A stretch of DNA of 64,000 bases from Patescibacteria group bacterium (GTDB lineage Bacteria; Patescibacteriota; Minisyncoccia; Phycocordibacterales; DATDWN01). Positions 1 through 64,000 of this stretch are shown here, one piece after another. Numbering within the stretch: the first letter of the stretch is position 1; the number at the start of each line of letters is the position of its first letter. The notes beneath the pieces were generated by a model, which worked only from the letters and a program-made list of their open reading frames with translations, did not search any database and was not told the origin of the DNA. The stretch covers positions 231,951-295,950 of the forward strand of contig JAZKJH010000002.1 of the NCBI GenBank assembly GCA_040384485.1, read 5' to 3'. Both the position numbers and the translations under genes were made by a program.

Positions 1-1
1 T

Positions 2-223
2 ATGATCTACGGGTCATTCATCGTCTGGATCACCTGGGAGATCGAAGGCCCCACTGCCGGCGTCATCACATTCGCGGGAGCAATCATCTTCGTCTCATCA
101 TTCAAGATGTACGACGAGTATGGGTTGCTCACGTCGCTCCTGGTCTGGGTACTCGGCACTGTCATGTTCCTGGGACCGCTGGTCCACATGATGACAGGGC
201 TTCCAGAAAAGAGACTCACCTAG
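2..223 (+). CDS. C-terminal fragment of a hydrophobic membrane protein; the gene starts before the window
   Basis: The ORF is open from the window edge and its peptide is hydrophobic. This stretch is G+C-rich compared with the rest of the window. A hairpin follows the stop codon. Confidence 0.4.
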   Translation: MIYGSFIVWITWEIEGPTAGVITFAGAIIFVSSFKMYDEYGLLTSLLVWVLGTVMFLGPLVHMMTGLPEKRLT

Positions 224-345
224 AGCCGAGCCGACTTGGCTCTCCATCCCCGCCCGTCATGTTTTCCTCACGGAAAACCTCTGACGGGCATTTTTTATAT
301 TTGATTTTTGAACAGAAAAAAGTAATATGTTGGGTAGAGAGGTTC

Positions 346-747
346 ATGGTGACTGACAACAAGAAAAGTATTTATGAAGTGCTGATGGGTTTTAATCGCG
401 GAGAATACCCATCACCAAATGAGATCAAGTTAATGGGAGTTGCTTCCGACCCTTTGGCTGGACGTTTCGGAAAATGTGAAGTGGAAATGGCTGCTGGAAA
501 ACTTTTGTCTTTCTTGCAACACAGAAACAAAGGTTGGGAAGAATTCACCATCTCGGATTTGTTTGCCTACTACAAATCCAAGGGATGGAATCCGGACATG
601 ATGTTCTTTGGACTTTTAGGTCCATGGTTTGACGATGGAATGTCGACCATGGATTTCCGAGACACTGCGAATGTTTATCTCGTCGTTGGTGACAACGGGA
701 AATACTACTTCACTGACAAGTTTGTTACCAACAGCATGAGAAAGTAG
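346..747 (+). CDS. hypothetical protein
   Basis: The ORF track gives 259..747. An internal ATG at 346 is preceded by AGAGAGG at the right spacing for a ribosome-binding site. A terminator follows at 754..785. I recognise no domain. Confidence 0.5.
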   Translation: MVTDNKKSIYEVLMGFNRGEYPSPNEIKLMGVASDPLAGRFGKCEVEMAAGKLLSFLQHRNKGWEEFTISDLFAYYKSKGWNPDMMFFGLLGPWFDDGMSTMDFRDTANVYLVVGDNGKYYFTDKFVTNSMRK

Positions 748-753
748 GAAGCC

Positions 754-785
754 AGCTACCAAGACACCACTTGGTAGCTTTTTTA
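754..785 (+). terminator. rho-independent terminator
   Basis: AGCTACCAAG-ACACCA-CTTGGTAGCT followed by TTTTTT. Confidence 0.6.
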
Positions 786-1802
786 TATTTGTACTTCAAG
801 CTTACAGTTCGAAACACCAACGAATTTACAAACTTTTTCTTTATTTTCGTTATAAATAAATTCTGGAGCAAATTTGTTCAGTTTGTACGGCAGGATTTCA
901 AAAATCATTTTATCGGAATACAGTTCCATACCTACTCCGTAGCCATCAGTAGTGTTGAGAGCAAACTGATCGAACACAAAGTTACCAAGGGAAAAGAATA
1001 CTGGTTTGTTTTTATACATTCGCATTGGTTGCATCACATGCGGGTGATGCCCTACCACCACATCTGCGCCACTGTCGACGAGAGCATGTGCAATAGCTGT
1101 CTGCGTCTCGTTCTCTACAAGCTCGTACTCGTCGCCCCAGTGGATATTTACAACTAAATAATCGTTTCTAGTATCTAGTTCCTGTACTAACTTATAAAAC
1201 TCAGCTGTTATTGGTTGCATGGTCACGTCCACTCCTACAAAAGCCACCTTTTTGGCGTTTATTGTTTTCTCTATAAAACTTTTTTCAAAAGGTTTGTCCC
1301 CTATGTATTCTATCCCCGCTTTTTCCAAGAAATTTTTTGTACTGTCGACGCCTGCCTGATAACAATCATAAGCATGGTTGTTCCCTATAGTTACCATGTT
1401 CACCCCAATGCTTTTAAGCAGGGTTGGGGTCGTGTCATCGAACTGAAAGTTGTAAGATTTTTGCTGGCAATTCTCTCTCGGCATCTCAACTATCGGACCT
1501 TCTAGGTTCAGGAGGACAATATCAAAGCCTGACACAACTCCAATATCTCTCTTTATGTATTCAAAAGGATCTCGTCCCCGGTCTTCCATAATATCCCGCA
1601 CCCCCCGGTCGAACATCGCATCCCCAAAATTCAGAATCCTCGCTGGTTTTTCCGGTTCAACAAAAATATCTTTCACTGTTTCTACAACTGGGTTGTTAGC
1701 AATAACATCCGAAACGGTAGGAGCGATACTGGTGTCGCGACTTAGAAAAATTATGACTCCGAAAGCCACTAAACCCAGAACAATCCCCGCGATTTTTTTC
1801 AT
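783..1802 (-). CDS. CapA-like (poly-gamma-glutamate synthesis) metallophosphatase-family protein, secreted
   Basis: N-terminal signal or TM segment. GNNHAYD and GHHPHV motifs are typical of CapA/calcineurin-like metallophosphoesterases. Confidence 0.75.
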   Translation of the reverse strand: MKKIAGIVLGLVAFGVIIFLSRDTSIAPTVSDVIANNPVVETVKDIFVEPEKPARILNFGDAMFDRGVRDIMEDRGRDPFEYIKRDIGVVSGFDIVLLNLEGPIVEMPRENCQQKSYNFQFDDTTPTLLKSIGVNMVTIGNNHAYDCYQAGVDSTKNFLEKAGIEYIGDKPFEKSFIEKTINAKKVAFVGVDVTMQPITAEFYKLVQELDTRNDYLVVNIHWGDEYELVENETQTAIAHALVDSGADVVVGHHPHVMQPMRMYKNKPVFFSLGNFVFDQFALNTTDGYGVGMELYSDKMIFEILPYKLNKFAPEFIYNENKEKVCKFVGVSNCKLEVQI

Positions 1803-1822
1803 TTGTTTAATTCTATCAAAAT

Positions 1823-1853
1823 AAAACTTCCAAGGGCATCCCTTGGAAGTTTT
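1823..1853. terminator. bidirectional hairpin with core CCAAGGG-CAT-CCCTTGG; likely terminator of 1858..3261
   Basis: 14-bp arms (AAAACTTCCAAGGG / CCCTTGGAAGTTTT) flanked by an A-run and a T-run. The same 17-bp core recurs at 10560..10588. Confidence 0.6.
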
Positions 1854-1857
1854 ATTT

Positions 1858-3261
1858 TTACAAGCTTTTTATTAAATCCTGGATTTCACAACTTTTTTTG
1901 ATATAAGCCTCGTAAGTGAGGTGGCCCATTTCATACATAAACTCTCCCACATTTACCTGACTCGCGTCGTTATCAAAGTCGAACTCCTCCATATTTATGG
2001 AAATTTCCTTATGACTATTTTTGTATGGAGTGCCACACGGCATATCAATGTTTTCTAAATCTATCAGAAGTGAATCGTAGAAAAGCTTTTTTGTAGCGAA
2101 AGAATCCCACAACAAACTGTCTTTGACTGCAGTTCTGAATATATTAATTTCTTCTTCAGACTGGAAATACATTGACTGACTAGTCGGCTTGTTCAGATCG
2201 TCTACATACTCAATAAACTCGATTGCCCGAGAGTATTCCTTTTTCATCCCATCCCTATGGAATTCTCTTATCTTAGAAATGTGACTTTCCTTTTCTGCTT
2301 CATCCATAACAGAGTCTCCCTCTACCAAATTCAGTACTTTGTATCCCGTATTGTGAACGGCCAAGCCAACAAGAGTAGTAATAAGATCACTACCCGATGC
2401 CGATGTCATATCCCCGAGTTTAATTATTTTATTGGCATAAGCTTTGGCCTCCTCAGCTTTGCCAGTGTTATACAAATACAATGCTTTTAGCCCAACAACC
2501 TGAGACAAATTCCTGACCACACTTAGTTTACAATCTAGACCATCGACACCACTTTGACATTGAAAGTATTCCTTGCCAGTAACCCCATCAAAAACATCTA
2601 TATAACTATCGTACTTTGACAATATTCTTTCTGCTTCCTTGAGGTTGAGCTTTTCAATGTTTGGATAATTGTTCAAGTATTGAGTCAAAAAATCTCTGTC
2701 TACTTCATCCGATATAATATTAGTGGACGAAAGGTCCACCATCGCAAAATATCCGTTTTGTTCTTCAGGAACTTTCACATATGGCACCACATGTTCATAA
2801 AAAGCAATGTTTTCAGTAAGACTTTGTCCCAACATACTGACAGTACTAACGGTTTTTTTGTAGCCTAAATAAACCACTACGCCAATGATAATAATCGGAA
2901 CTAAAACAAACCCGATTATGTACGGCCACGTCTTACTTTTTTTATTTTGAGACGTAAGGACAGGTTGGTTTTGTATAGGAGGAATAAAAGTGTTTATTGT
3001 TGGCTGTACAGTTGTGACTGGAGTTGAAACTGAGTTTGCAACCGGTTGAGTTACAGCTGTCGGTGTGAAAACTGGAGGTGGAGTAGGTGCTGGTGGCGGA
3101 GGTGTTGGGTTTAGTGCATTGAATGCTTGAGTAATATCCTCGTCGGTCCAGCCATTGCTCTTCAATCCAAGAGAGATTTGCTCTCTAGTTGTGCCTGCAT
3201 TCAACTGCTGCCGAACATAGGCCAATATTTCGCCATTTATCATATAGTTTAATAATAGCAC
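1858..3261 (-). CDS. hypothetical membrane-anchored protein: small N-terminal cytoplasmic domain, Pro/Thr-rich linker, one TM segment, then a ~330-aa extracytoplasmic domain
   Basis: Long ORF. The track start at 3261 is a GTG; an alternative ATG lies at 3243. Hydrophobic segment WPYIIGFVLVPIIIIGVVVYLGY. Palindrome P1 and a promoter lie upstream. Confidence 0.6.
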   Translation of the reverse strand: MLLLNYMINGEILAYVRQQLNAGTTREQISLGLKSNGWTDEDITQAFNALNPTPPPPAPTPPPVFTPTAVTQPVANSVSTPVTTVQPTINTFIPPIQNQPVLTSQNKKSKTWPYIIGFVLVPIIIIGVVVYLGYKKTVSTVSMLGQSLTENIAFYEHVVPYVKVPEEQNGYFAMVDLSSTNIISDEVDRDFLTQYLNNYPNIEKLNLKEAERILSKYDSYIDVFDGVTGKEYFQCQSGVDGLDCKLSVVRNLSQVVGLKALYLYNTGKAEEAKAYANKIIKLGDMTSASGSDLITTLVGLAVHNTGYKVLNLVEGDSVMDEAEKESHISKIREFHRDGMKKEYSRAIEFIEYVDDLNKPTSQSMYFQSEEEINIFRTAVKDSLLWDSFATKKLFYDSLLIDLENIDMPCGTPYKNSHKEISINMEEFDFDNDASQVNVGEFMYEMGHLTYEAYIKKSCEIQDLIKSL

Positions 3262-3297
3262 TCTAATATCTAGACCATAAGTAGCCTATCCCCAAAA

Positions 3298-3320
3298 TTA
3301 CATAGGTTTAACCTATGTAA
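3298..3320. promoter_or_regulatory. palindrome P1: TTACATAGG-TTTAA-CCTATGTAA, a candidate operator
   Basis: Perfect 9-bp inverted arms with a 5-bp spacer, about 40 bp upstream of the 1858..3261 start. Related copies lie at 4211..4233 and 6373..6397, with a half-site at 4997..5004. Confidence 0.55.
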
Positions 3321-3343
3321 AAAAGCCACCTTGGGAGGTGGCT
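3319..3343 (-). terminator. rho-independent terminator of 3356..4129
   Basis: AGCCACC-TTGGGA-GGTGGCT, followed on the minus strand by a T-run. Confidence 0.6.
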
Positions 3344-3355
3344 GGTAGTCATGAA

Positions 3356-4129
3356 CTAAATTATCTTGAATGACAGATTGGAAAAATCTGGACGCCAGAT
3401 GAAATCGCCATTTGGATTATAAAGAAGTCCATATGGGTTTTCTTGTCGACGAACTAGAGTCAAAAGAAGCCTCTCTGTTCGTTCAGCGTCTTTGCTCTCT
3501 TCAATTCTGCGCAAGATTTTTCTTTCTTGTTCGATTGAAACTGGTGCTTTGAAAAGTAGGACCTTATGTAGACCCTGACTTCCCTCAACACTCAAGCTGT
3601 ACTCAAAGAGCTGTTGCGTTGCTATCGCTCCACAGGCGCCGATATACCACTGTTCGTACTTGGATGACCGAGTCAGAAGAGCGTTTTGAGAAAAGTGATC
3701 ATGTTCCCCAGCAAAGATTTTGTCAGGAAACAAAACTGTTTTGTACTCGTTCCCACCCGCAGAATGAAGCGGACGCATGGCAGGTAACTCTCCAGCGTAC
3801 CTGTACCAACTCAGCATCTGTACTGCGTAAAAATCCACCCTATGTTCGTAGTGGTCCCTCAGCCGGCCCACAATGTGACCGATATCGGGATATTCTGGAT
3901 CATCATCATCCCCATCGAAAATAATGGAGACCGGACCATCTAGTGTATACATGTCGATTCGAGGAATCAGCTCTTGCTCGACAATTCGTTTTGCATCAGC
4001 AATCGAAATGCCGTTATATGAACCCGCTCCGCGAAAAGCAATGATGTGGGCAGACTTCGCAAGCATTTCGCTCATGATCTCTTGCCATGCACTGCCAGTT
4101 TTATCCAAAACAACCAAAGGCTCTTTCAT
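3356..4129 (-). CDS. hypothetical protein, possibly a Rossmann-like (SLOG/LOG/DprA-like) nucleotide-binding fold
   Basis: 257-aa ORF. IAFRGAGSYNGI and IIFDGDDDDPE segments suggest a Rossmann-like fold, but this is a weak assignment. G+C-richer than the surrounding window. GGAGAGG lies upstream of the ATG. Confidence 0.55.
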   Translation of the reverse strand: MKEPLVVLDKTGSAWQEIMSEMLAKSAHIIAFRGAGSYNGISIADAKRIVEQELIPRIDMYTLDGPVSIIFDGDDDDPEYPDIGHIVGRLRDHYEHRVDFYAVQMLSWYRYAGELPAMRPLHSAGGNEYKTVLFPDKIFAGEHDHFSQNALLTRSSKYEQWYIGACGAIATQQLFEYSLSVEGSQGLHKVLLFKAPVSIEQERKILRRIEESKDAERTERLLLTLVRRQENPYGLLYNPNGDFIWRPDFSNLSFKII

Positions 4130-4210
4130 TTCAACGTCTTCCTCTCCTGTGAACCCGAAAACTTCTAAAATTAGAGTAGTACAAACTAGTAATTTGTCAA
4201 TACTCCCAAA

Positions 4211-4233
4211 TTACATAGGTCTCACCTATGTAG
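4211..4233. promoter_or_regulatory. palindrome P2: TTACATAGG-TCTCA-CCTATGTAG
   Basis: Same arms and CCCAAA flank as P1. On the minus strand a TTGACAAATTAC (-35-like) element follows, upstream of 3356..4129. Confidence 0.55.
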
Positions 4234-4267
4234 AGTTATCTACAGGAGAATCACGGAATGAGAGTAA

Positions 4268-4295
4268 TAAAAAAAACCGGCCTGTTACGGCCGGT
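4268..4295 (-). terminator. rho-independent terminator of 4305..4580
   Basis: CCGGCC-TGTTAC-GGCCGG preceded by a 9-nt A-run, which is a T-run on the minus strand. Confidence 0.6.
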
Positions 4296-4304
4296 CAAAA
4301 TGAA

Positions 4305-4580
4305 CTAAGAGTCGAAAGAAATTACTTGCTGGATAGGCATGGGAGGCCTGCCAGACACATCGTAGGGTTGGAAGAATTCATTGAACTCCTCCACTCTTTC
4401 TGGTGGGACTCTGAGTTTGAGTAAACGCGGGTCGTCCTTTGTAGAGTCGGCGACCGCGATCTCATCTGGCTCGGCACCAAAACGACTTAGTACTACACTG
4501 CGAAACGAGGGGTAGTCCATCATCCGGTCCAGCCAAAAAATCTGCAATCCTTCCAAACTCTCCAAAGGAACAACGAGCAT
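4305..4580 (-). CDS. hypothetical protein (91 aa)
   Basis: ORF with its own terminator. G+C-richer than the surrounding window. No recognisable domain. Confidence 0.45.
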   Translation of the reverse strand: MLVVPLESLEGLQIFWLDRMMDYPSFRSVVLSRFGAEPDEIAVADSTKDDPRLLKLRVPPERVEEFNEFFQPYDVSGRPPMPIQQVISFDS

Positions 4581-4639
4581 TTTCCTACCTCCTCCAACAT
4601 ATTATCATTTGTATTTTTTCTAGGCAAAAATTCTGTTGA

Positions 4640-4981
4640 TTACTCAAATTCCCAGAGTATGGAGTGGAAATTTTTTATCTTACCTTTTTCGTCGATCTCA
4701 ATTTTCTCCTTTTTATACAGTTCCATTCTCTCCTTTTTGTATTGCCCGTTTACCCAAACTTTTCCGTCTGCATATACTATCCGGTGAAAAGGAATATTTT
4801 TACTTCCCTCATCCCAAGCTTTACCAAGGATACCGGTAATACTTTGCGAAGCCATCCCGCCACTTCCTGCTGCTCGAGCTATTCTTCCATACGTAGTTAC
4901 TCTGCCTTTTGGTATAGACAGAGCAAGTTTCAGAACCCGCTCGGAAAAAGTAGGACCTACGGTTTTTTCATTCAGGTTCAT
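4640..4981 (-). CDS. alkyltransferase-like (ATL) protein: MGMT/Ogt DNA-binding domain without the catalytic cysteine
   Basis: VTTYGRIA...IPFHRIV matches the Ogt helix-turn-helix and PCHRV active-site region, but Phe replaces the catalytic Cys (PFHRIV). Confidence 0.7.
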   Translation of the reverse strand: MNLNEKTVGPTFSERVLKLALSIPKGRVTTYGRIARAAGSGGMASQSITGILGKAWDEGSKNIPFHRIVYADGKVWVNGQYKKERMELYKKEKIEIDEKGKIKNFHSILWEFE

Positions 4982-4996
4982 ATTTTGACATTAAAC

Positions 4997-5004
4997 CACA
5001 TAGG
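4997..5004. promoter_or_regulatory. CACATAGG half-site of the P-palindrome family
   Basis: Lies in the divergent promoter region between 4640..4981(-) and 5034..5225(+). No partner arm is present. Confidence 0.3.
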
Positions 5005-5033
5005 TGTTAATTTTTACAACTAGAGAGGTGTGG

Positions 5034-5225
5034 ATGAGACGACAGCTTGGTTTTTTTGATTTCTTGATTATCCTTGTGGTATGGTCCGGTGCTGTGGCCG
5101 CCATATACATTAGCAAGGACGAATTTCTTTCACTGGTATGCGTGTTCCTCGCCTACTTCTCGACAAAGTGGGTGGTCCTGCGTGAAGAAGTTGTGCGTGA
5201 CAGGAGAGAAAGTTCTGAGAGTTAA
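5034..5225 (+). CDS. small membrane protein (63 aa)
   Basis: GAGAGG ribosome-binding site 5 nt before the ATG. One TM segment (FLIILVVWSGAVAAIYI). The terminator at 5232..5262 follows. Confidence 0.45.
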   Translation: MRRQLGFFDFLIILVVWSGAVAAIYISKDEFLSLVCVFLAYFSTKWVVLREEVVRDRRESSES

Positions 5226-5231
5226 ACAGCA

Positions 5232-5262
5232 ATGGACAAGTTTTCACTTGTCCATTTTTTTA
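5232..5262 (+). terminator. rho-independent terminator
   Basis: ATGGACAAGT-TTTC-ACTTGTCCAT followed by TTTTTTT. Confidence 0.65.
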
Positions 5263-5265
5263 TTT

Positions 5266-5715
5266 CTATTTTTCATTTACCTTAACACTGTCCGTTACAG
5301 AAAATATTCCTTTAATAGGATACTTCCTCCAGTGATCCGTACTCAAGTTTTCTATTGGAACCAAAACCCCGTTGGCCGTTATGTAATCCCCTGTCTTAAG
5401 GTTCTGTCCCATTTGAGACATAGTTGCAAAATCGATCCCGTAATACGAACCGTCATCTGTTTGTATACCAAAAGCACACTCCATAGTCTGAGGTCCCTCT
5501 GTGTTTGTATGTGGTAAGCAAATATACTTTCCTCCCATGCTAACTCTTTGTGGTATTGAGTTTGTGGACTGGTCAGCAGGCTCTTTTCTAAGCTCATTAT
5601 CTTTTTGCGTAAAGCTCAAAGCTAGAACTCCTAGTCCCGCTAAAATTAGAACAAAAATCAAAAATCTTTTGTAATTAGTACTTTTTGTATTTTCCATAAA
5701 ATTTTTTATAACCAA
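5266..5715 (-). CDS. hypothetical secreted or membrane-anchored protein
   Basis: N-terminal hydrophobic segment (FLIFVLILAGLGVLALSF). ORF of 149 aa. Confidence 0.55.
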   Translation of the reverse strand: MVIKNFMENTKSTNYKRFLIFVLILAGLGVLALSFTQKDNELRKEPADQSTNSIPQRVSMGGKYICLPHTNTEGPQTMECAFGIQTDDGSYYGIDFATMSQMGQNLKTGDYITANGVLVPIENLSTDHWRKYPIKGIFSVTDSVKVNEK

Positions 5716-5769
5716 AATCCACGTTACTCATAATAATATATTGTGACGGTCAAACCTACAAAAAGTTAC

Positions 5770-5805
5770 AAAAAAAAGCACCACTACCCTTACGAGTAAT
5801 GGTGC
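5770..5805 (-). terminator. rho-independent terminator of 5811..6314
   Basis: GCACCACTAC...GTAATGGTGC with a T-run on the minus strand. Confidence 0.55.
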
Positions 5806-5810
5806 ACGGT

Positions 5811-6314
5811 TTAGGACTTCTGCAATTTCCTGAGAACTTTTGTACGTAGGTCCAGGACCACTTCAGTTTTTGCTACGAGGTATCCAAGGAGGGCTCCGTA
5901 GCACATCTGAGCAAGAACAGTCTCCTCGGCAAACGAGAATCCGAAGACAGAAATAACAGCAAACACTGTCACGATGCCTAGCCGGCGGAGTGCGCTAGCA
6001 AATGACAGAAAGTCTTTGTCTGTCACAACATACAACGGAGCATCTTTGAGTTTGGATCTCAGCAGAACTGCACAAACTCCGATGGTTACTGTTATTGCTC
6101 CAGGATATGGACTCATCTTGAAACCAGCTACAGATGATGCGACTACCCATGAGGAGATGAACAAACACCCCATCATGAATAGTAAATTCAACACGGCACC
6201 AAAATATCGTCTGACTTCCTTTATGTCAGTTTCTTTCCTGAAATTTTCTCTCGCAGTGTTCACTGTATCAACGAAATCGTCGACTACCTGACTTGCCATT
6301 GCAGCTCTGTCCAT
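5811..6314 (-). CDS. hypothetical multi-pass membrane protein
   Basis: Several hydrophobic helices. GGAGG ribosome-binding site 8 nt upstream. P4 and a TTGACAATTACAC promoter lie upstream. G+C-richer than the surrounding window. Confidence 0.6.
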   Translation of the reverse strand: MDRAAMASQVVDDFVDTVNTARENFRKETDIKEVRRYFGAVLNLLFMMGCLFISSWVVASSVAGFKMSPYPGAITVTIGVCAVLLRSKLKDAPLYVVTDKDFLSFASALRRLGIVTVFAVISVFGFSFAEETVLAQMCYGALLGYLVAKTEVVLDLRTKVLRKLQKS

Positions 6315-6372
6315 TTCTGAACCTCCGTCATAAGATTACAATTCCTAGTGTAATTGTCAAACTTCTAAAAAA

Positions 6373-6397
6373 CTCACATAGGACTGCCCTATGTGAG
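6373..6397. promoter_or_regulatory. palindrome P4: CTCACATAGG-ACTGC-CCTATGTGAG
   Basis: Perfect 10-bp arms. On the minus strand it is followed by TTTTTT and then TTGACAATTAC. It could double as the terminator of 6418..6969. Confidence 0.55.
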
Positions 6398-6417
6398 TTT
6401 TGTTTTTAAAAACCTAA

Positions 6418-6969
6418 CTAGTTGAGTTGAACTGAAGAAAAGTTTTCAGTAGACATCATCTGCAAAAGATCGTTCCCTTGCAAATAGCTGAGATACCTCA
6501 ACCAGTCGGTTGTGTTGCGTCCCATACGAAGGAGAACTCTCTTCTCGTCCTTGGTACGAAACGATCCAAGAGAAGACCGGTCAAAGAAAGCCATGCAAAT
6601 CTCTACTTTCTTTCGAACGATCTCCGCTTGTCTTTTGTTAAAGTCGAAAGTTGCACCGGAACGGCGCAAAATCCCCTCATACACCAGCAAGTTGTTGGCG
6701 ACAAGCTCACACTGCTGGATTTCGGATCGGTTCAGTTTGGTTTTCGGCTTTTTCAATAGCTCATTCGAGTTGTCCGCCATAACCCACGGCGAACCAAAAC
6801 GACCATCATAAGAAAACAAAGCTGTTTCGAGCAGCCGTTCGGTAAAGTACTCCACCTCTTCGTTCGAGATGTTGTGGGTTCGCCCTTGTCCCGGAGAAAC
6901 GAGCTCTCGCAAGTTCCTGCGCAGGCACACCCTGGCCAGTTCCCTGTCGTATCCAACAACAAGTCTCAT
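6418..6969 (-). CDS. hypothetical protein
   Basis: 183-aa ORF. G+C-richer than the surrounding window. No recognisable domain. Confidence 0.5.
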   Translation of the reverse strand: MRLVVGYDRELARVCLRRNLRELVSPGQGRTHNISNEEVEYFTERLLETALFSYDGRFGSPWVMADNSNELLKKPKTKLNRSEIQQCELVANNLLVYEGILRRSGATFDFNKRQAEIVRKKVEICMAFFDRSSLGSFRTKDEKRVLLRMGRNTTDWLRYLSYLQGNDLLQMMSTENFSSVQLN

Positions 6970-7024
6970 TTGACCTCCATGTTCTAGTATCTATTTTACA
7001 CAAACTAAAACAAAAAGCACCAAG

Positions 7025-7744
7025 CTATTTTCCTAGATAATAATTCAAAGTATAAATCCAATCTTCATCGTCGCCCTCACCACTGTCTCTCTGAGCCACT
7101 TTTTGATTTAGCAACCACTCTAAATACCCTCTGTCATTTTTTGCAACATCCTCTAGTTTTTTATCTTTATGTTTCCCAAAATTAAATTTTACATAAAGAG
7201 ACGGAGTGCTAGATATCTCTATCATTTTTTCCAATGCCTTTTCCTCACTGCCTTCTGTTTCAACTACTTTTGCTAGCAACCGTCCAAACACCGCTTCAAG
7301 CACAAGCACATCACCTTCAGCATCGTGGGCGTTTCCAGACACCTCTAGATCCAAGTAGTAACGCAAGAACTGCAAATTGTATTCTGGTATTACGGCTTCT
7401 TTGTCCAAAGCTCTCGCAACACGCAATGTACAAATGTATTTGGGTACCGACATTCCCTCAGATTTCAGCATAGTTATATCAAACAAAGCATTGTGAGCTA
7501 TCAGGACACCGATGTTCAACAACTCCTGCAAATCCTTTTTCATTTCACTTCCTTCGAAAGGCTTTTTGCCCTCCAACATTCTGTTGGTGATATGAGTAAT
7601 GCTCATAGACTTTACGGTCATAGGTACTGGTGGTTTGAAGTACTCTGTACGCACGACATCATCCACTTTGTAACAAATCTGGCACAGTCTATCCTTTTGC
7701 ATCTCGTTTCCTGTTGTCTCTGTATCTAGAAAAATTTTTTTCAT
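7025..7744 (-). CDS. DnaQ-like 3'-5' exonuclease (DEDDh) with a C-terminal DUF3820-like tail
   Basis: Exo I-III motifs: FLDTETTG, AHNALFDITML and HDAEGD. C-terminal FGKHKDKKLEDV...GYLEWL. Confidence 0.8.
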   Translation of the reverse strand: MKKIFLDTETTGNEMQKDRLCQICYKVDDVVRTEYFKPPVPMTVKSMSITHITNRMLEGKKPFEGSEMKKDLQELLNIGVLIAHNALFDITMLKSEGMSVPKYICTLRVARALDKEAVIPEYNLQFLRYYLDLEVSGNAHDAEGDVLVLEAVFGRLLAKVVETEGSEEKALEKMIEISSTPSLYVKFNFGKHKDKKLEDVAKNDRGYLEWLLNQKVAQRDSGEGDDEDWIYTLNYYLGK

Positions 7745-7750
7745 TTTTAT

Positions 7751-8401
7751 TTATTGGACCTGTCGTGGTGAGGGCACAAACTTACTAATCATTTCTTCAA
7801 AAACTTTTGTTATTTCGGAACCTGGTACATATGGCCACTGTGCAAAAATTATAATGCGTTGTAAGTCATAAAAGTGAACATACACTAGAGTCCTACCAGA
7901 GGAACCTCCTGACTCATCTGACACCGCACGAATCATTCGATATCCATTTATTATTACTTCTTCGCTAGGGGTTATTGGGTCGCCTTCAACCATCGGATCA
8001 TCCTTGTAGCCTTGTTTTATCAGCCACTCATCCTCGGTCGTAACCCCAGCTATATCCGTGATGTTTGTAACAGCCACGGAAAAGTTTGGTCCCACTGCAT
8101 TCCACTCAGTTGCTTGTGGAATAATTAAGTCTTCGTTTTTAGTAAATAAAACACCTGGTGAGGCATCATCGTTATAAATGTACCAACCTGAGGCGACTTC
8201 AACTGTATTGGTTACATTGTTTTTTGTGAAAACAAATTTATTGAATTTTGGAGCAACTACCGGTTCATTTACCGGCTCTTGCACTTGCTCCTCTACAACT
8301 TCTGGAATAACTGCAACTGTTTCCTTTGCATTTTCATAATAAAACAAAAACCCTCCCATAGCGACCACAATAATGCCCAAGGCTACGTATATTTTAATCA
8401 T
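7751..8401 (-). CDS. hypothetical secreted or membrane-anchored protein
   Basis: N-terminal TM segment (IYVALGIIVVAMGGFLFYY). Confidence 0.55.
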   Translation of the reverse strand: MIKIYVALGIIVVAMGGFLFYYENAKETVAVIPEVVEEQVQEPVNEPVVAPKFNKFVFTKNNVTNTVEVASGWYIYNDDASPGVLFTKNEDLIIPQATEWNAVGPNFSVAVTNITDIAGVTTEDEWLIKQGYKDDPMVEGDPITPSEEVIINGYRMIRAVSDESGGSSGRTLVYVHFYDLQRIIIFAQWPYVPGSEITKVFEEMISKFVPSPRQVQ

Positions 8402-8428
8402 AGTTTTTTAATTATAACTAAAATATAC

Positions 8429-8460
8429 AAAAAAATCCCCGCCTATAAAAGCGCGGGGAT
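8429..8460 (-). terminator. rho-independent terminator of 8472..9038
   Basis: ATCCCCGC-CTATAAAA-GCGGGGAT preceded by an A-run, which is a T-run on the minus strand. Confidence 0.6.
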
Positions 8461-8471
8461 TGTATCTTTAC

Positions 8472-9038
8472 TCAGATTGCGATAGCCCGACGAGCATCCT
8501 CAAGAGTGGTGACCCCATACAGGTCGAAATCAGCCTTCCCCATGCCGTCCTTTTTACCACCGTCACTGTATGGAACATATAGCCTGCCATCAGGAACAAA
8601 AATAGTTTTGAGAAGGTCTGGGTAGACAAGAGTATCACTCTTTTTATACCCAGTAATCTCGAAAATCAAATCTTCGAGAATCCGATCAAGGTCCTCCTTG
8701 GTTCCAGTATGGACAGGTCGATACGCCTCTTTGCTGCCCGCAAAAGTAAGTGTTGGGATTGGATTTAAAACAACCTTATCCCACACATTGATTTTTCCTG
8801 ACTCAAGCAGCTTGGCATGAGTTGCCTCAGCCTGTCGAGCAGAGTCTCCTCTGCAAACAGCAGTGACATCATTGTTGGTTTTGTAGTAAAACAGCAACTT
8901 AGCTGCCTTGAGTTTGCTAATTGCGAGTGCCAACTTCTTTGCATCCAGGTTATCTGACCACCAGATAAAGAGTGCACATAACCCAACGGCCGCGATAACT
9001 CCTAACAAAAGCGAAGTAAAATAGTCCACTACTGCCAC
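8472..9038 (-). CDS. hypothetical membrane-anchored protein
   Basis: N-terminal TM segment. ORF of 188 aa. Confidence 0.55.
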   Translation of the reverse strand: MAVVDYFTSLLLGVIAAVGLCALFIWWSDNLDAKKLALAISKLKAAKLLFYYKTNNDVTAVCRGDSARQAEATHAKLLESGKINVWDKVVLNPIPTLTFAGSKEAYRPVHTGTKEDLDRILEDLIFEITGYKKSDTLVYPDLLKTIFVPDGRLYVPYSDGGKKDGMGKADFDLYGVTTLEDARRAIAI

Positions 9039-9142
9039 CTATCCAACTCCTACAATCAGTACTGCAAAACACAGGCGATGAGAGTTGATCTGGTAACTAG
9101 AATACAATTTTTAAGTCTTACTGTCAACATACTGTCTCGAAC

Positions 9143-10504
9143 TTACATTCCAACGATAACCGCTCGAGTTATCGAACCCACGTAACCAACTGAAGGTGAA
9201 ATAGATTTAGCTATTTGAAATTTAATGACAGCTGCTCGGGTGGCCGGACCAAAATAGGTTGTTTCATTCCCTACTGAACCTGACCCAGTTGTCGCAATAA
9301 CGAAACCTTTGCTGTTTAGAAACTTTTGCAATAGACGAACATCTTCACCAGTCATACCAAGTGACAGATTTCTTGTTAGATTTAAACTACTAGCTCCTGT
9401 TGAAGTCGGTGTTGGAGTCATCGGACTTGGTGTCGGAATAGTTACTGAGGCAGTGACAACAGCTCGCGTGGCTGGACCGTAATATCCATCGGCAGGAAAT
9501 ATTCGCATTGCTGTTTGATATTCAATCAAAGCAGTTTGAGTAAGTGTACCAAAATACCCTGTCGCGCCTGCTACCGCCAAACGTTTTGCTTCTGCACCTA
9601 CTGACTTTGCAATAAGGTGAAGTTGGAGAGCAGTCACTTCAGCACCTCGTGAACCGAGAGTTAAATCCCCAGTTGGAACTGTTGGTGTAGGAGTGGTGGT
9701 AGTAGGAGGTATTACTGTTGTTCCAGGAATAAAGTTCAAAGTGCTGGTGATTATAGTTGGAAGAGTGATATTTTGTGATATCGCTGAGTTAAATGTACTT
9801 CTGAAATTTATAACTAGGAGTTTCGACAAAGCATCGGCGTCGGACGTTTGAGTTAGAATCTTCGAAAGAAAAGAAATTTTCTCTGCAATCGTGAACTCTT
9901 TTGTAAGTCTCGGAAATGGATCTATGTGGTTTCTGTCGCCAGTAAATATTTCAAAGTGCAAGTGAGCAGCACCACCAGAAGCATTACCTGTGTTTCCTAC
10001 ATAACCAATAAGCGAACCTGTTTCCAAAACAGTTCCTTCGGTCACCCCTTCACCTATTTTATCTAAATGCATGTAAACAAAAGTCTCACCGCCTGGGTTG
10101 GCAGTGTACACATATAGTCCTTCGGTAGTCCCTGTGCCAGTTCTTAAAACGACTGCTGGAGTTGGCGAAACAATAGGTGTTCCTTTTACAGCCATAATAT
10201 CCTGGCCTTCGTGAAGTCTTCCTCCAGAACGTGGGTCACCAAAGTTTGGTGACATATTGCTTCTCGCAACACCGAACAAAATTGGTATTGGTACTTCAGA
10301 TACTATACTTGCAGGTAAATTACTAATTTTCTGTTGTAACTCACTCGAGTCTCTTCTCCAAGTACGGATTCTTTCATAATAGTCAGTGGTTGATTCATTT
10401 GAGCCGGTGATTTGGGAAGTTGTCGCGGTCTGTGCAGAGGAAATAATTGGAATAATTAAAAAAACAGCCATAAATAAGGCTCCGAACATATAATTTTTTT
10501 TCAT
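9143..10504 (-). CDS. M23 family metallopeptidase with two C-terminal peptidoglycan-binding (PG_binding_1-like) domains
   Basis: Signal peptide. HEGQDI...HLHFEI M23 motifs. Two LxxGxxGxxVxxLQxxL...YFGxxTxxAVxxFQ repeats. Confidence 0.85.
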   Translation of the reverse strand: MKKNYMFGALFMAVFLIIPIISSAQTATTSQITGSNESTTDYYERIRTWRRDSSELQQKISNLPASIVSEVPIPILFGVARSNMSPNFGDPRSGGRLHEGQDIMAVKGTPIVSPTPAVVLRTGTGTTEGLYVYTANPGGETFVYMHLDKIGEGVTEGTVLETGSLIGYVGNTGNASGGAAHLHFEIFTGDRNHIDPFPRLTKEFTIAEKISFLSKILTQTSDADALSKLLVINFRSTFNSAISQNITLPTIITSTLNFIPGTTVIPPTTTTPTPTVPTGDLTLGSRGAEVTALQLHLIAKSVGAEAKRLAVAGATGYFGTLTQTALIEYQTAMRIFPADGYYGPATRAVVTASVTIPTPSPMTPTPTSTGASSLNLTRNLSLGMTGEDVRLLQKFLNSKGFVIATTGSGSVGNETTYFGPATRAAVIKFQIAKSISPSVGYVGSITRAVIVGM

Positions 10505-10559
10505 ACCCTATATAAGACGACTTTGTTGCATCAATATTACCTCCTTGCACCTGTTACCC

Positions 10560-10588
10560 TTCAATCCAAGGGCATCCCTTGGATTGAA
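10560..10588. repeat. second copy of the CCAAGGG-CAT-CCCTTGG hairpin, with 13-bp arms
   Basis: TTCAATCCAAGGG-CAT-CCCTTGGATTGAA. The core is identical to 1823..1853. It lies about 56 bp upstream of the start of 9143..10504. Confidence 0.55.
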
Positions 10589-10595
10589 TTGGTAT

Positions 10596-10630
10596 AAAAA
10601 AAACCGGTGGTGCATTTACTGCACCACCGG
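10596..10630 (-). terminator. rho-independent terminator of 10645..11379
   Basis: CCGGTGGTGCA-TTTAC-TGCACCACCGG preceded by AAAAAAAA. Confidence 0.65.
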
Positions 10631-10644
10631 ACCAAAAACTTGAA

Positions 10645-11379
10645 TTAGCTTACACCAATGTGTTTGAGAGAGACCTTTGCTTCAACCTGTAAACCTGGTG
10701 TATCCACAAATGGAGTGAGCAACTTCTTCACCTCGTCCTCGATCTGAAGACAGGCATCAGTCGTAAGTGAACCAGCTTCGATCAGACAATCAGATGTGGT
10801 GAGATGAATCAGTGACCTGAACTCTGGAAGCTTTTTCTCAACATCCAGCAAACCTCGTGATGAAATCCAGTTTGCAATCCTAGTGAGGTTGTCTCTTACA
10901 ACTCTGCTGTCATCCGTATTCATTCCGACCTCATGGACACCACGATAGTAGGCCCATGCGTCGGCGATACAAACCGAGGACTCAATGTTGACAACAGCAA
11001 CAACGTTCCTTGTTGTTCTTTCAACTGAAAATCTGTAGAGTTGATCCCCTACACCTTTCAACTGGGCAGAGGTTCCTTCAGTCTCACATATATATTGATT
11101 CCGTATCCTCGCCCACTTTTTGTTACCAAATGGTGGATCCCAAAGCGCAAACGGATGGCTTTTGGCTTCATGTTTTTCATCATCGAAGGATAGAAGTGTT
11201 TCCACCCCATATTTTGTGTCTCCAAACTCAAAAAAGAAAGGTGATGCGACGGGGAGAGCAATAATTGTTGCCAGAAACACCCACATGAACTTAGGAGTAG
11301 TACCGGCCTTATCTGCCCTCTTATCCCAAAACATGAACAGAACCGCGGTAACAATGAGAACGAGAACATAGCTCAACAT
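10645..11379 (-). CDS. hypothetical membrane protein
   Basis: Two N-terminal TM helices. ORF of 244 aa. Confidence 0.55.
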   Translation of the reverse strand: MLSYVLVLIVTAVLFMFWDKRADKAGTTPKFMWVFLATIIALPVASPFFFEFGDTKYGVETLLSFDDEKHEAKSHPFALWDPPFGNKKWARIRNQYICETEGTSAQLKGVGDQLYRFSVERTTRNVVAVVNIESSVCIADAWAYYRGVHEVGMNTDDSRVVRDNLTRIANWISSRGLLDVEKKLPEFRSLIHLTTSDCLIEAGSLTTDACLQIEDEVKKLLTPFVDTPGLQVEAKVSLKHIGVS

Positions 11380-11436
11380 GTCATTAACCCTCTGGCAGTG
11401 ACAGTACCATATTTGACTAAAAAGTCCAGACTCAGG

Positions 11437-12120
11437 TTAAACTTTTACTAGAGTAACTTTTTGATTAGATTTTTTAATTTCTATATGCTCCCCTTCTTTT
11501 AATTCGATGGATTCTTTTTGATTGTCCGCATATATCATTGCTGGACCTCGGGACAAACTTAGTTTTATTACTGAATCCTCTTTTATTACGACATGATCGG
11601 ACTGCTCAGTACTATTGTTAAAAGCTAGACCAATTCCTAATTCAAAATAACTGTCTGTGATACTTCTATAGTATCCTGTTGAACCAAAAGGTGTGGCCAC
11701 TACTATGCCGTCTCCTATTATAGTATCGCCTATTTGTTCGTCGTTCACTGAAACCGTGTATCTCACAGCGTGCCTAGGGTCTTCGTTATGTAAAATAATC
11801 TCCCCCATTGCATACAAAGTTTTATTACCCAACGTCGCTTCAATTTTAAACATTTCCTCTTTTCTATATTCTCCAGCTTTTACTTTTTTCAAAACCTCCT
11901 CATTAGAATATTTTGAACATTTTTTACAAACCAAACTATTTTTCAAAACTATTTTTGGTATACCTGGATAAGCAGCTTCTGCTCGTACGATAGTTCCGTC
12001 TCCTCCGAAGGTCACGATAAAATCTGGTTCTGTTTCTACTATTTCAAAACCACACTCCACTACAGTCTTTTCTATTTTTTCCTTCTCATCGCCAAAAATT
12101 ATAACTTTCATATTACTCAT
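11437..12120 (-). CDS. nadK: NAD(+) kinase
   Basis: GGDGT motif and DGIVVATPFGSTGYYRS (the NADK NE/D-GSTAY region). Confidence 0.85.
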   Translation of the reverse strand: MSNMKVIIFGDEKEKIEKTVVECGFEIVETEPDFIVTFGGDGTIVRAEAAYPGIPKIVLKNSLVCKKCSKYSNEEVLKKVKAGEYRKEEMFKIEATLGNKTLYAMGEIILHNEDPRHAVRYTVSVNDEQIGDTIIGDGIVVATPFGSTGYYRSITDSYFELGIGLAFNNSTEQSDHVVIKEDSVIKLSLSRGPAMIYADNQKESIELKEGEHIEIKKSNQKVTLVKV

Positions 12121-12121
12121 T

Positions 12122-12628
12122 TTATTTCTTGGTCTTTACTAAAGTAACTTCATTGCCCTGTTCGTTGTATATCACAGAATCAGCGTAGGACTTCATAAAT
12201 AACATGCCCCTACCTTTTGGTTTCAGCAAACCTTCCCCAGTTGTCGGGTCAGCAACTTCTCTCCAGTTAAAACCTTTTCCTTCGTCGCGGATGCGGATTT
12301 CTACCTTATTCTCATCTAAATCAATATCCACAAATACTTTTTTGTCTGTTGGATTTCTCTCTTGTTCAGCTTTTGCTATAACACCCAACTCTTCAAAACT
12401 TCCGTCAGGTATTGAGACATCCAGATTTCCGTGAGCAATAGCGTTAATAAGCGCTTCTCTGAAAGCTACTTGAATGTCTAGGACTTCATCACTCTCCAAA
12501 TCCCAACCAGCTACTTCTAGTTTTTTCCCAAGTGCATCATCTGCGGTAGTAACCAAACCAATGTCGGTTGGTAATATCCAATTGTTTCCAAGAAACTGCT
12601 CCTCTTTATTTATAGATTCTATTCCCAT
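12122..12628 (-). CDS. HATPase_c-domain protein, anti-sigma-factor (RsbW/SpoIIAB)-like serine kinase
   Basis: ALINAIAHGN...IRDEGKGF...GRGM motifs. The start was chosen at the internal Met (MGIES) to avoid overlap with the BtpA-like gene. The longer ORF-track start at 12772 is possible. Confidence 0.6.
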   Translation of the reverse strand: MGIESINKEEQFLGNNWILPTDIGLVTTADDALGKKLEVAGWDLESDEVLDIQVAFREALINAIAHGNLDVSIPDGSFEELGVIAKAEQERNPTDKKVFVDIDLDENKVEIRIRDEGKGFNWREVADPTTGEGLLKPKGRGMLFMKSYADSVIYNEQGNEVTLVKTKK

Positions 12629-12725
12629 ACTTAAAATATAGCATTTTAAACTTAAAGGCAGAAGTCGCTTCGGTTTGACTTGAAATACACTTCGTATATA
12701 GTTATTCCAGAACTGAACCCATAAC

Positions 12726-13445
12726 TTGGAGGTGCTCGTGGAGTATCGAGAAGTATTCAAAAAAAGACACACCTTTTTTCCTGTGATTCATGTCGAAACT
12801 GAAAACCAGGCTATTCGAAATACAAAAATTGCAGAGGAAAACGGTGCTGATGGAGTGTTCCTTATTAACCACCGAATTTCCCACAAGGAGTTGCAAAAAG
12901 TATACCTAGCGGTCAGAAACCAGTTTCCAAAATTTTGGATTGGTTTGAATTTTCTTGACCTGCAGCGTGAACATGCCTTGGCACTAATGCCAAGGGATGC
13001 AAACGCTCTCTGGGCTGACGACGGCGGAGTTCATGAAGCTCCTACAAAAGGCCTCGCGCCCAGGCACGGCGAAGCCAAACACTTTTCCAAACTTTTGGAT
13101 AGATCGAGATGGAAAGGTTTGTATTTTGGAGGTGTAGCTTTCAAGACGCAGAAACATGCGAACGAACCCGCCTTGCTGGCAAGATATGCCACAGCCTTTA
13201 TGGATGTGGTGACAACAAGCGGCGTATCGACTGGCAGAGCCCCTGATCACGAAAAAATTCGGGAAATGAAGGACGCTATCGGCCAGCACCCTATCGCTAT
13301 CGCGAGTGGAGTCACACCAGAAAATGTTCTGGGTTACACCCTACACACTGACTGCTTTCTGGTTGCAACAGGAGTGAGCGACTCGTTCACTGAGCTCAAT
13401 CCAAACAGAGTCAGAAAGTTTGCAGATGTTCTTGCAAGTGCCTGA
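12726..13445 (+). CDS. BtpA/SgcQ-family TIM-barrel protein
   Basis: FFPVIHVE, DGVFLINH and IASGVTPENV motifs are typical of the BtpA family. Confidence 0.6.
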   Translation: MEVLVEYREVFKKRHTFFPVIHVETENQAIRNTKIAEENGADGVFLINHRISHKELQKVYLAVRNQFPKFWIGLNFLDLQREHALALMPRDANALWADDGGVHEAPTKGLAPRHGEAKHFSKLLDRSRWKGLYFGGVAFKTQKHANEPALLARYATAFMDVVTTSGVSTGRAPDHEKIREMKDAIGQHPIAIASGVTPENVLGYTLHTDCFLVATGVSDSFTELNPNRVRKFADVLASA

Positions 13446-13448
13446 CAC

Positions 13449-13483
13449 AATCGTCTTTGCCTAACAGCAAAGACGATTTTTTT
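13449..13483 (+). terminator. rho-independent terminator
   Basis: AATCGTCTTTGC-CTAACA-GCAAAGACGATT followed by TTTTTTT. Confidence 0.65.
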
Positions 13484-13493
13484 AAATTTGTAT

Positions 13494-13527
13494 AAAAAAA
13501 TGCCCAGCGAGATTGCTCTCGCTGGGC
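13494..13527 (-). terminator. rho-independent terminator of 13533..14135
   Basis: GCCCAGCGAG-ATTGCT-CTCGCTGGGC preceded by AAAAAAA. Confidence 0.65.
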
Positions 13528-13532
13528 TTGGA

Positions 13533-14135
13533 CTAGTTGGCCATGCCTCGGATTAACATGAAGGGCCAGTTGGCATTGGCGCGTGATGCCAGATCCAAAA
13601 CGGTTTTGTTGGTTTCGCTGGATGTTCTCAGTTCCAACAGCTCTGCATGAACATAGCAAAACATTTCATCGTAATCCTCAGGGAACCCCGAGAATGATGA
13701 AAGGAATGTCAGGTTGTCGCCGAGAACTGGATGATCAACGCCTGGGATGATAATTGCTCCTGCGTACTCACCTGCATCTCTGTTTGCCGACTGACGACTG
13801 GTGAGGTGGCCGTGCGTCTTGTGTTTCCACATGAGACGCAATGCCTTTTCATGAGCATTGTTCTGATACCGGGACCAATCTCCCAGATCCTTCTCGACCC
13901 TGCCGATGAATGACCTGTCGTATGCACTTATCCGGTGATAATGACGACGTCCGTCCAATGGTCTATCTGTGACATACATGTGATGCACGCCACAGTTGCT
14001 TTCGATTCCCTTCTTCGCCATTTCTTTCTTGACGATTTCTGCTGCCTCCAGGGCCTCCCTATGGATACGTGCAGCAAACTGAAGAAAATCACTTCCTTGA
14101 ACTCTCACCTTTAGCATCTTCCCTCCGTTGGACAC
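13533..14135 (-). CDS. hypothetical protein
   Basis: 200-aa ORF. G+C-richer than the surrounding window. No recognisable domain. Confidence 0.5.
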   Translation of the reverse strand: MSNGGKMLKVRVQGSDFLQFAARIHREALEAAEIVKKEMAKKGIESNCGVHHMYVTDRPLDGRRHYHRISAYDRSFIGRVEKDLGDWSRYQNNAHEKALRLMWKHKTHGHLTSRQSANRDAGEYAGAIIIPGVDHPVLGDNLTFLSSFSGFPEDYDEMFCYVHAELLELRTSSETNKTVLDLASRANANWPFMLIRGMAN

Positions 14136-14164
14136 AGTAACACATATAGTGTGCTATGTAAATA

Positions 14165-14554
14165 TTATGAAGAAAACTCAATATCAAAAGGGTACATTCC
14201 CATCCCACAAGAACCAGCTAAACTTCCCTGATCAGACTGTCCGATGTTTATATCTGTTGAACCATTTTGATTAAGTGTTTGATTAATACCCAGGGATGGA
14301 ATAGAAACAATGAGTGAGCAATCAAAAGTGTTTTTAGTATTGAAGCGAACTATGGTAGGAAGTCCTGCTTTAGCATAACTTGTTCCGGGTTTATATCCCC
14401 CCTTTGCGTCTATTTCTATTATTTGAACACCGTCAACAATGCTGACATTGTTTACAGGCACTTCTACCTCTCGTGGTTTATTTAAAACTAGGATTATAGA
14501 AATACCGACCAGAGTGGAGGCTACTATTATAGAAATTAAATTTGCTTTATTCAT
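14165..14554 (-). CDS. small secreted protein, possibly a metal-binding partner of the transporter
   Basis: Signal/TM segment (LISIIVASTLVGISIILV). Contains Cys residues and a CGMGMY motif. Directly downstream of the HMA gene. Confidence 0.5.
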   Translation of the reverse strand: MNKANLISIIVASTLVGISIILVLNKPREVEVPVNNVSIVDGVQIIEIDAKGGYKPGTSYAKAGLPTIVRFNTKNTFDCSLIVSIPSLGINQTLNQNGSTDINIGQSDQGSLAGSCGMGMYPFDIEFSS

Positions 14555-14558
14555 GTAA

Positions 14559-15587
14559 TTAAAAATTAAACAATGCTGGTATAAATCCGAAGGCTGCCAG
14601 GGCATTTACTAAATTAAAAGCTGCGAATAAAATAACTATTATTCCTGCTGTTTTGAAAAAGATTCCGGATTTGGAACTATTTCTTATGCTAAACGAACTA
14701 AAACTAAGTAGAGCCAGTACTGGTAAAGTGCCTAGCGCAAAAATCAGCATTGTTACAGCACCGCCCAAAAAACTTCCTGAACTGAGGGTATATAACTGCA
14801 TTGATTGAGTAAATCCACATGGCAAGAAAAAAGTAGCAATCCCTACCAAGACAGGTGTAAAAGTGTGGTTGAATTTTGAAGTTTTGTGAACATGCTTACT
14901 TACAAAAGCCGGCATAGAGGGTTGGATTTTCTTGGCCCAAGGAAATACGTCCAACAAGTTGATGCCAAGCACAAGCATTACGCCGGCAATAACAAGGTTT
15001 AATATAAACGTACTTAAAGCTCCTAGTGTAAAAACTGAACCTAATGCCCCTATTATTCCTCCAAGCATAAAGAAAGAAACCAAACGTCCTGTGTGGAACA
15101 TAAGCTGTGGCCTGACCTGGTCTCCATCTTTTGCAAAAGTGGCCGACATGGACAATAAAAGCCCACCTACAACTGCCATGCAAGTAGAAAGTGAAGCAAC
15201 TATACCTATTAGAAAAACTGTGCCGAGAGTAACCTCATCTCCTCCAACCATGTTTACTATTCCTAACTTTTGAAGAAGAACAAATAAAATCACTAGCCCC
15301 AATGAAATAGGAACTGCCAGTTTAAAGTCATCCCATTTTGTTATATGCTTACTTTTTTCTACAAAAAATGAGTAACCATTATCGTGCAGTAAAGCAGAAA
15401 AATCTTTCGCCAGCTCCTCTTTTGGAACATCTTTAAAGTCACCAACAACTAAAACAGTATGATCACCAAAATCGACTTTTACTGAGTCCACATAAGACAA
15501 ATCCGATAATTCTTTTTCAATAGTTTGACTGCAAGCCTTACAGTTCATTCCCTTTATATGAAAAATGTGTGAAATTTTATTTTCCAA
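14559..15587 (-). CDS. heavy-metal-associated (HMA) domain fused to a multi-pass membrane transporter-like domain (DsbD_2/TauE-like)
   Basis: N-terminal IKGMNCKAC (GMxCxxC). About 7 TM helices with an FLPCGF motif. The start is a TTG at 15587 in the track; a start at the nearby internal M (GMNCKAC) is also possible. Confidence 0.7.
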   Translation of the reverse strand: MENKISHIFHIKGMNCKACSQTIEKELSDLSYVDSVKVDFGDHTVLVVGDFKDVPKEELAKDFSALLHDNGYSFFVEKSKHITKWDDFKLAVPISLGLVILFVLLQKLGIVNMVGGDEVTLGTVFLIGIVASLSTCMAVVGGLLLSMSATFAKDGDQVRPQLMFHTGRLVSFFMLGGIIGALGSVFTLGALSTFILNLVIAGVMLVLGINLLDVFPWAKKIQPSMPAFVSKHVHKTSKFNHTFTPVLVGIATFFLPCGFTQSMQLYTLSSGSFLGGAVTMLIFALGTLPVLALLSFSSFSIRNSSKSGIFFKTAGIIVILFAAFNLVNALAAFGFIPALFNF

Positions 15588-15612
15588 GATAGTTATATTA
15601 TAGCAATTACGT

Positions 15613-15650
15613 AAAATAAAAACCTACAGGCGGATATGCCACCTGTAGGT
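15613..15650 (-). terminator. intrinsic-terminator-like hairpin directly upstream of the HMA transporter gene; possible attenuator
   Basis: ACCTACAGG...CCTGTAGGT preceded by AAAATAAAAA on the plus strand, which gives a U-run after the hairpin on the minus strand. Confidence 0.5.
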
Positions 15651-15812
15651 TCGGTCCGCTTTCGCCCCCACTTTTTTAGAATAGGGGCCAGGTACTGCAG
15701 CCCTCTTTGCAATGGGCCACGGCGCGCAACATGTAGCGCTTCATAAGGAACAACCTTTCTCCTGAAAACAGAATGCCTGCTCAGGGAAAGAGTTTACCCT
15801 TTCTCTGAGCAC
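15651..15812 (-). ncRNA. GC-rich structured leader or small RNA between csoR and the HMA transporter; contains a 22-codon ORF (MKRYMLRAVAHCKEGCSTWPLF)
   Basis: Strongly GC-richer than the surrounding AT-rich sequence. It holds a 14-bp stem (GCUCAGAGAAAGGG / CCCUUUCUCUGAGC, plus 15765..15796) just after the csoR stop. AGGAGAAAGG lies 9-13 nt before the tiny ORF's ATG. I could not match it to a named RNA family. Confidence 0.35.
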
Positions 15813-15816
15813 GAAA

Positions 15817-16086
15817 CTATTTTCTTTTCAATCTATAAACCTTCAATATTTCATCAGCCATTTTACTTCCCTTTCCTTTTTTTACCTGATCCGTTGCACA
15901 ACAGTTGAGATGGTTTTCCATAAGAGCATCCTCTGCACTAGAAAGCGCTCTCTTTACCGCTGAAGTTTGAGTGATTATGTCTATACAATACTTGCCACTT
16001 GCCACCATTCCTTGCAAGGCACGTACCTGTCCCTCTACTATCTTTAGTTGACGGACTATTTGTTCTTTTGTTTTTGGTTTATGCAT
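15817..16086 (-). CDS. csoR: CsoR/RcnR-family metal-sensing transcriptional repressor
   Basis: 89 aa. CIDIITQTSAVKRAL...HLNCC matches the CsoR metal-ligand motifs. Confidence 0.8.
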   Translation of the reverse strand: MHKPKTKEQIVRQLKIVEGQVRALQGMVASGKYCIDIITQTSAVKRALSSAEDALMENHLNCCATDQVKKGKGSKMADEILKVYRLKRK

Positions 16087-16099
16087 TTATTTATATGCT

Positions 16100-16116
16100 A
16101 TACCCCCTGGGGGTAT
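16100..16116. promoter_or_regulatory. CsoR-type operator ATACCCCC-T-GGGGGTAT
   Basis: Perfect 8-bp inverted arms of C/G tracts flanked by AT, 14 bp upstream of the csoR ATG. It resembles known CsoR operators (AT-flanked C/G tracts, from memory). Confidence 0.55.
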
Positions 16117-16158
16117 ATGTCAAATCGAGTTATGCACAAGATATGATAGGATAGATTT

Positions 16159-17421
16159 ATGAAAGAAACAGACCAAATATGGGATGTAATAGTAATAGGA
16201 GGAGGACCTGCCGGGATGATGTCCGCTGGTAGAGCAGCTTCTTTAGGAGTAAAGGTTTTGCTGCTGGAAAAAAACGCATCCCTTGGTAAAAAACTTTTAA
16301 TAACAGGGGGTGGACGATGCAATCTAACAAACAACGAACCGGATGTTCGAAAGTTTTTGTCAAAGTTTAAAGATGCTGACAAATTTTTATTTTCTACTTT
16401 TTCCCAGTTTGCAGTCCCTGATACCTTGGATTTTTTCCATTCACATGACATGGAAACAAAAGAGGAGGTATTGGGTAGAGTGTTCCCTGTCTCCAACTCT
16501 GCTAGGTCTGTTTGGGATGTAATGCTGTCATACTTGAAACAAAATAATGTAACAGTTGCCTCAAACCTAGCTGTGGAAAGTATTGAAACTGAAAACGGTC
16601 TAGTAACTGGAGTAAAAACAAAAGACGGAAAGGTAATAAATGCAAAATCTGTCATCTTGGCGACTGGTGGAAAGTCTCGCCCAGAAACAGGTTCGACTGG
16701 TGATGGATTTAAGTGGCTAAAAAGCCTGGGCCACACTGTCACTGAACCATCGGCTAGCTTGGTGCCGATCAAAATAAAAAATGAATGGGTGAAAAAGCTT
16801 CAAGGAGTGAGCGTCTTGGATGTAAAAGTTACTGTTATTCAACAGGATGAGAAACAAGCAGTTAAAAAAGGCAAAATTCTTTTTACTCATTTTGGACTTA
16901 CTGGACCAACCATATTGAACCTAAGTAGTGAAGTTGGAGAACTCTTGCGATACGGAGAGGTGTTTCTGTCTTTGGATTTACTCTCAACTTTGGACCATGG
17001 ACAACTCAACCAAAAACTTCAAGATATTTTAAAAGAGGAAAGTAATAAAAAAATTAAAAACTCTTTGGACACTCTAGTACCGAGTTCTTTTGTACCTATT
17101 TTACTTGAGCTATCAAAAATCGATGGAGAAAAGCAGAGTAACAGTATTACGCGCGCAGAAAGACTTGCTCTTATCGAAACTTTAAAAAACCTTATGTTAG
17201 AGGTGGAGGATTTACTGGGAGTGGACAAAGCCATCATAACCGCTGGTGGAGTTTCTTTGGACGAAGTTGATTTCAAAACTATGTCCTCTCGCCTATTCCC
17301 AAACCTATATATAGTAGGAGACGTTTTAAATATAAATAGACCTAGTGGAGGCTATAGCCTACAACTATGTTGGACTACAGGCTTCGTCGCTGGTAGTAAC
17401 TCAGCCAAATTAAATTCCTAA
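16159..17421 (+). CDS. FAD-dependent oxidoreductase of the HI0933/YhiN family
   Basis: N-terminal VIVIGGGPAGMMSA (GxGxxG) and family-typical length. Confidence 0.8.
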   Translation: MKETDQIWDVIVIGGGPAGMMSAGRAASLGVKVLLLEKNASLGKKLLITGGGRCNLTNNEPDVRKFLSKFKDADKFLFSTFSQFAVPDTLDFFHSHDMETKEEVLGRVFPVSNSARSVWDVMLSYLKQNNVTVASNLAVESIETENGLVTGVKTKDGKVINAKSVILATGGKSRPETGSTGDGFKWLKSLGHTVTEPSASLVPIKIKNEWVKKLQGVSVLDVKVTVIQQDEKQAVKKGKILFTHFGLTGPTILNLSSEVGELLRYGEVFLSLDLLSTLDHGQLNQKLQDILKEESNKKIKNSLDTLVPSSFVPILLELSKIDGEKQSNSITRAERLALIETLKNLMLEVEDLLGVDKAIITAGGVSLDEVDFKTMSSRLFPNLYIVGDVLNINRPSGGYSLQLCWTTGFVAGSNSAKLNS

Positions 17422-17428
17422 CTCGGGG

Positions 17429-17782
17429 CTAAAAAGATCCTATACTCATATTACGTGGAATTATCATAAGAAGTACTATAAAAATAAGTACGATGACAAC
17501 ACCAAGTCCAAATACTATTTTATTAGCATAAACTAGCCAATGCTTCAGGCTCTTGTTCCTTCGAAAAAAAATAAATGATAAAACCATTCCTAAAACAAGC
17601 ATTATGCACCAGAGCCACCAAAAATCTTCAAAGGTAAAATAACAGTAGTCCTCTACTGAGGTACCCTCGCATAACCACCTCCAGTCAGGCAAAAGGTACG
17701 GAGATAAAAATGAAGCAAGTAGCACAGAAACATATAGAGTGACCGATATATACCCGGCCCAAACATTTCTTAAAATATTCAT
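17429..17782 (-). CDS. hypothetical membrane protein
   Basis: Three hydrophobic helices. Confidence 0.5.
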   Translation of the reverse strand: MNILRNVWAGYISVTLYVSVLLASFLSPYLLPDWRWLCEGTSVEDYCYFTFEDFWWLWCIMLVLGMVLSFIFFRRNKSLKHWLVYANKIVFGLGVVIVLIFIVLLMIIPRNMSIGSF

Positions 17783-17816
17783 TAGTTACTATTTTACAAC
17801 AACTAAATTTACTTGG

Positions 17817-19283
17817 CTATTTCTCTAGATTCAAAACTTGATCAATTCTAATTTGCTTTACAAACTCTGGTACGTGAGAAACTAGAATCATTGCTCCCTC
17901 GTATTTGTTTAATGCTTCGGCAATAACTGGAATGTGACGGAAGTTTATGTGGTTGGTTGGCTCGTCGAGAATAAGTAGTCCTGGTTTTTGTAGAACAAGT
18001 CGTGCAAAAGCCACCAAACCTTTTTGACCTTCTGAAAGACTGCCGACTTTGTTATACATAACCTCTCCTGAAATAAGAAAACCTGCAGCGACACTTCGCA
18101 TATGTTCTTCTGACTGGTCTCTATTACATACTGACATTAGTGAGTCGAAAACGCTGTCTTCAAAGTTAAGTGTTGAAAAGTCTTGTCTGTAGTATCCTAT
18201 TTCAACTCCAGGTGCGATCACAGTTCCCTCTGCTTCGTTTTTTGCCATAGCTTCAAGCAATGTACTTTTACCTATTCCGTTTGGGCCTTCGAGTAGCAAG
18301 TGTTGGTTTTTTCGAAGTTTGATATCAGTTTTTCGTGCAACAGCCTTGTGGTTTTTTATTGTTTTAAATTTTGTAATATGAACTATGTCTCCTGCAACAG
18401 AAATGTTGGCTGGAATAGTGAAAGCACGGATAGTTTTGTCCTCTTTTCTGGTATCTACTATTTCTTCTTCTAGCTCTTCTGCTTTATCTCGCATTCTTCG
18501 AGCAACAAGTCTCATCTGACCTCCCTTGTTGGCGAAAAAGTTGGCTTTGTCTTTGTTAGCTTGAATTTCTTTTTCTAACTGAGCATTCTTTCTGTTTTCT
18601 TTTTCCTGTCTCAATGTTATTTGTTCTCGCACATCAAAATAGTTTCCGACATACTGCTCTATTTTTCTTGTATACAAATCCAAATACAAAACTCCGTCAG
18701 TAAAACTGTTTAAAAACTCAGCATCGTGAGAGATAACGATAACTGTCTTTTTGTATTCTTTTAAGAAATTTGTCAGGTGTTCTATACCTGCTTTGTCCAA
18801 GTTGTTTGTTGGCTCATCCAAAAGAAGTAAATCTGGGTTCTGAATAAGTGCTGATGCCAATAGTATTCGAGCCTGCTGTCCTCCTGAAAATGATTTCACT
18901 ATTCTGTCGTGAGGGGCTTTCAAATGTACTACATCCAAAATTTCATTTATTCTCGGTTCAATATCATAGATTTTTTTGCCACTGCCTTGAGTGATAGCTT
19001 TTTCAAAAAACTCAGTCAGAGTCATTTCTAGTTCATCTCGAGGAATAACTTGTCTAGATATAGCTACAGACACTCCATTTACGATGTTTATTATTCCATC
19101 CAAAGGCTTGTTTGTGCCGGTAATGAGTCCAAACAAAGTACTTTTCCCTGCTCCGTTCTGTCCCATGATTGTAGTCTTGGTTCCACGTCGTATAGAAAAA
19201 TCCACCTCTTCCAAAAGAAGTTTTGTTTCTTTGTAACCGAAAGAAACTTTATCAAAACGTAATATAGTGTCGTTTTTCGCCAT
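17817..19283 (-). CDS. ABC-F family ATPase with two ABC domains and no TM domain
   Basis: Two Walker A motifs (GQNGAGKST, GPNGIGKST) and two signature motifs (LSGGQQ, LSEGQK). Confidence 0.85.
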   Translation of the reverse strand: MAKNDTILRFDKVSFGYKETKLLLEEVDFSIRRGTKTTIMGQNGAGKSTLFGLITGTNKPLDGIINIVNGVSVAISRQVIPRDELEMTLTEFFEKAITQGSGKKIYDIEPRINEILDVVHLKAPHDRIVKSFSGGQQARILLASALIQNPDLLLLDEPTNNLDKAGIEHLTNFLKEYKKTVIVISHDAEFLNSFTDGVLYLDLYTRKIEQYVGNYFDVREQITLRQEKENRKNAQLEKEIQANKDKANFFANKGGQMRLVARRMRDKAEELEEEIVDTRKEDKTIRAFTIPANISVAGDIVHITKFKTIKNHKAVARKTDIKLRKNQHLLLEGPNGIGKSTLLEAMAKNEAEGTVIAPGVEIGYYRQDFSTLNFEDSVFDSLMSVCNRDQSEEHMRSVAAGFLISGEVMYNKVGSLSEGQKGLVAFARLVLQKPGLLILDEPTNHINFRHIPVIAEALNKYEGAMILVSHVPEFVKQIRIDQVLNLEK

Positions 19284-19376
19284 TTTAGAACCCGATTGAA
19301 ACTGAAATATCTTTTAGATAGTCGTTTTTAAACAGGTTTATAGAGCATACTAGAAAATGACAAAAATAGAAAGAGA

Positions 19377-20198
19377 TTAATCAAATTTTCTTATTTCTTG
19401 TGAGTAGTTCGGAACGTCTCCAATTTCCTGAGATTTCGGCGTTATCAAATATTTCTCTCTTGCTTGCTCTATAGTTAGTTCTGTATCCAAAAGCCCGTGC
19501 TCAAGAGCTAATTCATCAGCAGAGGCAGTTAACCATAATTCCCACGACAACAGTGATATTCTACCAGGACTTATTTTATTTACATGTTTTGCGATGCTAG
19601 AAGTACAATTTGAAAATAAAGTGTTATACCAAGTTGGTTCAACTAATAGTTTGTTCATGGTCTCGAGCATATCAACTAAAAATAGTCTCTTGTTTTCTTC
19701 ATTTTCAAACTTTACTGGATAAGTATAAACATTATCTTTACGTAGATTTGCTCGAAGCATAACCACATCTCTCTCATCTGCTGCTACATATATAAGTGGG
19801 TATGTTTTTATAAGTCCCTTCCATACACTATAGTCTTGACCTTTTAGTTTTCTAGCTTCAATAGTGATAGCCAAGAAGTCTCCGTTACTAAATTCAAAAG
19901 AAACAAATGTGTGTGCAACCTCCTGCATGTCATTAAAGGGTTCAGTAATATACCAGACGTCTTTTAATTGAGTCAGATCATAAGTTCGGTCATAGTAACC
20001 AGGATGCATATCTGCCTCAGTTGGACCGTATCTGTAGTTACGAACATTTTTAATAGTAACCGAATCTCCATTAAATTCTGCTGTAGAAGGAATGGTCAGA
20101 TGTTCCTGCCAATCTCCCGTAGTAGCGGGTACTTTTGTAACTTGCCAGATAAAAAATATTAAACAAATTACTCCGAATATTTTAAGAAATTTTTTCAT
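19377..20198 (-). CDS. hypothetical secreted protein
   Basis: Signal peptide (MKKFLKIFGVICLIFFIWQV). Confidence 0.55.
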   Translation of the reverse strand: MKKFLKIFGVICLIFFIWQVTKVPATTGDWQEHLTIPSTAEFNGDSVTIKNVRNYRYGPTEADMHPGYYDRTYDLTQLKDVWYITEPFNDMQEVAHTFVSFEFSNGDFLAITIEARKLKGQDYSVWKGLIKTYPLIYVAADERDVVMLRANLRKDNVYTYPVKFENEENKRLFLVDMLETMNKLLVEPTWYNTLFSNCTSSIAKHVNKISPGRISLLSWELWLTASADELALEHGLLDTELTIEQAREKYLITPKSQEIGDVPNYSQEIRKFD

Positions 20199-20216
20199 TT
20201 AATAATTTTATCACGA

Positions 20217-21035
20217 CTATATTTTATATTCACCTCTTTCCCATTTTTGAATTTTTTTTGCGAGTTTATAACGAACACTCGGTAACCAGTCCTTCAGATA
20301 AAAAACTTTACTCTGTGTATTGTCTTGAGGTGTCGCGTGAATTTCCTTGCCACAATACATTTTAGTCGCGATTTCTAAAAACTGATCCATGGCTTGATCG
20401 TTCAAGTCAGCAAACAAGTACCTAGGCTTTTTACTCAGATCCGCATTTACTGTTGCCAAAACATCTCCAGTGTCCGCTGTGGCCTCTATGTGGTGAATGG
20501 TCGCACCTATTTTTGCAAAATCATTCGAAATAACCGCATGCTGGTTTGCAACCGCACCTAAATAGTAAGGACACAAACCAAAGTGAAGGTTTATAGCGTG
20601 TTTGGCTGTCTCAATAATTCTAGGCTGAATAACAGTGCCTCCCCAAACAACCAAAAGGTCAGGAGCAATTGTTTTTAGTTGATAGTAAACTTCGTTACTA
20701 TTAACAGAACTTACTTCAAGTGTTTTTTCAAAATGAATATCTTTCTGTTTGGAACTATGCTCCCTAAAATATTCTAAAGTTCTACTTAGTTCCTTATCTT
20801 TTCTCAGCAAGAATGCAAACCAGATTTCCTTAAAAATACCTAAACCTGCCTTTTTATACAAAATACTTAATCTCCTTAAAAGCGGCTTTTTCTCCTGCTT
20901 TTGGATAACCATTAATCTAAGAGAGTTATCTGTGTTTTTTGCCAAGCGTTTAGCAAAATGGTGTTTTATATCCCCTGGTACAGTCAAAAAGACTATTCCG
21001 CCGGTCTGAATGGGAGCTGTGTCTGTAGAAGTCAT
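20217..21035 (-). CDS. formyltransferase-domain (Formyl_trans_N-like) protein
   Basis: NLHFGLCPYYLG resembles the formyltransferase HxSLLPxxRG region. The start was moved to the ATG at 21035, which sits 6 nt downstream of a TGGTATAAT box. Confidence 0.5.
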   Translation of the reverse strand: MTSTDTAPIQTGGIVFLTVPGDIKHHFAKRLAKNTDNSLRLMVIQKQEKKPLLRRLSILYKKAGLGIFKEIWFAFLLRKDKELSRTLEYFREHSSKQKDIHFEKTLEVSSVNSNEVYYQLKTIAPDLLVVWGGTVIQPRIIETAKHAINLHFGLCPYYLGAVANQHAVISNDFAKIGATIHHIEATADTGDVLATVNADLSKKPRYLFADLNDQAMDQFLEIATKMYCGKEIHATPQDNTQSKVFYLKDWLPSVRYKLAKKIQKWERGEYKI

Positions 21036-21050
21036 TTGGGGATTATACCA
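21036..21050 (-). promoter_or_regulatory. extended -10 promoter TGGTATAAT, 6 nt before the ATG (leaderless-type start)
   Basis: Reverse complement of plus 21042..21050 is TGGTATAAT, followed by CCCCAA and then ATG. Confidence 0.45.
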
Positions 21051-21090
21051 CAGCCAAACCAGGTTTTTAAGCAAAAAAAACCGGTAACCC

Positions 21091-21927
21091 CTAGAAGGGA
21101 TTACCGGCGATCTGCGTGTTGTACTTTTTCATGAGCCGTTTGCTCATCTGATGAATCGACAGTACCCGAATGCTGGGACGTCCAAGCATCGGCTTGTATA
21201 AAACCTGCTTTTGAACGTGCTTGTCCTTCTCAATCTCCACCCACACCCGGATTTTGTCCTTGCGTGTGTACGGAGTGAGAGCATAGATGAACCAAAACCT
21301 CTCACGCTTCTCGAGAAGTGTGTTTGTGTTCACCAGTCGGACGTTCTCCGGGAGAAGGTGTCCGAGGTCCGCAGACTTCAAGAACTGCTTCAACTGACGC
21401 TCATGCTCAGCTCGAAGACCGAACCTGTCGCGACTGACCTCCCGACTCTTCTGCATGTAGCACAGAGTCATCGTTTCCGGATGAACATAAGGCCCCGAGA
21501 CAACTCGACTCACCGTTCCGAATTGAGAGACAGAGTAAATTTTTCCATCGTCACCGATGAAGCAATTCTTCTCGACCATCCCATCAAAATCCTTGATGAG
21601 TGTGAGGTCTGTCATCGCCCGGTGGTCAAACTGGTTTCGGAACTCCGAGTTAACCTTGTTCCAGGGCTCTCCAACTCGTGAGCGTAGAAACCGATGAAGG
21701 GGTGCGTATCGAATTCCGATACACTTTTTCCCTTCGTAGTCCGTGTCGATGCCTTTGGCAAAAATCGTCATTTTAGCCCGTGTTGGACCAAAGTCGCGAT
21801 CCTCCAAGTCTTCCAAGGTAGCGGAGGAAACTGCTCGAGTATCCAATTTCAAGGCCGTCCCACGATTCCGTCGGTGCGAACCGCCACGAGCCACATCTCT
21901 CACCACATCTCGCATGTCTGGGCGCAT
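21091..21927 (-). CDS. hypothetical protein
   Basis: 278-aa ORF. G+C-richer than the surrounding window. No recognisable domain. Confidence 0.5.
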   Translation of the reverse strand: MRPDMRDVVRDVARGGSHRRNRGTALKLDTRAVSSATLEDLEDRDFGPTRAKMTIFAKGIDTDYEGKKCIGIRYAPLHRFLRSRVGEPWNKVNSEFRNQFDHRAMTDLTLIKDFDGMVEKNCFIGDDGKIYSVSQFGTVSRVVSGPYVHPETMTLCYMQKSREVSRDRFGLRAEHERQLKQFLKSADLGHLLPENVRLVNTNTLLEKRERFWFIYALTPYTRKDKIRVWVEIEKDKHVQKQVLYKPMLGRPSIRVLSIHQMSKRLMKKYNTQIAGNPF

Positions 21928-21988
21928 TTAACCTCCAATGAACAGAAACCTGTTTAAGAGGTTACCATACTTATAGAATGTGTCAATA

Positions 21989-23281
21989 TTACACACTGAT
22001 ATGCCAATCTTCTACTTCGTTGTGCAACAATGGCAATAGATTCTCTTTTTTTACAATAACAGTATCCAATATTTTTTCCATCCATTCCTTAGCATTTGTT
22101 GCGTCTATTTTATTAGAACTAACTTTCGTTGAATCAAATAGACCATTAAAACCGTCCAGAAAAGAATCCGCCAATGCTTCCCTCTTTCCAGTATTTAGAC
22201 CTGCATCCTTTCCAGCCCTAATCAAAAGACGTAAACCGTAGCACATGTCTCTCATATCTTTTAGATAACTTCTAGGCACACCGCTATATTTTTTTGTTTT
22301 TTCTTTATCAACATCATCCTGCCATGGACCCATAGTGCCCACATCTGCTATCTCAGCTGCCAAAGTAACGTTGGCTGAATGCATGTAACCGTGGTCATAA
22401 CCTAAGTTAAAAAAGGTTGCCATGTTTTGTCCCATACGTTTAAAAAATTCCTGGAAAAATACTGGTTCCTCCTCCGGATTACCGATCGATATTTCTGGTA
22501 GGTCTAAATTCTTGTCGCGTGTTTCCTGATTAAAAACATCAAAAGCTTGTTTAAACAGTTCCTCTCTGCGTTCTCCGGACTGAGCAGCCTCAGCAATACG
22601 GTTGTTCATTTTAAACAACCTTACAACTTCGTATGGTTTATAGTCTTTTTTTGGAGAAATAACTTTTCGGTCTCTTAGCTCATCAACAGTCAACATCTGC
22701 CCTTTAAATGGAAGACGTTTTAACTCTGCCATTCCCCAATAAAGCTCAGTTCTTAATCCTGCACACATTAGATATTCTGAGTTCTCAAGCAGCGCCCCTC
22801 CTTCTGCTTCTTCTTTTGAAATTAAACCAAGGACTTTGTATCCCCGATCATTTACACCTTCTTTATCTTTGACAGCCCAGGAGTCATAATCTTCTATATT
22901 TAAATCTTTTGCAGTTGGTTTTAGATAACCAATACCTTTTGTACTAACTGCATAAAAATATTCTGTATATACTCTCCCTTGGTGGTCTTCTACCTCAATA
23001 CTACTTCTTACTCCGCTATCATTGATTGATCTCCAGTGAGGAGCCTCAACCATTTTTGTTTCTGTGCCTGTACTAGGACTAATAAACACGATAAAATCTC
23101 TAAAATCATGTGAGGATGTTATCCTGTCATTTTCTTCAACTGCCTCATAGTCTGTACCCTCCTCAAGTCGAACAAATTTCTCAGGCTTTGATTCTATCCC
23201 TTCTATTTCTCTACCAGAAAAGTTGTCTAAATCTACTAGTGTTGGTCTAACTTCTACTTCTATTTGTGGTTGTTTTTCCAT
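21989..23281 (-). CDS. hypothetical protein with a protein-kinase-like (APH/ChoK-type) catalytic-loop signature
   Basis: HGYMHSANVTL aligns with the HGDLHPGNV Brenner motif, but Tyr sits in the Asp position. A DVG (DFG-like) follows 10 residues later. The gene starts 10 bp after the stop of giant gene A. Confidence 0.55.
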   Translation of the reverse strand: MEKQPQIEVEVRPTLVDLDNFSGREIEGIESKPEKFVRLEEGTDYEAVEENDRITSSHDFRDFIVFISPSTGTETKMVEAPHWRSINDSGVRSSIEVEDHQGRVYTEYFYAVSTKGIGYLKPTAKDLNIEDYDSWAVKDKEGVNDRGYKVLGLISKEEAEGGALLENSEYLMCAGLRTELYWGMAELKRLPFKGQMLTVDELRDRKVISPKKDYKPYEVVRLFKMNNRIAEAAQSGERREELFKQAFDVFNQETRDKNLDLPEISIGNPEEEPVFFQEFFKRMGQNMATFFNLGYDHGYMHSANVTLAAEIADVGTMGPWQDDVDKEKTKKYSGVPRSYLKDMRDMCYGLRLLIRAGKDAGLNTGKREALADSFLDGFNGLFDSTKVSSNKIDATNAKEWMEKILDTVIVKKENLLPLLHNEVEDWHISV

Positions 23282-23290
23282 ATATTTTTA

Positions 23291-26200
23291 TTATTCCCAA
23301 TTACCATACCATTTTTCGTTACCGTCAGCATCGATTTCCCAGATCACAACTGGAGCGGTAGCGCTGTCGGTACTGTGTATGTTGTAATTGTTAAAATTTG
23401 TCTCACGTTTATCTTTTAAACCTATTTTTTTACATTTTAAAAACCTTTTTCTATATGAATCACTGACTGACTGCCGGTTGGTGGAAGCCATCCCGCGGGA
23501 GTCCATAGGTATTGCAACTTGTTGACACAGCATTTCCTTCGGAAGACTAGGGTCAGCTTTAATTCTTTCTTCTCTTAGTCGCTTCGCAGTCTCGATAGCC
23601 TCTTTCAGAACACCCTTCACAAAAGTATCGGCATTAACACTTTGAATAAAGTTTTCTGCTGGGTTGTTGGCACGTACAACAAGCACTGGCGTACCGGAAG
23701 ACCTGTTTGCTTGAATAGCCAACACAGAACCTCGTAGCTCTTCGTTTTGCTTACCTCTATTTGTTACATACACCCAAGTCCTAAGGCCTGGATACAGTCC
23801 TTTGGCCATGCTTTCATGTTGCGATGTATGACAAGAGTCCCCTAAATCCCCTGAGTAAATATTCAGTACCCCCGACACTGGCACCATCGATACCGCGACC
23901 TCTTTTTGAGTTTTTCCAGAGTAAACCCCCAAGATCTTGTCTAGTTTGTTTTTTAAAACTGTTATTGGCAAATGACCTGTTTGTTTATCGAGCTGTTGTT
24001 GCCAAGCGAGAGTAAGTTTTTCAAGTAACTCAGGAGAGAAACTCACATGGGATGTATGTTCTGGATCTTGTAAATGGTGAAGATAATGCTCCTCTATATA
24101 ATCTCGCGCAATCTTATGCACTCTGTAGACCATATCTGGGTTTGGAGACCGTCCTTCTTCAGAATCTACTAAACTATCGATCTCATCTCTTGAACCCTCA
24201 TCCATCACAATGCCATACATATGTAAGGCCGAAAAATCTCGTATTTCTTGTACTAAAGGAAGTTTTGCATCGAGTTTGTTCAGTTCTTCCAATACAGCAA
24301 CATAATCCTGGTCTTCCTGACTAGAATTATGAAGTTTTTTATCCAAATTTTTAATCTGCTCAGATGCATCTCTCAAGATATCTGCTTGGCGCTCGATTCC
24401 TTGTCTGCCTTTTGGGCTCTTAAGGGCTTTTAGTTTTTTAGACAGATTTTGTTTCTTTACAGAATCTTCCTCGTCCTCAATCATACTTTCTATATCTTCT
24501 AGTGAACTAGAAAGAAGCTGTCTAATACTGTTTTCCTCCGAAGCTAGCTTGCTCAATAAAGTGTTAAAGAACTGAAATGTTCCATTGCTTGAAGCAAAAT
24601 CGAGAGACTCCATAAGTGGCCCGCAAACATTTTTTAACTCTTGACTGGACATTAGCTCTTCCAAAGCTTTTTCTTGGTCAGGTGTTTTTTCTGATCCACG
24701 ACTCACAACAGAAACCTTGAAGCTTGATTCTTTAAAGCCTACAGGTAACTGAGCCACCTCTGGTTTATTTGTAATTGTTTTCTCCCATGTTGATACAATG
24801 TCTGATAATGCGTGATCTCTCTCAAATTGAGTGGAACCCTTTATCACACTAAACAACTCATCCCCTAATTCAGTTTTAAGTCCATCTGGAATAGTGTCCG
24901 CCAAAAGACTAGTTTTAATCCTTTTTAGGCCTTTGACTAATTCGTTAAACAATTCCAAAGAACTGTTGAACTTCCAAGATCCATCTTTGTTTTTTGCCTT
25001 AACTCCAAACTCTTCACATATACTTATGGTATCAGGACCGATTCTGTCCAGAGTTTTACTCCTATGACAGTCGGCATATACCTTAAACAGTCTCGGCAAG
25101 TTGCTCATTCCCATGGACTCAACAAAACTGACCACCAGCTCCGCATCCTCTGCTTTCTCTATAGAAACTATCTTATGGTCCACCAAATACTTCATTAGTG
25201 GTTTCAACTCTTGTTCCCAAGGATCGTTGGTGACATTAGCAGCGATAGCCTGGATTTTTTGCATTCTAGAAAAAGCATTGACCCACGGGTTGCGTGAAAT
25301 TATCTTGTGTAATTCATTAGCGATTTCGCTTTCTTTGGAAACTTCTTCCGTAAACTTTAGAACAGTGACCACTTTTTTGGGATCACTATACAAATGACTA
25401 TTCATCCAAGTTGAGATACTTTCAGGGTTGAATACTTTACCTGCAGCTTTCTCCCCGCCCATTTTTTCCAACACTAAATAGAAAAGAGTTTTATTTCCAT
25501 GTTTAATCGCTGTGACCAAAATATCTGTTGCGATCCCACTTATAAATTTAGGATCTGGTATTATCTCTTCAAGCTTGAATGCACCTGCTGGGTTCTGACC
25601 GGTGTCGATCAAAGATCTGACTGCATGGCTGGCTATGCGTTTTAATTCCTCTGAACTAAACTCTATTTGCTTGCCGGTTATTTTTTGAATTTTTGCTATT
25701 CGCTCTATGGTTTCGTTAAGACCATAAGCATCAAATGTTGTAAGATATCGAATAGCATAATTCCTAATCGGTATCTCATGTAATGCCCAGTCAATCTTTA
25801 CTTGAGTCAGCTCTTGTATAAGCTTGATAGAATCAGCGTTGCCTCGAAAAAGTCTCTGTACGTAAATGTCTTCAATTACTAGTCCGGTGAATTTCGGCTT
25901 AACTTTCGTTATAGTCTCCCATTCAGAAATATTAGCCTTCGCCCTCTCATATGTAGACTGATTATTAATTGTTGAAACTATAACATTGTATTGCTCCTGA
26001 ACCAGCCCTTCATTATTAGTAAAATCTGGTTCTATGCCTGTCATTTGATATCCGGCAGTGATAAGTTGCTTCATGTCTCTGTAGTTGTTTACAATCCAGG
26101 TTCTATAAGCCAATTGCATTCTTTTCGAATCAATTGTAGGTCGAATATTTGTGATTTTGTAAATTATTTCAGCTTTTTTTAAGCCTCTTGTTCCGTAGTA

Positions 26201-27715
26201 AGTGTCAGTTTCATATGCAGTAGCATTCAGAATGATTTCTGCATACATTTTTTGCACTTCTTTCTCCATTGATTTAAAATCTGGCTCCACACCTGTCAGC
26301 TGAACTAATGTTGGAACGTAATCCTCGGCATACTGAGATGGGTTTGTGAAAGCATCTAAATATTTATTTCTAACCTCCTCTGGGCTTATTTTAAACTTAA
26401 TGCCTGTTAATGAGCAAAGTTTTTTCATCGCCCGGAGTGTTTCCGGATAATATGACGAATACCCAAGTAGGTTTTCTTTATACTTATTTTGCAAGTGTAT
26501 ATCGTACGACTGGTAATCAGGTTTTATGCCTGTTAGTTCTTGCAAAAATGAAAATACTGGTTTTAGATCATCTTCATCATCGGATTTGTGGCAGGATTCT
26601 AGAGCCAAATTCCAGTATGCATACCTTATTAATCCTGGAAACCTTCCACTTTGATTATGTTCTTCTAGTAATTTATTTATTTCTTCCACTCGACGTTTGC
26701 AATCAGGAAGATTAGTACTGTCTGAATAAATAAAAAAATCTGAGAATTCCTTAATACTGTTTTTAAGTTCAATATCAAGAAATCTAAGTTCGTGTATCTC
26801 ATCAACCCCCTTCGGGTCAAGTGGGTCAGGAATACGCATGGGCTCTCTAGAGTATTGCTTTACACTTGAAACAATATAATCGATTGCATCATTAAACTTC
26901 TTTATCTCATTTTCCTCAGTTGTTTTTACCCTGATATTAACAAGTGCTTGAAGAATCGATTCTGCATCAAATATCCTAAGATTCTTAGGGTTTCCACCAG
27001 CCAAATTATAATCTGTTGTCATCTCTATATCAAAAATCTTCTTTAATTTTTCGATATCGTTCACATCGCCGATACGTCCCACTGGTCTATAGATATAGCT
27101 CTTAGTAGATCTATCTTCACTGTTTGCGACAGACTTATGCGCATAAAAATCTAGAACTAACTTCTTGTTTTTGGGTGTAGCCACGAGTTCTACTAACTGG
27201 GAATACCTAAATATTGTAGAGCTATGAGTTACTGGTTGATCCAAATAATCCAAAACATACAAAAGGACTTTAGATCCCTCCTTTCTAAGTTCATTACGTA
27301 ATCTTATAGTTTTTTGTAATGGAGTTTCTTCTATTTGTGGTTCAACCTCAACCTTATGTTCTGGCTGATTTTCCACCTGAGGTACGACTTTAACTTTATC
27401 GTCTTCCAGATTTTCTCCCTCATGTTGCGGATTTAGTTGCTCAAAAGGAACACCATTGTTTTCCTCGTTGTTATCATTGTCATCATCATAGGGAGGATCG
27501 TAGTCATAAAAGTCATCGTCATAATCGTCCTCATCATGGTCTGCTATATAAGGGTCATCCCACACACCCAAACGAACACACTCTTCCACTAGAGCTCTCA
27601 TGCGCTCCATGTCCTCTGGAGAAAGCTTGGCCTCTATTTGTTCCTCTGGTGACTTTCTCAAAGTCTCAACAGCTTCTGCAAGTGATTCCAGGCCCTTAAA
27701 AACCTTTCTTTCCAT
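23291..27715 (-). CDS. giant (1474-aa) cytoplasmic repeat protein A, paralogue of 27801..32000
   Basis: No signal peptide. N-terminal HEAT/PBS-lyase-like repeats (DRSTKSYIYRPVGRIGD). An acidic DDDDFYDYD block. About eight ~45-aa modules around (L/I)TGI(K/E)PD(F/Y). A conserved C-terminal domain with YSGDLGDSCHTSQHESMA. Confidence 0.8.
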   Translation of the reverse strand: MERKVFKGLESLAEAVETLRKSPEEQIEAKLSPEDMERMRALVEECVRLGVWDDPYIADHDEDDYDDDFYDYDPPYDDDNDNNEENNGVPFEQLNPQHEGENLEDDKVKVVPQVENQPEHKVEVEPQIEETPLQKTIRLRNELRKEGSKVLLYVLDYLDQPVTHSSTIFRYSQLVELVATPKNKKLVLDFYAHKSVANSEDRSTKSYIYRPVGRIGDVNDIEKLKKIFDIEMTTDYNLAGGNPKNLRIFDAESILQALVNIRVKTTEENEIKKFNDAIDYIVSSVKQYSREPMRIPDPLDPKGVDEIHELRFLDIELKNSIKEFSDFFIYSDSTNLPDCKRRVEEINKLLEEHNQSGRFPGLIRYAYWNLALESCHKSDDEDDLKPVFSFLQELTGIKPDYQSYDIHLQNKYKENLLGYSSYYPETLRAMKKLCSLTGIKFKISPEEVRNKYLDAFTNPSQYAEDYVPTLVQLTGVEPDFKSMEKEVQKMYAEIILNATAYETDTYYGTRGLKKAEIIYKITNIRPTIDSKRMQLAYRTWIVNNYRDMKQLITAGYQMTGIEPDFTNNEGLVQEQYNVIVSTINNQSTYERAKANISEWETITKVKPKFTGLVIEDIYVQRLFRGNADSIKLIQELTQVKIDWALHEIPIRNYAIRYLTTFDAYGLNETIERIAKIQKITGKQIEFSSEELKRIASHAVRSLIDTGQNPAGAFKLEEIIPDPKFISGIATDILVTAIKHGNKTLFYLVLEKMGGEKAAGKVFNPESISTWMNSHLYSDPKKVVTVLKFTEEVSKESEIANELHKIISRNPWVNAFSRMQKIQAIAANVTNDPWEQELKPLMKYLVDHKIVSIEKAEDAELVVSFVESMGMSNLPRLFKVYADCHRSKTLDRIGPDTISICEEFGVKAKNKDGSWKFNSSLELFNELVKGLKRIKTSLLADTIPDGLKTELGDELFSVIKGSTQFERDHALSDIVSTWEKTITNKPEVAQLPVGFKESSFKVSVVSRGSEKTPDQEKALEELMSSQELKNVCGPLMESLDFASSNGTFQFFNTLLSKLASEENSIRQLLSSSLEDIESMIEDEEDSVKKQNLSKKLKALKSPKGRQGIERQADILRDASEQIKNLDKKLHNSSQEDQDYVAVLEELNKLDAKLPLVQEIRDFSALHMYGIVMDEGSRDEIDSLVDSEEGRSPNPDMVYRVHKIARDYIEEHYLHHLQDPEHTSHVSFSPELLEKLTLAWQQQLDKQTGHLPITVLKNKLDKILGVYSGKTQKEVAVSMVPVSGVLNIYSGDLGDSCHTSQHESMAKGLYPGLRTWVYVTNRGKQNEELRGSVLAIQANRSSGTPVLVVRANNPAENFIQSVNADTFVKGVLKEAIETAKRLREERIKADPSLPKEMLCQQVAIPMDSRGMASTNRQSVSDSYRKRFLKCKKIGLKDKRETNFNNYNIHSTDSATAPVVIWEIDADGNEKWYGNWE

Positions 27716-27716
27716 T

Positions 27717-27790
27717 TTGGGTGAATTTAGAATTAATACTTATATTTTAAGATAGTTAGGGTTAAATTACAAACTGTGTCTAGCTTAAAA
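27717..27790 (-). promoter_or_regulatory. promoter of giant gene A: TTGTAA-17-TAAAAT, duplicated at 32003..32075
   Basis: CCTAACTATCTTAAAATATAaGTATTAATTCTAAATT is near-identical upstream of both giant genes. Confidence 0.5.
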
Positions 27791-27800
27791 ATAGTCGGTA

Positions 27801-30800
27801 TTACTCCCAATTACCGTGCCATGTTTCCTTCCCGTCTGCATCTATTTCCCAGATCACCACTGTGGCAGTACCGCTACGTAAACTATGAACATCATATCCA
27901 TTAAAGTTTGTCTCTCTAGTACTCTCTAACTCAACCTTTTTACACTCCTTGAATCTTTTTCTGTACACATCATTTACTGGTTGGCGGTTGGTAGATGCCA
28001 TACCTCGTGAGTCCATTGGAATTGTTACTTTTTGACAAAGAAGATGGTTGGGTAGGCTTGGGTTAGATTTGATTCTCTCTGCTCTCAAACGTTTTGCTGT
28101 TTCGACTGCTTGTTTCAACACATCTACCACAAGAGACTCTGATTCAACACTTTGAATAAAGTTTTCTGAAGGATTGTTTGCTCTTACAATAAGGACCGGC
28201 GAACCATCTGGTTCTGTCGCTTGGATAGATAACACCGAACCCTTTAACTCCTCATTCTGCTTACCTCTGTTTGTTACATAGACCCAGGTCCGGAGGTTAG
28301 GATATGACCCGTTCGCCATTGATTCATGCTGATGAGTATGACAAGAGTCACCCAAGTCCCCTGAGTAAATGTGAAGTAGACCAGAAACAGGAACTAGAGA
28401 AACAGAAATCTCCTTTTTAGTTTTTCCAGCATATACTCCTAAAATCTTGTCTATTTTGTTTTTCAAAACAGTGATAGGCAAATGCCCAGTTTGTTTATCA
28501 AGCTGCTGTTGCCACACAAGAGTTAGTTTTTCTAAAAGCTCTGGAGAAAAAGTTTGGTGATTTGTGTGTTCACTGTCCTGCAGGTGATGCAAATAATGCT
28601 CCTCTATATAGTCTCTGGCAATTTTATGTAGCTTATATATATTTTCCGGACTTGGTGATACACCTTCATCAGAATCTACCATGTCAGTCACAGCTACTCT
28701 TTGTGCCCCCTGCATAACCACATCAAACATATGCAATGCAGAAAAATCTCTTATCTCTTTAGTTAAAGGAATTTTTTTATCAAGCTGATTTAATGCTTCT
28801 AGAACGTCCGTGTAGTCCGAATCCTGTGAATGACCTTCATCAAACTTATCCTGCACCTTTACTACCTGATCTACAGAGTCCCGCAAAATATCTGCCTGAT
28901 TCTCTATTCCCAATCTGCCTTTAGGATTTTGTAAGGCTTTAAATTTCTTCGTTAAATTTTGTTTTGATTTTGGATCCTCCTCTTTTTCTATCATGCTCTC
29001 CATTTCTTCTCTGGAGCAGGAAAGAAGTCTTCTAAGAGACGTCTCCTCTTCTTTGAGTTTGGCCACCAAATCAGTGAAAAAATTATAAACTCCTTTTGTA
29101 GCTCCGAACTCGATAGATTTTGCCAGTGGCACGTAAGAATCCACCACTTCCTGACTACTCATTAGTTTTTCTAACTCCACCTCCTGATCCGCAGTTTTTT
29201 CTATTTTGTGACTTAATGCGGGAACTTTAAAAGTAGCTTCCTGGAAACCAGAGGGTAATTTTGCCACTTCTGGATACGCTTCTGCAGTGTTATTCCATAT
29301 ATCAAGAAGCACTGGTAAACTATGACTCCTTTCAAATTGGGTTGAACCTTTTATACGACTAAACAGTTCCTCCCCTAACTCAGTAGTAAGAGCTCCCGGA
29401 ACTTTATCTTCCAGCAAGCCAGTCTGAATACCTTTGAGAATTTTACTTAACTCATTGAACAGCTCCAAAGAACTTTTAAATCTCCAGGATCCGTCTTTGT
29501 TTTTTGTCTTAATGTCACAACCTTCACACACACTGATTGTGAATGCACCTAATTTATCTAAAGTTTTGTTTCTATGACAATCAGCATAAACCTCAAAGAT
29601 TTTGCTCAAATTCTTCATGCCCATAAGCTCAATAAAAGATACCACCAATTCAGCATCTGCAGGATTCTCCATAGAAATTATTCTTTCACCCACAATAAAC
29701 TTCATAAAAGGTTTGAATTCTTTTGTCCATGGGTCATTGGTTACATTTTTTGCCACGGCTTGAACTTTTTCGAGCCTTGTAAAAGCTGACATCCATGGGG
29801 TATGGGAAATTTCTTTATAAATAGAAAATGCTAACTCACTCTTATCAGAATGCTCTTGTAAAAACTTTAGGATAGTAAAACTTTTTCCTGGATCTTCGTG
29901 GAGATTACGGATAGCAATCTCTGACATGCTTTTAATATTAAAATCTACTTTTCTTCCTTTAAGTTGCTTGATTGCCTCCCCAAAAAGGTGGCTGTCGGCA
30001 TATTGAATAGCATGCACCAAAATATTTTCAATAACAGAATTGATAGCCTCCTGATCAGAGAAAATTTCTTGGAATCTAAGGGTGCCGAGTGGGGACATGC
30101 CGTATTCTCGTAAACGTCTTCTATTTGTCGAAATGATTCCAACCATTTCATCCTGTGTAAAATTTATCTTTAATCCCGTTATCTCTTGGACTTGCTTCAC
30201 ACTATCAATAACCTTGTCAAAATCGTATGGGTCATAAACAGTAAGAACATCGAGGCATTTACTCTTTATTTCTTTCTCCCGAGAAGTCCAGCCAATGTCG
30301 ACCCCTGTTAGTGTTTGCAAGGCCATTATTGTCTCGGCCGACCCTCTAAAAAGGTTACGCACATAAATTTCACCTATTATTTTTTCATTGTACTGAGGCT
30401 TAATTTTACAAATTTTCTCCAAATTCTCAATTTGTTTCATTGCCGCAGACAATGAGTCGACACTAATGACTCCTGAAAGGATTCGGCTATATTTATTTTG
30501 GACGTGAGCCTCCGATTTAGAAAAGTCTGGCTCTATTCCAGTAAGCTCATAACCTTTGGTAATTAGGTCAACTACATCTCCTGTACCGTCAAAGAGCCAA
30601 GTTTGGTAACAAAGTTGCATTTGAGAATCCTTAATTTTTGGACGGATTTTTGTTTTTTCATACATCAATTCTGCACATTTAAATCCTGTAGCACCCCAAT
30701 AATCATCGGACTCATAACTGCTGGAATTCATAATTATGCGATCGTAAGATTGCTGAATCTCGGGTTCTAACTTATTAAAGTCGATTTTGCTTTCTGTTAC

Positions 30801-32000
30801 ACTCTCGAGTATTTCCAAATAATCATTTGGATACTTGTGCAGGTTAGCCAAAACATATATATACTTTTCTTTTATGAAATTCGGATCTACCTCGAACTTG
30901 ATTTTAGTTATTGAATACAATTTTTCAATGCACATAAGGTTGTAGTCCTCCACCTCATCACCCGGAAAAAAGTTTTCATCATACATGCCTTGTACCTCAC
31001 TCTTACGAGAAGTGTAGTCCGGTTTCAAGTTGGTAATTGTTTCTAAAAAAGCTATTTGTTCAAAGTATTCGTCACCACGGGAGACACGTTCCGTCATTTT
31101 CCAATAAGCATTTTGTATTAGTTCTGGAAGTAAATCCTCTGCTTTCTCCTCTGCAAGTGCTTTTTTCAAGTTTGTAAAATTAGAAACAGTTCGGGTATTG
31201 TCTATGGCCTGAGACTCAAAATAGCGATTAAACTCTCTAATTAGTTCTGAAGTATTAGGATGGAAAAACTCTGAGCGGAATTCAATATCGGCTTCATGAG
31301 GATCATTTGCATGAGGAGTATAAACTTGGCCTATCTCTCCATTGATATAGTTGATAGCATTATTTATTCTTTCTATATCATGCTCATTCTTTGTGCGCGC
31401 TCGAATATCCACTAAGGCCCGAATAACCAAATCACCATCTAAGGATTTGTAATACTCCTTATCGTATTGCTGGTAGTTCGTAGTGAGAGTAATGTCAAAA
31501 TATTTTTTCAAACCTTCAACATGATCGGCACTACCAATACGGCCCATAATTTCATGAATATATGATTTAGTTGATCTGTCTGGAATAGCAGCAACATCTT
31601 TTTTGCTATAAAACTCAAGAATTTCATCAGCATTTTCTTCTGATGCAGCATACTTCAAAATTTTTGAGTATTTATAGACCTTAAGGTTGTTTACCTCCGG
31701 TCCATCCATGTATTGCAAAATAAGAGGAACTATTTTTCCCCTTTCATCCCTAATCTGCCTACGCAGTTTTACTATTTCTTCATTTCTAGCATCCTGGTCT
31801 TCTTTACGTTTATGACTTAATCCTCGAGTGCTATATACCGAATCCCATACACCTTTTTCCATGCATTCTTCCAAAAGAGCTTCCATACGCTCCATTTCCT
31901 CCGGAGAAAGCTTGGCCTCTATTTGTTCCTCTGGTGACTTTCTCAAAGTCTCAACAGCTTCTGCAAGTGATTCCAGGCCCTTAAAAACCTTTCTTTCCAT
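27801..32000 (-). CDS. giant (1399-aa) cytoplasmic repeat protein B, paralogue of 23291..27715
   Basis: The first 33 aa are identical to A, and the nucleotides at 31900..32003 are essentially identical to 27611..27716. It has the same module series and the same C-terminal domain (YSGDLGDSCHTHQHESMA). Confidence 0.8.
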   Translation of the reverse strand: MERKVFKGLESLAEAVETLRKSPEEQIEAKLSPEEMERMEALLEECMEKGVWDSVYSTRGLSHKRKEDQDARNEEIVKLRRQIRDERGKIVPLILQYMDGPEVNNLKVYKYSKILKYAASEENADEILEFYSKKDVAAIPDRSTKSYIHEIMGRIGSADHVEGLKKYFDITLTTNYQQYDKEYYKSLDGDLVIRALVDIRARTKNEHDIERINNAINYINGEIGQVYTPHANDPHEADIEFRSEFFHPNTSELIREFNRYFESQAIDNTRTVSNFTNLKKALAEEKAEDLLPELIQNAYWKMTERVSRGDEYFEQIAFLETITNLKPDYTSRKSEVQGMYDENFFPGDEVEDYNLMCIEKLYSITKIKFEVDPNFIKEKYIYVLANLHKYPNDYLEILESVTESKIDFNKLEPEIQQSYDRIIMNSSSYESDDYWGATGFKCAELMYEKTKIRPKIKDSQMQLCYQTWLFDGTGDVVDLITKGYELTGIEPDFSKSEAHVQNKYSRILSGVISVDSLSAAMKQIENLEKICKIKPQYNEKIIGEIYVRNLFRGSAETIMALQTLTGVDIGWTSREKEIKSKCLDVLTVYDPYDFDKVIDSVKQVQEITGLKINFTQDEMVGIISTNRRRLREYGMSPLGTLRFQEIFSDQEAINSVIENILVHAIQYADSHLFGEAIKQLKGRKVDFNIKSMSEIAIRNLHEDPGKSFTILKFLQEHSDKSELAFSIYKEISHTPWMSAFTRLEKVQAVAKNVTNDPWTKEFKPFMKFIVGERIISMENPADAELVVSFIELMGMKNLSKIFEVYADCHRNKTLDKLGAFTISVCEGCDIKTKNKDGSWRFKSSLELFNELSKILKGIQTGLLEDKVPGALTTELGEELFSRIKGSTQFERSHSLPVLLDIWNNTAEAYPEVAKLPSGFQEATFKVPALSHKIEKTADQEVELEKLMSSQEVVDSYVPLAKSIEFGATKGVYNFFTDLVAKLKEEETSLRRLLSCSREEMESMIEKEEDPKSKQNLTKKFKALQNPKGRLGIENQADILRDSVDQVVKVQDKFDEGHSQDSDYTDVLEALNQLDKKIPLTKEIRDFSALHMFDVVMQGAQRVAVTDMVDSDEGVSPSPENIYKLHKIARDYIEEHYLHHLQDSEHTNHQTFSPELLEKLTLVWQQQLDKQTGHLPITVLKNKIDKILGVYAGKTKKEISVSLVPVSGLLHIYSGDLGDSCHTHQHESMANGSYPNLRTWVYVTNRGKQNEELKGSVLSIQATEPDGSPVLIVRANNPSENFIQSVESESLVVDVLKQAVETAKRLRAERIKSNPSLPNHLLCQKVTIPMDSRGMASTNRQPVNDVYRKRFKECKKVELESTRETNFNGYDVHSLRSGTATVVIWEIDADGKETWHGNWE

Positions 32001-32002
32001 TT

Positions 32003-32075
32003 TTAGTAAATTTAGAATTAATACCTATATTTTAAGATAGTTAGGTTTAATTTACAAACGACTTACAATTTGGGA
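32003..32075 (-). promoter_or_regulatory. promoter of giant gene B, a duplicate of the gene A promoter
   Basis: TTGTAA-17-TAAAAT with the same flanks as 27717..27790. Confidence 0.5.
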
Positions 32076-32089
32076 ATTTTTGATATATA

Positions 32090-32131
32090 AGAAAAGCCCG
32101 ACCCGATGACGTGTTGTCATCGGCTCGGGCT
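32090..32131 (-). terminator. rho-independent terminator of 32141..32908
   Basis: AGCCCGACCCGATGAC-GTGTT-GTCATCGGCTCGGGCT with a TTTTCTT run on the minus strand. Confidence 0.55.
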
Positions 32132-32140
32132 CGTGTGTGT

Positions 32141-32908
32141 CTAAATGAACAGTTCACTCAGAGGACGGAAGTCCTCGTGAGGTGAGAGAGTCGTCCGTTC
32201 ATGTCCATGGTAGAGATATGCATTTCGGCGTGTATTGGAACTGAGTACTCTGTACTCATCCCCAATCACCTGCAAGGCACAATCGTCATCCACTGAAATG
32301 ACCGGCATAAGGAAACCCTTCTGCTCACTCAGGTAGTCCAGCTCATTTCTCCTCCAATCCTCGGAGTTGTGATGAGGTGAGTGATAGAACGGGAGCAATC
32401 CAAGACCTTTGACCCAGATGGGTTTCCAGTTCTTGATGCCAATGAACTTGTTGGAATCGCTCAGTCCAGCTTCAAACCAGCAGATGGATCCTGCGCTAAG
32501 TCCCATCATCACTTTTCCTTGAGCATGAGCAGAGCGAAGCAAGTTTGAGACTCCTGTTTCGTTCCAGATGTTCATCATCTCGCGGGTGTTACCTCCGCCT
32601 ACGTAGATGATGTCTGCCCACGCGATCTTGGAACTGATCTCCTTGAAGTAGACCTTGTCCTGCGCGAGGAGCAAATGCTCGTAGTTACATCCCAACCGAA
32701 GATGAAACTGGGTGTAGATGTTATGGCAGTATGCCATATCATCCAAGCTTGCGGTTGGCAGAAACAGTACATTGACTGTATCCCGCCCAACCGGCAACTC
32801 TGACGCAGCCAGTCGAACTGCTTCTTGGTCTATCGAAAGTGTGGTCGGTGGAGCACACTGGGTACGCACCGAGCCCCCTCCGATTGCAATTATCTTGGTT
32901 TTCGCCAC
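32141..32908 (-). CDS. S51 peptidase (peptidase E / cyanophycinase-like)
   Basis: IYVGGGNT and GLSAGS (GxSxG nucleophile) motifs. Markedly G+C-richer than the surrounding window. Confidence 0.7.
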   Translation of the reverse strand: MAKTKIIAIGGGSVRTQCAPPTTLSIDQEAVRLAASELPVGRDTVNVLFLPTASLDDMAYCHNIYTQFHLRLGCNYEHLLLAQDKVYFKEISSKIAWADIIYVGGGNTREMMNIWNETGVSNLLRSAHAQGKVMMGLSAGSICWFEAGLSDSNKFIGIKNWKPIWVKGLGLLPFYHSPHHNSEDWRRNELDYLSEQKGFLMPVISVDDDCALQVIGDEYRVLSSNTRRNAYLYHGHERTTLSPHEDFRPLSELFI

Positions 32909-33049
32909 ATCTGCTCCTTTCCGAGCAATATCTTGCGTTAAATTAACTATTCTATCTCCTTCCTTAATTATAGCATAATATATACCATACTGTCAATAGT
33001 TACATATAGGGCAAGGTAGAGCCGTATATGAAGAAAATGGCTAATTTCT

Positions 33050-33337
33050 CTATTTATCTAACTTTTTATATAAAGTACCTGTACCTACCAAGATCACCAA
33101 GCCAACAGCAAGCAACCTCCAGGGATGTCCATCGAAAAAAGAAAGGTTCACTACTATAGTTTTCAAACCTTCACTAACCGCTACCACTCCAACAAGGATA
33201 AGTAGTGCAAAAGTTAATGGGTATCTACTAAAAACTGACCTCGTTCCACGTGCCATTATCTTATTTACTTTGTCTGACAAAACTTCTATATGTCTTAAGA
33301 TGTCTAAACTGACCTCTCTATCATTGTTAGTGTTCAT
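33050..33337 (-). CDS. small membrane protein
   Basis: Two TM helices. It overlaps the upstream gene by 11 bp. Confidence 0.45.
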   Translation of the reverse strand: MNTNNDREVSLDILRHIEVLSDKVNKIMARGTRSVFSRYPLTFALLILVGVVAVSEGLKTIVVNLSFFDGHPWRLLAVGLVILVGTGTLYKKLDK

Positions 33338-33977
33338 ATCTATATAATATACTAGATAAAAAGTTTTTTATACGAGGTGCTATCGGCAGCTTTCTACAAA
33401 TAAAGTTTAAGTATTTTTTCGTGTTCACCTGGAAATCTTCATAATAAATAACTTCGAATCCGGCGTACAAAAGCAATACTTCTATTTCTTCTTTTTTATA
33501 AAAACTAAACCACCTTGGTTTTCCGACTCCTGAGCTTTCGCGATATAACTCTGTCTCTCCTTCTATTAGTCCCAGACCGAAAATGCCATTCTTTTTTAGA
33601 ACTCTATTTATTTCCATCAAAGGTTCCTTTATTTTTGACTTCGGCGTATGCAAAAGAGACGTATATGCCCAAACCCCATCAAAACTTCTAGAACTAAAAG
33701 GCAACTTGTCGAAATCTCCCAATACTGACTTGAGACCCTTTGCTTCAGATAGCTCTATCATTGATTTGGAAGCATCTAGACACACCACATCAAGTCCTGC
33801 ATTTTTGAGAACCAAACCGTCCCTACCTGGACCGCTTCCAACATCCAAAACCTTTCCTTTTGTTTCTGCAATAAACTTGTCAAATACTCTGTGTGGAAAA
33901 TGCTCCCAAAAACCTGTGGTCTCCTTGTCGTATTCCTCCGCTAACTCGTTATATGTTCTTATTGTTAGTAAATCCAT
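33327..33977 (-). CDS. class I SAM-dependent methyltransferase
   Basis: VLDVGSGPGRD motif I and a DVVCLDAS acidic loop. Confidence 0.75.
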   Translation of the reverse strand: MDLLTIRTYNELAEEYDKETTGFWEHFPHRVFDKFIAETKGKVLDVGSGPGRDGLVLKNAGLDVVCLDASKSMIELSEAKGLKSVLGDFDKLPFSSRSFDGVWAYTSLLHTPKSKIKEPLMEINRVLKKNGIFGLGLIEGETELYRESSGVGKPRWFSFYKKEEIEVLLLYAGFEVIYYEDFQVNTKKYLNFICRKLPIAPRIKNFLSSILYRYEH

Positions 33978-33988
33978 ATTAAAACAAT

Positions 33989-34381
33989 TTATACTCTAAT
34001 ATTATCATTGTCAGCAATTGCCCCGTTTTCGATTTTCTCTATTTCAGCTTTTGAGGGAGCGTCATGCTTAGCAAACAATGTTAATTCTCTTTGCTTTTTA
34101 AGTTCCTCAGCGAGTTTCTCATTGGCCTTTCTAAGGTTTCTGAGTTTAAGGGAAGTCTGGATACTACCTGGAAGGATCATAAGAAGTGAGACGAGTACTC
34201 CGCACCCGATAGCAAGTAGCAATACCATAGCAAGTGAACCTTCAAACTGCCACTGAAAAAAAGCCACAGTAACTATAGAAACGTTCTGTAGGGCAAAAAT
34301 AACCGCCACACCTCCTAGTAACAAACCGAAAATAAATAATACCAACATATAGTTTAAATTTAATAATAATTTTATATACAT
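33989..34381 (-). CDS. LapA-domain-like small inner-membrane protein
   Basis: Two TM helices followed by a charged coiled C-terminus. Confidence 0.5.
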   Translation of the reverse strand: MYIKLLLNLNYMLVLFIFGLLLGGVAVIFALQNVSIVTVAFFQWQFEGSLAMVLLLAIGCGVLVSLLMILPGSIQTSLKLRNLRKANEKLAEELKKQRELTLFAKHDAPSKAEIEKIENGAIADNDNIRV

Positions 34382-34496
34382 AACTGTAACATAAATATAT
34401 TGTATGTACTAGTTTTTTAATCCAATCTTAATGTTATAATTATGTAGGGGTTAGTGAATTTGTTACTGCTCTTTTATTAATCTAAGCCATCTGCTC

Positions 34497-34590
34497 CCTA
34501 ACTTTGTTAGTATCGTAATGCTTTTCTACTTGTATTCTGACGCCCATCACGAATACACGGATTGATACTAACAAGGTTAGGGGGTGGATA
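34497..34590 (+). promoter_or_regulatory. long inverted repeat in the 5' leader of 34600..34905; the distal arm overlaps the Shine-Dalgarno sequence
   Basis: CCCTAACTTTGTTAGTATC ... GATACTAACAAGGTTAGGG (18/19 bp complementary) separated by about 50 nt. GGGGGTGG lies about 14 nt before the ATG. Confidence 0.4.
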
Positions 34591-34599
34591 TACAACAAC

Positions 34600-34905
34600 A
34601 TGCAAATAAATTTAAACGTAAATAGTACTTATGGTTTTGGTTATGCATTTATTGAGACAATATCAAAAATATTTTCATTTAGACTTACTGACGACCACCT
34701 GAAAGAAAGAAACGACCTTGCAAAACGCCACCAGGATGAACAAGACAAGCTACTACAAGCACAAGAACTAGACAAGGAAAAAGAAAAAGAGAAATTGGAA
34801 AAAAGGAAAGAAGATGCCAAAGACAAAATAACTGACGCCGAAAGAGAGGCCGAAGTGCAACGAGAGGAAGTGCGCGAAGCCGAAGAGGAAGAAAATAGTT
34901 TATAA
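34600..34905 (+). CDS. small charged coiled-coil protein (101 aa, E/K-rich)
   Basis: The ORF has a ribosome-binding site and a terminator, but it is low-complexity, so confidence is low. Confidence 0.35.
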   Translation: MQINLNVNSTYGFGYAFIETISKIFSFRLTDDHLKERNDLAKRHQDEQDKLLQAQELDKEKEKEKLEKRKEDAKDKITDAEREAEVQREEVREAEEEENSL

Positions 34906-34938
34906 AACAAAACCCCGAGTTATCTCGGGGTTTTGTTT
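34906..34938. terminator. bidirectional terminator
   Basis: AAAACCCCGAG-TTATC-CTCGGGGTTTT. Confidence 0.65.
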
Positions 34939-34939
34939 A

Positions 34940-35050
34940 TTACGCTCTCTTTTTTGCTGCGAGTTTTACTCTTTTTGCTGCAAGACGTTTTTTAGTCTTT
35001 TTAGAACGTGATGTTTTATTTTTTGTATTTGTTGCTGCTCTTTTTGCCAT
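34940..35050 (-). CDS. 36-aa highly basic ORF (MAKRAATNTKNKTSRSKKTKKRLAAKRVKLAAKKRA), ribosomal-protein-like in composition
   Basis: Below the ORF-track cutoff. It starts with ATG and stops with TAA TAA immediately before the terminator. No Shine-Dalgarno sequence is evident. Confidence 0.25.
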   Translation of the reverse strand: MAKRAATNTKNKTSRSKKTKKRLAAKRVKLAAKKRA

Positions 35051-35089
35051 AATATTTTAAGTATATACGAATTTAATAAAAAAAGATAC

Positions 35090-35512
35090 CTACATTGATA
35101 GAATAAAAGCAGTTACCATAAGTACTAGGAGTTGAAAACCTCCAGAGATAGCTATCTGCTTAAACCAAAACTTTCTTTTTGTGTTTGCCCAGATCACTCC
35201 CCCTATTTGTGTAGGTAAAATAAATCCCAGCCATATCCACCCTGCAACCCCATAGGCATGGAAACCTACATTGGCCATTTGTAGGTAGTAAATAAACATT
35301 GCCAAGACGAAAGTCGAAAGAAGGGTAATAAAAAACTGGATTGCGTAATACGGACCCATAGTTGCTTGAGCTTTTTTAAGCTCCTCTAACGGAACGTCGT
35401 CGCACTCCATGATTGTTGCCCATGCTTTACCAAAAACAAACGAATACCACACCGCTCCTAATATAAACTGCACAACAGTAGCTATTGCTACTAACATATA
35501 ATTTATTTCCAT
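35090..35512 (-). CDS. DUF1761-like small membrane protein
   Basis: Four hydrophobic helices with aromatic-rich motifs. Confidence 0.55.
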   Translation of the reverse strand: MEINYMLVAIATVVQFILGAVWYSFVFGKAWATIMECDDVPLEELKKAQATMGPYYAIQFFITLLSTFVLAMFIYYLQMANVGFHAYGVAGWIWLGFILPTQIGGVIWANTKRKFWFKQIAISGGFQLLVLMVTAFILSM

Positions 35513-35519
35513 AAAACAA

Positions 35520-36017
35520 TTATAACACTTCTTGAATATATTTAGGAACCATATCTAAAGCCAGATATTTTTCTTTTAGTTTTTTTGGAAGTTTTTTGAA
35601 CTGACCCACAATTCCCCTACAACTTGAACTACCGCATTTACACTTCATTGTCCAAGAGTCGTCAGAAGCTATAATGGTAGAATAATCGAAAACTATTTCC
35701 TCCCCCTTTTTAACCTCAGAGACAGTAACAGCAAAAAGTTTATCCCCTATTTTTACAATCCTTGTATTTGGTTCACACGAGTGGTTCATATAGTTAGAAG
35801 GATAACCTTCAGGACTTATATACAGTTCATCATCATAGCGAATAGTGTTGGCTCTGGTTGTTTCATCAATATCCTCATCTTCATAACAAGTAACAAGCTT
35901 CCCTCTTATCTGAAAAATTCTTGTTCCTAACTTGAATCCCTTGGTCGCAAAAAGCCCATTTCCGTTTTTAGCTTTTTTAACTTCCACCCCTTTTCGTACC
36001 TTAATTTTCATTATCAT
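35520..36017 (-). CDS. SET-domain protein (putative protein-lysine methyltransferase) with a post-SET Cys cluster
   Basis: NHSCEPN, GEEIVFDY and CKCGSSSCRG motifs. Confidence 0.8.
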   Translation of the reverse strand: MIMKIKVRKGVEVKKAKNGNGLFATKGFKLGTRIFQIRGKLVTCYEDEDIDETTRANTIRYDDELYISPEGYPSNYMNHSCEPNTRIVKIGDKLFAVTVSEVKKGEEIVFDYSTIIASDDSWTMKCKCGSSSCRGIVGQFKKLPKKLKEKYLALDMVPKYIQEVL

Positions 36018-36023
36018 TCTTTT

Positions 36024-37061
36024 TTAACTTGCCAAGTACTTCTCGGAACCTTTTAGAACCTTGAATTCAATCATTTTTATTTCAGTGTCCAGATTAACTT
36101 TATCTCCATAGTATTGAGTTAGGTCATACACCACACTCTCTAGGTTATCGTAGTTGTGACTACCTAGATCTTCTTGAGACAAATCGCTTATCTTTTTTAT
36201 TGTTACGTTTTGTATAACTCCACGTTCAAACTCTTTACCTGTATTCTTGTTGACTAACGAAAGAATGTCTCCGGTCTGTAAGTCTTTGTCATCAAAAGGC
36301 CTCCATGTATTTGTCTTTTTACCCATCGTAACTGGAGTTACAAGATGAGGTGCAAATTTTATAGTTTTTGCCTCTTTTATTGCTGTATGAAATTTACCGG
36401 TAGTGAAATAAATTTTTAGAAAATGTAGGTGAACATACATTACAGATATTCCGAATAAAACAGAAAGCCAGCCCATGTTAGGAATAAAGAAAAATTCAAT
36501 GAATTGGTTTATCAAAAATTCACTAAATATGTATAAAAATATGAAAAATAACAGAGGAGGAGCGACGATTAAAAAATCTTGTCTGTTTTTAGACCAAGAT
36601 AATTTACTAGATATAAAAAGCACCACACTTTTATAAAATCTGTGCAACCTTACTAGTAACCACCAGCTGACGAAAATTAATAAAACAAATGAAATTATCC
36701 CTGCTAAAAATCCCGAAGCCATATCTCTAACCCTGTAAAAATGAAAAAGGAAGCTCTGAGCAACAGGACTTGTTTCGAAAAACACAACGAATACTGCTAA
36801 CGCCAAAACCGTCAAACTACCGCAAAGTTTAAGGTAACCCAAAACCTGACTATGCTTAGCTTTTAACCAGTCTGCAAAAAGAAGACAGGCCACAAACAGA
36901 ACCGCCGAAACCACAAAATGAATCATGATTCCTTGATTATTGTTTAGTAAGTCGGGAAAAAGTGTAATAAACACCAAAAACACCAAAAAATAACAACTAC
37001 TCATTAACAAAACTATTTCCTCTACCGTTATCCTTACATGCCTAATTATATTTTTTAACAT
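36024..37061 (-). CDS. hypothetical polytopic membrane protein with a C-terminal soluble domain
   Basis: Multiple TM helices. ORF of 345 aa. Confidence 0.55.
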   Translation of the reverse strand: MLKNIIRHVRITVEEIVLLMSSCYFLVFLVFITLFPDLLNNNQGIMIHFVVSAVLFVACLLFADWLKAKHSQVLGYLKLCGSLTVLALAVFVVFFETSPVAQSFLFHFYRVRDMASGFLAGIISFVLLIFVSWWLLVRLHRFYKSVVLFISSKLSWSKNRQDFLIVAPPLLFFIFLYIFSEFLINQFIEFFFIPNMGWLSVLFGISVMYVHLHFLKIYFTTGKFHTAIKEAKTIKFAPHLVTPVTMGKKTNTWRPFDDKDLQTGDILSLVNKNTGKEFERGVIQNVTIKKISDLSQEDLGSHNYDNLESVVYDLTQYYGDKVNLDTEIKMIEFKVLKGSEKYLAS

Positions 37062-37074
37062 TGAGTTAGAAAAC

Positions 37075-37980
37075 TTAGTTTCCTTCTGCAGCTTCCTTCA
37101 GCTTTGCAATATCAAACTTTTTCATTTTAAGAAAGGCCTCTGTAACTCTTTTTGTTTTTTCTGCATCGCCACTTTCCATCATTGCATTCATTTCTGTCGG
37201 AACTATTTGCCAAGACAAACCAAACTTGTCTTTCAGCCAACCACACTGCTCTGCTTCGGGTACTGCTGAAAGTTTTTCCCAATAATAGTCTATTTCTTCT
37301 TGAGTCTCACAGTTCACAATAAAAGAAACTGCTTCGTTAAACGCAAAGTTGTGTGGACCAGCTCCATCCATAGCAACAAACCATTGGTTCTCTAGAGTAA
37401 AATCTGAAAACATGATAGTTCCGTCTATATTCGGCTCCTGACCTGGACCATATTTCTGGACAGTGCCAATTTTTGCATTTTTAAATATAGACAAGTAAAA
37501 ATTCGTTGCATCTTCCGCTTTTCCACACACATCTCCCACAAACATAATGGTAGGAATAATGTTTGGTCTTGGCTCCCCGTTTGGATTTGTAAGTATTAGT
37601 TGCCATGATACCCCATACTTATCCTCCACATACCCAAATTTTTCACTGAAGGGGTACTTATCGAGAGGCATCATTATTTGTCCACCATCAATTAGTTTGT
37701 TCCACACACTTTCTAGAATTTCACTAGCGTTTGCATTTACCGATGGATCAAAATTGACCATAAAAGAAATAGACGGATTGAGCTTGAAGTATGGCCCAGC
37801 ACTAATAGACATAAAACCTAACCCCCACAAATTGAAAGACATTATATCGCAGTCACCAGAAGGAGTTCCTTTTATCACTTTACTACTGGTAATTTTTGAC
37901 TCAGGAAAAACAGACACGTAAAACTCTGCTGCTTCTTTTGCTTCTTTATCAAACCAAAGATGTGGGACTATTTTTTGCAT
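37075..37980 (-). CDS. PhnB/3-demethylubiquinone-9 3-methyltransferase-like (VOC superfamily) tandem-domain protein
   Basis: VPHLWFDKEAKEAAEFY at the N-terminus. A repeated VOC-like half is present. Confidence 0.65.
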   Translation of the reverse strand: MQKIVPHLWFDKEAKEAAEFYVSVFPESKITSSKVIKGTPSGDCDIMSFNLWGLGFMSISAGPYFKLNPSISFMVNFDPSVNANASEILESVWNKLIDGGQIMMPLDKYPFSEKFGYVEDKYGVSWQLILTNPNGEPRPNIIPTIMFVGDVCGKAEDATNFYLSIFKNAKIGTVQKYGPGQEPNIDGTIMFSDFTLENQWFVAMDGAGPHNFAFNEAVSFIVNCETQEEIDYYWEKLSAVPEAEQCGWLKDKFGLSWQIVPTEMNAMMESGDAEKTKRVTEAFLKMKKFDIAKLKEAAEGN

Positions 37981-38125
37981 AGATATAATTAAAGGTAATA
38001 ATCATACTGACAATTGTATCAAAATTTATTAAAAACAAATAACCTGGAACTCTCCTCATCACAAAAGCATAGTTGACTAATAACGTAAAGGTCAGTAAGG
38101 TTTATTTAGAAATACAGGAGGTTCT

Positions 38126-38572
38126 GTGTCAGATACAAAAACACTTGGCGAAGTGATACGCCACATGCTGGATGACTCTCACTCATTCACGAGGAAAGAG
38201 TGGGCGGTTGCCTTAGGTTGCACAACTCGAGAACTAAGAGATTGGGTTGCAAACAAGAAAATTCCCCCTGATCGCAAACTACGAGGAATAGTAGATATAC
38301 TTCGACATCGATTTGGCAGCCCATCTCCAACACTACAAGAATGGGATCGAATTTCGGGACTACCTATTTCAGATGTAGCACCCTCACTTACAGCATCCCC
38401 TGGGAAAAAAGGTGTCTTCTTTTTACCTTCCGTGCGTGTTTCAAACTTGGCTACCTATACCCTCTCACTGAGGTATTCTGGAATTCTACATAGGCTTACT
38501 TTACTTTCAGAGCCAGAACAAGAAAAAGTTTTGGACCTGCTTGTAGAAAAATTCATCCCCGAAGCAAGATAG
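38126..38572 (+). CDS. hypothetical protein with a probable helix-turn-helix DNA-binding domain
   Basis: GTG start with a CAGGAGGT ribosome-binding site. An HTH-like RKEWAVALGCTTRELRDWVANKK segment. G+C-richer than the surrounding window. Confidence 0.5.
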   Translation: MSDTKTLGEVIRHMLDDSHSFTRKEWAVALGCTTRELRDWVANKKIPPDRKLRGIVDILRHRFGSPSPTLQEWDRISGLPISDVAPSLTASPGKKGVFFLPSVRVSNLATYTLSLRYSGILHRLTLLSEPEQEKVLDLLVEKFIPEAR

Positions 38573-38599
38573 CGGGAAAACAAGGTAGACTAGAACCAA

Positions 38600-38626
38600 A
38601 GAACCAGCCATGCTGGTTCTTTTTTA
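38600..38626. terminator. rho-independent terminator
   Basis: AGAACCAGC-CATG-CTGGTTCT followed by TTTTT. Confidence 0.6.
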
Positions 38627-38627
38627 T

Positions 38628-39131
38628 TTATGGAACATACCGCTCTAAAATTTTTGTAATTTCGCCATTAGCTATGGTAACTGTATAAGGAATGTCTTTC
38701 CAGTACAAGCTTCTGTTGTTTATTAACTCTACGAATTCTATTGTTGGAATAGGAGTTTCTGTAACCTGACCAGTTTCTTCCATTTTCCAAGTTAACATTT
38801 TAACTTCTACATTTGGAGACACTGGCAATCTAGTCGTTACTATCGTTTTGTTATATATGTAAAACCCGTTTGGTGTACAGTATTCACGTTCTGTACAGTC
38901 TCCGGCTGCAATTGCAGCATCCGCAGCTCCTGTTTCCTCCGTTAGCCAAACCGCGTCATCAAAATCTATCGCAGTGCCGTTATCGGTGAATGTTCGAATG
39001 TAGCCAAAATACTCTCCATCTGGATACATTACAGTTTTTGATTGTTTCCCCTCGTATATGAATGCATTGACTACATAAAAGGCACTCAACAAAACCAGGA
39101 CAATACCTAAAACAATTACTGCCTTTTTCAT
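38628..39131 (-). CDS. hypothetical secreted protein
   Basis: Signal peptide (MKKAVIVLGIVLVLLSAFYVVNA). Confidence 0.5.
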   Translation of the reverse strand: MKKAVIVLGIVLVLLSAFYVVNAFIYEGKQSKTVMYPDGEYFGYIRTFTDNGTAIDFDDAVWLTEETGAADAAIAAGDCTEREYCTPNGFYIYNKTIVTTRLPVSPNVEVKMLTWKMEETGQVTETPIPTIEFVELINNRSLYWKDIPYTVTIANGEITKILERYVP

Positions 39132-39140
39132 GTGACGATT

Positions 39141-39593
39141 TTATTTTTCAGCTAATTCTTTTAAAATGACTAGTGCCTTGTTCCACATTTCAGTAAATGC
39201 ATCCTTGTATTCATCAGTAATGTCCAAATCAACTGAAACTTCTGTTCCACCATCCTTGTCTACAAAAGTGTAGTTCTCGTGTGCCCCTACCCATTTCTCT
39301 ATTTCTTCTCCAGTAGTCACGACTTCCCCATTTTTTATCATTCCCAAGTGTGCTATCGAAACAAACTCATGAAGTCTATTTTCAGCTATTTTACTGTACA
39401 TACCATCAGTAACTTTTCCGGTTTCATCTGGGCCAAAAAATTTGATTTCCGAACCTTGCTCCCAACTACCTTCATAAAAAGAACCTGGACAAAAAGGTGT
39501 CGTCCATATTCTATACGTCGCATCATCTAACATTGTATTCCAAACTTTCTCTCTAGGTGCATTTATAAAAATTGAAAAATGTAATTTTTGCAT
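39141..39593 (-). CDS. SRPBCC-superfamily (AHSA1/polyketide-cyclase-like) protein
   Basis: Begins with the family-typical INAPREKVWNTMLD. Confidence 0.6.
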   Translation of the reverse strand: MQKLHFSIFINAPREKVWNTMLDDATYRIWTTPFCPGSFYEGSWEQGSEIKFFGPDETGKVTDGMYSKIAENRLHEFVSIAHLGMIKNGEVVTTGEEIEKWVGAHENYTFVDKDGGTEVSVDLDITDEYKDAFTEMWNKALVILKELAEK

Positions 39594-39630
39594 TCTTATA
39601 TTCTAACAAAACAGCAAAATAATACTATAC

Positions 39631-40182
39631 CTATATTCTCTCAATCTTGTATTTAAATCTATAAGATGATTCTGGAATTTTCTCAGTACTTTTTGCTTCG
39701 GGGGTGACCTCTACTAGCGTTACCTGAAATTCACCAAATCTCTGAGGGACACCGAGCTTAAGAGTGTGCTCTCCATGCCCTGTCTTGCTTGATATGACAG
39801 TACGCACTTCAACTGTACCTGCCCAGATACACACCACATCAGTCGGACAACGACTGTCAGACACTAGTTGTTTTGCAGTCACTGAAATATTTAGTGCGGT
39901 CATTGTCCCACCCATATAGGTCAGTACTTCTGCTGAAGTGGCACTTTCTAGCGGGCAGGCGGAAAACTCGCAGTTAGGGCCAGTGCGGCCAACCAGAGAC
40001 CCATCCCAGCAGACTTTTCCGTCCCCATTACATTCGTATACCTCTGGTTCTCCCTTGGTATTTTCTGAGTCAGATTTAAATATGACAGTCTGTGACCTTT
40101 CACTATATGGATAATTCATAACAGCAAAAGTCAGCCCGACCAACAATACTACCCCGAGAGCTACAATAATTTTTTTATTCAT
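39631..40182 (-). CDS. hypothetical secreted Cys-containing protein
   Basis: Signal peptide. Several Cys pairs. Confidence 0.5.
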   Translation of the reverse strand: MNKKIIVALGVVLLVGLTFAVMNYPYSERSQTVIFKSDSENTKGEPEVYECNGDGKVCWDGSLVGRTGPNCEFSACPLESATSAEVLTYMGGTMTALNISVTAKQLVSDSRCPTDVVCIWAGTVEVRTVISSKTGHGEHTLKLGVPQRFGEFQVTLVEVTPEAKSTEKIPESSYRFKYKIERI

Positions 40183-40226
40183 ATTGTTCTAGACGTATTA
40201 GGTTTAAAAATATTTCATTTGCTAAT

Positions 40227-40685
40227 TTATGAAAATAAGCCGCTCAAATGTTCAACGAGTTCATTTATGGATGAAAATTGTGAAATTTTGTATCTTTCAC
40301 AAACTATATCTACGTTGCCCTTTCTCCAAAAACCTTCTGGGCAGACCACTAGTAGTTTTCCACTTGTTGCATATAAACCGAGCTCAAGTAATGAAATAGG
40401 AGACTTTGTGTTCGGATCAAAATACATAACTATATAGTCACTAGCATCTAATGCATCCAGCTCCCAATCCACCTGCTCTTTAAAGTTCTTATTATCTATT
40501 TTTTGTTCCCAACTGCTTTCCCAGTGCTCTCTGCGGGGATTCAGAAACACAACTTGCTCCTTTTCCAACAAACTGACTACCCGATGCTGCCAATCTTCCG
40601 CTGTATTCATCTCTATACTACCTGCAAGAAAAATCTTCTTGTCTTTTGTATCAGGAATTATATTTGGTGCTTTTATTTCAATCAT
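40227..40685 (-). CDS. nucleoside 2-deoxyribosyltransferase-like (flavodoxin-like fold) protein
   Basis: KIFLAGSI at the N-terminus and ISLLELG in the family-typical position. Confidence 0.5.
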   Translation of the reverse strand: MIEIKAPNIIPDTKDKKIFLAGSIEMNTAEDWQHRVVSLLEKEQVVFLNPRREHWESSWEQKIDNKNFKEQVDWELDALDASDYIVMYFDPNTKSPISLLELGLYATSGKLLVVCPEGFWRKGNVDIVCERYKISQFSSINELVEHLSGLFS

Positions 40686-40723
40686 ATTTATATTATATCA
40701 AACAAGCGCCACCTTGCGATCAG

Positions 40724-41443
40724 CTACCTCCACAAAAGATTAAAAATTTGTATGTAAAACCCGGCAAAACTTTTGTCATCTACAATAACCACTTCCTTCT
40801 TTTTATGAAAAATTAGTTTAACCAAACTACCACAGACCTCAACCGACATGCCTGGCGAAAATACACTTGGCGATATTCTTTTGTTTTCAAAACCATATTT
40901 TTTGTCATTCTCTCGAAAACTCTGGTCGTAAGAATCAGAGGGGGTTATACCTTTTAATTTAAACCCAAGTTTATAAAGATCAGCACAATGTTCCACATAA
41001 GCCTCACTCACCTTCTCCTTTTTGCCAACCCCTGCATAGAACGCATAAATTTGTTTATCTTTTGACGAATGAATACCGTACGCAAGGCCCTGAACCAAAG
41101 CTCCGTCTCCCTTGAATACCAACACATCTGTGGCAGGTCTTGTGAGTGTGGGGAGCAAAGACAAAAATTCTCCCATATTTTTATTTATTTTGGATTGATA
41201 TTCATTTATAAACTCGTTAGGATCTTTAGCTATATAAATTTTATTTTTAGTATGGGGAATAACCAAAGCTAGCCCTTTTTTGCGTAAATCTTCCATAATC
41301 AAATAAACTGTTGGGCGTTTTACACCCGATTCTTTGGCTACTTCGTATGAAGTACCTTGCCCGATTTTATATAAGGCCAAATAAACTTTCGCCTCCTTTT
41401 CACTTAGTCCTAACGATGCAAGAGTTTTAAGTATTTTATCCAT
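40724..41443 (-). CDS. TrmB-family transcriptional regulator
   Basis: N-terminal winged helix-turn-helix: LGLSEKEAKVYLALYKIGQGTSYEVAKESGVKRPTVYLIMEDLRKKGL. Confidence 0.75.
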   Translation of the reverse strand: MDKILKTLASLGLSEKEAKVYLALYKIGQGTSYEVAKESGVKRPTVYLIMEDLRKKGLALVIPHTKNKIYIAKDPNEFINEYQSKINKNMGEFLSLLPTLTRPATDVLVFKGDGALVQGLAYGIHSSKDKQIYAFYAGVGKKEKVSEAYVEHCADLYKLGFKLKGITPSDSYDQSFRENDKKYGFENKRISPSVFSPGMSVEVCGSLVKLIFHKKKEVVIVDDKSFAGFYIQIFNLLWR

Positions 41444-41605
41444 ATGTATAAATGTATATCACACACAAAAATAGTCAATAAAACTGACTACTTTTATTAA
41501 TTTTGTAATACACCTCTATATCAAGGTATTTTGTGATAGCAATAAAAACAACCACCCCTTTGTCTTGTTGTGTGCTTTTATTAATACAGAAAAGGAAAAT
41601 GTTCT

Positions 41606-42298
41606 ATGACAAATGATGACATTCCAAAAAGGCTCAGCTTGAGCTTCAACGCAACAAACCTAAACGACCTTCTGGATCCTGAAGTGGGAGCCACTGTTGT
41701 TCCAATATGTAGAGGTAGGCGAACTATCTTACAAAAAGCTCGTTCACTTACAAAAGATGTAGATTTTCGTCCGGTAATGAGTCAAACTCCTACGGGTGTG
41801 GCTCAAAACTTTCAAACTTTCAGTGGTTTTGAAAATGGAGATTACTGGACCAGGCTCGCATGCTACATCTCAAACAAGCTTGGTGATGAGTTCGAAAAAC
41901 ATAACTCTGGTTCACTGTTTTTCAACTCACGTCTCTTTTTCACTGACTTGTCTTTACAAAAGTATGGTCAAAGTAAAAAGAGTGATGAGTTTGGTATCTC
42001 ACCACATAGAGACCAGAGTGCTTTTGTAAACCTAGTTGTGATCCTTCTCATCTCAGGACCATCTTCTTTCTTTATCTGCCAAGACAAACAAGGCAATGAA
42101 AGACGTGAGATCCTGGCAAAGCCAGGGGACCTGATATTGATGCGTGGTGGAGATTTCAGGTGCAACCTAACGAGGCCTTACCATTTTGTTGGAAAGGTCA
42201 AAGACCCAAATGGGCGAGTAAGTTTTAGTATGAGACAGGTAACCGATAATCCAGAAGAGGCGCTGAAACTTCGTCGCACTTCCTGGGTTTTCGGATAA
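41606..42298 (+). CDS. 2OG-Fe(II) oxygenase-superfamily protein, AlkB-like
   Basis: HRD (HxD), a later His, and a C-terminal RVSFSMRQV that resembles the AlkB RxSxTxR motif. The assignment is tentative. Confidence 0.45.
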   Translation: MTNDDIPKRLSLSFNATNLNDLLDPEVGATVVPICRGRRTILQKARSLTKDVDFRPVMSQTPTGVAQNFQTFSGFENGDYWTRLACYISNKLGDEFEKHNSGSLFFNSRLFFTDLSLQKYGQSKKSDEFGISPHRDQSAFVNLVVILLISGPSSFFICQDKQGNERREILAKPGDLILMRGGDFRCNLTRPYHFVGKVKDPNGRVSFSMRQVTDNPEEALKLRRTSWVFG

Positions 42299-42358
42299 AC
42301 AGCTGTGGAGTATACTGGTAGTTCCAGTATACTCCACTTAACTAAGAGCAGGATTCCC

Positions 42359-42841
42359 ATGTCACAAAATCATACAATATTCATAGCGTTAGGTTCAAAC
42401 ACAGGTGACAAGCTTGCTTCAATTCAACTTGCCCTGCGGTTCCTCTCAGAAAAGGTATTAATCACAAAAAACGCTTGTGTTTATAGAACAAAACCTTGGG
42501 GATACACAGACCAGGACTTTTTTCTAAACACAGCTCTTGTAGGAACAACTGAGTTGAGTCCAGAAGAACTCCTTCACTTTATAAAAGAAGTTGAAGTAAG
42601 AGTCGGAAGACAAAAACGCTTTACCAACGGTCCGAGGGAAATTGATATAGACATACTGTTCTATGAAGATTTGATTCTCGAAGGTCCGGACCTACAAATC
42701 CCCCATCCGCGTCTTCATGAACGGGACTTTGTCTTGAAACCTCTTTTGGATATTAAACCAAACTTTGTACATCCCAAACTACAAGTGTCACTGCTGGCTT
42801 TGTATAAAAAAATCAAACCAGAAGACATCCATGTACTCTAG
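42359..42841 (+). CDS. folK: 2-amino-4-hydroxy-6-hydroxymethyldihydropteridine pyrophosphokinase (HPPK)
   Basis: IALGSNTGD, YRTKPWG, GPREIDIDIL and PHPRLHERDFVL motifs. The start was chosen at MSQNHTIF by comparison with known HPPK N-termini. Confidence 0.85.
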   Translation: MSQNHTIFIALGSNTGDKLASIQLALRFLSEKVLITKNACVYRTKPWGYTDQDFFLNTALVGTTELSPEELLHFIKEVEVRVGRQKRFTNGPREIDIDILFYEDLILEGPDLQIPHPRLHERDFVLKPLLDIKPNFVHPKLQVSLLALYKKIKPEDIHVL

Positions 42842-42864
42842 GATAAAATCTAATTAGAAAACTT

Positions 42865-42900
42865 AACCAGCGAGTAGCAACACTCTGCTGGTTTTATTTT
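42865..42900. terminator. rho-independent terminator
   Basis: AACCAGC-(loop)-GCTGGTT followed by TTATTTT. Confidence 0.55.
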
Positions 42901-43606
42901 ATATTTTTGGTTTTAAATATAAATCGTAACCAGAACTTGCTTCATCAACTTCCCAATTTTTCAAATATTTTTTAAACATCATTCTAAATAATCTTGAACG
43001 CGCAATCGCTCCACCGGACTCCCTAAAATCTCTGCCCACCTCAAAAGATTTACCTGTAATTTTCTTATAATAATCAAAAAGTTTTATCCCTGAATATACT
43101 TTTAACAACTGCTCTCTGTTTAATTTGTTTCTTTTACTTTCCAATATTGCCTGTGCGCATGCTTCTACTTCTTCAGCTGTATATTTTACGTCCGCAGGAG
43201 AAGCATCTATTATTTTTACTTCTCCACCAACATCCGCTTGAACTGAATCGAAAAAAGCAGAAATTGACTGAAATACTTCCATTCTTCCATTATCATCCAA
43301 GTTTGTCGTTGCATAACCATAGTCCTGAGTTTTAAAAACCAAAACCCATGTTGTACTTTTAGGGTTCCCATATTCCTGGTAAAGCTTGAAGGTGTATTTG
43401 TATCCACCGATATCACGCAACAAAGCATATTTATCTGCACCCTCAGTAATTGAGCCTAACTTAAATTTTACTATCGTATCTTCTATAAAATCCGGTTCAT
43501 GCTCCACGGAAAAACTCCCTTCTACTTCTACTATAGGAAAACTCTCTGGGACAGTCTCCATGCCTTTTTCAGTCTGTGCTATATCAATTGTTTTAAATTC
43601 CTCCAT
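42899..43606 (-). CDS. hypothetical protein
   Basis: The start was set at the ATG at 43606, which lies 6 nt downstream of a TGGTATAAT box. Confidence 0.5.
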   Translation of the reverse strand: MEEFKTIDIAQTEKGMETVPESFPIVEVEGSFSVEHEPDFIEDTIVKFKLGSITEGADKYALLRDIGGYKYTFKLYQEYGNPKSTTWVLVFKTQDYGYATTNLDDNGRMEVFQSISAFFDSVQADVGGEVKIIDASPADVKYTAEEVEACAQAILESKRNKLNREQLLKVYSGIKLFDYYKKITGKSFEVGRDFRESGGAIARSRLFRMMFKKYLKNWEVDEASSGYDLYLKPKI

Positions 43607-43621
43607 GTAATAATTATACCA
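43607..43621 (-). promoter_or_regulatory. extended -10 promoter TGGTATAAT, 6 nt before the ATG (leaderless-type start)
   Basis: Reverse complement of plus 43613..43621 is TGGTATAAT, followed by TATTAC and then ATG. Confidence 0.45.
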
Positions 43622-43690
43622 AATTAAATATTGGTGAGTTAGCATCTCTTTTTACATAAAAAATAAGTGGTCACCCTTCCGGATAACCAC

Positions 43691-44251
43691 TTAGTCTATT
43701 CTCTGCTCACGCATTTCTTTGAGCTTTTTCTTTTCTTCTTCCCATGAATAGTTCGGATTGAAAAACTGAACTATCTTGTCCCCATGCGAAAGTACAACTT
43801 TTTGTGCCCCCTCACTTGCATAGTCGAGCATTTTGAATTGTTTATTGTCGAAGCAGAAATTGTCTGCCTCATCAAAACAGTGAGGATCGGCCCACACGGC
43901 TTTGCTGGTGATATCTACTAGTTGACACCAGACGTCCAAGGTCTTCATGTTGCAAGCATTTCCCAGTTTTTGGATATTAAACAACCCAAACAAAGAGAAA
44001 TATGTCGGTTGCAAAAAAGTATGTCGAGTTCTCTGGTAAAACCGATACTCTGACCAGTTGGCGATAATACCACTGAACAAGAATCCCCAGTATTCGTGCA
44101 TCTCGATAGAAATAGAACGAAACTTCCCTCGAAACAAATTTCTGAAAAAAACTTTGCTAACACGAGCAATCTCCAGTACGGGTAGCTTCAAAACTATTCC
44201 TATTACTGGAATGATCAAAACTATCCGAGTAGTTCCCCATACAAGTCTCAT
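43691..44251 (-). CDS. hypothetical membrane protein
   Basis: N-terminal TM segment. ORF of 186 aa. Confidence 0.5.
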   Translation of the reverse strand: MRLVWGTTRIVLIIPVIGIVLKLPVLEIARVSKVFFRNLFRGKFRSISIEMHEYWGFLFSGIIANWSEYRFYQRTRHTFLQPTYFSLFGLFNIQKLGNACNMKTLDVWCQLVDITSKAVWADPHCFDEADNFCFDNKQFKMLDYASEGAQKVVLSHGDKIVQFFNPNYSWEEEKKKLKEMREQRID

Positions 44252-44342
44252 ACTTCCTCCTTTCTGGGAAATTTATACCATAAAAAATTGTTAATGCATA
44301 GTATATGTAGTATTTCTAATTCCGATTGATGTTTTTAATTAT

Positions 44343-44379
44343 AAAAAAAAGGTCATGTGGTGCAGAGCACCACATGACC
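44343..44379 (-). terminator. rho-independent terminator of 44386..44889
   Basis: GGTCATGTGGTGC-AGA-GCACCACATGACC preceded by AAAAAAAA. Confidence 0.65.
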
Positions 44380-44385
44380 AACGGA

Positions 44386-44889
44386 TTAACGCTGTTCGTA
44401 CCAACCAGGTCCTTTACCTGTCGGACCACCAATATATGGAATATTGACAGACACGACACTCGGCACAGAGCTGATGGCACCTGTCTTGTCCGGAAGATAA
44501 ATCTCGCGGAACCCTTGGTCGCCCGATTTGTTCCAAGTAGGCCGTGGGTCGGCTGACGTTCCGACCGGAGCCTTGATCCATGCACCCACCGGGATTGATC
44601 CCCAGAGGATGAATGTTTGACCATTGATCATGGTCGGTGGATCAACATACCCCCATTTGTGATCATCGAACTGACTGATGCAAGTCAACCGAACAATGCC
44701 TTTGGTTGCATCGACCACTTGATTCACGATAGCCACACGCTCAAGTCCTGCGCCAGGTTGCCAGAGGACAATCTGCCCGAGTTTCGGCGGCGTTGAAGGT
44801 AAAAGTCCCTGTGTCGTGGTTTTGGCGGGCACCAAAAGAAACAAAAATGCAACGGCGACCAGAACTGACCGGAAAAACTTACTTATCAT
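44386..44889 (-). CDS. hypothetical secreted protein
   Basis: Signal peptide (MISKFFRSVLVAVAFLFLLVPA). AAAGGAG ribosome-binding site 8 nt upstream. G+C-richer than the surrounding window. Confidence 0.55.
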   Translation of the reverse strand: MISKFFRSVLVAVAFLFLLVPAKTTTQGLLPSTPPKLGQIVLWQPGAGLERVAIVNQVVDATKGIVRLTCISQFDDHKWGYVDPPTMINGQTFILWGSIPVGAWIKAPVGTSADPRPTWNKSGDQGFREIYLPDKTGAISSVPSVVSVNIPYIGGPTGKGPGWYEQR

Positions 44890-44975
44890 AGACAAGGCTC
44901 CTTTGATTAAATCCAAATACACAATAACATTAAATATATAAATGTCAAACAAGTAGATATCTTATACCTTTAGAA

Positions 44976-45698
44976 CTATAAAACTTTTTTAATCTCATCG
45001 AACCAAAGTCCATACCCGTCATCACTCAAATGTAAAAAATCTTCTGCATAATACTTTTTTGGATTGTTCCGCAAAAGCGGCTCAGCAGGTGCATCTATCA
45101 AATCAACATAATGAGCATTGTATTTACTAGCCAGTTTTTTATATATTTCTCGCATTTCAAAACTTCTTTTTGAAAGAATCTTCCTCATATATATTGGGAA
45201 AAACCTCGACTCCCCAACATTTCCAGAGTGAAGAATAACTAGTTTATCTGTTTGAGTAGAAAGCCTTTGTAAAATTTCTTCTAAATCTTTCTCTATGTCG
45301 GACATTGAAGTTAGTCGGATAATATCGTTTGCACCTATTTGCACTAGGATAATGGAGAATTTTTCCTCTTTATTTATTGCGCCCAGCACTGCCTGCAACC
45401 CCTTTAACCTCATACCATTTACAGCTAGGTTTCGCACAATAGCATCTGGGTAAAAAGTTGCCAAGCGTCCAGCGGTGCTCAACTCTGGGTTAACTACACC
45501 AGTCCCAACAGCAGTACTGTCTCCTAATACTAAAATTTTATTTTCAGAACTAACCCCTATTCGCTCAAAAGGAACTGAATTCTCTGCCAGGACCTTTCCC
45601 TTCTTAAAAAGTAAATAAAACCTAATTGCATCTACCACAAAAAGTATAATGAGAAGAGCAACAATGCCGATAACTAAATTTTTAAATGGGAAAATCAT
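44976..45698 (-). CDS. SGNH/GDSL-type hydrolase
   Basis: N-terminal TM segment. ILVLGDSTAVGTG (GDS block I) and GANDI (block III). Confidence 0.75.
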   Translation of the reverse strand: MIFPFKNLVIGIVALLIILFVVDAIRFYLLFKKGKVLAENSVPFERIGVSSENKILVLGDSTAVGTGVVNPELSTAGRLATFYPDAIVRNLAVNGMRLKGLQAVLGAINKEEKFSIILVQIGANDIIRLTSMSDIEKDLEEILQRLSTQTDKLVILHSGNVGESRFFPIYMRKILSKRSFEMREIYKKLASKYNAHYVDLIDAPAEPLLRNNPKKYYAEDFLHLSDDGYGLWFDEIKKVL

Positions 45699-45753
45699 AT
45701 TTATATGCTACCACACATACATTCTTTAATTATTTTGCGTAGTTTATTTTGAT

Positions 45754-46242
45754 CTAAGTTAACTTCTTCAGCAAATATTCGCCATGTTTTACAGACACAG
45801 GTTGGACGGAAAGCCGTGAGCCGGTTTGGGCAACCACAATGCCTTCTAGTTTTGGATCAAATTTTATTTGAGCCAAGGTGAGTGGGGTTTTAAACTTTTT
45901 TACATATTTTATATCCACACAAAACCAAATTGGTTTTTCTTTTGTAGCCTTTGGTTCGTAATGATCATCCTTTTTATCGAACTGAGTTTGGTCTGGATGA
46001 GCAACACTACATACCTGTGCTAGTCCGTAAATACCGGCCGGAGTCGCGTGTGTTCCACCAGAGTAATAAAAGAAAACAAAATCCCCTACCTTCATATCAC
46101 GCACCATATAGTTGCGAGCTTGATAGTTACGGACTCCACCCCAAGAAGTTTTCTTGTCGGACTTCAGATCATCAATGCTGTAACAATCCGCTTCGCTTTT
46201 CATTAACCAATACTGTTTTGATTCTTTAGAAACTTTTGCCAT
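45754..46242 (-). CDS. EVE (PUA-like) domain protein
   Basis: YWLMKSE...WGGVRNYQARNYM...GDFVFFY motifs. Confidence 0.7.
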   Translation of the reverse strand: MAKVSKESKQYWLMKSEADCYSIDDLKSDKKTSWGGVRNYQARNYMVRDMKVGDFVFFYYSGGTHATPAGIYGLAQVCSVAHPDQTQFDKKDDHYEPKATKEKPIWFCVDIKYVKKFKTPLTLAQIKFDPKLEGIVVAQTGSRLSVQPVSVKHGEYLLKKLT

Positions 46243-46243
46243 A

Positions 46244-46903
46244 TTATATTTTTATTTTATCGCCCAGATATTGCGGTTTTCTTTTAAAAATTAAGTTAAT
46301 CACCGCTTTTTCATTGGCCAATATTTCTCTCCAATAATTACGAAAAGATGTACTCCCGATATCAGCACTGGCTCCAGACGCTTCGATGCCTAGCTGGCGA
46401 GCTAAGAAAACCGCCCGCGGCAAATGAAATGACTGAGTACTGATAATTATAGATGAAACTCCAAAAATGTCTCGGGCACGATACATAGTGCTGTATGTGT
46501 CGAAACCAGCATGGTCAAGAAAAATATTCGCTTCTGGTATTCCTTTGCTAATTAGATACAGCCGAACAGGGTTTACTTCGTTGTATGCGTCAGAGCTGTT
46601 GTCCCCGGAAACAAGGATTTTTGAAGCCTTGTTAGCTTCATATAACTCTACTGCCTTATCAACTCTCTCTAGAAAAATAGCGGACAGAGCTCCGTTAGGA
46701 AATACTCCTGCCCCAGGGATTATAATAACTTCTGCTTTGGGCACGTCATTTATGTCGTTATAGATGTAGGACTTGGAAACTACTCTAACAGCCACGTTAA
46801 CAAAAATAACTAGTGCGACAAAAATTCCGAAAATATAAACCGGCCATCTCACAAATCGCCACACTTTATTTAGTGTAAAATATTTATTTATAAATTCTCG
46901 CAC
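46244..46903 (-). CDS. SanA/YdcF (DUF218) family membrane-anchored protein
   Basis: N-terminal TM segment followed by a DUF218-like core (IIIPGAG...ILVSGD). Confidence 0.65.
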   Translation of the reverse strand: MREFINKYFTLNKVWRFVRWPVYIFGIFVALVIFVNVAVRVVSKSYIYNDINDVPKAEVIIIPGAGVFPNGALSAIFLERVDKAVELYEANKASKILVSGDNSSDAYNEVNPVRLYLISKGIPEANIFLDHAGFDTYSTMYRARDIFGVSSIIISTQSFHLPRAVFLARQLGIEASGASADIGSTSFRNYWREILANEKAVINLIFKRKPQYLGDKIKI

Positions 46904-46937
46904 AAGTAAATTAGTTATTAAAGTAATATTAAAATAA

Positions 46938-47966
46938 TTATAACATATTATTTATTCTCATTTCTATATCATCACGCATATCTCTTAATTCAAAATCATA
47001 AGGGTCGAGCGATGTAGCAACATTCATATGCAATAAAGCTTTCTTTTCCTCTCCAATTGTCCAGTAATAATTAGCCATTGCTTGATAACACCATGCATAT
47101 TCTGGATCATAATCTATACACTTTTGTGCGTTAATGCGAGACTTGTCATATTCTTTGAGATGTAGGTAGGCGTTGGCGAGTGAAGCATATGCAGCTGCAT
47201 AATAAGGCGAAAATGAAATTGCCATTGTTTGGTATTCGACTGCTTTTTGGTGGTTACGCTTTCTATTTTCGGAAACACCCAGCCAGTAATATGCATATGC
47301 TTTCTCTTCGTTTGTTTCGGCATCAGAAAGAGCCCTTTGTGCAGTATTTGTTTGCTCACTCCAGTTTTTTTGAACCCAGTTTGCAGAAGATTCGAACAAG
47401 CGAGCGTTGTAGTTACCCATACTGTTATAAACACCCACTCCCGCTATAACCAATATTATTCCGAAAATTTTAGCCCGTTTCCACGTGTCATCAGTCCTCC
47501 TATAAATGAGGTAGACGAGTGGTATTCCTATGATTAGCAACGTGACAACTGAAAAAAGTGCGTCGTGTTTAACAAAGTTATAGGTATAACCGGAAATGTC
47601 GGCATCAAGGTATGTTGAGTAAATTATTGGCCGAATATTAACTGTCGCCAAGAGAGATGCTGTAATGAGAAAAACGTCTATAAGTGTAGAGACCTTGGTA
47701 TCTTTTACATTACTAAATCTTTCTGACAGTACTCTTCCTATTGCATAGTAGGAACGGCGCACAAACCTGTATGTCACAACAAAAATAATAGAGTGAAATA
47801 TTGCATTAAAAACTGACAATGAAATTATATCCTGATTTAAGTTGCCGTTCGGAAGAAATAAAATATCTCTGTTGTATACTTCCAAAGCAAGTCCGACAAG
47901 AATAAGCATGAAAACTATTGCTAGTTCAACGAGAGTCTGCCACAAAAAGTAGAACTTAGTTTTCAT
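46938..47966 (-). CDS. membrane protein with C-terminal TPR repeats
   Basis: About 6 TM helices followed by TPR-like AYYWLG.../YASLANAYLHLKEYDKS repeats. Confidence 0.6.
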   Translation of the reverse strand: MKTKFYFLWQTLVELAIVFMLILVGLALEVYNRDILFLPNGNLNQDIISLSVFNAIFHSIIFVVTYRFVRRSYYAIGRVLSERFSNVKDTKVSTLIDVFLITASLLATVNIRPIIYSTYLDADISGYTYNFVKHDALFSVVTLLIIGIPLVYLIYRRTDDTWKRAKIFGIILVIAGVGVYNSMGNYNARLFESSANWVQKNWSEQTNTAQRALSDAETNEEKAYAYYWLGVSENRKRNHQKAVEYQTMAISFSPYYAAAYASLANAYLHLKEYDKSRINAQKCIDYDPEYAWCYQAMANYYWTIGEEKKALLHMNVATSLDPYDFELRDMRDDIEMRINNML

Positions 47967-48049
47967 ATTTATATTTAAAAATGTTCTCTTATTTTATCAA
48001 AGTTTATGATATTAAAAAACCCACCGATACACTGGTGGGGTTTTGATTC

Positions 48050-48721
48050 TTAAAACAAATCAAGAATATCGCTTATGTTTCTTATGGAATACGCTGACGG
48101 GTGTCTCTTTGGCAAAAGAAGAACCGATGGAATTTCAGCAGCCTCAGCTGCTTCAATCCCCGCAATCCCGTCCTCCACAACCAGACAGTCCGATAGTGGT
48201 GTGTTACCAGCAGCCTTGAGCCATACCTCTGGATGAGGCTTACCTTCTTGCACCATGTCTCTGCCGACAATGCTTTCTGCTCGAAAAAAATGATACAAGC
48301 CATTAATATCGAGCAATCTTTGTGCCCACATAACAGGTGAGGCAGTTCCAATAGCCAGTTCGACTCCTCGAAGTTGGAGTTGCGTGAACAACCGACGGAG
48401 ATCACACATCTCCCTGGCTTCTTTTGCAAGTGGCAACAACATTCCCCACTTTTTATCTGACAATTCTGCAGCAAGTGGTTGAGGACAACCCATGAGCTCC
48501 ATGAATACTCGTTCCGTTTTGACTCCAGCATATTTATCGCTGATGTCGTCAGCTGAGACATGAATCCCATGTGTAGCCATAAGCTGCGACTCAATTTGTG
48601 CATGGAACTTTTGGGTATCCCAAAGTGTTCCATCCAAATCGAACAAGACTTTCTTTATCAATCTGACCTCCAACAGTGATAGTACAATACCTGATTTACT
48701 TGTCAACAAAAACACCAGCAT
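48050..48721 (-). CDS. HAD-superfamily hydrolase (beta-phosphoglucomutase-like, subfamily IA)
   Basis: VLFDLDGTLWDT motif I. G+C-richer than the surrounding window. Confidence 0.7.
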   Translation of the reverse strand: MLVFLLTSKSGIVLSLLEVRLIKKVLFDLDGTLWDTQKFHAQIESQLMATHGIHVSADDISDKYAGVKTERVFMELMGCPQPLAAELSDKKWGMLLPLAKEAREMCDLRRLFTQLQLRGVELAIGTASPVMWAQRLLDINGLYHFFRAESIVGRDMVQEGKPHPEVWLKAAGNTPLSDCLVVEDGIAGIEAAEAAEIPSVLLLPKRHPSAYSIRNISDILDLF

Positions 48722-48743
48722 TCACAAATGCTGGTGTTTTTTT
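48705..48743. terminator. rho-independent terminator
   Basis: AACACCAGCATT-CACAA-ATGCTGGTGTT followed by TTTTTTT. Confidence 0.6.
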
Positions 48744-48762
48744 AGTACCGTGTTTATAAAAA

Positions 48763-48921
48763 CTAATTATTATCTCCACCTATTTGTAGTTCGATTCCAT
48801 TTGTATCTTCTTGCTCTGCTTTAAAATATCCTTCTTTGTAAGCAAGGAAGCCAACTACAGCTATTATCACAACGATAAGTATTCCCACTAAAACACTATT
48901 TGATGATGATCCATTATTCAT
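48763..48921 (-). CDS. 52-aa single-TM small protein (MNNGSSSNSVLVGILIVVIIAVVGFLAYKEGYFKAEQEDTNGIELQIGGDNN)
   Basis: Below the ORF-track cutoff. A hydrophobic core is flanked by polar ends. Confidence 0.3.
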   Translation of the reverse strand: MNNGSSSNSVLVGILIVVIIAVVGFLAYKEGYFKAEQEDTNGIELQIGGDNN

Positions 48922-48970
48922 AATTTTATATTAAATTGATATTGAACAATTATAACATTTTAATTCTTTT

Positions 48971-49378
48971 TTAATCAATTCTACTTAGGTCTCCTCCCAA
49001 AATAACAGAACCTAGAGACTGAAGCTCGTCGTCGATATATTTCTGATTTGGCAAAGGATTCAAAACAAAAATCTTTTTGCCTCTATAATGTGCAAAAGCC
49101 ATTTCCAAAAATGTACTGGCTCCAATATAGTTTTCTATCTCTTTTTTTGTATAGTTCAAAACCAAGATAGCATCTGAGCTATCGATTTTATCGAAATGAG
49201 TTTTAGCTAGATTCAGACTCTTCTTAGCTTCTATACGTTTTGAGCCATCCTCCTCCCAATAGTCTAGTCCTGGTACTTGAATAGGCATAAGAACAGTGTG
49301 CCCTCTCGAACGCAGCTGCTCATCTATTGCAAGCATCTCATTAAAAAACTTGATTGACCCACACAAAGTTATTTTCAT
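48971..49378 (-). CDS. nucleoside 2-deoxyribosyltransferase-like protein
   Basis: ITLCGSIKF...DAILVLN...IGASTFLEMAFA matches the PF05014-type pattern. Confidence 0.55.
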   Translation of the reverse strand: MKITLCGSIKFFNEMLAIDEQLRSRGHTVLMPIQVPGLDYWEEDGSKRIEAKKSLNLAKTHFDKIDSSDAILVLNYTKKEIENYIGASTFLEMAFAHYRGKKIFVLNPLPNQKYIDDELQSLGSVILGGDLSRID

Positions 49379-49440
49379 ATTTTCAATAATATCACTTTTC
49401 GACGCTTTGACATCCTAGACAAAAAGCATAAAGTTAGTGT

Positions 49441-50538
49441 ATGTCAAAAGTCCTAGTTACAGCTGGACCCATACCAGCAAGAGTTGACTCAGTCAAATAC
49501 ATACTCAACAGGTTTCGTGGTGGTTTAGCACTAAAAACAGCTGAAAATCTACAAAAAATGGGGCACGAAGTAACTGTCCTAGCTTGGGAATATGCTGGCA
49601 TTGAAACCGAGCTACCTTTGATCAAAATCAGAGACGTCAACGACTACTTCGAAAAAGTTCTGGAATATAAAGCTGATGCATACATACTAGCGGCAGCAGT
49701 AGCCAACCTTGCTCCTCTCAATCCTTTCCCCGGCAAGTTTCCATCTCACAACTACAAAGTAGGTGACGTTTTCCCTATCGAGTTCACTATTGCCCCTAGA
49801 GTCATAGATTCTATTAAAAACAAATACCCAACTGCAACTTTAGTAGCCTATAAGCTATATGATGGAACAGACGAAGAGCTGATAAAAGCTGGGAAGAAAA
49901 CTTTGTTCGAGAGTCGAGCTAATATAGTTTTTGCGAACCACCCTAAGTGGGCAAAAGAAAAAAAGCTGGTCATAACCGCAGATGGTGCTGTGTTTCCTGT
50001 TAGTTTCGACGAACATATAGACCTGATTGATAAACTTCTTAAAGAAGATTTTTACAAAACAGAAATAGGAGGTGAGACTACGCCCGACCTGACAAGCGAG
50101 GATATTTTTATTATAGGCTCTTATCCAAAACACAGAGATTCAAACATGGTATTCGGCACATTTGCTATTAGGAAACCGAACGGCTTTCTAACCACAACTC
50201 GAGGAAAAAAACTTGGAGAAAAATCGATCTCTTTTGTGACGAATGTAGATCATGAAAATAGGATAGTTTATGCAAACCAAAAAGCTACCCTAAACGCTCC
50301 TCTACTCCATATGTTGTTTCAAGAAAACCCACACATAAAATACCTAGTACACGGACATGAACTAATAGGAGAAAAAACTCAGGATATGTATCAGTTTCCG
50401 GGAACTGCCGGAGACTTGAATAATGTAGTAACAGCTCCTGGTAAAGATTTTCTAATTGAACTTCCCCACCATGGATACATAGCTGGGTTTTCTGAATTTG
50501 TTGAATGCCAAGAATTTATAAAAAAACACAATGACTGA
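49441..50538 (+). CDS. CoaB (phosphopantothenate-cysteine ligase)-like N-terminal domain fused to a C-terminal domain with class II aldolase-like His motifs
   Basis: VLVTAGPIPARVDSVKYILNRFRGG...GHEVTVL resembles the CoaB/DFP signature. The C-terminus has LVHGHE and LPHHGY. Confidence 0.6.
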   Translation: MSKVLVTAGPIPARVDSVKYILNRFRGGLALKTAENLQKMGHEVTVLAWEYAGIETELPLIKIRDVNDYFEKVLEYKADAYILAAAVANLAPLNPFPGKFPSHNYKVGDVFPIEFTIAPRVIDSIKNKYPTATLVAYKLYDGTDEELIKAGKKTLFESRANIVFANHPKWAKEKKLVITADGAVFPVSFDEHIDLIDKLLKEDFYKTEIGGETTPDLTSEDIFIIGSYPKHRDSNMVFGTFAIRKPNGFLTTTRGKKLGEKSISFVTNVDHENRIVYANQKATLNAPLLHMLFQENPHIKYLVHGHELIGEKTQDMYQFPGTAGDLNNVVTAPGKDFLIELPHHGYIAGFSEFVECQEFIKKHND

Positions 50539-51133
50539 TTGGAACAAATACAAAAATACATTCCCGACGCGATACCTAGAACAGGGGTACTTCGATGAAT
50601 ACATCAAAAAAATAATTTCTGAAACAAAACCTAAAACTATTCTAGATATTGGTGGCGGAGTAACCGGCACCACAGCACTTGTTGATTCTGGAGCAAAAGT
50701 CTACCTTCTTGATCCCTTTGTTACAAACAAACCTGACTGGATATTCGAAAAAATAAATTGGGACACTGTCCAACAATTTGATTTAGTTGTGGCGCGTGGA
50801 AGCATCAACTACCTAACAACAAATGAATTATTAAAAATCAATAAATTAATCAGTCCCGAAGGAACTTTTATTGCCAATACATTTCTAAATCAGCCAAAAC
50901 AAGAATGGTCGGAAAGGCTGTATGTAAATACACTGGGTGAAGAAGGGACAGAACGCTCTAGATACAATCTTGAAAAGCAGGTTATTGAGCACGAATTAGT
51001 TACTAAATCTGGAGAAGTCATTAGCCACACTTTCTTTTACCATTCGCCAGATATCTACAAAAAGATATTCCCTGGTATAAACATAACTGAGTACAAAACT
51101 AACTCAGCCATTCTACATTTTAGATTTTTTTAA
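50531..51133 (+). CDS. probable class I SAM-dependent methyltransferase
   Basis: ILDIGGGVTG (motif I) with a downstream LLDPF. It overlaps the upstream gene by 8 bp (ATGA), suggesting translational coupling. Confidence 0.5.
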   Translation: MTDWNKYKNTFPTRYLEQGYFDEYIKKIISETKPKTILDIGGGVTGTTALVDSGAKVYLLDPFVTNKPDWIFEKINWDTVQQFDLVVARGSINYLTTNELLKINKLISPEGTFIANTFLNQPKQEWSERLYVNTLGEEGTERSRYNLEKQVIEHELVTKSGEVISHTFFYHSPDIYKKIFPGINITEYKTNSAILHFRFF

Positions 51134-51137
51134 AAAT

Positions 51138-51389
51138 CTAACGGTGTGGGCATCCCGCCCAACAACATGGTCTTCGCTTACCTTCCAACAAATGCTCCTT
51201 CACTCTTCTAACATGCTCTTTTCTTGTTTCTATTTTTTTTGGAGAAACTACCCAACAAATCCATTCATTGCGGGCTAGTGGTGTGATGTCTTCCCATACT
51301 GCCAATACTGAAGCACTCGAAGTAAGCACCTTCTTCAGGTCATCAGGTACTTTATGAACTACACCTTGAGAAATAGTCTTTTTAATCAT
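51138..51389 (-). CDS. YdeI/OmpD-associated-like small protein with a C-terminal CCWAGCPH motif
   Basis: 83 aa. The basic KKIETRKEHVRRVKEHLLEGKR stretch is typical of OmdA-like domains. Confidence 0.45.
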   Translation of the reverse strand: MIKKTISQGVVHKVPDDLKKVLTSSASVLAVWEDITPLARNEWICWVVSPKKIETRKEHVRRVKEHLLEGKRRPCCWAGCPHR

Positions 51390-51399
51390 TGTAAACAGA

Positions 51400-51798
51400 T
51401 TATAAACCTAATTTAGTAGCTATGAAATATGTTGCGACAGAAACCGAAGCTGCTATGAATGCTCCCCAAGCAAGGTCAACGATAGTAACTAGAAGTGGCC
51501 AGTCTTTTGCGACAGCAAGATTTGTTAAATCATATGTAGCGTAACAAACCAAGCCAAATAGAGCTCCAAAAAGTAAGGCGTGCATCCATGATGCCTTTTC
51601 TACTGCTGGATTTATCACAAATACTATCAAAGCTGCGATAAACACAAGATAGAAAACGACGGCCGCATACCAATTAACATCTGACTTCATTAGATTACCT
51701 ATTTGTTCCCGGTAGAAATTTTTTGCAAGTACTCCAAGCCAAACCAAATCCATAAAAATAAATATTGGTAATGCTATCGCGTATAGTTTTATAAACAT
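51400..51798 (-). CDS. DUF2177-like membrane protein
   Basis: Four TM helices. Confidence 0.5.
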   Translation of the reverse strand: MFIKLYAIALPIFIFMDLVWLGVLAKNFYREQIGNLMKSDVNWYAAVVFYLVFIAALIVFVINPAVEKASWMHALLFGALFGLVCYATYDLTNLAVAKDWPLLVTIVDLAWGAFIAASVSVATYFIATKLGL

Positions 51799-51816
51799 AG
51801 TTTTGACTGTAAAATA

Positions 51817-52110
51817 TTACCAAATTTTGTAAATCTCTCTTGAACCAGAAACGTACATATCGTTCATGTTTGCAAAAGCTTCATTCATTTTTTGCATTTC
51901 TGGAGTTGGGTTTGCCCACTTTTCAAAAGATTTCTCATATGCAGTTAGGTTTTCATACTGATTGACCATTATCACTCGATGAAACTGACCAGTCATATCT
52001 GTCATTATATTTACTGTCTCTGGGAAATTACCCATATGCTCTTTACATAGCTTTGCTAGTTTTCCTGCGTTACCTGGTTTGCAAACAAAAATATCATGTA
52101 CGTGTATCAT
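51817..52110 (-). CDS. hypothetical protein, possibly an alpha/beta-barrel (Dabb/NIPSNAP-like)
   Basis: 97-aa ORF. The assignment is weak. Confidence 0.45.
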   Translation of the reverse strand: MIHVHDIFVCKPGNAGKLAKLCKEHMGNFPETVNIMTDMTGQFHRVIMVNQYENLTAYEKSFEKWANPTPEMQKMNEAFANMNDMYVSGSREIYKIW

Positions 52111-52182
52111 AAAGTTTTAAGATAATTTTAATTCAGTCATTTTACCTTAAAATACATGAGTGCTCAAATGTTTAGTATACTG

Positions 52183-52224
52183 AAAAAAATAAATGCCCCT
52201 CCAGAAAATTTTCTGGAGGGGCAT
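52183..52224 (-). terminator. rho-independent terminator of 52236..52823
   Basis: ATGCCCCTCCAGAAAA / TTTTCTGGAGGGGCAT, a 16-bp stem, preceded by an A-run. Confidence 0.65.
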
Positions 52225-52235
52225 GTTTCGAGGTA

Positions 52236-52823
52236 CTACTTAAGCTGTGCCATGTACTCAGACGCAAACGCAACTTCGTCACGGGTTAAGTACCCGTACC
52301 CTTTGATTATCACCTGGTCTTCTGTAAACAACCTTCGGTACCACGGAGGACTTTTGGTCACAGTCAGACTACAACCAGCCAGCCAAATTTCTCTAAAACC
52401 AAGTAACATAGAAGTGAGGTCGACAGCCTCCTCAACTTCTTGAAGCCGATGCTTTACTGAGTACAGCACAACATGACAAAGTTCATGAGCTATTGCAAGT
52501 GTAGCTTGCTCATAAGTTGTTTCCTTCAAAAAAGACTTGCGTAGGTACACCTCCACAGTTACTTCCCTGAATCTGGGTGTCCCATAAATCGGCAAGTCGC
52601 CCGGTGCTCTCAGCCATGCTGGTGCTACTGGTCCCCCGCTGTTTACCAACAGCAATTTTACCTTGAGATCAAGACGAAGAAGTTGTTGCACATGTCTCAC
52701 CATGCCCAAATAATTCTCTTCTGCGTGCATACTGGCGAGCTTGTCCGTTTTGACCGGTAGTCTTGCGGGACCAAAAGAATCTCGAAGCTCTTTGATGTAG
52801 GATTCAATCAATTCTCTACGCAC
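52236..52823 (-). CDS. hypothetical HExxH-motif (zinc metallopeptidase-like) protein
   Basis: HELCH motif. G+C-richer than the surrounding window. Confidence 0.5.
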   Translation of the reverse strand: MRRELIESYIKELRDSFGPARLPVKTDKLASMHAEENYLGMVRHVQQLLRLDLKVKLLLVNSGGPVAPAWLRAPGDLPIYGTPRFREVTVEVYLRKSFLKETTYEQATLAIAHELCHVVLYSVKHRLQEVEEAVDLTSMLLGFREIWLAGCSLTVTKSPPWYRRLFTEDQVIIKGYGYLTRDEVAFASEYMAQLK

Positions 52824-52934
52824 TCTTTCATCACCTCATTTCTAAAAAGAACACTGATCAAACATGATCAAATTTAAAATTTTATAACATATTTAAGCAA
52901 ATTGATCAAACTAATAGTGTGCTAAAATAAAAAT

Positions 52935-53303
52935 ATGAAACCAGAGGATCCAAATAAAAAACATCGCATCTACACAATGAGCTTTGCAAGTGTGTATACA
53001 CACTACATAACCAAAGTGGAGAGAAAGAGTCGTACCAAAAAAGAATTGGATGAAATTATTTGCTGGCTCACTGGATACACTCAGAAAAAGTTAGAGAAAC
53101 AAGTAGAAAAACAAACCAACCTTGAAGATTTTTTTGCGCAAGCACCAAAGCTCCACCCTAACCGCTCTTTAATTACTGGAGTTATCTGCGGTGTTAAAAT
53201 TGAAGAAATTAAAAATCCTCTTATGCGCGAAATTCGCTATATGGACAAGGTTGTTGACGAACTCGCAAAAGGTAGACCAATGGAAAAAATCTTGAGAAAA
53301 TAA
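52935..53303 (+). CDS. DUF2200-like protein
   Basis: 122-aa ORF with the family-typical N-terminus ([10 protein letters not shown]). Confidence 0.5.
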
Positions 53304-53449
53304 ATCAAAATATCATTGATTTTCGCTTCTAAAGCGTAATGGTTTATTACGCATTCTACTGTTGACAAACAAGATTTATTATGCTAAGATAAATGTTAGA
53401 TCTAATCCCCGCCACGTGGGTTACGTGGTGTTCCTTGACTGGAGACAGA

Positions 53450-54064
53450 ATGAAGTATTTTTCCCGAGCGTTGTTCGTTGTACTGATTGGAGTGCTTGTT
53501 ATTGCATGCGATGGCGGGCCTCGTACGCCCCAGCAATCAGTTAGTGGAGCGACACAGGCTGCACCCGACACTGTTCCAAAGAATTCCAAGGGAAACACTG
53601 TCGAACAACAAAACATCGCCGATCGACTCAAGGTGACACAGGATCCAACAAAAGTGATGTGGATTCACCTCATCGCACTCGATGGTCGGATTCTGCGCCG
53701 TATGGCAGTCCGCAACAAAGTAACCAGCTCCAGCAAAAGGCTGGAACCTGTCCAGGCGGTCGTAGTATCAGGCGACATGAAGAGTGGCTACTACCCGGCA
53801 GCACCTGGTGGATTTCAAACACCCGAACTGATTCAGCCTGATGGGACTCATGGTTCATCTGACCCGTACATCTTCTGGTTCGACCCAATGGGTCGATATC
53901 ACCAGTGGGGCACGGCCGGTGGACTGGGTTATCTTCTAACAGACTACCCGATCGATATCGGGAGTGAAATGGACGAGATTACCGGCCTCTTTCAAATGAA
54001 CGAAGCGGCTGCCAAGTGGCAAGCCGAACAAGAAAGCAAACTCAGAAAAGCGGAGGGAAAGTAA
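53450..54064 (+). CDS. hypothetical lipoprotein
   Basis: Start chosen at MKYFSRALFVVLIGVLVIAC (lipobox-like LVIAC) with a GGAGACAGA ribosome-binding site. G+C-richer than the surrounding window. Confidence 0.55.
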   Translation: MKYFSRALFVVLIGVLVIACDGGPRTPQQSVSGATQAAPDTVPKNSKGNTVEQQNIADRLKVTQDPTKVMWIHLIALDGRILRRMAVRNKVTSSSKRLEPVQAVVVSGDMKSGYYPAAPGGFQTPELIQPDGTHGSSDPYIFWFDPMGRYHQWGTAGGLGYLLTDYPIDIGSEMDEITGLFQMNEAAAKWQAEQESKLRKAEGK

Positions 54065-54065
54065 C

Positions 54066-54569
54066 ATGGGCATGAACAGTTGGGACGGACTCGACAACTC
54101 GATCGAAAAAGGACCGTTGTCCGGGATCTGGAAGATCATCGGCATCGGACTCCTCGTGATTGTGCCGTTGAGCATGATCGGATGGGGCTTGGGCTTGTTC
54201 AGTGAGGCGGCTCAGGTCGCTCAGGAAGAGTTCGGTCCTCGAGCAGCTCTCGACAAGTACGAATGGTTCATCGAGCAGTCCACTCGAATTGAAAAGATGG
54301 ACCAGGACATCAAACTGTTCGAGGGCAGCGCCGAGGCCGTTGATAAACAGTACGCCGGTTACGGTGACCAAACCAAATGGTCTCCGGACATTCGTCTGCA
54401 GTACAACCGGGCAAAACAGCAGAGCCGTGATGACCTTATCGCTGTCGTCTCCCAAAGAAACAATTTGGTACGGGAATACAATGGGGCTTCACAGAAGTTC
54501 AATTGGAGTCCCTTCCAGACCGATCCGAAGAAACCCAAGGAACGCTTCCACGAGTACACCACTCGTTAA
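54066..54569 (+). CDS. membrane-anchored protein, weakly LemA-like
   Basis: One TM segment. C-terminal RNNLVREYNGASQKFNWSPFQ resembles the LemA C-terminus. G+C-richer than the surrounding window. Confidence 0.45.
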   Translation: MGMNSWDGLDNSIEKGPLSGIWKIIGIGLLVIVPLSMIGWGLGLFSEAAQVAQEEFGPRAALDKYEWFIEQSTRIEKMDQDIKLFEGSAEAVDKQYAGYGDQTKWSPDIRLQYNRAKQQSRDDLIAVVSQRNNLVREYNGASQKFNWSPFQTDPKKPKERFHEYTTR

Positions 54570-54578
54570 CACGTTCTC

Positions 54579-54618
54579 GGCCTCGATCACAGCATTGCTG
54601 TGGTCGAGGCCTTTTTTA
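54579..54618 (+). terminator. rho-independent terminator
   Basis: GGCCTCGATCACAGC-ATT-GCTGTGGTCGAGGCC followed by TTTTTT. Confidence 0.7.
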
Positions 54619-54676
54619 TTATCTGAAATATGAAAAAAATAAGAAACATTAACTAAGAGAGCTATTTATTTTCCAT

Positions 54677-54707
54677 ATAAAAACCACCAAACGAGTTGGT
54701 GGTTTTT
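54677..54707. terminator. bidirectional terminator
   Basis: AAAACCACCAA-ACGAG-TTGGTGGTTTT. Confidence 0.6.
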
Positions 54708-54731
54708 AGAACAGATAACTGTTTCTATAAT

Positions 54732-56021
54732 TTAGTAGTTTGCTTGTATGTAAGCTCGAGTAATCGGACCAAAGTTACCCAAGGCAGGATTAACACCAAC
54801 ATTGGCCTGGAACTCTGCTAACGCAGCTCGAGTAAGTACACCAAAGTATGAAGTTGCACCAACTCTAGCAAGAGCTTTTGCAGATGCACCTATATCAAGA
54901 GAAATTAGAAAATCTTGAAGAGTCTTTACGTCTCCTCCTCTACTGCCCACACCAAGACTCATAGCGATAAGCTTGATTGGGTTTGGTGGGTTAGCTCCTG
55001 ACTGTGCTGATTGCATTATTTGAATCTGCGCCATCAAAACACTCAACTGTGCCTCAAGTGCAGCTCTTTGTTCTGCAGTACCTGAGTTCGAATTTGAAGT
55101 AGTATTTGTAGAAGTGTTTGATGGAGTGTTTGTTGTAGTTTGATTGTTTGTATTTGATGTAACAACTGGCGAGTTCGGGTTTGTAGTTCCCGAATTAGTG
55201 TTACTTGTTGAAGTAACAGTAACAACTGGTTCAACTACTGGAACAACTACTGTAGCTGTTCCTTCTGACTTTGTAATTGAGTTTGAATCGAGAGTCACTG
55301 CTGTTTGAGCCAATGCTCTACCATTTAGACTTGCACCAGTGTTAAACACAATCGCTGTCTTTCCGAGTATGTTTCCATTAAAAGCAGCTGTTGTACCGAT
55401 AGTAACCTGTCCACCTACAATCCAGTAGACATTGTTTGCCTGAGCACCACCAGATAGAACTATGTTTACACCAGAACTCACATCTAGAGTTTGTGCTATT
55501 TGGAAAATCCAAATATCATTTGGTCCACCAGACAAAGTTACATTACTTGGAACAATAACTCCGGTTCCCCATTTGTATAAACCAGGTGTAATAGTAAGAC
55601 CTCCAATGTTACCAGCACCTAACTCTGTTGCAGTCGGGTTAGTTCTTCCAGCTCCATCTGTGTATGCTGTTTCCATATCACCTATTGCTGTTATTAAATT
55701 ACTTGGAGTTGGATCTGCATACCCAGGAGCATATATTTTCCCTGTTACTATTGCAGATGTTGAAAATGCAGAAGCAGATGGAAGTGATAAAGCGAAACCT
55801 GTTATTGCACTAGCTGAGATAGGACTGACTCCCAAGTCTCCTGTAACCATAGTAGTTCCTGTAGTTGAAACTCCTGTTTTAGATAGTATTACAAAGTTTC
55901 CAGCAGTTCCTAGGTTTATAGCACCTGGTCCAGCTGCCAAAGCAGTGTTAGAAGCAGTAATCCCAAAAAGAGAGAACATTAGTAAAAACGCGAGTAACGA
56001 ATACTTGTTATTTTTTTTCAT
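54732..56021 (-). CDS. secreted DUF3494 (ice-binding-like) domain protein with a Thr/Asn/Ser-rich linker and a C-terminal peptidoglycan-binding domain
   Basis: Signal peptide. LGTAGNFVILSKTGVSTTGTTMVTGDLGVSP. C-terminal LGVGSRGGDVKTLQDFL...YFGVLTRAALAEFQ. Confidence 0.7.
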   Translation of the reverse strand: MKKNNKYSLLAFLLMFSLFGITASNTALAAGPGAINLGTAGNFVILSKTGVSTTGTTMVTGDLGVSPISASAITGFALSLPSASAFSTSAIVTGKIYAPGYADPTPSNLITAIGDMETAYTDGAGRTNPTATELGAGNIGGLTITPGLYKWGTGVIVPSNVTLSGGPNDIWIFQIAQTLDVSSGVNIVLSGGAQANNVYWIVGGQVTIGTTAAFNGNILGKTAIVFNTGASLNGRALAQTAVTLDSNSITKSEGTATVVVPVVEPVVTVTSTSNTNSGTTNPNSPVVTSNTNNQTTTNTPSNTSTNTTSNSNSGTAEQRAALEAQLSVLMAQIQIMQSAQSGANPPNPIKLIAMSLGVGSRGGDVKTLQDFLISLDIGASAKALARVGATSYFGVLTRAALAEFQANVGVNPALGNFGPITRAYIQANY

Positions 56022-56234
56022 TATTATTAAATTATTTTGTGATTAAACCTAAACCTTAGACGACTCGTAAACAGAACGCTTACAATAAACTTAACTTAGG
56101 TAGTAACGACCACTTACAAATACCAAATAAAAGTAGATAGCCAGAACGAGTTATCATGAATCGTATGATTCATCCGCAATATCTTATATATAGTATATCA
56201 CAACTAGTAAAAATAATTTAATCTTATTTTAACT

Positions 56235-56765
56235 TTAATCAATAAATTTTATTGTTTCGAACATTTCATCTACAAGATTATCTAGCTCGAAAGAACCTTG
56301 CTCTGTCTCACAAAGAGTCTTAGCGGCTTCGTCATAGTTGGCACATTGCGGATATCTCAGAGTAAATTCCATCCCTACAGTCTTATCATCAACTTCTTTC
56401 TCATAAACATACTTTGTGTATGTACTGCCTGCTGCTCCCTCAGAAGCCTTTGTAATACAATAATTATCACCATTTATCCGAGCTAAAGTAATTTGCCCTA
56501 CCCCAACTACACCTACCTGGGTTTCTGCACAAGCAAGTTTTCCTTGCGAAACTTTTGCAATGGGTGGCCAGTCAGTAGGTGTTATATAAGTCTTTCCTAT
56601 GCTCTCCGGGTACATAAACTCAACTTTTTGCGCAAGATTGGTTTGAGTTTTCCATCCAGCATTAATCCCGACAGCATCATCCTTTTTTGTAAAATAAAGA
56701 AGTCCAAATACTACAATTATTATAATTCCAAAACCTAATATATATTTTTGTATTGGTTTATCCAT
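56235..56765 (-). CDS. hypothetical secreted protein
   Basis: Signal/TM segment. Confidence 0.5.
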   Translation of the reverse strand: MDKPIQKYILGFGIIIIVVFGLLYFTKKDDAVGINAGWKTQTNLAQKVEFMYPESIGKTYITPTDWPPIAKVSQGKLACAETQVGVVGVGQITLARINGDNYCITKASEGAAGSTYTKYVYEKEVDDKTVGMEFTLRYPQCANYDEAAKTLCETEQGSFELDNLVDEMFETIKFID

Positions 56766-56869
56766 AGTCTAACTATAGACAAGAGCTAAACATTTTAATA
56801 GACCACACAGCTTTTATTTTGTGTTCTAATATTAAATTTAGATTAAATTAATAATCTTTTACTATGTGC

Positions 56870-57301
56870 CTATAAATTGCCCTCTACGGACTTTTTGAAG
56901 TTATCTAGTATCACCTGCCAGCCATTTCTCTGTAGTTCTTCGGTATTCTCACTTTCCATTTCGAACTCTTCTGTCACGACAACATCCTCCCCTACTTTTT
57001 CAAACTTTGTAGATACAGTTCTGTTATCACCCATCGTGTAGTCTACTTGCTCCAGCGGAATAACTTTTGTGTAAACAGCAGTTAGATCAAAAGAGCTTGT
57101 TCCATCTTTTGCTGACATACGAGTTAACATCTCCCCACCTTCTTTCAAATCTACTTCCGCATGTGGGCATTCCCAGTCATCTGATGCAAAAGCCCATTTA
57201 GTTATGTGAACAGGATTATTCCAATAATCCCAAACTTTTTCTATTGGTGCTGAAATTTTTGTTTGAACTGTGATTTTTTTCATATGTTTATATAATACCA
57301 A
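56870..57301 (-). CDS. SRPBCC (AHSA1-like) protein
   Basis: ISAPIEKVWDYWNNP at the N-terminus. Confidence 0.6.
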   Translation of the reverse strand: MVLYKHMKKITVQTKISAPIEKVWDYWNNPVHITKWAFASDDWECPHAEVDLKEGGEMLTRMSAKDGTSSFDLTAVYTKVIPLEQVDYTMGDNRTVSTKFEKVGEDVVVTEEFEMESENTEELQRNGWQVILDNFKKSVEGNL

Positions 57302-57305
57302 AGTG

Positions 57306-57785
57306 TTAATTGTGAAGCTCCTGCATAATACTCTTTAAGTCCAACGGTTCGGTAACCATCTCCACCATTCCGTCATTTCCAACTTTCCATTCTTCTCTTG
57401 GCCTGTCTGCGTAAATCTCAACACCGTTTCCGTCTGGATCTCGAAGGTATACTGCTTCGCTAACTCCGTGGTCTGAAGCACCATCTAGTGGGTACTCTGC
57501 ATCGACTAACTTTTTTAATACCTTTGCCAATTCAAGCCTGGATGGATACAAAAAAGCTACATGGAACATCCCAGTGTGGCCTCTTGGTGCAGGTGTAGCA
57601 TCCTTCCCAGCCCAAGTATTCAACCCTATGTGGTGATGATACCCACCAGCAGAAAGAAATACCGCTGACTCACCATAGCGTGCTGATACTTCAAAACCTA
57701 GCAAATCACGATAAAAAGAAAGTGAACGTTCTAGGTCTGAAACTGTGAGGTGGATGTGACCGACTGTAGTTTCTTTATGTGCCAT
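57306..57785 (-). CDS. VOC-family (glyoxalase/bleomycin-resistance/dioxygenase) protein
   Basis: HIHLTVSDLERSLSFYRDLLGF. Confidence 0.7.
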   Translation of the reverse strand: MAHKETTVGHIHLTVSDLERSLSFYRDLLGFEVSARYGESAVFLSAGGYHHHIGLNTWAGKDATPAPRGHTGMFHVAFLYPSRLELAKVLKKLVDAEYPLDGASDHGVSEAVYLRDPDGNGVEIYADRPREEWKVGNDGMVEMVTEPLDLKSIMQELHN

Positions 57786-57787
57786 GA

Positions 57788-58369
57788 TTACTTTATTAAT
57801 TTTCTTCTGTAAATTGCAAAAATTATAATTACATTAACCACTAAAAGATATATCTGAAAAGCAGTATTTTGAATATCAAAAACTTTTATTGTTGGGATAA
57901 TAACAAGCACACTACAAAGAGACATGATGTACGCGATACCAGTTTCGCTTTCAGGGTTTGTCCAGGATTTCTTGATAGTAGGAATAGCCGCAAAAAAATC
58001 AGCGAGTGCTGCTAACAAAACTGCATATACTGGCAGATCTATTATCAACCAGAAAAAGAGAGCAACTAGAGAAAAGGCTCCACAAAAATAGTCGAACATG
58101 GTTGTTTTCCAATATCCGTTTTTGTTTGCAAAGGATGCAACAAGAATAATAAAAGGAACAAAACCGGCCATAAAAGTTCTGACTGTAGTCATCCAGTCTG
58201 CTCCTGAAGAAATAGCAGCGCCAACCCCAATAAGTGGTGCAACCGCCCACAGACCTTGAGAAACTCTGTTAGGTCTTGTTGTGCCTTTTAAAGTATCGTA
58301 AACATACCTATAACTACCGTAGATTGAAATACAAACAGAAATTATAATTAGGATAACGTCTAAGTTCAT
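57788..58369 (-). CDS. hypothetical membrane protein
   Basis: Five or six TM helices. Confidence 0.5.
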   Translation of the reverse strand: MNLDVILIIISVCISIYGSYRYVYDTLKGTTRPNRVSQGLWAVAPLIGVGAAISSGADWMTTVRTFMAGFVPFIILVASFANKNGYWKTTMFDYFCGAFSLVALFFWLIIDLPVYAVLLAALADFFAAIPTIKKSWTNPESETGIAYIMSLCSVLVIIPTIKVFDIQNTAFQIYLLVVNVIIIFAIYRRKLIK

Positions 58370-58386
58370 AAAATGATTTTTTAAGC

Positions 58387-59022
58387 TTAAGTTATATTAT
58401 TTAAATCAATAATTTGAAATGAATTGTTGTTCACAAAAACATACTGAGCGTCATTTAGTATTATCATTGGGACTTTCATTCCATACGCATCCTTTGGCAT
58501 CTGTTCATAACTTTCTTTAAAAGTCTCAGTTCCCCAATGTGGCATAACTAAAAAATTTATCAGCCCCATTCCTCTTGTATCAAAATGATCTTCTGTATAA
58601 AACTCTAGTGACATCCCGGGCGCAGTATCCACGGCTGCAATAAAACTCCCAGTACTAGTTCCAATATACACCCCACCTTTATCTAAAAAATCTTTTATAA
58701 AAACTTCAAATCCAGATATTCTAACTTGGTTCATCATATGCACCAAACTACCTCCTTCTACGTAAACAACGTCTACATCATTTAAGTCTTTTTTTAAATC
58801 TGCCAGGCTTTTCCCAGTAATTGAATAGTCAAAAGTATCAAAACCTGCGTCAACCATAGCTTGCTTGTTATCGCGTGACCACTGCAAATCATCTTCCTCG
58901 TGACCTTTCTCTGTTGGTGTTGTTATATATACTGTGTGCAAATTTCCACTAGAAGTTACTATTCTTTTTCCAATATCTTTCGCAACAAGTTTAACCTCGG
59001 ACGTAAGAAAGAGTTGTTTCAT
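58387..59022 (-). CDS. S51 peptidase (PepE-like), the AT-rich native-looking copy
   Basis: VYVEGG and GTSTGS motifs. Confidence 0.6.
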   Translation of the reverse strand: MKQLFLTSEVKLVAKDIGKRIVTSSGNLHTVYITTPTEKGHEEDDLQWSRDNKQAMVDAGFDTFDYSITGKSLADLKKDLNDVDVVYVEGGSLVHMMNQVRISGFEVFIKDFLDKGGVYIGTSTGSFIAAVDTAPGMSLEFYTEDHFDTRGMGLINFLVMPHWGTETFKESYEQMPKDAYGMKVPMIILNDAQYVFVNNNSFQIIDLNNIT

Positions 59023-59040
59023 AATAATATTATTATAACA

Positions 59041-59607
59041 CTACCTAAACCCTAAAATCTTGTTTTTTAAAAGATAGGAGGTAAATACTGCAAACAAAAT
59101 TGCGAACAAATAAACTCCGAGTATTTCAAAATATGTATATGGAACTGCGCGTAGCATTCCTAGAACAACAGTAAAAATCCAAGAAGTAACAGACACTGCT
59201 CCGCTTGCCAAAAGAAAAGTGGATTTATTTCGGAAAACCTCTGACTCCGCAAACTTCATACCTATATGCTTTTTCAAATTTGGAATATGAATGATATGAA
59301 ACGCAAATCCATTTAGTACAATTACTAATACAATTGTTATTTTTGCCAGAAATTTGGATGAATCCATATATCTAGCTGGGTCAGTCATGAACAAAAGAAT
59401 TCCTGAAACCAAAAGGACCCCAACACCGATCCATACTATCCGACTGTTCATTTGCATAAACTCGAGCTCAGTTTTTTCTATCACACCATCTTTTACTGTT
59501 TTGAAAAACATATTATCTCCTACAAAAGCAGCTCCTGCACCTAAAATAGCCCCAAAAACATGGAGGATAGTGTATATGGTTTTGATAGTCAAAAATTCTG
59601 GGAGCAT
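59041..59607 (-). CDS. hypothetical membrane protein
   Basis: Five TM helices. Confidence 0.5.
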   Translation of the reverse strand: MLPEFLTIKTIYTILHVFGAILGAGAAFVGDNMFFKTVKDGVIEKTELEFMQMNSRIVWIGVGVLLVSGILLFMTDPARYMDSSKFLAKITIVLVIVLNGFAFHIIHIPNLKKHIGMKFAESEVFRNKSTFLLASGAVSVTSWIFTVVLGMLRAVPYTYFEILGVYLFAILFAVFTSYLLKNKILGFR

Positions 59608-59967
59608 TTGTGTTTTTTATTGAACGTCCTTTTTCTTTGCAAAGTGAACCCAAGAAGTTGAAATGGAAACGAGCATAAGAGTTACATAAAACCAGGTTTC
59701 TTCGTAACCGTTGATTGCCCAAATAACAATGAGAGCTACCTGAGTTAAAATCAGAAGCGCAATTCCTATTTTTCTAGTTTTTGATGGCACAGGTTGTTGT
59801 ATTAAAAGTTATTAATCTGATTGAAGAACTACCTAACTAAGAAATTATATCATGTATGAGGACTAAGGAACTAGCTTGAAACGTCCAGTGTCTATACATT
59901 GACAAATCACCTTATTAGGTGTACAATACTTTATGGTAGTAGTTCATTCACAAAGGACAAGGAAAAG

Positions 59968-60777
59968 ATGATTCAGACACAGACACCGAACCAGATTCGC
60001 AGGACAGAGTTGTGGAAAAAAATCGCAGGGTACAAGTTTGAGGGACTCGAGACTCCCCTCATTGCAGACCGACTCCGAAGTTATTTCGGAAGCTCGGATC
60101 CGACCACCCAGGCATTCGCGGCGAAAGTCGCCAAAAAACATGGATGGACCAGGGATTTTGCACTGAGGGCAATCGCCGAGTACAAAAAGTTTGTATATCT
60201 CGGAGTGACCAGTCCCACCGAAGTCACTCCTCCTGCCGCAATCGACATCGTGTGGCACGAGCACCTGCACTTCACCCGTGAATACCGGGAGTTCTGTGCA
60301 AATGTGCTCGGAAGACACTTCGATCACTCACCCGAGTTGGTGTCAGCAGAAGAGCAGACTGGGGTCTTCAACGCCCAGTACAACGCGACCCTCGAACTCT
60401 ATCAGCGAGAGTTCAACATGGAACCACCGGTCGACATCTGGGGCAAGCCGAAGTTCGATGCGCGAAAGCTTCGGAACACGGATTACAAACCTCGGAAAAA
60501 AGAGCTTGTCGAGGACAGTGTCGAACTCATCAGTGACGACGTCCCGCTCCACCTGCTTTTTGATTCGCTTTTTGGAACAAAAGGTGTTCCTGGAAATCCG
60601 ACAGACTTCTCCATCGGAGATGATGGAAGGTCAGGAGGAGCTGGAAGCAGTGCTTCCTGGGATCCGCCCTCGACGCCTTCACCCACATATGAGAGCTCGC
60701 CTTCTCACGTCGATTCCAGTCCATCAGTCTCCGCTTGTTCGACTTCATCGTGTGGTGGTGGTTGTGGTGGTGACTAG
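59968..60777 (+). CDS. hypothetical protein with a DIVWHEHLHFTREY motif (DUF1399-like?) and a Ser/Gly/Cys-rich C-terminal tail (CSTSSCGGGCGGD)
   Basis: Start chosen at MIQTQT with an AAGGAAAAG ribosome-binding site. G+C-richer than the surrounding window. Confidence 0.5.
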   Translation: MIQTQTPNQIRRTELWKKIAGYKFEGLETPLIADRLRSYFGSSDPTTQAFAAKVAKKHGWTRDFALRAIAEYKKFVYLGVTSPTEVTPPAAIDIVWHEHLHFTREYREFCANVLGRHFDHSPELVSAEEQTGVFNAQYNATLELYQREFNMEPPVDIWGKPKFDARKLRNTDYKPRKKELVEDSVELISDDVPLHLLFDSLFGTKGVPGNPTDFSIGDDGRSGGAGSSASWDPPSTPSPTYESSPSHVDSSPSVSACSTSSCGGGCGGD

Positions 60778-60793
60778 TTAAGTTATCGGTTAT

Positions 60794-60826
60794 GTGCTCG
60801 GGAGTTATCTCCCGAGCACTTTTTAT
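60794..60826 (+). terminator. rho-independent terminator
   Basis: GTGCTCGGGAG-TTATC-TCCCGAGCAC followed by TTTTTATT. Confidence 0.65.
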
Positions 60827-60830
60827 TATA

Positions 60831-60856
60831 AAAAAACTGGAGCCGAAGCTCCAGTT
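60831..60856 (-). terminator. rho-independent terminator of 60862..61437
   Basis: CTGGAGC-CGAA-GCTCCAG preceded by AAAAAAA. Confidence 0.6.
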
Positions 60857-60861
60857 ACAAG

Positions 60862-61437
60862 TCATCTACGGAACGGTGCACGAAATATAACAAAAGCGGA
60901 TGCAAGCTGATCGGGGTCTGGTCGACCTTGCTTTACCAAGTGTTCCGGCAAAGGCGCACCTACTCCGTTTACGAATACATCGTTGTCCTTTCTCTTCCAG
61001 TATCTTCCCTCGGCTCCTTGTTGCAAACCCAATGGTTTGTAGAAACCAGGTCGGTCCGTCTTGGCCAGAAAGTAAATCACTTCCATGCCAACATAGTCGA
61101 ACTGGTCCCAGCAGTCACTACACAAGAAGTGTGCGACTTTCAGCTTGGGAATCCTTTGATCAAAAGTGCTGTAACCGCCCTCAGTGATATCAACTGCGAT
61201 GGAGTAATAACGTTTACCATCTTCGCAAAGTGACAAAATAGAGCTCACGACTTTCCCGTATACCAGCTCGTCGGACTGCCTGACAACATCCGCAAATTTC
61301 ATGTACGGACTTGAGTCAGTCTTAAGAACAACTTCCTCTACCCTACGTGGATAGCAAGGGTTAAAATACGAAAGGGTTGCTGGTGGAGCCTGGGGTTGAA
61401 CCGTGAGACCTGACAAGACAAACAGTAAAGAAATCAT
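60862..61437 (-). CDS. hypothetical secreted protein
   Basis: Signal peptide. G+C-richer than the surrounding window. Confidence 0.5.
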   Translation of the reverse strand: MISLLFVLSGLTVQPQAPPATLSYFNPCYPRRVEEVVLKTDSSPYMKFADVVRQSDELVYGKVVSSILSLCEDGKRYYSIAVDITEGGYSTFDQRIPKLKVAHFLCSDCWDQFDYVGMEVIYFLAKTDRPGFYKPLGLQQGAEGRYWKRKDNDVFVNGVGAPLPEHLVKQGRPDPDQLASAFVIFRAPFRR

Positions 61438-61538
61438 TGAACACCTCTCTCGCTATCCTATACCGTAGAATATTAAAAATCAAATATAAAATTGACAAAG
61501 CGAACAAATGATGTAGGATTTTCAAAGGAGGTGTTACG

Positions 61539-62045
61539 TTGAGAAAGTTTTCGCCGATACTTGCTGGTTTTTTTGCAGTTGGCATGATGCTGCTCCTATG
61601 GGTAACCGACACGCCCGAGGCTGGGGCTGAACGGTTGAAGTTTGTTCGCGAATCCCCCGCCTGGCTGTTCTACGGATTCGTGGCACTTGCTTCTGCCCCA
61701 GTCTTTGTCACTATCTGGATTTTGGTCAACCAAAAGCGTTGGTCAAGGATTGCAACTGCGGATAGTGTGCAAAATGCCAAAAAAATTGCACTCAGTTTAT
61801 GGCAAGTGCTAAGTGACCCAATGTATTCTGAGGAAAAGGGCAGTTGGACGTTTGTTAAGTTCCAACACTTTTCTTTTGGCAACTGGATTGTGATTCTTCC
61901 AGTGAGACCAGGACATCCAGATGTCGAGCAGTTTCGCTCTCTTCGTGAGGGTAACACTGTCGAGTTCGAAGCTCTTTCAAAAGGAATGGACTGCGCGCTG
62001 GAAAACGAAATCTGTGGCTTCCTGCGAATCAAATCCGTTTCCTAA
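61539..62045 (+). CDS. hypothetical membrane protein
   Basis: TTG start with a GGAGGTG ribosome-binding site. Two TM helices. Confidence 0.5.
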   Translation: MRKFSPILAGFFAVGMMLLLWVTDTPEAGAERLKFVRESPAWLFYGFVALASAPVFVTIWILVNQKRWSRIATADSVQNAKKIALSLWQVLSDPMYSEEKGSWTFVKFQHFSFGNWIVILPVRPGHPDVEQFRSLREGNTVEFEALSKGMDCALENEICGFLRIKSVS

Positions 62046-62047
62046 AA

Positions 62048-62088
62048 ACCAAACCGCAAAAGTAAACTTTTACTTTTGCGGTTTTTAT
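62048..62088 (+). terminator. rho-independent terminator
   Basis: ACCGCAAAAGTAAA / TTTACTTTTGCGGT followed by TTTTT. Confidence 0.65.
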
Positions 62089-62123
62089 ATAAATTTCATT
62101 TGCAAAAACAATATTTATTGTAA

Positions 62124-62150
62124 GAAAAAACCCCACGGTGTTCTGTGGGG
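62124..62150 (-). terminator. rho-independent terminator of 62171..62560
   Basis: CCCCAC-GGTGTTCT-GTGGGG preceded by AAAAAAA. Confidence 0.6.
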
Positions 62151-62170
62151 TTCTGAAAAGTACGGCTGAC

Positions 62171-62560
62171 CTAGCCGTGGGACATTCCGCGAATCTCAGT
62201 TTCCACCCTCGTAAGACTCAGAAGCTCAGTCAGTCCTGCTTCGATGAACAGGAGGTAGACCTTCTGGGCTGGAATGGAAGGAAGTGGGTCGGCCATGAAC
62301 TTATCTCGTGAATTCTGAACCAACACCTTCTCACGCACCGCAAAGTCCCGGGCATCGTAGAAGTAGAGTGGCGCACGATGGACTTTGCCATCCTCCATCT
62401 CGAATGACCCTGTGATCCAGCAGCCTGTTTCCAACACCTGGAAGCTAGTACCCTTCTCCACCATATCCATGACGGCCGTGAAAAAGGACTTGAGCGCCTC
62501 CTCGAACGAGGTGTGCTCCGAGATGGGTCCAGCGACGTAGACTTCAAATTTCTGCTTCAT
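62171..62560 (-). CDS. hypothetical protein
   Basis: 129-aa ORF. G+C-richer than the surrounding window. Confidence 0.45.
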   Translation of the reverse strand: MKQKFEVYVAGPISEHTSFEEALKSFFTAVMDMVEKGTSFQVLETGCWITGSFEMEDGKVHRAPLYFYDARDFAVREKVLVQNSRDKFMADPLPSIPAQKVYLLFIEAGLTELLSLTRVETEIRGMSHG

Positions 62561-62646
62561 TAGTTGATCCTCCGACTGTGAATGTGCTAAAAACCTATAT
62601 AAATAATAGCATAATAGCTAAGTTATGTCAAATATGTAGAGAAGGA

Positions 62647-63042
62647 TTAGTTTGTAGTTTTTTCTTCTTTCAGTCTGTATTTTATTATCTTGGCTATAAG
62701 TGCAGTTGGAAGTGGTTTATTGTATTCAATACGGACACAGCCTTTAGAAAAGCCTATTCCTTTTTTTGTGAGTTCTGTTTCGAAAGCTGTTACTCCTGAT
62801 GGAGTTGGGTAGAAACCTAGGTGGCCTTTCATAGCAGCGTAGTGAATAAAGTTTTTACCGTTTAGTTTAATAGTCGGCATGCCGTAACTTATCGTCTCCT
62901 CCCCTTTTGGGACAAGTTTATTTACAAGAGCTCGCATTTCTTTTACGTGTGGTAAAAAATTTTTTGGAACTTCTTTTATGTATTCGGTTATGTTTTTATA
63001 GGATTTCATATGTGGGTTATTTATTTTTCCAACGAGGAGCAA
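62647..63042 (-). CDS. DUF1801 (YdhG-like) protein
   Basis: ISYGMPTIKLNGKNFIHYAAMKGHLGFYP. The true start may be the internal MKSYKN. Confidence 0.55.
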   Translation of the reverse strand: MLLVGKINNPHMKSYKNITEYIKEVPKNFLPHVKEMRALVNKLVPKGEETISYGMPTIKLNGKNFIHYAAMKGHLGFYPTPSGVTAFETELTKKGIGFSKGCVRIEYNKPLPTALIAKIIKYRLKEEKTTN

Positions 63043-63262
63043 AACCTGCCATAAATGCGAAAAAGTGGGCTTTTATTTTACTCTCTCCTCTTGCAACTAT
63101 TGCTTTCACCATACCCCTCTTGAACTCTTTTAAATCATTCCCTTCGTAACATAGTTTTCCGTTTTTAAAACAGTAACTACAATACTGTTTTGACTCTCGG
63201 TTTTCACCTAGTGGGTCTTTACTAAATGGCATTAGGCAACTTTCACACATTTGGTTGGTCAT
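63017..63262 (-). CDS. small zinc-ribbon protein
   Basis: CESC...CSYC Cys pairs. It overlaps the downstream gene by about 25 bp. Confidence 0.45.
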   Translation of the reverse strand: MTNQMCESCLMPFSKDPLGENRESKQYCSYCFKNGKLCYEGNDLKEFKRGMVKAIVARGESKIKAHFFAFMAGFAPRWKNK

Positions 63263-63367
63263 GGGGATATTATAGCAAAAAGAGGTTTGGGGAGAAAAGA
63301 GAATTACTGCAATCGTTTACCAACAGATTACTACTCATAAATAAAAGAGTGGTGTAGGAATAATTTT

Positions 63368-64000
63368 TTATAAATTACTCATTGCTTCAAATATCAGAAT
63401 TTCATTTTCTTCAACTTCTTTCATTTTGTTTATAATATCTAGATTAAATTGAAGTGTATCTTGTTCTAGATCAAATGTAACAAAAGATAAGTACTTTTCT
63501 TTAAAAAGTTTTGCTAGCTCCATTGAAAGTCCATTTTTTAGCATACAGATAACTTTTTTATCCGAAGTTCCATATTTTACCTGGTCATAGAAGTCGTCAT
63601 CAATTAAACCTAATTCATTTAGTATTTCTATGTATTTCATTATGTTAAAGTCGACAAATTCTTGCTCCTCTTTGATCTTTGCAATAGCCAAGTTTACCCT
63701 TTGAGTTTCGTTTTTCTGGCTTATATTTACAAAAAGTTTTTTGTGTCCATCTCGAACTTCGTCACCCCATTTTGAACCAACATATATTATCGGGTCTCTT
63801 TCTTCCTCACGGCCTTTCCAATAATGGAGAAAGTTATTAATCATTAAAGGATAGGGTGACCCCTTCATTCTCCATGCTATAAACATTTCGTAAAAATTCT
63901 TGGTCTTCTCCTCCTGAAGTCGAGCAATGTTATCTGTATTGTTTGCTAAAGTTATTCCAAAAAAGAATATGCTACCAATGGCCGAAAGAAGAGCTTTGGG
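63368..64000 (-). CDS. hypothetical protein, 5'-partial
   Basis: The reading frame is open from the window edge (…KALLSAIGSIFFFGITLANN… looks signal-peptide or TM-like) through the track's MFIAWRM start. The true start probably lies beyond the window. Confidence 0.5.
   Translation of the reverse strand, partial: PKALLSAIGSIFFFGITLANNTDNIARLQEEKTKNFYEMFIAWRMKGSPYPLMINNFLHYWKGREEERDPIIYVGSKWGDEVRDGHKKLFVNISQKNETQRVNLAIAKIKEEQEFVDFNIMKYIEILNELGLIDDDFYDQVKYGTSDKKVICMLKNGLSMELAKLFKEKYLSFVTFDLEQDTLQFNLDIINKMKEVEENEILIFEAMSNL

What the first reader, a model, noticed from the sequence alone, without database searches (positions are those of the whole stretch)
21989..23281. Kinase-like protein with an atypical catalytic loop, adjacent to the giant paralogues
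HGYMHSANVTL matches the APH/choline-kinase Brenner motif hGDhHxxNhh position by position, except that Tyr occupies the catalytic Asp position. An IADVG (DFG-like) follows. This could be an atypical kinase or a pseudokinase that acts on or with the giant proteins.
Basis: inference. Interest (0 to 1): 0.5.

Follow-up and report, generated by a model that had tools for sequence, protein, structure and literature searches.

The report
SelO-like pseudokinase paired with giant proteins
The gene encodes an uncharacterised kinase-fold protein of Patescibacteria whose closest known relative is SelO, an enzyme that attaches AMP rather than phosphate to proteins, and it is almost always encoded beside, or fused to, a giant protein that probably ends in an acetyltransferase-like domain.

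Summary
ORF 21989..23281 (-) encodes 430 aa with HGYMHSANVTL (aa 297-307) and IADVG (aa 311-315), directly downstream of two 49%-identical giant genes.

Across 94 diverse relatives the invariant or near-invariant residues align with SelO's ligands for its flipped nucleotide: K115, R84, G152, R221, R228, N304, D313. The position of the catalytic Asp is Asp in only 1 of 94. Tyr299 itself is not conserved (4 of 30 orthologues). The Asp that SelO studies propose as general base is Ala303 here.

The family matches no Pfam or NCBIfam model above threshold.

The link to the giants is strong. A giant protein carrying the same conserved C-terminal domain lies beside the gene, or is fused to it, in 21 of 24 loci. 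That domain is predicted, with moderate confidence, to have a GNAT fold. A Peptidase_S51 gene recurs nearby.

Best reading: a new SelO-like nucleotidyl-transferase family that works with the giants' C-terminal domain. The chemistry and the substrate are inferred, not shown.

The parts
21989..23281 (-). Gene for the 430-aa SelO-like protein-kinase-fold protein (the finding)
22361..22393 (-). Catalytic-loop motif HGYMHSANVTL (aa 297-307). Y299 is at the HRD/Brenner Asp position, H301 and N304 are invariant in orthologues, and A303 is at the position of SelO's proposed general base.
   Evidence: hhalign maps H297~H240, Y299~V242, H301~N244, A303~D246 and N304~N247 of E. coli SelO.
22337..22351 (-). 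DFG-like IADVG (aa 311-315). D313 is invariant in 94 of 94 relatives and aligns with SelO D256 (metal-binding, essential for activity).
   Evidence: Role of D256 from bioRxiv 10.1101/692707.
22928..22939 (-). KGIG (aa 115-118). K115 is invariant (94 of 94) and aligns with SelO K107 in LKGAG (phosphate-binding Lys).
22598..22621 (-). RLFKMNNR (aa 221-228). R221 and R228, seven residues apart, are each conserved in 93 of 94 and align with SelO R170 and R177, which hold the beta/gamma phosphates of the flipped nucleotide.
   Evidence: Roles and PMC8097203.
23030..23038 (-). HWR (aa 82-84). R84 is conserved in 93 of 94 and aligned by hhalign with SelO R87 (phosphate ligand).
23291..27715 (-). Giant protein 1 (1474 aa): acidic N-terminal stretch, helical region with repeated LTG[IV]xPD[FY] motifs, conserved C-terminal domain. 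Ends 9 nt upstream of the kinase-like ATG.
23291..24175 (-). C-terminal domain of giant 1 (aa 1181-1474), predicted GNAT fold. It is the part that is conserved next to, or fused to, the SelO-like domain. Invariant positions include Cys1295, R-A-N-N-P and T-N-R.
27801..32000 (-). Giant protein 2 (1399 aa), tandem paralogue of giant 1 with the same C-terminal domain (27801-28685)
32141..32908 (-). Peptidase_S51 (PepE/cyanophycinase family) gene directly upstream of the giants. It is a recurrent third neighbour of the pair in other genomes.
   Evidence: Pfam PF03575, E 4e-40. Homologues beside the pair in L007, L008, L022, L023 (two copies) and L029.
21091..21927 (-). 278-aa ORF of unknown family, downstream on the same strand. 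Probably the last gene of the unit in this genome, and not conserved next to the pair elsewhere.
   Evidence: No family hit. Absent from the other loci.
21080..21108 (-). Terminator-like hairpin (13-bp stem, T run) closing the giant/kinase-like/278-aa gene string
   Evidence: This is a consensus match only.

Best explanation
The gene encodes a member of a previously undescribed protein-kinase-fold family of Patescibacteria whose nearest characterised relative is SelO/YdiU.

Most likely it binds a nucleoside triphosphate in the SelO-type 'flipped' orientation. In that model R84, K115, R221 and R228 hold the beta/gamma phosphates, G152 contacts the base, and N304 and D313 hold the divalent metals. 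The enzyme would then transfer the nucleotidyl (AMP or UMP) moiety rather than phosphate.

It acts as the obligate partner of the GNAT-fold C-terminal domain of the giant protein encoded just upstream. The two probably form one complex and are one polypeptide in some genomes. Either the SelO-like protein nucleotidylates or regulates that domain, or it supplies an adenylated intermediate to it.

Shown: the fold, the closest structural neighbour, the conserved residues and the conserved gene linkage and fusions. Inferred: the nucleotide orientation, the chemistry and the substrate.
For: Fold
- AF2 model pLDDT 91.6, pTM 0.90.
- Foldseek: the top nine hits are all SelO/YdiU, E 2.5e-8 to 6e-7.

Sequence
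- The only weak NCBIfam hits of the window protein are YdiU and SelO, over the catalytic-loop region aa 269-333.
- hhalign of the 94-sequence family alignment against SelO gave E 1.3e-4 with one SelO sequence, E 3.9e-6 and probability 87% with two, and E 2e-5 and probability 77% over 162 columns with 76.

Residue mapping to E. coli SelO
- R84~R87, K115~K107, G152~G120, R221~R170, R228~R177, N304~N247, D313~D256.
- These are the residues reported to bind the phosphates, base and metals of AMPPNP in YdiU (bioRxiv 10.1101/692707) and in P. syringae SelO (PMC8097203).
- They are invariant or at least 98% conserved in the 94 relatives.
- The HRD-Asp position is Asp in 1 of 94, as in SelO.

Partnership with the giants
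- A giant protein with the conserved C-terminal domain is adjacent or fused in 21 of 24 non-redundant loci.
- Natural fusions exist: P0071 at 2265 aa (E 6e-55 to the window giant, kinase domain starting about 15 aa after the C-terminal domain), L025 at 2384 aa and L026 at 2107 aa.
- A distant Falkowbacteria relative (about 24% identity) still has a 1879-aa neighbour and a Peptidase_S51 gene, although that neighbour did not match the C-terminal-domain profile.
- In the window the two genes are 9 nt apart on the same strand.
Against: - The protein fails the curated SelO models by a wide margin: 12.9 bits against a cutoff of 431, and no Pfam SelO hit.
- The Asp proposed as general base in YdiU (D246) is Ala or Ser here. 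The alphaC-Glu equivalent (E130) aligns with Leu164, and N244 with His301.
- SelO's C-terminal domain and its terminal Cys/Sec motif are absent.
- Profile-profile probabilities (77-87%) are suggestive, not conclusive.
- Many of the more distant relatives weakly resemble Bud32 or Kdo kinases in the catalytic loop.
- Model coordinates could not be inspected, so clustering of the conserved residues around one pocket is inferred from the alignment only.
- No biochemical data exist. The substrate is unknown.
- The GNAT assignment of the partner domain rests on a model of moderate confidence built from 9 sequences (pLDDT 69), with no Pfam acetyltransferase hit.
Confidence: 0.55

Rival explanations
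1. Non-catalytic pseudokinase. The protein binds nucleotide, or nothing, and serves only as a structural or allosteric subunit of the giant protein, for example switching its GNAT-like domain on or off.
For: The HRD Asp is missing. SelO's proposed general base (D246) is Ala303 and the alphaC Glu equivalent is Leu164. The tight pairing and fusion with the giant's C-terminal domain fits a regulatory subunit.
Against: Both metal ligands (N304, D313) and the four basic phosphate ligands are conserved in 93-94 of 94 sequences spanning down to about 20% identity. That pattern is typical of retained catalysis. SelO also lacks the HRD Asp and is active (PMC8097203).
Confidence: 0.2
2. Carboxylate-adenylating ligase, like SidJ or NIS synthetases. 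The kinase fold adenylates a carboxyl group of a protein side chain or a small acid, an amine then attacks (perhaps on the GNAT-fold domain), and the recurrent S51 peptidase removes or recycles the product.
Against: All of this is circumstantial. SelO scores much higher than the NIS synthetases. The S51 gene is present in only a minority of loci. No amine or acid substrate can be named.
Confidence: 0.15
3. Atypical phosphotransferase of the APH/choline-kinase/Bud32 type. ATP binds canonically, and another residue such as H301 replaces the catalytic Asp.
For: The loop fits hGxhHxxNhh position by position. The family profile weakly hits Bud32 in the PDB (E 7.9e-4). 54 of 94 relatives weakly hit the Bud32 NCBIfam model and 30 the Kdo kinase model.
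Confidence: 0.08

Closest known systems
SelO / YdiU (protein adenylyltransferase SelO; Pfam PF02696; PDB 6eac, 6k20, 6lna)
   Different: Identity is only about 16%, and the protein falls far below the curated family thresholds. The proposed general base Asp is Ala/Ser, the alphaC Glu is not conserved in the close family, and N244 aligns with an invariant His. SelO's C-terminal helical domain and terminal Cys/Sec are absent. There are family-specific invariant motifs (PHWR, KDMRD, E253, E310). It is restricted to Patescibacteria as far as sampled, and is genetically coupled or fused to a giant protein, which as far as I know has not been reported for SelO.
NIS siderophore synthetases (IucA/IucC family: AcsD, SbnC, IucA)
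   Different: They are much larger three-domain enzymes. No sequence similarity was detected, they have a different active-site motif set, and the window contains no siderophore genes.
Bud32 / RIO / Kdo (WaaP) small atypical kinases and APH/choline kinases (Brenner motif HGDxHxxN)
   Same: The catalytic-loop pattern hGxhHxxN followed by a DxG is shared. There are weak profile hits (Bud32 E 7.9e-4 in the PDB; 54 of 94 relatives touch the Bud32 model).
SidJ (Legionella calmodulin-dependent pseudokinase glutamylase)
   Same: It is a kinase-fold 'pseudokinase' that uses ATP for adenylyl transfer rather than phosphorylation. It is a precedent for acyl-adenylation chemistry on a protein partner (PMC6858067, listed; PMC12599244).
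   Different: There is no detectable sequence or top-ranking structural similarity here. SidJ has a second 'migrated' nucleotide pocket and depends on calmodulin.

Membership tests
Protein-kinase-like (PKL) fold superfamily | Bilobal fold: beta-rich N-lobe, helical C-lobe, catalytic loop followed by a DFG-type loop | tested here: met
SelO/YdiU family (PF02696, NF000658, NF040880) | Scores above the curated family thresholds | tested here: not met
   NF000658 12.9 bits (cutoff 431) and NF040880 12.3 bits (cutoff 900). No PF02696 hit at E <= 1 for the window protein. Only 3 of 94 relatives touch PF02696 weakly.
SelO/YdiU family | SelO is the nearest structural neighbour | tested here: met
SelO/YdiU family | Phosphate ligands of the flipped nucleotide: Lys (K107/K113) and Arg pair (R170/R177 = R176/R183), plus R87 | tested here: met
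   K115 in 94 of 94; R221, R228 and R84 each in 93 of 94. Aligned to K107, R170, R177 and R87 by hhalign. The residue roles are taken from papers.
SelO/YdiU family | Metal-binding Asn and DFG Asp (N247/D256), with no HRD Asp | tested here: met
   N304 and D313 in 94 of 94. Position 299 is Asp in 1 of 94.
SelO/YdiU family | Asp adjacent to the Asn (D246/D252), proposed general base | tested here: not met
   A303 here. In orthologues A 19, S 10, T 1. In the wider family H 43, G 18, Q 15, S 9, A 6.
SelO/YdiU family | C-terminal helical domain ending in a redox-active Cys/Sec (…SCSS/…CxxU) | tested here: not met
   The protein ends …EVEDWHISV, with no C-terminal Cys. E. coli SelO ends …LEVSCSS.
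SelO/YdiU family | Flipped ATP and AMP/UMP transfer to protein Ser/Thr/Tyr/His | not testable with these tools
   This needs biochemistry or a ligand-bound structure.
APH / choline-ethanolamine kinase (PF01636; Brenner motif HGDxHxxN) | Catalytic Asp in the Brenner motif, and a profile match | tested here: not met
GNAT acyltransferase superfamily (for the giants' C-terminal domain) | GNAT fold (beta strands 2-4, helix 3, strand 5, helix 4, strand 6) | tested here: met
GNAT acyltransferase superfamily (for the giants' C-terminal domain) | Sequence-profile match or acetyl-CoA pyrophosphate loop (Q/RxxGxG/A) | tested here: not met
   None of the 20 C-terminal domains hits an acetyltransferase Pfam model at E <= 1, and there is no PDB sequence hit. 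The strand-4/helix-3 junction reads VVRANNPAENF with no Gly-rich loop; this is my inspection.

The most novel reading that the evidence does not exclude
The SelO-like protein, the GNAT-fold end of a giant helical-repeat protein and the recurrent S51 peptidase form a previously unknown three-part system confined to Patescibacteria. The kinase fold adenylates a carboxylate or a protein side chain. The GNAT-fold domain completes a transfer without using acyl-CoA. The peptidase reverses or recycles the product. The result would be a new ATP-dependent, non-ribosomal amide or ester modification (or amino-acid polymer) assembled on a giant scaffold.
Probability: 0.12. Interest if true: 0.8.

Novelty: new variant of a known kind. 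Interest (0 to 1): 0.6.

Why it matters
SelO is the founding example of a 'pseudokinase' that turned out to be an AMPylase, and only a few kinase-fold enzymes with non-kinase chemistry are known (SelO, SidJ, NiRAN). This locus adds a separate family: 410 representative clusters, none captured by Pfam. It keeps SelO's nucleotide and metal ligands but has lost the proposed general base, so it is a natural test of which residues the AMPylation mechanism really needs.

The family also comes with a likely partner or substrate indicated by genetics: the conserved C-terminal domain of giant proteins, fused to it in some genomes. That makes the biochemistry directly testable. Giant proteins of Patescibacteria are almost entirely unannotated. 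A conserved enzymatic pair at their C-terminus gives a first experimental handle on what they do.

Tried and rejected
- Direct family scans of the window protein gave nothing above threshold: Pfam, NCBIfam, PHROGs and PDB sequences with the single protein or the 30-sequence profile. A weak Csy3 hit (E 0.021) and a levansucrase hit (E 0.1) were dismissed as chance.
- Ten distant relatives also have no Pfam family.
- The APH/choline-kinase assignment was rejected.
- Stop-codon read-through to make a giant-kinase fusion in this genome is unlikely. The genes are in frame but separated by two consecutive TAA codons.
- The 278-aa downstream ORF, the formyltransferase-like gene, the Lnb_N gene and the ABC-F gene are not conserved next to the pair, so they are not counted as parts of the system.
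A shallower 9-sequence alignment had to be used, hence the moderate confidence.
- The search for homologous proteins with the C-terminal domain returned only two fragments. Long proteins seem poorly covered by that index.
- Record titles calling some loci 'Gammaproteobacteria' or 'Methanosarcinales' were not trusted as taxonomy.
- Literature searches found no description of this family or of a SelO-like/GNAT/giant-protein module.
- No transmembrane segment or signal peptide was found in any component, so a secreted or surface role could not be supported from sequence.

Full report
**1. Observation**

The ORF at 21989..23281 on the minus strand is real: ATG start, 430 aa. HGYMHSANVTL occupies aa 297-307 (nt 22361-22393) and IADVG aa 311-315 (nt 22337-22351).

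A relaxed Brenner pattern alone would occur about 0.2 times per window by chance. Followed by a DxG within 3-12 residues it occurred in 0 of 200 shuffles.

The two upstream genes (23291..27715, 1474 aa; 27801..32000, 1399 aa) are paralogues, 49% identical over 1344 aa. Giant 1 ends 9 nt before the kinase-like start codon. The two are in the same frame but separated by TAA TAA.

**2. Family**

- The protein has no Pfam family. Its only NCBIfam hits are very weak ones to YdiU and SelO (E 0.04-0.05) over aa 269-333.
- It has 56 full-length relatives, all 'hypothetical' where named and all from Patescibacteria MAGs. One is the identical NCBI protein on a 331-kb contig.
- A profile search of 1.84 billion representatives found 410 clusters at E <= 1e-3, and 52 at E <= 1e-30. 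None of ten distant members has a Pfam family. The one named distant member is from Candidatus Falkowbacteria.
- In 30 orthologues the invariant residues include H82, R84, K115, G116, G118, G152, R177, E179, R221, R228, E253, H301, N304, E310, D313 and K341-D342-x-R344-D345.
- In 94 sequences spanning the wider family, K115, G118, N304 and D313 are invariant. R84, G116, G152, G175, R177, P216, R221, R228, E253, T306 and D342 are at least 90% conserved.
- Tyr299, at the 'catalytic Asp position', is not conserved. Orthologues show H 12, Y 4, A 4, R 4, F 2 and single others. The wider family shows Y 39, F 17, N 11, G 7 and others, and Asp in only 1 of 94.

**3. Fold**

AlphaFold2 with the 30-sequence alignment gives a confident model: pLDDT 91.6, pTM 0.90.

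- Foldseek against the PDB: the top nine hits are all SelO/YdiU (E 2.5e-8 to 6e-7). Ordinary kinases follow from E 2.5e-5.

The specific neighbour is SelO, not APH or choline kinase.

**4. Active-site mapping**

I took E. coli selO from NC_000913.3, reconstructed P. syringae SelO from the PDB alignment, and collected 76 diverse SelO sequences from metagenomes.

hhalign of the 94-sequence family profile against SelO gave:
- E 1.3e-4 with one SelO sequence;
- E 3.9e-6 and probability 87% with two;
- E 2e-5 and probability 77% over 162 columns with 76.

The support is moderate, but the alignment is the same in all three runs. The mapping to E. coli SelO is:

| This protein | E. coli SelO |
|---|---|
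| R84 | R87 |
| K115 | K107 |
| G152 | G120 |
| R221 | R170 |
| R228 | R177 |
| H297-G298 | H240-G241 |
| Y299 | V242 |
| H301 | N244 |
| A303 | D246 |
| N304 | N247 |
| D313 | D256 |

In YdiU, R87, K107, R170 and R177 orient the beta and gamma phosphates. D119 and G120 fix the base, N247 and D256 clamp the metals, and D246 is proposed as general base (bioRxiv 10.1101/692707). In P. syringae SelO the equivalent K113, R176 and R183 hold the buried gamma-phosphate of the flipped ATP, and N253 and D262 bind Mg2+ (PMC8097203).

This family therefore keeps every phosphate and metal ligand. It lacks the proposed general base (Ala/Ser303), the D119 equivalent and, in the close family, the alphaC Glu (Leu164). 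It also lacks SelO's C-terminal domain and terminal Cys.

By curated thresholds it is not a SelO family member. Many distant relatives weakly resemble Bud32 or Kdo kinases in the catalytic loop. I therefore describe it as a new family of the kinase fold that is SelO-like, not as a SelO.

**5. Link to the giant proteins**

I examined loci from three look-ups, a scan of 185,579 species genomes (22 loci) and two distant relatives.

- A giant protein carrying the same conserved C-terminal domain of about 290 aa is immediately adjacent or fused in 21 of 24 non-redundant loci. Usually it lies upstream on the same strand.
- Two of the three exceptions are contigs that end right after the gene.
- Fusions exist: P0071 (2265 aa) matches the last 670 aa of the window giant at E 6e-55, and the kinase-like domain starts about 15 residues after the C-terminal domain. 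L025 (2384 aa) and L026 (2107 aa) are also fused. P0059, P0076, P0078 and P0080 carry the R-x-N-P core of the domain in front of the kinase domain.
- The N-terminal parts of the giants are helical, repeat-rich and variable in length. The C-terminal domain is the constant partner.

**6. The partner domain**

An alignment of 20 C-terminal domains shows invariant P, C (Cys1295 of giant 1), G, R-A-N-N-P, T-N-R and F-N-x-Y motifs. There is no Pfam or PDB sequence match.

**7. Other neighbours**

- A Peptidase_S51 gene (PF03575, E 4e-40; window 32141..32908) lies directly upstream of the giants. It recurs next to the pair in L007, L008, L022, L023 (two copies) and the distant Falkowbacteria locus L029.
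- An alpha/beta hydrolase recurs in three loci.
- The 278-aa ORF downstream (21091..21927) ends in a strong terminator-like hairpin, but it is not conserved next to the pair elsewhere.
- No component has a signal peptide or transmembrane segment.

**8. Interpretation**

Shown:
- a kinase fold, with SelO as the nearest relative;
- conservation of SelO's nucleotide and metal ligands;
- consistent absence of the phosphotransfer Asp;
- obligate genomic coupling or fusion with a conserved, probably GNAT-fold, domain at the end of giant proteins.

Inferred:
- the enzyme binds NTP in the flipped orientation;
- it transfers AMP or UMP, either to a hydroxyl or His of the partner domain or to a carboxylate in SidJ/NIS-synthetase fashion;
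- the two proteins act as one complex.

Loss of the proposed general base, the NIS synthetases as second-best structural neighbours, and the S51 peptidase association keep the carboxylate-adenylation variant alive. A purely non-catalytic role is possible but fits poorly with ligands conserved in 93-94 of 94 sequences.

**9. Novelty and score**

I found no paper describing this family or this gene pairing. It is a new family and a new genomic architecture within a known kind, the SelO-like pseudokinases: a new variant of a known kind.

Interest is 0.6. The finding is not categorically new, but it would surprise and be useful to people who work on atypical kinases and on the unannotated giant proteins of Patescibacteria, and it suggests direct experiments.

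Noticed in passing
window 32141-32908 (-); also L007:2424-3209, L008:7129-7950, L022:9217-10110, L023:531-1304 and 6243-7058, L029:15252-16022: A Peptidase_S51 (PepE/cyanophycinase family) gene lies directly upstream of the giants. It recurs beside the giant/SelO-like pair in five other genomes, including a distant Falkowbacteria relative.
   Followed up: partly
window 27716-27800 and 32001-32060; giants 23291-27715 and 27801-32000: The two giants share 86% identity over their first 56 aa against 49% overall. They also share the same promoter-like hexamers (TTGTAA-17-TAAAAT) upstream. This suggests a tandem duplication that included the 5' end, or later homogenisation of that end.
   Followed up: no
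window 21091-21927 (-) and hairpin 21080-21108: A 278-aa basic ORF lies in a stretch of locally higher G+C. It matches no family in Pfam, NCBIfam or PHROGs. It sits between the kinase-like gene and a strong terminator-like hairpin, and it is not found beside the pair in other genomes.
   Followed up: partly
L030:8001-9086 (protein P0150): The most distant clade of the family, about 360 aa, is encoded between the N- and C-terminal halves of a split transketolase, with no giant nearby. These members weakly hit Bud32 and Kdo-kinase models, so this clade may have a different function.
   Followed up: no
window giant 1, aa 390-640 (about nt 25796-26548): Giant 1 carries about seven copies of a motif L-T-G-[IV]-x-P-D-[FY] spaced roughly 40 aa apart, which suggests a helical repeat array. 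Giant 2 keeps only three recognisable copies.
   Followed up: no
L001:11647-12462 (-), L013:7164-7979, L022:7328-7891: An alpha/beta-hydrolase (AXE1/Peptidase_S9/S15-like) gene recurs next to the pair in three loci. In L013 it lies between the giant and the kinase-like gene.
   Followed up: no
window 19377-21074 (-): Downstream on the same strand are a formyltransferase-like gene (PF00551, E 2e-10) and an Lnb_N-domain gene (PF13387, E 5e-33), followed by an ABC-F ATPase at 17817-19283. None of them is conserved next to the pair.
   Followed up: partly
tool behaviour: the search for homologous proteins returned no protein longer than 486 aa for either query. The representative library, by contrast, holds fused relatives of 1300-2300 aa, and the window's own giants were not retrieved. 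Absence of long hits from that tool should not be read as absence of relatives.
   Followed up: no

Follow-up and report, generated by a model that had tools for sequence, protein, structure and literature searches.

The window, a 64,000-nucleotide stretch of a patescibacterial contig (JAZKJH010000002.1), holds a tandem pair of giant genes that have diverged to saturation over most of their length and nevertheless begin with the same sequence, which raises the question of how two old paralogues came to share a promoter-like site and their first 33 codons. Both genes are encoded on the minus strand: gene B, the upstream paralogue, at 27801..32000 (1399 aa; from the open reading frame list, its translation and family scans), and gene A, the downstream paralogue, at 23291..27715 (1474 aa; from the open reading frame list and translation). 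The two copies take up about 9 kb of this genome, and the product of gene A is identical to NCBI protein V4690_01750, from a metagenome-assembled genome (MAG) entered as 'Patescibacteria group bacterium'. An earlier note on this DNA had described the 5' ends of both paralogues as essentially identical, and this was confirmed by base-by-base alignment and with a repeat finder.

The shared 5' module extends from -59 to +137 relative to the start codon and comprises the promoter-like site, the 5'UTR and the first ~45 codons, at 27579..27774 in A and at 31864..32059 in B (both minus strand). Its copies were returned by the repeat finder as one family (D3), 196 nt long, 93% identical and spaced by 4285 nt, and the B copy was delimited by alignment as well. 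A mismatch map locates within the module an exact core of 101 nt, from -3 to +98, at 27618..27718 in A and 31903..32003 in B (minus strand), which is flanked by imperfect homology with 6 mismatches on one side and 8 on the other: 50 of 56 nucleotides are identical from -59 to -4, and 30 of 38 from +99 to +135. The ranges given in the earlier note, 27611..27716 and 31900..32003, do mark the repeat but are offset from the exact run by a few bases, and as the genes are on the minus strand, these 'plus' coordinates denote the reverse complement of their 5' ends. Its statement that ~55 bp upstream are conserved and contain TTGTAA-17-TAAAAT agrees with the alignment of -59 to -4, the site being present in both copies; an identity confined to a few codons, which the note had set against its own reading, is not what was found over this 101-nt run.

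The edges of the similarity tract are discrete, at -59/-60 upstream and +98/+99 downstream. Homology breaks off sharply at -60, with 38% identity between A and B from -120 to -61. At the protein level the two are identical through residue 34 (MERKVFKGLESLAEAVETLRKSPEEQIEAKLSPE); in the first 30 codons nucleotide identity is 100%, compared with 38-81% elsewhere, and codon 33 carries a single synonymous change. No third copy of either half of the module was found in the window (two found, 0 expected), and no simple-sequence repeat within the module.

Taken as a whole, A and B share 51% protein identity and 59% of the aligned nucleotides, and their synonymous sites outside the 5' module are saturated. 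The divergence of the middle regions that the earlier note had pointed out is thus present, and in this the remainder of the genes contrasts with the promoter and first 33 codons. By region, the nucleotide identity profile shows a strongly diverged middle and a fairly conserved 3' third (64-81%); in protein identity, the N-terminal halves reach only 35%, and shortly past the conserved 5' segment A carries an acidic insertion of ~75 aa that is absent from B. The C-terminal halves of A and B are 59% identical, compared with 53-54% to the nearest other genome. In a bootstrapped neighbour-joining tree of 711 C-terminal columns, which took in A, B and 16 other family members, A is the sister of B with 100% bootstrap support, on long branches. 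Given the long branches of this sister pair and the identities of 59% versus 53-54%, the duplication must be regarded as old, and by the same comparison as lineage-specific but ancient; the identical 5' end would then be much younger than the genes that carry it. The 5' segment and the rest of the gene are accordingly discordant in branch length, A and B being sisters in the C-terminal tree too. Among the related loci compared, no second genome has orthologues of both A and B.

The likeness of the gene starts exceeds what chance and protein conservation would produce. In the first 33 codons the same codon is used at 31 of 32 identical amino acids, versus 283 of 644 (44%) elsewhere (P ~ 4e-12). 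When codon columns were shuffled 10,000 times, the longest exact run had a mean of 16 nt and a maximum of 41 nt, versus 98 nt observed in the coding sequence; the next longest real exact match between A and B is 23 nt. Outside the gene start, 20%-80% of the codons for identical amino acids differ in each 30-codon window, and about half differ in all, even in the best-conserved block (97% of amino acids, 81% of nucleotides). Conservation of the protein continues from +99 to +135, yet 4 of ~10 codons for identical amino acids differ, which is about background; the motif LSPEDMERM.AL.EEC, beyond +98, occurs across the whole family. Mismatches are unevenly distributed also inside the module, with 6 in the 56 positions from -59 to -4 versus 0 in the 101 of the core (Fisher p = 0.0017). 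This unevenness possibly reflects two nested events, or selection, be it on the coding part or on the promoter; as the core offers only 22.3 synonymous sites, a single event followed by ~10% neutral divergence is still allowed (P ~ 0.09).

Since the sequence comes from a metagenome-assembled genome and an exact repeat of 101 nt is close to assembler k-mer sizes, the shared start could stem from the assembly or consensus itself, either by collapse or cross-correction of the 5' ends or by a join across positions or strains via a shared k-mer. Gene B was not retrieved as a database protein, and exact-protein look-ups of A and B matched no independent assembly. The surroundings of the core argue otherwise: the flanks retain mismatches on both sides and resemble biological homology, not k-mer collapse; unique sequence joins the stop codon of B to the promoter copy of A within 27 nt; the outer flanks fit the synteny of other loci, with an S51 peptidase upstream and a 430-aa partner downstream; and at 51% identity A and B are not strain variants. 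We therefore hold an artefact of this kind to be quite improbable.

Alternatively, promoter, 5'UTR and the first ~100 nt might form a cis-regulatory element that nucleotide-level purifying selection has conserved independently in each copy since the duplication; candidates are an operator, a target of an sRNA or antisense RNA, an element of mRNA stability, or an initiation region that has no Shine-Dalgarno motif and depends on a precise, unstructured sequence. The control for this is the one orthologue with the same N-terminus as A and B, in locus L002 (JGI metagenome contig, protein P0003), whose N-terminal sequence is homologous to theirs (MEKKVFKGLEAL; MEKKVFKGLEALGDAV). Of the 13 identical residues over the same 33 codons, only 5 are encoded in L002 by the codon that A or B uses, a proportion at background level, and the first 22 codons of L002 and A show 20 differences, 10 of them at third positions, so that the orthologue keeps the peptide and not the synonymous sites. 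Its ordinary synonymous divergence speaks against a nucleotide-level constraint on the segment across the family, and by this measure the first 33 codons are ordinary coding sequence. Upstream of the start codon, some stretches of promoter and 5'UTR are common to L002, A and B (TTGTA[AC], TAAC-AT, TATTAATTyTAAAwT), and with such pieces partly conserved even in a distant orthologue, purifying selection may account for part of that similarity.

Two further observations would suit such a constraint. One is the lack of mismatches in the 101-nt core compared with the 6 in 56 positions of the non-coding part. The other is that both genes have a short 5'UTR or leader without Shine-Dalgarno motif, and that such motifs are rare in the window (15 of 62 open reading frames), so that initiation could be influenced by the first part of the coding sequence. 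As to a function at the RNA level, shuffled versions of the region -23 to +116 fold as well as the real one (z = +0.63), the entire window has no Rfam match at the gathering threshold (a permissive Rfam scan of 27500-27850 gave NRON, a chance match only), and an antisense gene is rejected, as stop codons occur in all three plus-strand frames across the module. Moreover, to leave 22 synonymous sites unchanged while the rest became saturated, selection would have had to constrain every base, for which we know of no precedent at a coding 5' end. Independent conservation of the two copies thus appears unlikely to us.

With the divergence of L002 and with neither an RNA structure nor an Rfam family, segmental gene conversion is the best explanation, and the comparison makes it likely that the 5' ends of the two old tandem paralogues were homogenised in this way; the link to gene conversion drawn in the earlier note is upheld by the identity over the promoter and 33 codons against a saturated remainder. 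Gene conversion is a well-known process, and we infer this recombination mechanism from the pattern of identity. A and B would derive from one gene by an old tandem duplication specific to the lineage, and the duplicated unit would have extended from about -59 to just beyond the stop codon. Most of this unit would then have diverged to saturation, while its 5' end was homogenised by non-reciprocal homologous recombination between the copies, the start of one having been pasted recently over that of the other. The latest conversion would have covered at least -3 to +98, the 101-nt core being the minimal most recent tract, and the promoter back to -59 would have been covered by the same event or by an older one. 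As homology ends at -60, the tract cannot reach further upstream, and its 5' edge is also where the duplicated unit ends; downstream it would stop at +98/+99, shortly before A and B become unalignable at the acidic insertion of A.

As a direct repeat of 101 exact nucleotides (196 nt at 93%) with a spacing of 4.3 kb, the module could in principle also be a substrate for RecA-type deletion or duplication; it may mislead short-read assembly, and would have the potential to delete or amplify B. We find it doubtful that the module is kept identical actively, be it for matched amounts of the products, for example as two subunits, or as a handle to lose or amplify the 4.3-kb B. If this were true, selection would favour conversions that keep promoter, 5'UTR and the first 33 codons of both giant genes alike, and populations of an episymbiont with a reduced genome could shed or amplify the B copy through the module.

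For expression, the shared module supplies both genes with the same signals. A sigma-70-like site, TTGTAA-17-TAAAAT, lies before A at 27744..27772 and, as an identical sequence match, before B at 32029..32057 (both minus strand); downstream of it both genes have the 5'UTR motif TATTAATTCTAAATT, which is shared by L002. Its function as a promoter is putative. Sharing promoter-like site, 5'UTR and first 33 codons, A and B should initiate transcription and translation alike. Just upstream of the promoter copy of B, a strong intrinsic terminator closes the gene of the S51 peptidase (32087..32132, minus strand; hairpin of -31.4 kcal/mol, z = -7.2, followed by UUUUCUU), and from its position B would open a new transcription unit. 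Between B and A there is no terminator and no significant hairpin (z = -0.55), so that A probably receives read-through from B in addition. The strict co-regulation proposed in the earlier note is hence supported by the common promoter-like site and translation-initiation region but not in its strictness, given the probable read-through; co-regulation of A and B as such is plausible.

The arrangement of 5' direct repeats, a diverged middle and a conserved 3' third (64-81% of nucleotides) would also fit a programmed variation or copy-number switch, in which the module is kept as a recombination handle through which the bodies of the paralogues can be lost, multiplied or exchanged, and it resembles that of the bab genes of Helicobacter pylori. 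Patescibacteria are often episymbionts, to which variable large proteins would be well suited. Against this stand the presence of two copies only, both of them full-length open reading frames with their own promoter copy and accompanied by no silent cassettes, and the lack of a recombinase among the immediate neighbours. No signal peptide or transmembrane segment was found in A or B (maximal 19-residue Kyte-Doolittle mean of 1.25), and thus no hint of surface exposure; the products are apparently cytoplasmic. The second crossover point is missing as well, there being no exact 3' match longer than 23 nt, and all seven other loci contain a single copy of the giant gene and no tandem pair. A diversity-generating retroelement (DGR; TR/VR pair) was rejected, as the mismatches (C>T, C>A, T>A, G>A, G>T) are not adenine-specific and the variable region would be expected at the 3' end of a target, while here both genes carry the repeat at their 5' end. 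A programmed switch at this locus thus strikes us as very unlikely.

Segmental gene conversion between paralogues has its closest documented counterpart, by analogy, in the bab genes of H. pylori (PMC4552749), where conversion has been located ~60-240 bp from the start codon, in the 5' region, and gives rise among babA, babB and babC to chimeric genes and to 5' and 3' ends that the paralogues have in common. Common to both cases are near-identical N-terminal coding regions, a divergent middle and tracts within the first few hundred base pairs, and the attachment of regulatory or 5' features of one copy to the other. Unlike A and B, the bab genes are scattered over separate loci and code for outer-membrane adhesins that have signal peptides; they contain phase-variable CT repeats, and their chimeras are documented in populations. 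A and B stand in tandem, their products are apparently cytoplasmic, their module has no simple-sequence repeat, and they are known here from one assembly.

In tufA/tufB of Salmonella and E. coli and in rRNA operons, RecA-dependent gene conversion leads to concerted evolution, and non-reciprocal recombination likewise holds duplicates identical at synonymous sites within one genome. There, homogenisation takes in the entire gene and the copies are equivalent in function, whereas in A and B it is confined to 157-196 nt of ~4.3 kb, the remainder being saturated. The cassette systems of antigenic variation, Neisseria pilE/pilS and Borrelia vlsE, similarly have conserved segments beside variable ones that serve as recombination handles; they combine one expression site with many promoter-less silent cassettes, and conversion alters the variable part, whereas A and B are two full-length genes, each with a promoter-like site, that share the constant part. 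The pair would be a clean and statistically unambiguous case of partial concerted evolution in Patescibacteria (CPR), which have very small genomes and for which, to our knowledge, there is little documentation of recombination within the genome. The mechanism as such is an ordinary one and leaves current understanding in place; what is unusual is the gene family.

The proposal of the earlier note that the identical first 33 residues may serve in targeting or recognition is not borne out. The peptide is highly charged (14 of 34 residues), has no hydrophobic core, and is for the most part homologous to an internal linker: the counterpart of residues ~14-56 lies at residues ~105-147 in long-form orthologues, which come from Yanofskybacteria, Sungbacteria and other groups. 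In a set of 150 family representatives, the peptide forms the N-terminus only in L002/P0003, and in the long-form orthologues it is the internal linker. The N-termini of the long forms follow the pattern MEK...EVFEGV...SLA, and that of the short form, ME[RK]-KVFKGL-ESLA, suggests a remnant after in-frame loss of a ~70-aa N-terminal beta-domain from the long form; it is the first ~10 residues that look like what was left by this deletion.

The more useful and more interesting by-product of the analysis is the uncharacterised family of giant proteins itself (~500 clusters). Word-index protein searches were weak (3 matches, then 1; none with the N-terminal peptide as query, which missed even P0001 itself), and an exhaustive HMMER profile search was needed, which with the C-terminal 700 aa as query found 496 representative clusters. 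The full-length members listed are mostly 1000-2500 aa long and have the conserved region at the C-terminus. Pfam, PHROG and NCBIfam gave no assignment for A or B, and the literature on patescibacterial giant proteins, when searched, yielded nothing on this gene family. The C-terminal core of A (residues 1190-1474; 23291..24148, minus strand) is 76% identical to that of B, and its AlphaFold2 model (pLDDT 94) has a GNAT-like alpha/beta fold. Compared with the GNAT superfamily, identity is 7-13% at Foldseek E-values of 0.011 or worse, no Pfam GNAT model matches, and the domain is terminal in proteins of 1000-2500 aa and has invariant residues of its own (His21, Cys106, Arg159-x-x-Asn162-Pro163, Asn224-Arg225). 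The canonical motif for binding the acyl-CoA pyrophosphate (Q/R-x-x-G-x-G/A) is not evident in the core, which has no profile membership; instead, an invariant R-A-N-N-P follows a beta-strand.

The neighbours of the pair are cellular genes. A phage origin was rejected on this ground, with no megablast match among 50,697 phage records and only generic PHROG matches. The ~430-aa partner gene (21989..23281, minus strand) starts 10 nt past the stop codon of A; its product has no PDB or Pfam match, and a single-sequence structure model was unusable (pLDDT 36). In the related loci, which are all distant and come from Yanofskybacteria, Sungbacteria, Saccharibacteria and unclassified Patescibacteria, a homologue of the partner stands beside the giant gene in every case, directly downstream in L001/L003, L002, L004/L008, L006 and L007/L009, and upstream in L005. 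The Peptidase_S51 gene upstream of B (32141..32908, minus strand; family scan) adjoins the giant gene in L001/L003 too, and an S51 neighbour is frequent across the family.

Upstream of the giant genes, the long-form orthologues, which carry an extra N-terminal domain, have in common a non-coding motif of approximately TAGCAT(A/T)-N9-15-TTGTCAA, found at ~7625-7690 in L003, ~395-448 in L004, ~9470-9511 in L005 and ~9610-9658 in L007, each a related locus with a single copy of the giant gene. Its 3' end lies 6-25 nt ahead of the ATG, and the copy in L004 is located within the palindrome ATGCTAATTATAGCAT. As judged from sequence, the motif, whose carriers belong to different candidate phyla with a locus GC content of 41-53%, may represent a conserved promoter or operator. 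The upstream motif of the short-form genes, i.e. the tandem paralogues A and B and the single-copy gene of locus L002, differs from it.

Directly past the near-identical 5' segment shared by A and B, A carries an insertion of its own (residues ~56-130; about 27326..27550, minus strand), of low complexity and with a high content of Asp, Tyr, Glu and Asn. A short linker is all that B has at this site. D/Y-rich linkers, differing in length, occur in the orthologues as well. Residues ~394-700 of A (about 25616..26536, minus strand) comprise eight copies of a repeat, spaced by 34-48 aa, with the core L-T-G-I-x-P-D-F...Q..Y. This pattern is rarer in B and the orthologues (2-3 matches each), and the repeat of A had no match among Pfam repeat families.

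Over the C-terminal half, the closest relative of A and B is encoded at 9875..12490 of locus L006 (MGR_bin369), with 53-54% identity. It has only 861 aa, the N-terminal ~645 residues being missing; as the ~3.3 kb upstream contain no long ORF on the same strand, the gene may have decayed or been split.

The gene neighbourhood around the giant gene is conserved in several Patescibacteria lineages (the window, L001/L003, L002, L004/L008, L005, L006 and L007/L009). In every case the giant gene is adjoined by a ~430-aa partner gene (39-65% identity) with the N-terminal motif NPTLEELD..GREI.GI..RPEKF, and it is often flanked by one or two Peptidase_S51 genes (cyanophycinase/dipeptidase E family). 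In the window, partner (21989..23281), giant genes (23291..32000) and S51 gene (32141..32908) are all on the minus strand; an ABC-F ATPase is encoded nearby here and in L002.

Elsewhere in the window, the minus strand encodes a SET-domain protein (35520..36017; E = 7e-14) and, at 54732..56021, one that contains an ice-binding-like domain (E = 1e-73). For all window ORFs of at least 150 aa, started at the first ATG, a Shine-Dalgarno-like motif was detected between -20 and -4 in only 15 of 62; this suggests that the genome makes little use of Shine-Dalgarno motifs, but the start calls are crude.

Follow-up and report, generated by a model that had tools for sequence, protein, structure and literature searches.

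What does a gene of the Patescibacteria do that carries the public name of an enzyme of coenzyme A (CoA) synthesis, and which of its neighbours work with it? The gene lies in the window, i.e., the whole 64,000-nucleotide (64-kb) stretch of DNA analysed here, where an initial annotation had drawn three open reading frames together into one cluster: a minus-strand gene for a deoxyribosyltransferase-like protein (48971..49378), a divergent plus-strand gene fusing a CoaB-like domain to a class II aldolase-like domain with His motifs (49441..50538; hereafter FUS), and a plus-strand gene for a SAM-dependent methyltransferase (50531..51133; hereafter MT). All three frames exist at these positions, and are regarded as genes rather than chance open frames, because full-length homologues of FUS number in the hundreds. 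The 365 aa product of FUS is 100% identical to P0001, encoded on a 331,679-bp contig of a Patescibacteria metagenome-assembled genome, and its NCBI name is "phosphopantothenoylcysteine decarboxylase". The intergenic region between FUS and the divergent gene spans 62 bp and holds a promoter-like site, TTGACA-16-TAAAGT (49407..49434, plus strand), which ends 6 nt 5' of the FUS start and agrees with the consensus at 10 of 12 positions; it is a consensus match only, and the number of such sites in this region is not above the shuffled expectation.

The ORF call, Pfam and an AF2 model (pLDDT 94.1, pTM 0.89) divide FUS into two domains. The N-terminal one (approximately aa 1–200; 49441..50040) has the three-dimensional fold of CoaB, the phosphopantothenate-cysteine ligase, matches Pfam family DFP (E-value, 9e-18), and is closest to the streptococcal-type monofunctional CoaB (PDB 2gk4). 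Asn23 (49507..49509), invariant across the FUS family, aligns with the Asn of the CoaB ISN motif and is equivalent to Asn210 of E. coli CoaB. Lys99 (49735..49737) is invariant as well, but its equivalence to the CoaB Lys depends on a gapped HMMER alignment, and the KxKK motif has become GKFPSH. Throughout the family, the triphosphate loop SSGK is replaced by RF(K/R)GG and AAVAD(Y/F) by AAVANL, where F25, G27 and N89 do not vary at all and the second Gly hardly varies; SSGK, AAVAD(Y/F) and KxKK are the reference motifs of CoaB used for this comparison, along with the alignments.

The C-terminal domain (approximately aa 201–365; 50041..50538) has a class II aldolase fold according to structure prediction, the check proposed in the initial annotation, and not that of the flavoprotein phosphopantothenoylcysteine (PPC) decarboxylase. 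Its Pfam match to Aldolase_II (PF00596; E-value, 0.023) reaches 15.0 bits, below the gathering score of 22.2; PF00596 is precomputed on a few homologues (P0014, P0120), and P0374, when rescanned, scored 20.1 bits, still sub-threshold. Three invariant residues, His304 (50350..50352), His306 (50356..50358) and His344 (50470..50472), are collinear in the alignment with His92, His94 and His155 of FucA. The acidic residue that serves as general base and fourth ligand in known members (Glu73 in FucA, Asp76 in AraD) is missing, and ungapped spacing from the HxH motif would place the invariant Asn285 (50293..50295) at this position. A basic loop, TTTRGK, stands in for the phosphate-binding loop and, in distinction from class II aldolases, bears an Arg and a Lys. 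Compared with the characterized members of the aldolase/adducin superfamily (FucA, AraD and MtnB, the decarboxylases HMPDdc and OtnC/YgbL, and the Fe(II) pyruvic oxime dioxygenase), the FUS domain is shorter (~165 aa), and its 3-His site without a carboxylate is closer to the dioxygenase and decarboxylase members than to the aldolases.

FUS is not CoaBC, since it lacks any Pfam match to the Flavoprotein domain (PF02441), an aldolase-fold domain being its second domain instead, and since its NCBIfam scores are far below every equivalog cut-off: 54.1 bits against 219.7 for TIGR00521 (coaBC), 53.3 against 265 for NF005231, and 49.3 against 217 for TIGR02114. The coaBC model aligns to FUS through its CoaB half only (model positions 188–350). 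The earlier view that the locus stands apart from canonical CoA synthesis was thus borne out, and the public label is a misnomer. FUS might nevertheless be a divergent CoA enzyme, as that label implies, in which a phosphopantothenate-cysteine ligase would be followed by a non-flavin decarboxylase replacing CoaC. The CoaB fold, the significant DFP and CoaB profile matches and the retained catalytic Asn are compatible with such an enzyme, its layout would parallel that of CoaBC, and decarboxylases do occur in the class II aldolase superfamily (2z7b, 6voq). We consider it highly improbable, as the scores lie 4–5 times under every CoaB/CoaBC cut-off, the nucleotide-binding and substrate motifs are replaced family-wide, the methyltransferase partner has no role in CoA synthesis, and the family is rare and phage-carried. 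Neither the clusters of FUS neighbours nor the families listed from the Pfam censuses included one of the CoA pathway. Decarboxylation of the cysteinyl amide, moreover, requires the oxidative flavin chemistry of CoaC, for which we know of no precedent in the class II aldolase fold.

MT encodes a 200 aa class I SAM-dependent methyltransferase, as indicated by an AF2 model (pLDDT 95.4), Foldseek and invariant residues; together with Pfam, these methods agree with all the domain calls made initially for FUS and MT. The protein has the Rossmann methyltransferase fold, motif I of the (D/E)xGxGxG type (DxGxGxxG; 50645..50668) and an acidic motif II, LLDP, which includes Asp61. D39, G41, G43, G46 and L60 are invariant, and D61 nearly so, while the Pfam match to Methyltransf_23 (E-value, 1e-4; 22.4 bits, cut-off 27) is sub-threshold. 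The best Foldseek matches are N-methyltransferases, namely CypM, CcbJ, glycine-sarcosine NMT and NmbA (E-value, 3e-10 to both 7wzg and 4hgz). With the small-molecule and peptide N-methyltransferases of this kind (CypM, CcbJ, glycine-sarcosine NMT, bacillithiol NmbA, ToxA), MT shares the class I Rossmann fold, both motifs and a C-terminal beta-sheet lid (E-values from 3e-10 to 1e-7), but the identity is only 11–16%, and MT is distinguished by a unique invariant N-terminal segment (W4, Y7, FP, Y15) and by the ARGSINYL and ANTF motifs. The median pI is near neutral for both FUS (7.2) and MT (6.3), and the closest structures of MT are small-molecule N-methyltransferases; both observations favour a metabolite over a nucleic acid as the substrate.

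FUS and MT form a real unit. The ATG of MT sits within ...AATGACTGA, which creates an overlap of exactly 8 bp between the FUS stop and the MT start (ATGACTGA; 50531..50538, plus strand) and confirms the translational coupling noted earlier. In 90 of 94 informative loci, MT is found downstream on the same strand or in a single chain with FUS: directly downstream or overlapping in 56, on the FUS strand within ~1.2 kb in 18, and fused into one ORF in 16. In the FUS tree, the fusions arose in at least three clades. Among the best 150 cluster representatives, some 25 are single chains of 520–590 aa, and all five of those tested matched the MT profile; representatives of 820 aa and 669 aa consist of FUS, MT and additional tails. 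No single chain joining FUS to an NAD enzyme was found.

The FUS family is rare, with 233 clusters at 50% identity among 1.84 billion representatives, and is carried mainly by phage-like contigs of 90–550 kb, as well as by some Patescibacteria. INPHARED yielded one match, an unannotated 485-kb uncultured phage, and PLSDB yielded no plasmid match. Searches of PHROGs with each of the three proteins, with the fused form and with the "u181" neighbour were negative, and Rfam and tRNA scans of the 64-kb window returned nothing. A literature search on CoaB-like proteins, phosphopantothenoylcysteine and PF04127 in phages found nothing relevant; the words pantothenate and aldolase are absent from a review of jumbo phages (PMC7824862), and aldolase, methyltransferase and pantothenate are all absent from the RyR-domain preprint. 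Giant phages are the main vehicles of the FUS-MT pair, which in some Patescibacteria, the present one among them, has also become a fixed part of the chromosome.

The conservation of the neighbourhood, which the initial annotation had made a touchstone, holds for FUS-MT and fails for the deoxyribosyltransferase-like gene. The latter encodes 135 aa and shows a sub-threshold match to Nuc_deoxyri_tr2 (PF15891; E-value, 0.057; 14.2 bits, cut-off 30). Its family (~135 aa, 180 matches) occurs in Patescibacteria and DPANN; some members bear the NCBI name "nucleoside 2-deoxyribosyltransferase", and PF05014 is precomputed on ~30 of 120 listed homologues. A second deoxyribosyltransferase-like gene, also reported initially, is indeed present next to a TrmB regulator (40724..41443, minus strand) and is a bona fide family member (40227..40685, minus strand; Nuc_deoxyri_tr2, E-value, 1e-37). 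The 135 aa protein matches it by BLASTP (E-value, 7e-5), and hhalign of the 135 aa family against it (E-value, 8e-4; probability, 25%; 94 columns) pairs the LEMG of the former, containing the invariant Glu92, with the LELG of the latter as an invariant LE(M/L)G motif. A profile of the 135 aa family matched no structure among the PDB sequences.

No homologue of the 135 aa protein adjoins FUS at the homologous loci searched by tblastn, no gene of this type recurs in neighbour clustering across all FUS loci, and the phage genes immediately 5' of FUS are homologous neither to it nor to each other. In L110, the closest syntenic relative (79% identity; gene order TPR-HAD-X-FUS-MT), the slot of the 135 aa gene is occupied by a MazG-like gene, and in L111 by a gene for a 208 aa protein without a Pfam match, both products being unrelated to the 135 aa protein. 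In the window, a gene for a HAD-family, beta-phosphoglucomutase-like hydrolase (48050..48721, minus strand; Pfam HAD_2, E-value, 2.5e-20) is syntenic with L110, and was not found by tblastn near other FUS homologues. Since the slot in the closest relative holds an unrelated gene, the 135 aa gene is placed outside the FUS-MT unit; its family is a common Patescibacteria and DPANN gene in its own right, independent of FUS. It had been suggested that the deoxyribosyltransferase-like protein, FUS and MT jointly modify a nucleoside or nucleotide. The divergent arrangement around a shared intergenic region could be read in this way, as could the filling of the L110 slot by another nucleotide-processing fold, but the suggestion is already contradicted by the missing conservation, by the unrelated slot proteins and by the spread of the 135 aa family in Patescibacteria and DPANN archaea irrespective of FUS, and there is very little chance that it is correct.

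The neighbours of FUS-MT in other genomes point elsewhere. The neighbour families that recur most often are nicotinate phosphoribosyltransferase (NAPRTase; pncB), in 13 of 91 locus groups, and NadE, in 10; two Pfam censuses covering 273 neighbours of FUS loci revealed no further recurrent family. A search of all ORFs within the fetched flanks, many of which are short, detected pncB at 14 loci, nadE at 11, a nicotinamidase-like (pncA-like) gene at 6 and nadD at 2, amounting to 18 loci in total. NadE adjoins MT in L081, L102 and L109, pncB lies 166 bp 5' of FUS in L037, and a nicotinamidase-like gene comes after MT in L018. In L034, where MT is missing, FUS is followed by NadD (E-value, 1e-29 to 1kam) and a nicotinamidase-like gene. 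Based on the FUS tree, the NAD-linked loci belong to at least four separate lineages, the window's own branch included. The possibility that FUS-MT replaces nadD between pncB and nadE in the main clade was rejected, as a nadD gene is present directly beside FUS in L034 and in the vicinity of FUS-MT in L089.

Clusters of pncB, nadD and nadE are documented in "NAD-jumbo phages" (PMC11662467), in a text that mentions neither pantothenate nor aldolase. The 18 FUS loci represent the same genomic setting, giant phages in which pncB, nadE, nadD and nicotinamidase-like genes enclose or adjoin FUS-MT, whereas the copy in the window has no NAD genes nearby. FUS and MT are homologous to none of the Preiss-Handler enzymes. 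When compared by components as named, their domain content also matches none of those of NARP1-3, the pathways by which phages reconstitute NAD, i.e., Adps, Namat, Nampt, NMN adenylyltransferase, PnuC and NadR (10.1101/2024.02.11.579819; PMC13464706).

Several observations run against a link with NAD. No NAD gene is present in the 64-kb window, most loci have none within their flanks, and the NAD-linked loci are partly related by descent. All four Preiss-Handler enzymes are already accounted for in the clusters, and in L034, the locus where nadD and a nicotinamidase-like gene abut FUS, MT is missing. In L095 the pair is bordered by a cytidylyltransferase and a ThyX-like gene, and genes for RNA repair or with a relation to tRNA turn up here and there at other loci. 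Proximity to NAD genes may arise without shared function, because giant phages pack metabolic genes into islands. To our knowledge, no role for FUS or MT in NAD synthesis has been described, and we know of no established step of the NAD pathway that requires a methyltransferase or an aldolase-fold enzyme.

With these observations in mind, the reading that we favour, tentatively and at somewhat less than even confidence, is that FUS-MT is one enzyme system acting stepwise on a single small molecule, not in CoA synthesis and most likely as an accessory to pyridine-nucleotide (NAD, Preiss-Handler) metabolism. The initial guess of a pathway modifying nucleotides, nucleosides or a cofactor thereby gains some support in its cofactor part, which now points to NAD and away from nucleosides and CoA. 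From the folds, conserved residues, gene coupling and fusion, distribution and NAD-gene neighbourhoods we infer both this link and each chemical step that follows. Every domain is predicted from its conserved residues to be catalytically competent. The CoaB-like domain would use an NTP to turn a carboxylate into an acyl-nucleotide and then join it to an amine, such a ligation being suggested by the fold and the retained catalytic Asn and Lys of CoaB; the substrate would differ from phosphopantothenate, since the P-loop, AAVAD and KxKK are all changed. The aldolase-fold domain would bind a divalent metal through His304, His306 and His344 and carry out a lyase-, decarboxylase- or oxygenase-type reaction on the same molecule, whose phosphate or carboxylate would anchor it in a basic pocket (Arg254, Lys256, Lys281). 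Standard aldol cleavage is not expected, because an Asn would take the place of the general base. MT would finally move a methyl group from SAM, most likely onto an amino nitrogen. As a guess from the genomic context, the substrate could be a nicotinate-type carboxylate (nicotinate, NaMN or NaAD) or a product of NAD breakdown.

Alternatively, the pair could tailor a small molecule unrelated to NAD; it might, for instance, derive from an amino acid, or be a cofactor of the thiol type or a sugar acid, and the NAD genes would merely share the auxiliary-metabolism islands of giant phages with the pair. In agreement with this, Preiss-Handler genes are missing from the flanks of most loci, those of the window and of its syntenic relatives L110 and L111 among them, and the neighbours are heterogeneous; the enzymes structurally nearest to MT have alpha-amino groups as methyl acceptors, in peptides, amino acids or bacillithiol, and a CMP-sugar-type cytidylyltransferase lies directly 5' of FUS in L095. 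Since, however, pncB and nadE recur more often than any other neighbour, adjoin the pair in several loci and occur in at least four deep FUS lineages, and no alternative pathway recurs among the neighbours, we regard a substrate outside NAD metabolism as possible but rather unlikely.

The dominance of phages among the carriers also raises the possibility that a hypermodified base of phage DNA or tRNA, serving to evade host nucleases, is synthesized or put in place by the pair: a carboxylated base would receive an amino acid, or vice versa, and the conjugate would then be trimmed and N-methylated. Scattered neighbours agree with such a role, i.e., NT5C directly 5' of FUS in L010, Tpt1 near FUS in L029 and one further locus, RNA ligase, RlaP, pseudouridine synthases, Ham1, NrdD and a ThyX-like protein, and YqeY in three neighbours. 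In the clade of L065, L069 and L071 a nearby Dam-type amino-methyltransferase replaces MT, which itself has a weak profile match to the tRNA cmo5U34 methyltransferase, and the gene beside FUS in Patescibacteria encodes a fold of the nucleotide "house-cleaning" kind, deoxyribosyltransferase-like in the window and MazG-like in L110. Against this, the listed neighbour families include neither an enzyme of base exchange (TGT/DpdA) nor a glycosyltransferase-type DNA modification enzyme and none recurs, the sole thymidylate-synthase-type neighbour seen is the one divergent ThyX-like gene of L095, and the proteins are near neutral in pI and without a nucleic-acid-binding domain. The nearest MT structures are small-molecule enzymes and the pair is stably chromosomal in Patescibacteria, which makes base modification decidedly unlikely.

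Returning to the favoured link with pyridine nucleotides, depletion of NAD is a major bacterial anti-phage strategy, and three phage pathways that rebuild NAD have been described since 2024. It is conceivable, albeit speculative and on balance unlikely, that FUS-MT takes part in phage NAD warfare as an enzymatic route not described so far. In that case, it would make a product of host NADase defence or a nicotinate-type intermediate usable by the adjacent Preiss-Handler enzymes, or else build a methylated or amide-modified pyridine nucleotide that is accepted by phage enzymes and not by host NADases, the enzymes having been captured by, or donated from, ultra-small Patescibacteria.

Correcting the annotation of FUS prevents a false inference of CoA biosynthesis in reduced genomes, even if the link with NAD fails. 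FUS is a new architecture for the CoaB ligase fold, and its C-terminal domain extends the class II aldolase fold by a variant that has the three His but no general base. The pair also marks genes exchanged by giant phages with bacteria of the candidate phyla radiation. As a conserved pair found inside Preiss-Handler clusters of giant phages and hidden by a wrong "PPC decarboxylase" label, FUS-MT is a specific candidate, open to experimental test, for new chemistry related to NAD or to counter-defence.

ORF calling in the window recovered all three genes described in the initial annotation: that of a 135-aa deoxyribosyltransferase-like protein (48971..49378, minus strand) and, divergent from it, those of a 365-aa CoaB-like/class-II-aldolase-like protein (FUS; 49441..50538, plus strand) and a 200-aa class I SAM methyltransferase (MT; 50531..51133, plus strand). 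The proposed 8-bp overlap of the latter two was evident on sequence inspection, the stop codon of FUS and the start codon of MT lying within the common octamer ATGACTGA. FUS and the 135-aa gene are separated by a 62-bp spacer, inside which a consensus match, TTGACA-16-TAAAGT, was found.

In the Pfam analysis, residues 3–169 of FUS matched the DFP (CoaB) domain (E=9e-18); residues 236–307 matched Aldolase_II below the threshold (E=0.023). The AlphaFold model, built with an input of 40 homologues, is confident (pLDDT 94.1, pTM 0.89). FUS has 100% identity to P0001, encoded on a 331,679-bp MAG contig of a "Patescibacteria group bacterium"; NCBI names P0001 and many homologues "phosphopantothenoylcysteine decarboxylase". 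No flavoprotein domain was found in FUS, and therefore this public name is wrong; only the CoaB (ligase) half is related to CoA. The NCBIfam CoaBC/CoaB equivalogs match FUS weakly (49–54 bits, cut-offs 217–265), with alignments that cover only the CoaB part of the models. Given these scores and the missing flavoprotein domain, a role in CoA synthesis, which the CoaB half by itself would suggest, is very improbable, as had been anticipated.

The CoaB segment TAGP...D-x-V-K-x-I-x-N is kept across the FUS family, with an invariant Asn23 that we take to correspond to the Asn on which the second half-reaction of E. coli CoaB depends. Throughout the family alignment, the triphosphate loop SSGK is replaced by RF(K/R)GG, AAVAD by AAVANL and KxKK by GKFPSH. 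The C-terminal half proved to be class-II-aldolase-like: its profile is collinear with E. coli FucA, aligning His304, His306 and His344 with His92, His94 and His155, respectively, and Gly255 with Gly44. By ungapped spacing, the invariant Asn285 falls at the position of Glu73, which in FucA is both the general base and the fourth zinc ligand, whereas FUS has Asn there. From the motifs and the FucA alignment, FUS probably combines an NTP-dependent ligase with a three-His metal enzyme lacking the aldolase base. Such a protein would activate a carboxylate with NTP and form an amide; its metal domain might act on this same molecule, held through an anionic group, as a non-aldolase lyase, a decarboxylase or an oxygenase.

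The MT family is small and specific (31 matches in a word-indexed search). Its alignment revealed an invariant motif I (D39, G41, G43, G46; MT numbering), an equally invariant, unusual N-terminal segment (W4, Y7, F11-P12, Y15) and a nearly invariant motif II Asp61 (in LLDP). The best profile matches, to phosphoethanolamine N-methyltransferases, are weak. The predicted structure is confident (pLDDT 95.4), and the nearest solved structures are small-molecule/peptide N-methyltransferases (CypM, CcbJ, glycine-sarcosine NMT, CgnL, ToxA and bacillithiol NmbA; E 3e-10 to 1e-7). MT would be expected to N-methylate the product. Because small-molecule methyltransferases are nearest in structure and the pI is near-neutral, we infer a small-molecule substrate; hypermodification of nucleic acid by the pair, which these two features do not favour, is considered decidedly unlikely.

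In total, 111 related loci were collected from GTDB species genomes (7), IMG/VR (14), metagenomes (80) and an exact-protein look-up (10); they form 91 groups at 85% FUS identity and are therefore not all independent. ORFs that we called in 109 of these loci (L001–L109) and in the window were searched with the FUS and MT profiles, with correction for antisense shadow ORFs. MT lies directly 3' of FUS or overlaps it in 56 loci, on the same strand within about 1.2 kb in 18, in one ORF with FUS in 16, and is absent from four; 16 loci were uninformative at contig ends. Hence, the pair is adjacent or fused in 90 of the 94 informative loci. On the neighbour-joining tree, the fusions are spread over at least three clades. 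Of 1.84 billion cluster representatives, only 233 were matched by the FUS profile at E<=1e-30; among the top 150 of these, about 25 have a length of 520–590 aa, and the MT profile matched all five that were tested. These gene fusions are strong evidence that the three domains share one substrate or pathway.

Several variants of this arrangement were observed. P0296 (820 aa) and P0293 (669 aa) are single FUS-MT chains extended at the C-terminus by about 270 and 130 aa, respectively. In neither tail was homology found to other sequences covered by the analysis; the sole Pfam match in their extra parts is a sub-threshold DUF2024 in P0293 (E about 1e-3). One FUS clade without the usual MT (L065:4450-6193, L069:3029-4707, L071:2507-4185) has a conserved 163–176-aa protein 3' of FUS, followed in L069 and L071 by a Dam-type (NPPY) amino-methyltransferase (PF05869, E=3e-17), which may be a non-orthologous replacement of MT. 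In one NAD-linked phage clade, a Cys/His-rich protein of roughly 180 aa, u181, with motifs CCYK(W/Y/F)PW and (H/A)(C/W)WG and no match in Pfam or PHROG, is encoded directly 5' of FUS (L012:7401-7988, L020:7467-7997, L021:7454-7999 and others) or, in L107 (6270-6800), between FUS and MT; it may be an accessory subunit. Nine loci of GC 0.50–0.70 (L006, L016, L019, L045, L057, L066, L090, L093, L108) carry antisense ORFs of up to about 600 aa over FUS/MT; these cluster mutually by BLAST, resemble the shadow ORFs that GC-rich coding sequence produces, and hid the real genes under longest-ORF-first calling.

The 135-aa protein had been placed in the same cluster, but its association with FUS is a local one that is not conserved. 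In the loci searched by tblastn, neither it nor the neighbouring HAD hydrolase adjoins any other FUS homologue. The closest relative, L110 (FUS 79% identical), keeps the gene order TPR-HAD-X-FUS-MT...OmdA, with an unrelated MazG-like protein in slot X (L110:7532-7921, minus strand), and in L111 (FUS 65% identical) the slot holds an unrelated 208-aa protein. A three-gene nucleoside cluster, suggested by adjacency in the window, is accordingly hardly credible. The deoxyribosyltransferase-like assignment itself is reasonable, judging from the many members of this family, widespread in Patescibacteria and DPANN, with PF05014, and from its invariant LE(M/L)G Glu, which aligns with the second such gene proposed (40227..40685, minus strand), a true Nuc_deoxyri_tr2 protein. 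Deoxyribosyltransferase-like and MazG-like proteins, unrelated in sequence, are both nucleotide "house-cleaning" folds. NCBI calls the 48971..49378 gene (minus strand) from a later start, at 121 aa; the family is consistently about 135 aa.

The FUS family is rare, with a patchy, phage-dominated distribution. Nine of the 14 IMG/VR contigs with the pair span 176–548 kb, one 485-kb uncultured phage in INPHARED carries it, and the exact look-up contigs have dense same-strand small ORFs without Pfam matches, plus phage-type replication and chaperone genes. No plasmid with the pair was found in the plasmid database, and the PHROG search gave no match. The seven GTDB loci are recorded under Yanofskybacteria, a Xenococcaceae cyanobacterium, Clostridia, Oscillospiraceae, Erysipelotrichaceae and Woesearchaeota, and a Hermodarchaeota record is among the FUS protein matches. 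The Oscillospiraceae neighbours lack Pfam matches and look phage-like. In the Xenococcaceae locus, FUS-MT is flanked by IS200-type TnpA (L002:3149-3565, minus strand) and IS605 OrfB/TnpB with a Cas12f-like TNB domain (3598-4950, plus strand), consistent with recent mobility. The 95-kb contig L029 represents a large viral or mobile genome of unusual content: FUS-MT, Tpt1 (RNA 2'-phosphotransferase), an adenylosuccinate-synthetase-family gene, DHFR, a SET-domain protein and glycosyltransferases.

In Patescibacteria, where the locus is syntenic between relatives, FUS-MT is a stable chromosomal gene pair. The remainder of the window looks like cellular Patescibacteria chromosome, with an ABC transporter and an M23 peptidase with peptidoglycan-binding domains; no tRNA or Rfam hits were found in it. 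Two adjoining giant ORFs on the minus strand, of 1474 aa (23291..27715) and 1399 aa (27801..32000), probably encode CPR surface proteins; neither gave a Pfam match at E<=1e-3. Also on this strand are an EVE-domain protein (45754..46242, E=9e-51) alongside a DUF218 protein, and a protein that combines an ice-binding-like and a peptidoglycan-binding domain (54732..56021, E=1e-73).

Of the neighbour families from all-against-all clustering, only two recur widely: NAPRTase/pncB, present in 13 of the 91 locus groups, and NAD synthase/nadE, present in 10. Iterative searches of all ORFs found pncB in 14 loci, nadE in 11, a nicotinamidase-like gene (isochorismatase family) in six and nadD in two, so that 18 loci have at least one of these Preiss-Handler genes. 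They fall in at least four separate lineages of the FUS tree, including the branch of the window protein. MT is overlapped or abutted by nadE in three loci (L081, L102, L109), 166 bp separate the end of pncB from FUS in L037, and a nicotinamidase-like gene follows MT in L018. Metagenomic L034 is among the four loci that lack MT; there, nadD (3943-4587; E=1e-29 against 1kam, the NaMN adenylyltransferase of B. subtilis) comes directly after FUS, and a nicotinamidase-like gene (4742-5536; E=3e-5 against yeast Pnc1) after that. In L095, a CMP-sugar-type cytidylyltransferase (CTP_transf_3; 5227-5919), FUS (5959-7158), MT (7155-7859) and a 482-aa ThyX-like protein (7856-9304) form a tight run, 1.3 kb past which lies pncB. 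The remaining neighbours are heterogeneous (Macro, Tpt1, NAD-dependent ligase, ADP-ribosylglycohydrolase, Nudix, NT5C, Ham1, NrdD, a ThyX-like gene, cytidylyltransferase, R2K ATP-grasp, RNA ligase and YqeY).

From this neighbourhood, we infer a tie of the FUS-MT pathway to pyridine-nucleotide metabolism, and an NAD-linked function is tentatively put forward. To our knowledge, no known NAD step requires activities of these types, and metabolic genes in giant phages cluster for reasons besides shared function. Most loci, the window included, have no NAD gene within reach (none was found in an all-ORF search of the 64 kb), as a small-molecule pathway unrelated to NAD would allow; given the recurrent Preiss-Handler genes, such a pathway is rather unlikely. 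Clusters of pncB-nadD-nadE have been published for "NAD-jumbo phages" (PMC11662467), in a paper where neither "pantothenate" nor "aldolase" occurs. The proteins of the described phage NAD reconstitution pathways are unrelated to FUS and MT.

Of the initial annotation, the observations are confirmed and the interpretation holds in part: the non-CoA reading and the coupling of FUS and MT stand, the membership of the 135-aa gene does not. What emerges is more limited in scope than first suggested, and of greater interest. FUS is a conserved, mis-annotated CoaB-like/aldolase-like predicted enzyme with MT as its obligate partner, known folds in a new architecture. The pair is common to giant phages and candidate-phyla bacteria and recurs within phage NAD-salvage clusters. 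In reduced genomes, the decarboxylase label could yield false CoA-pathway calls.
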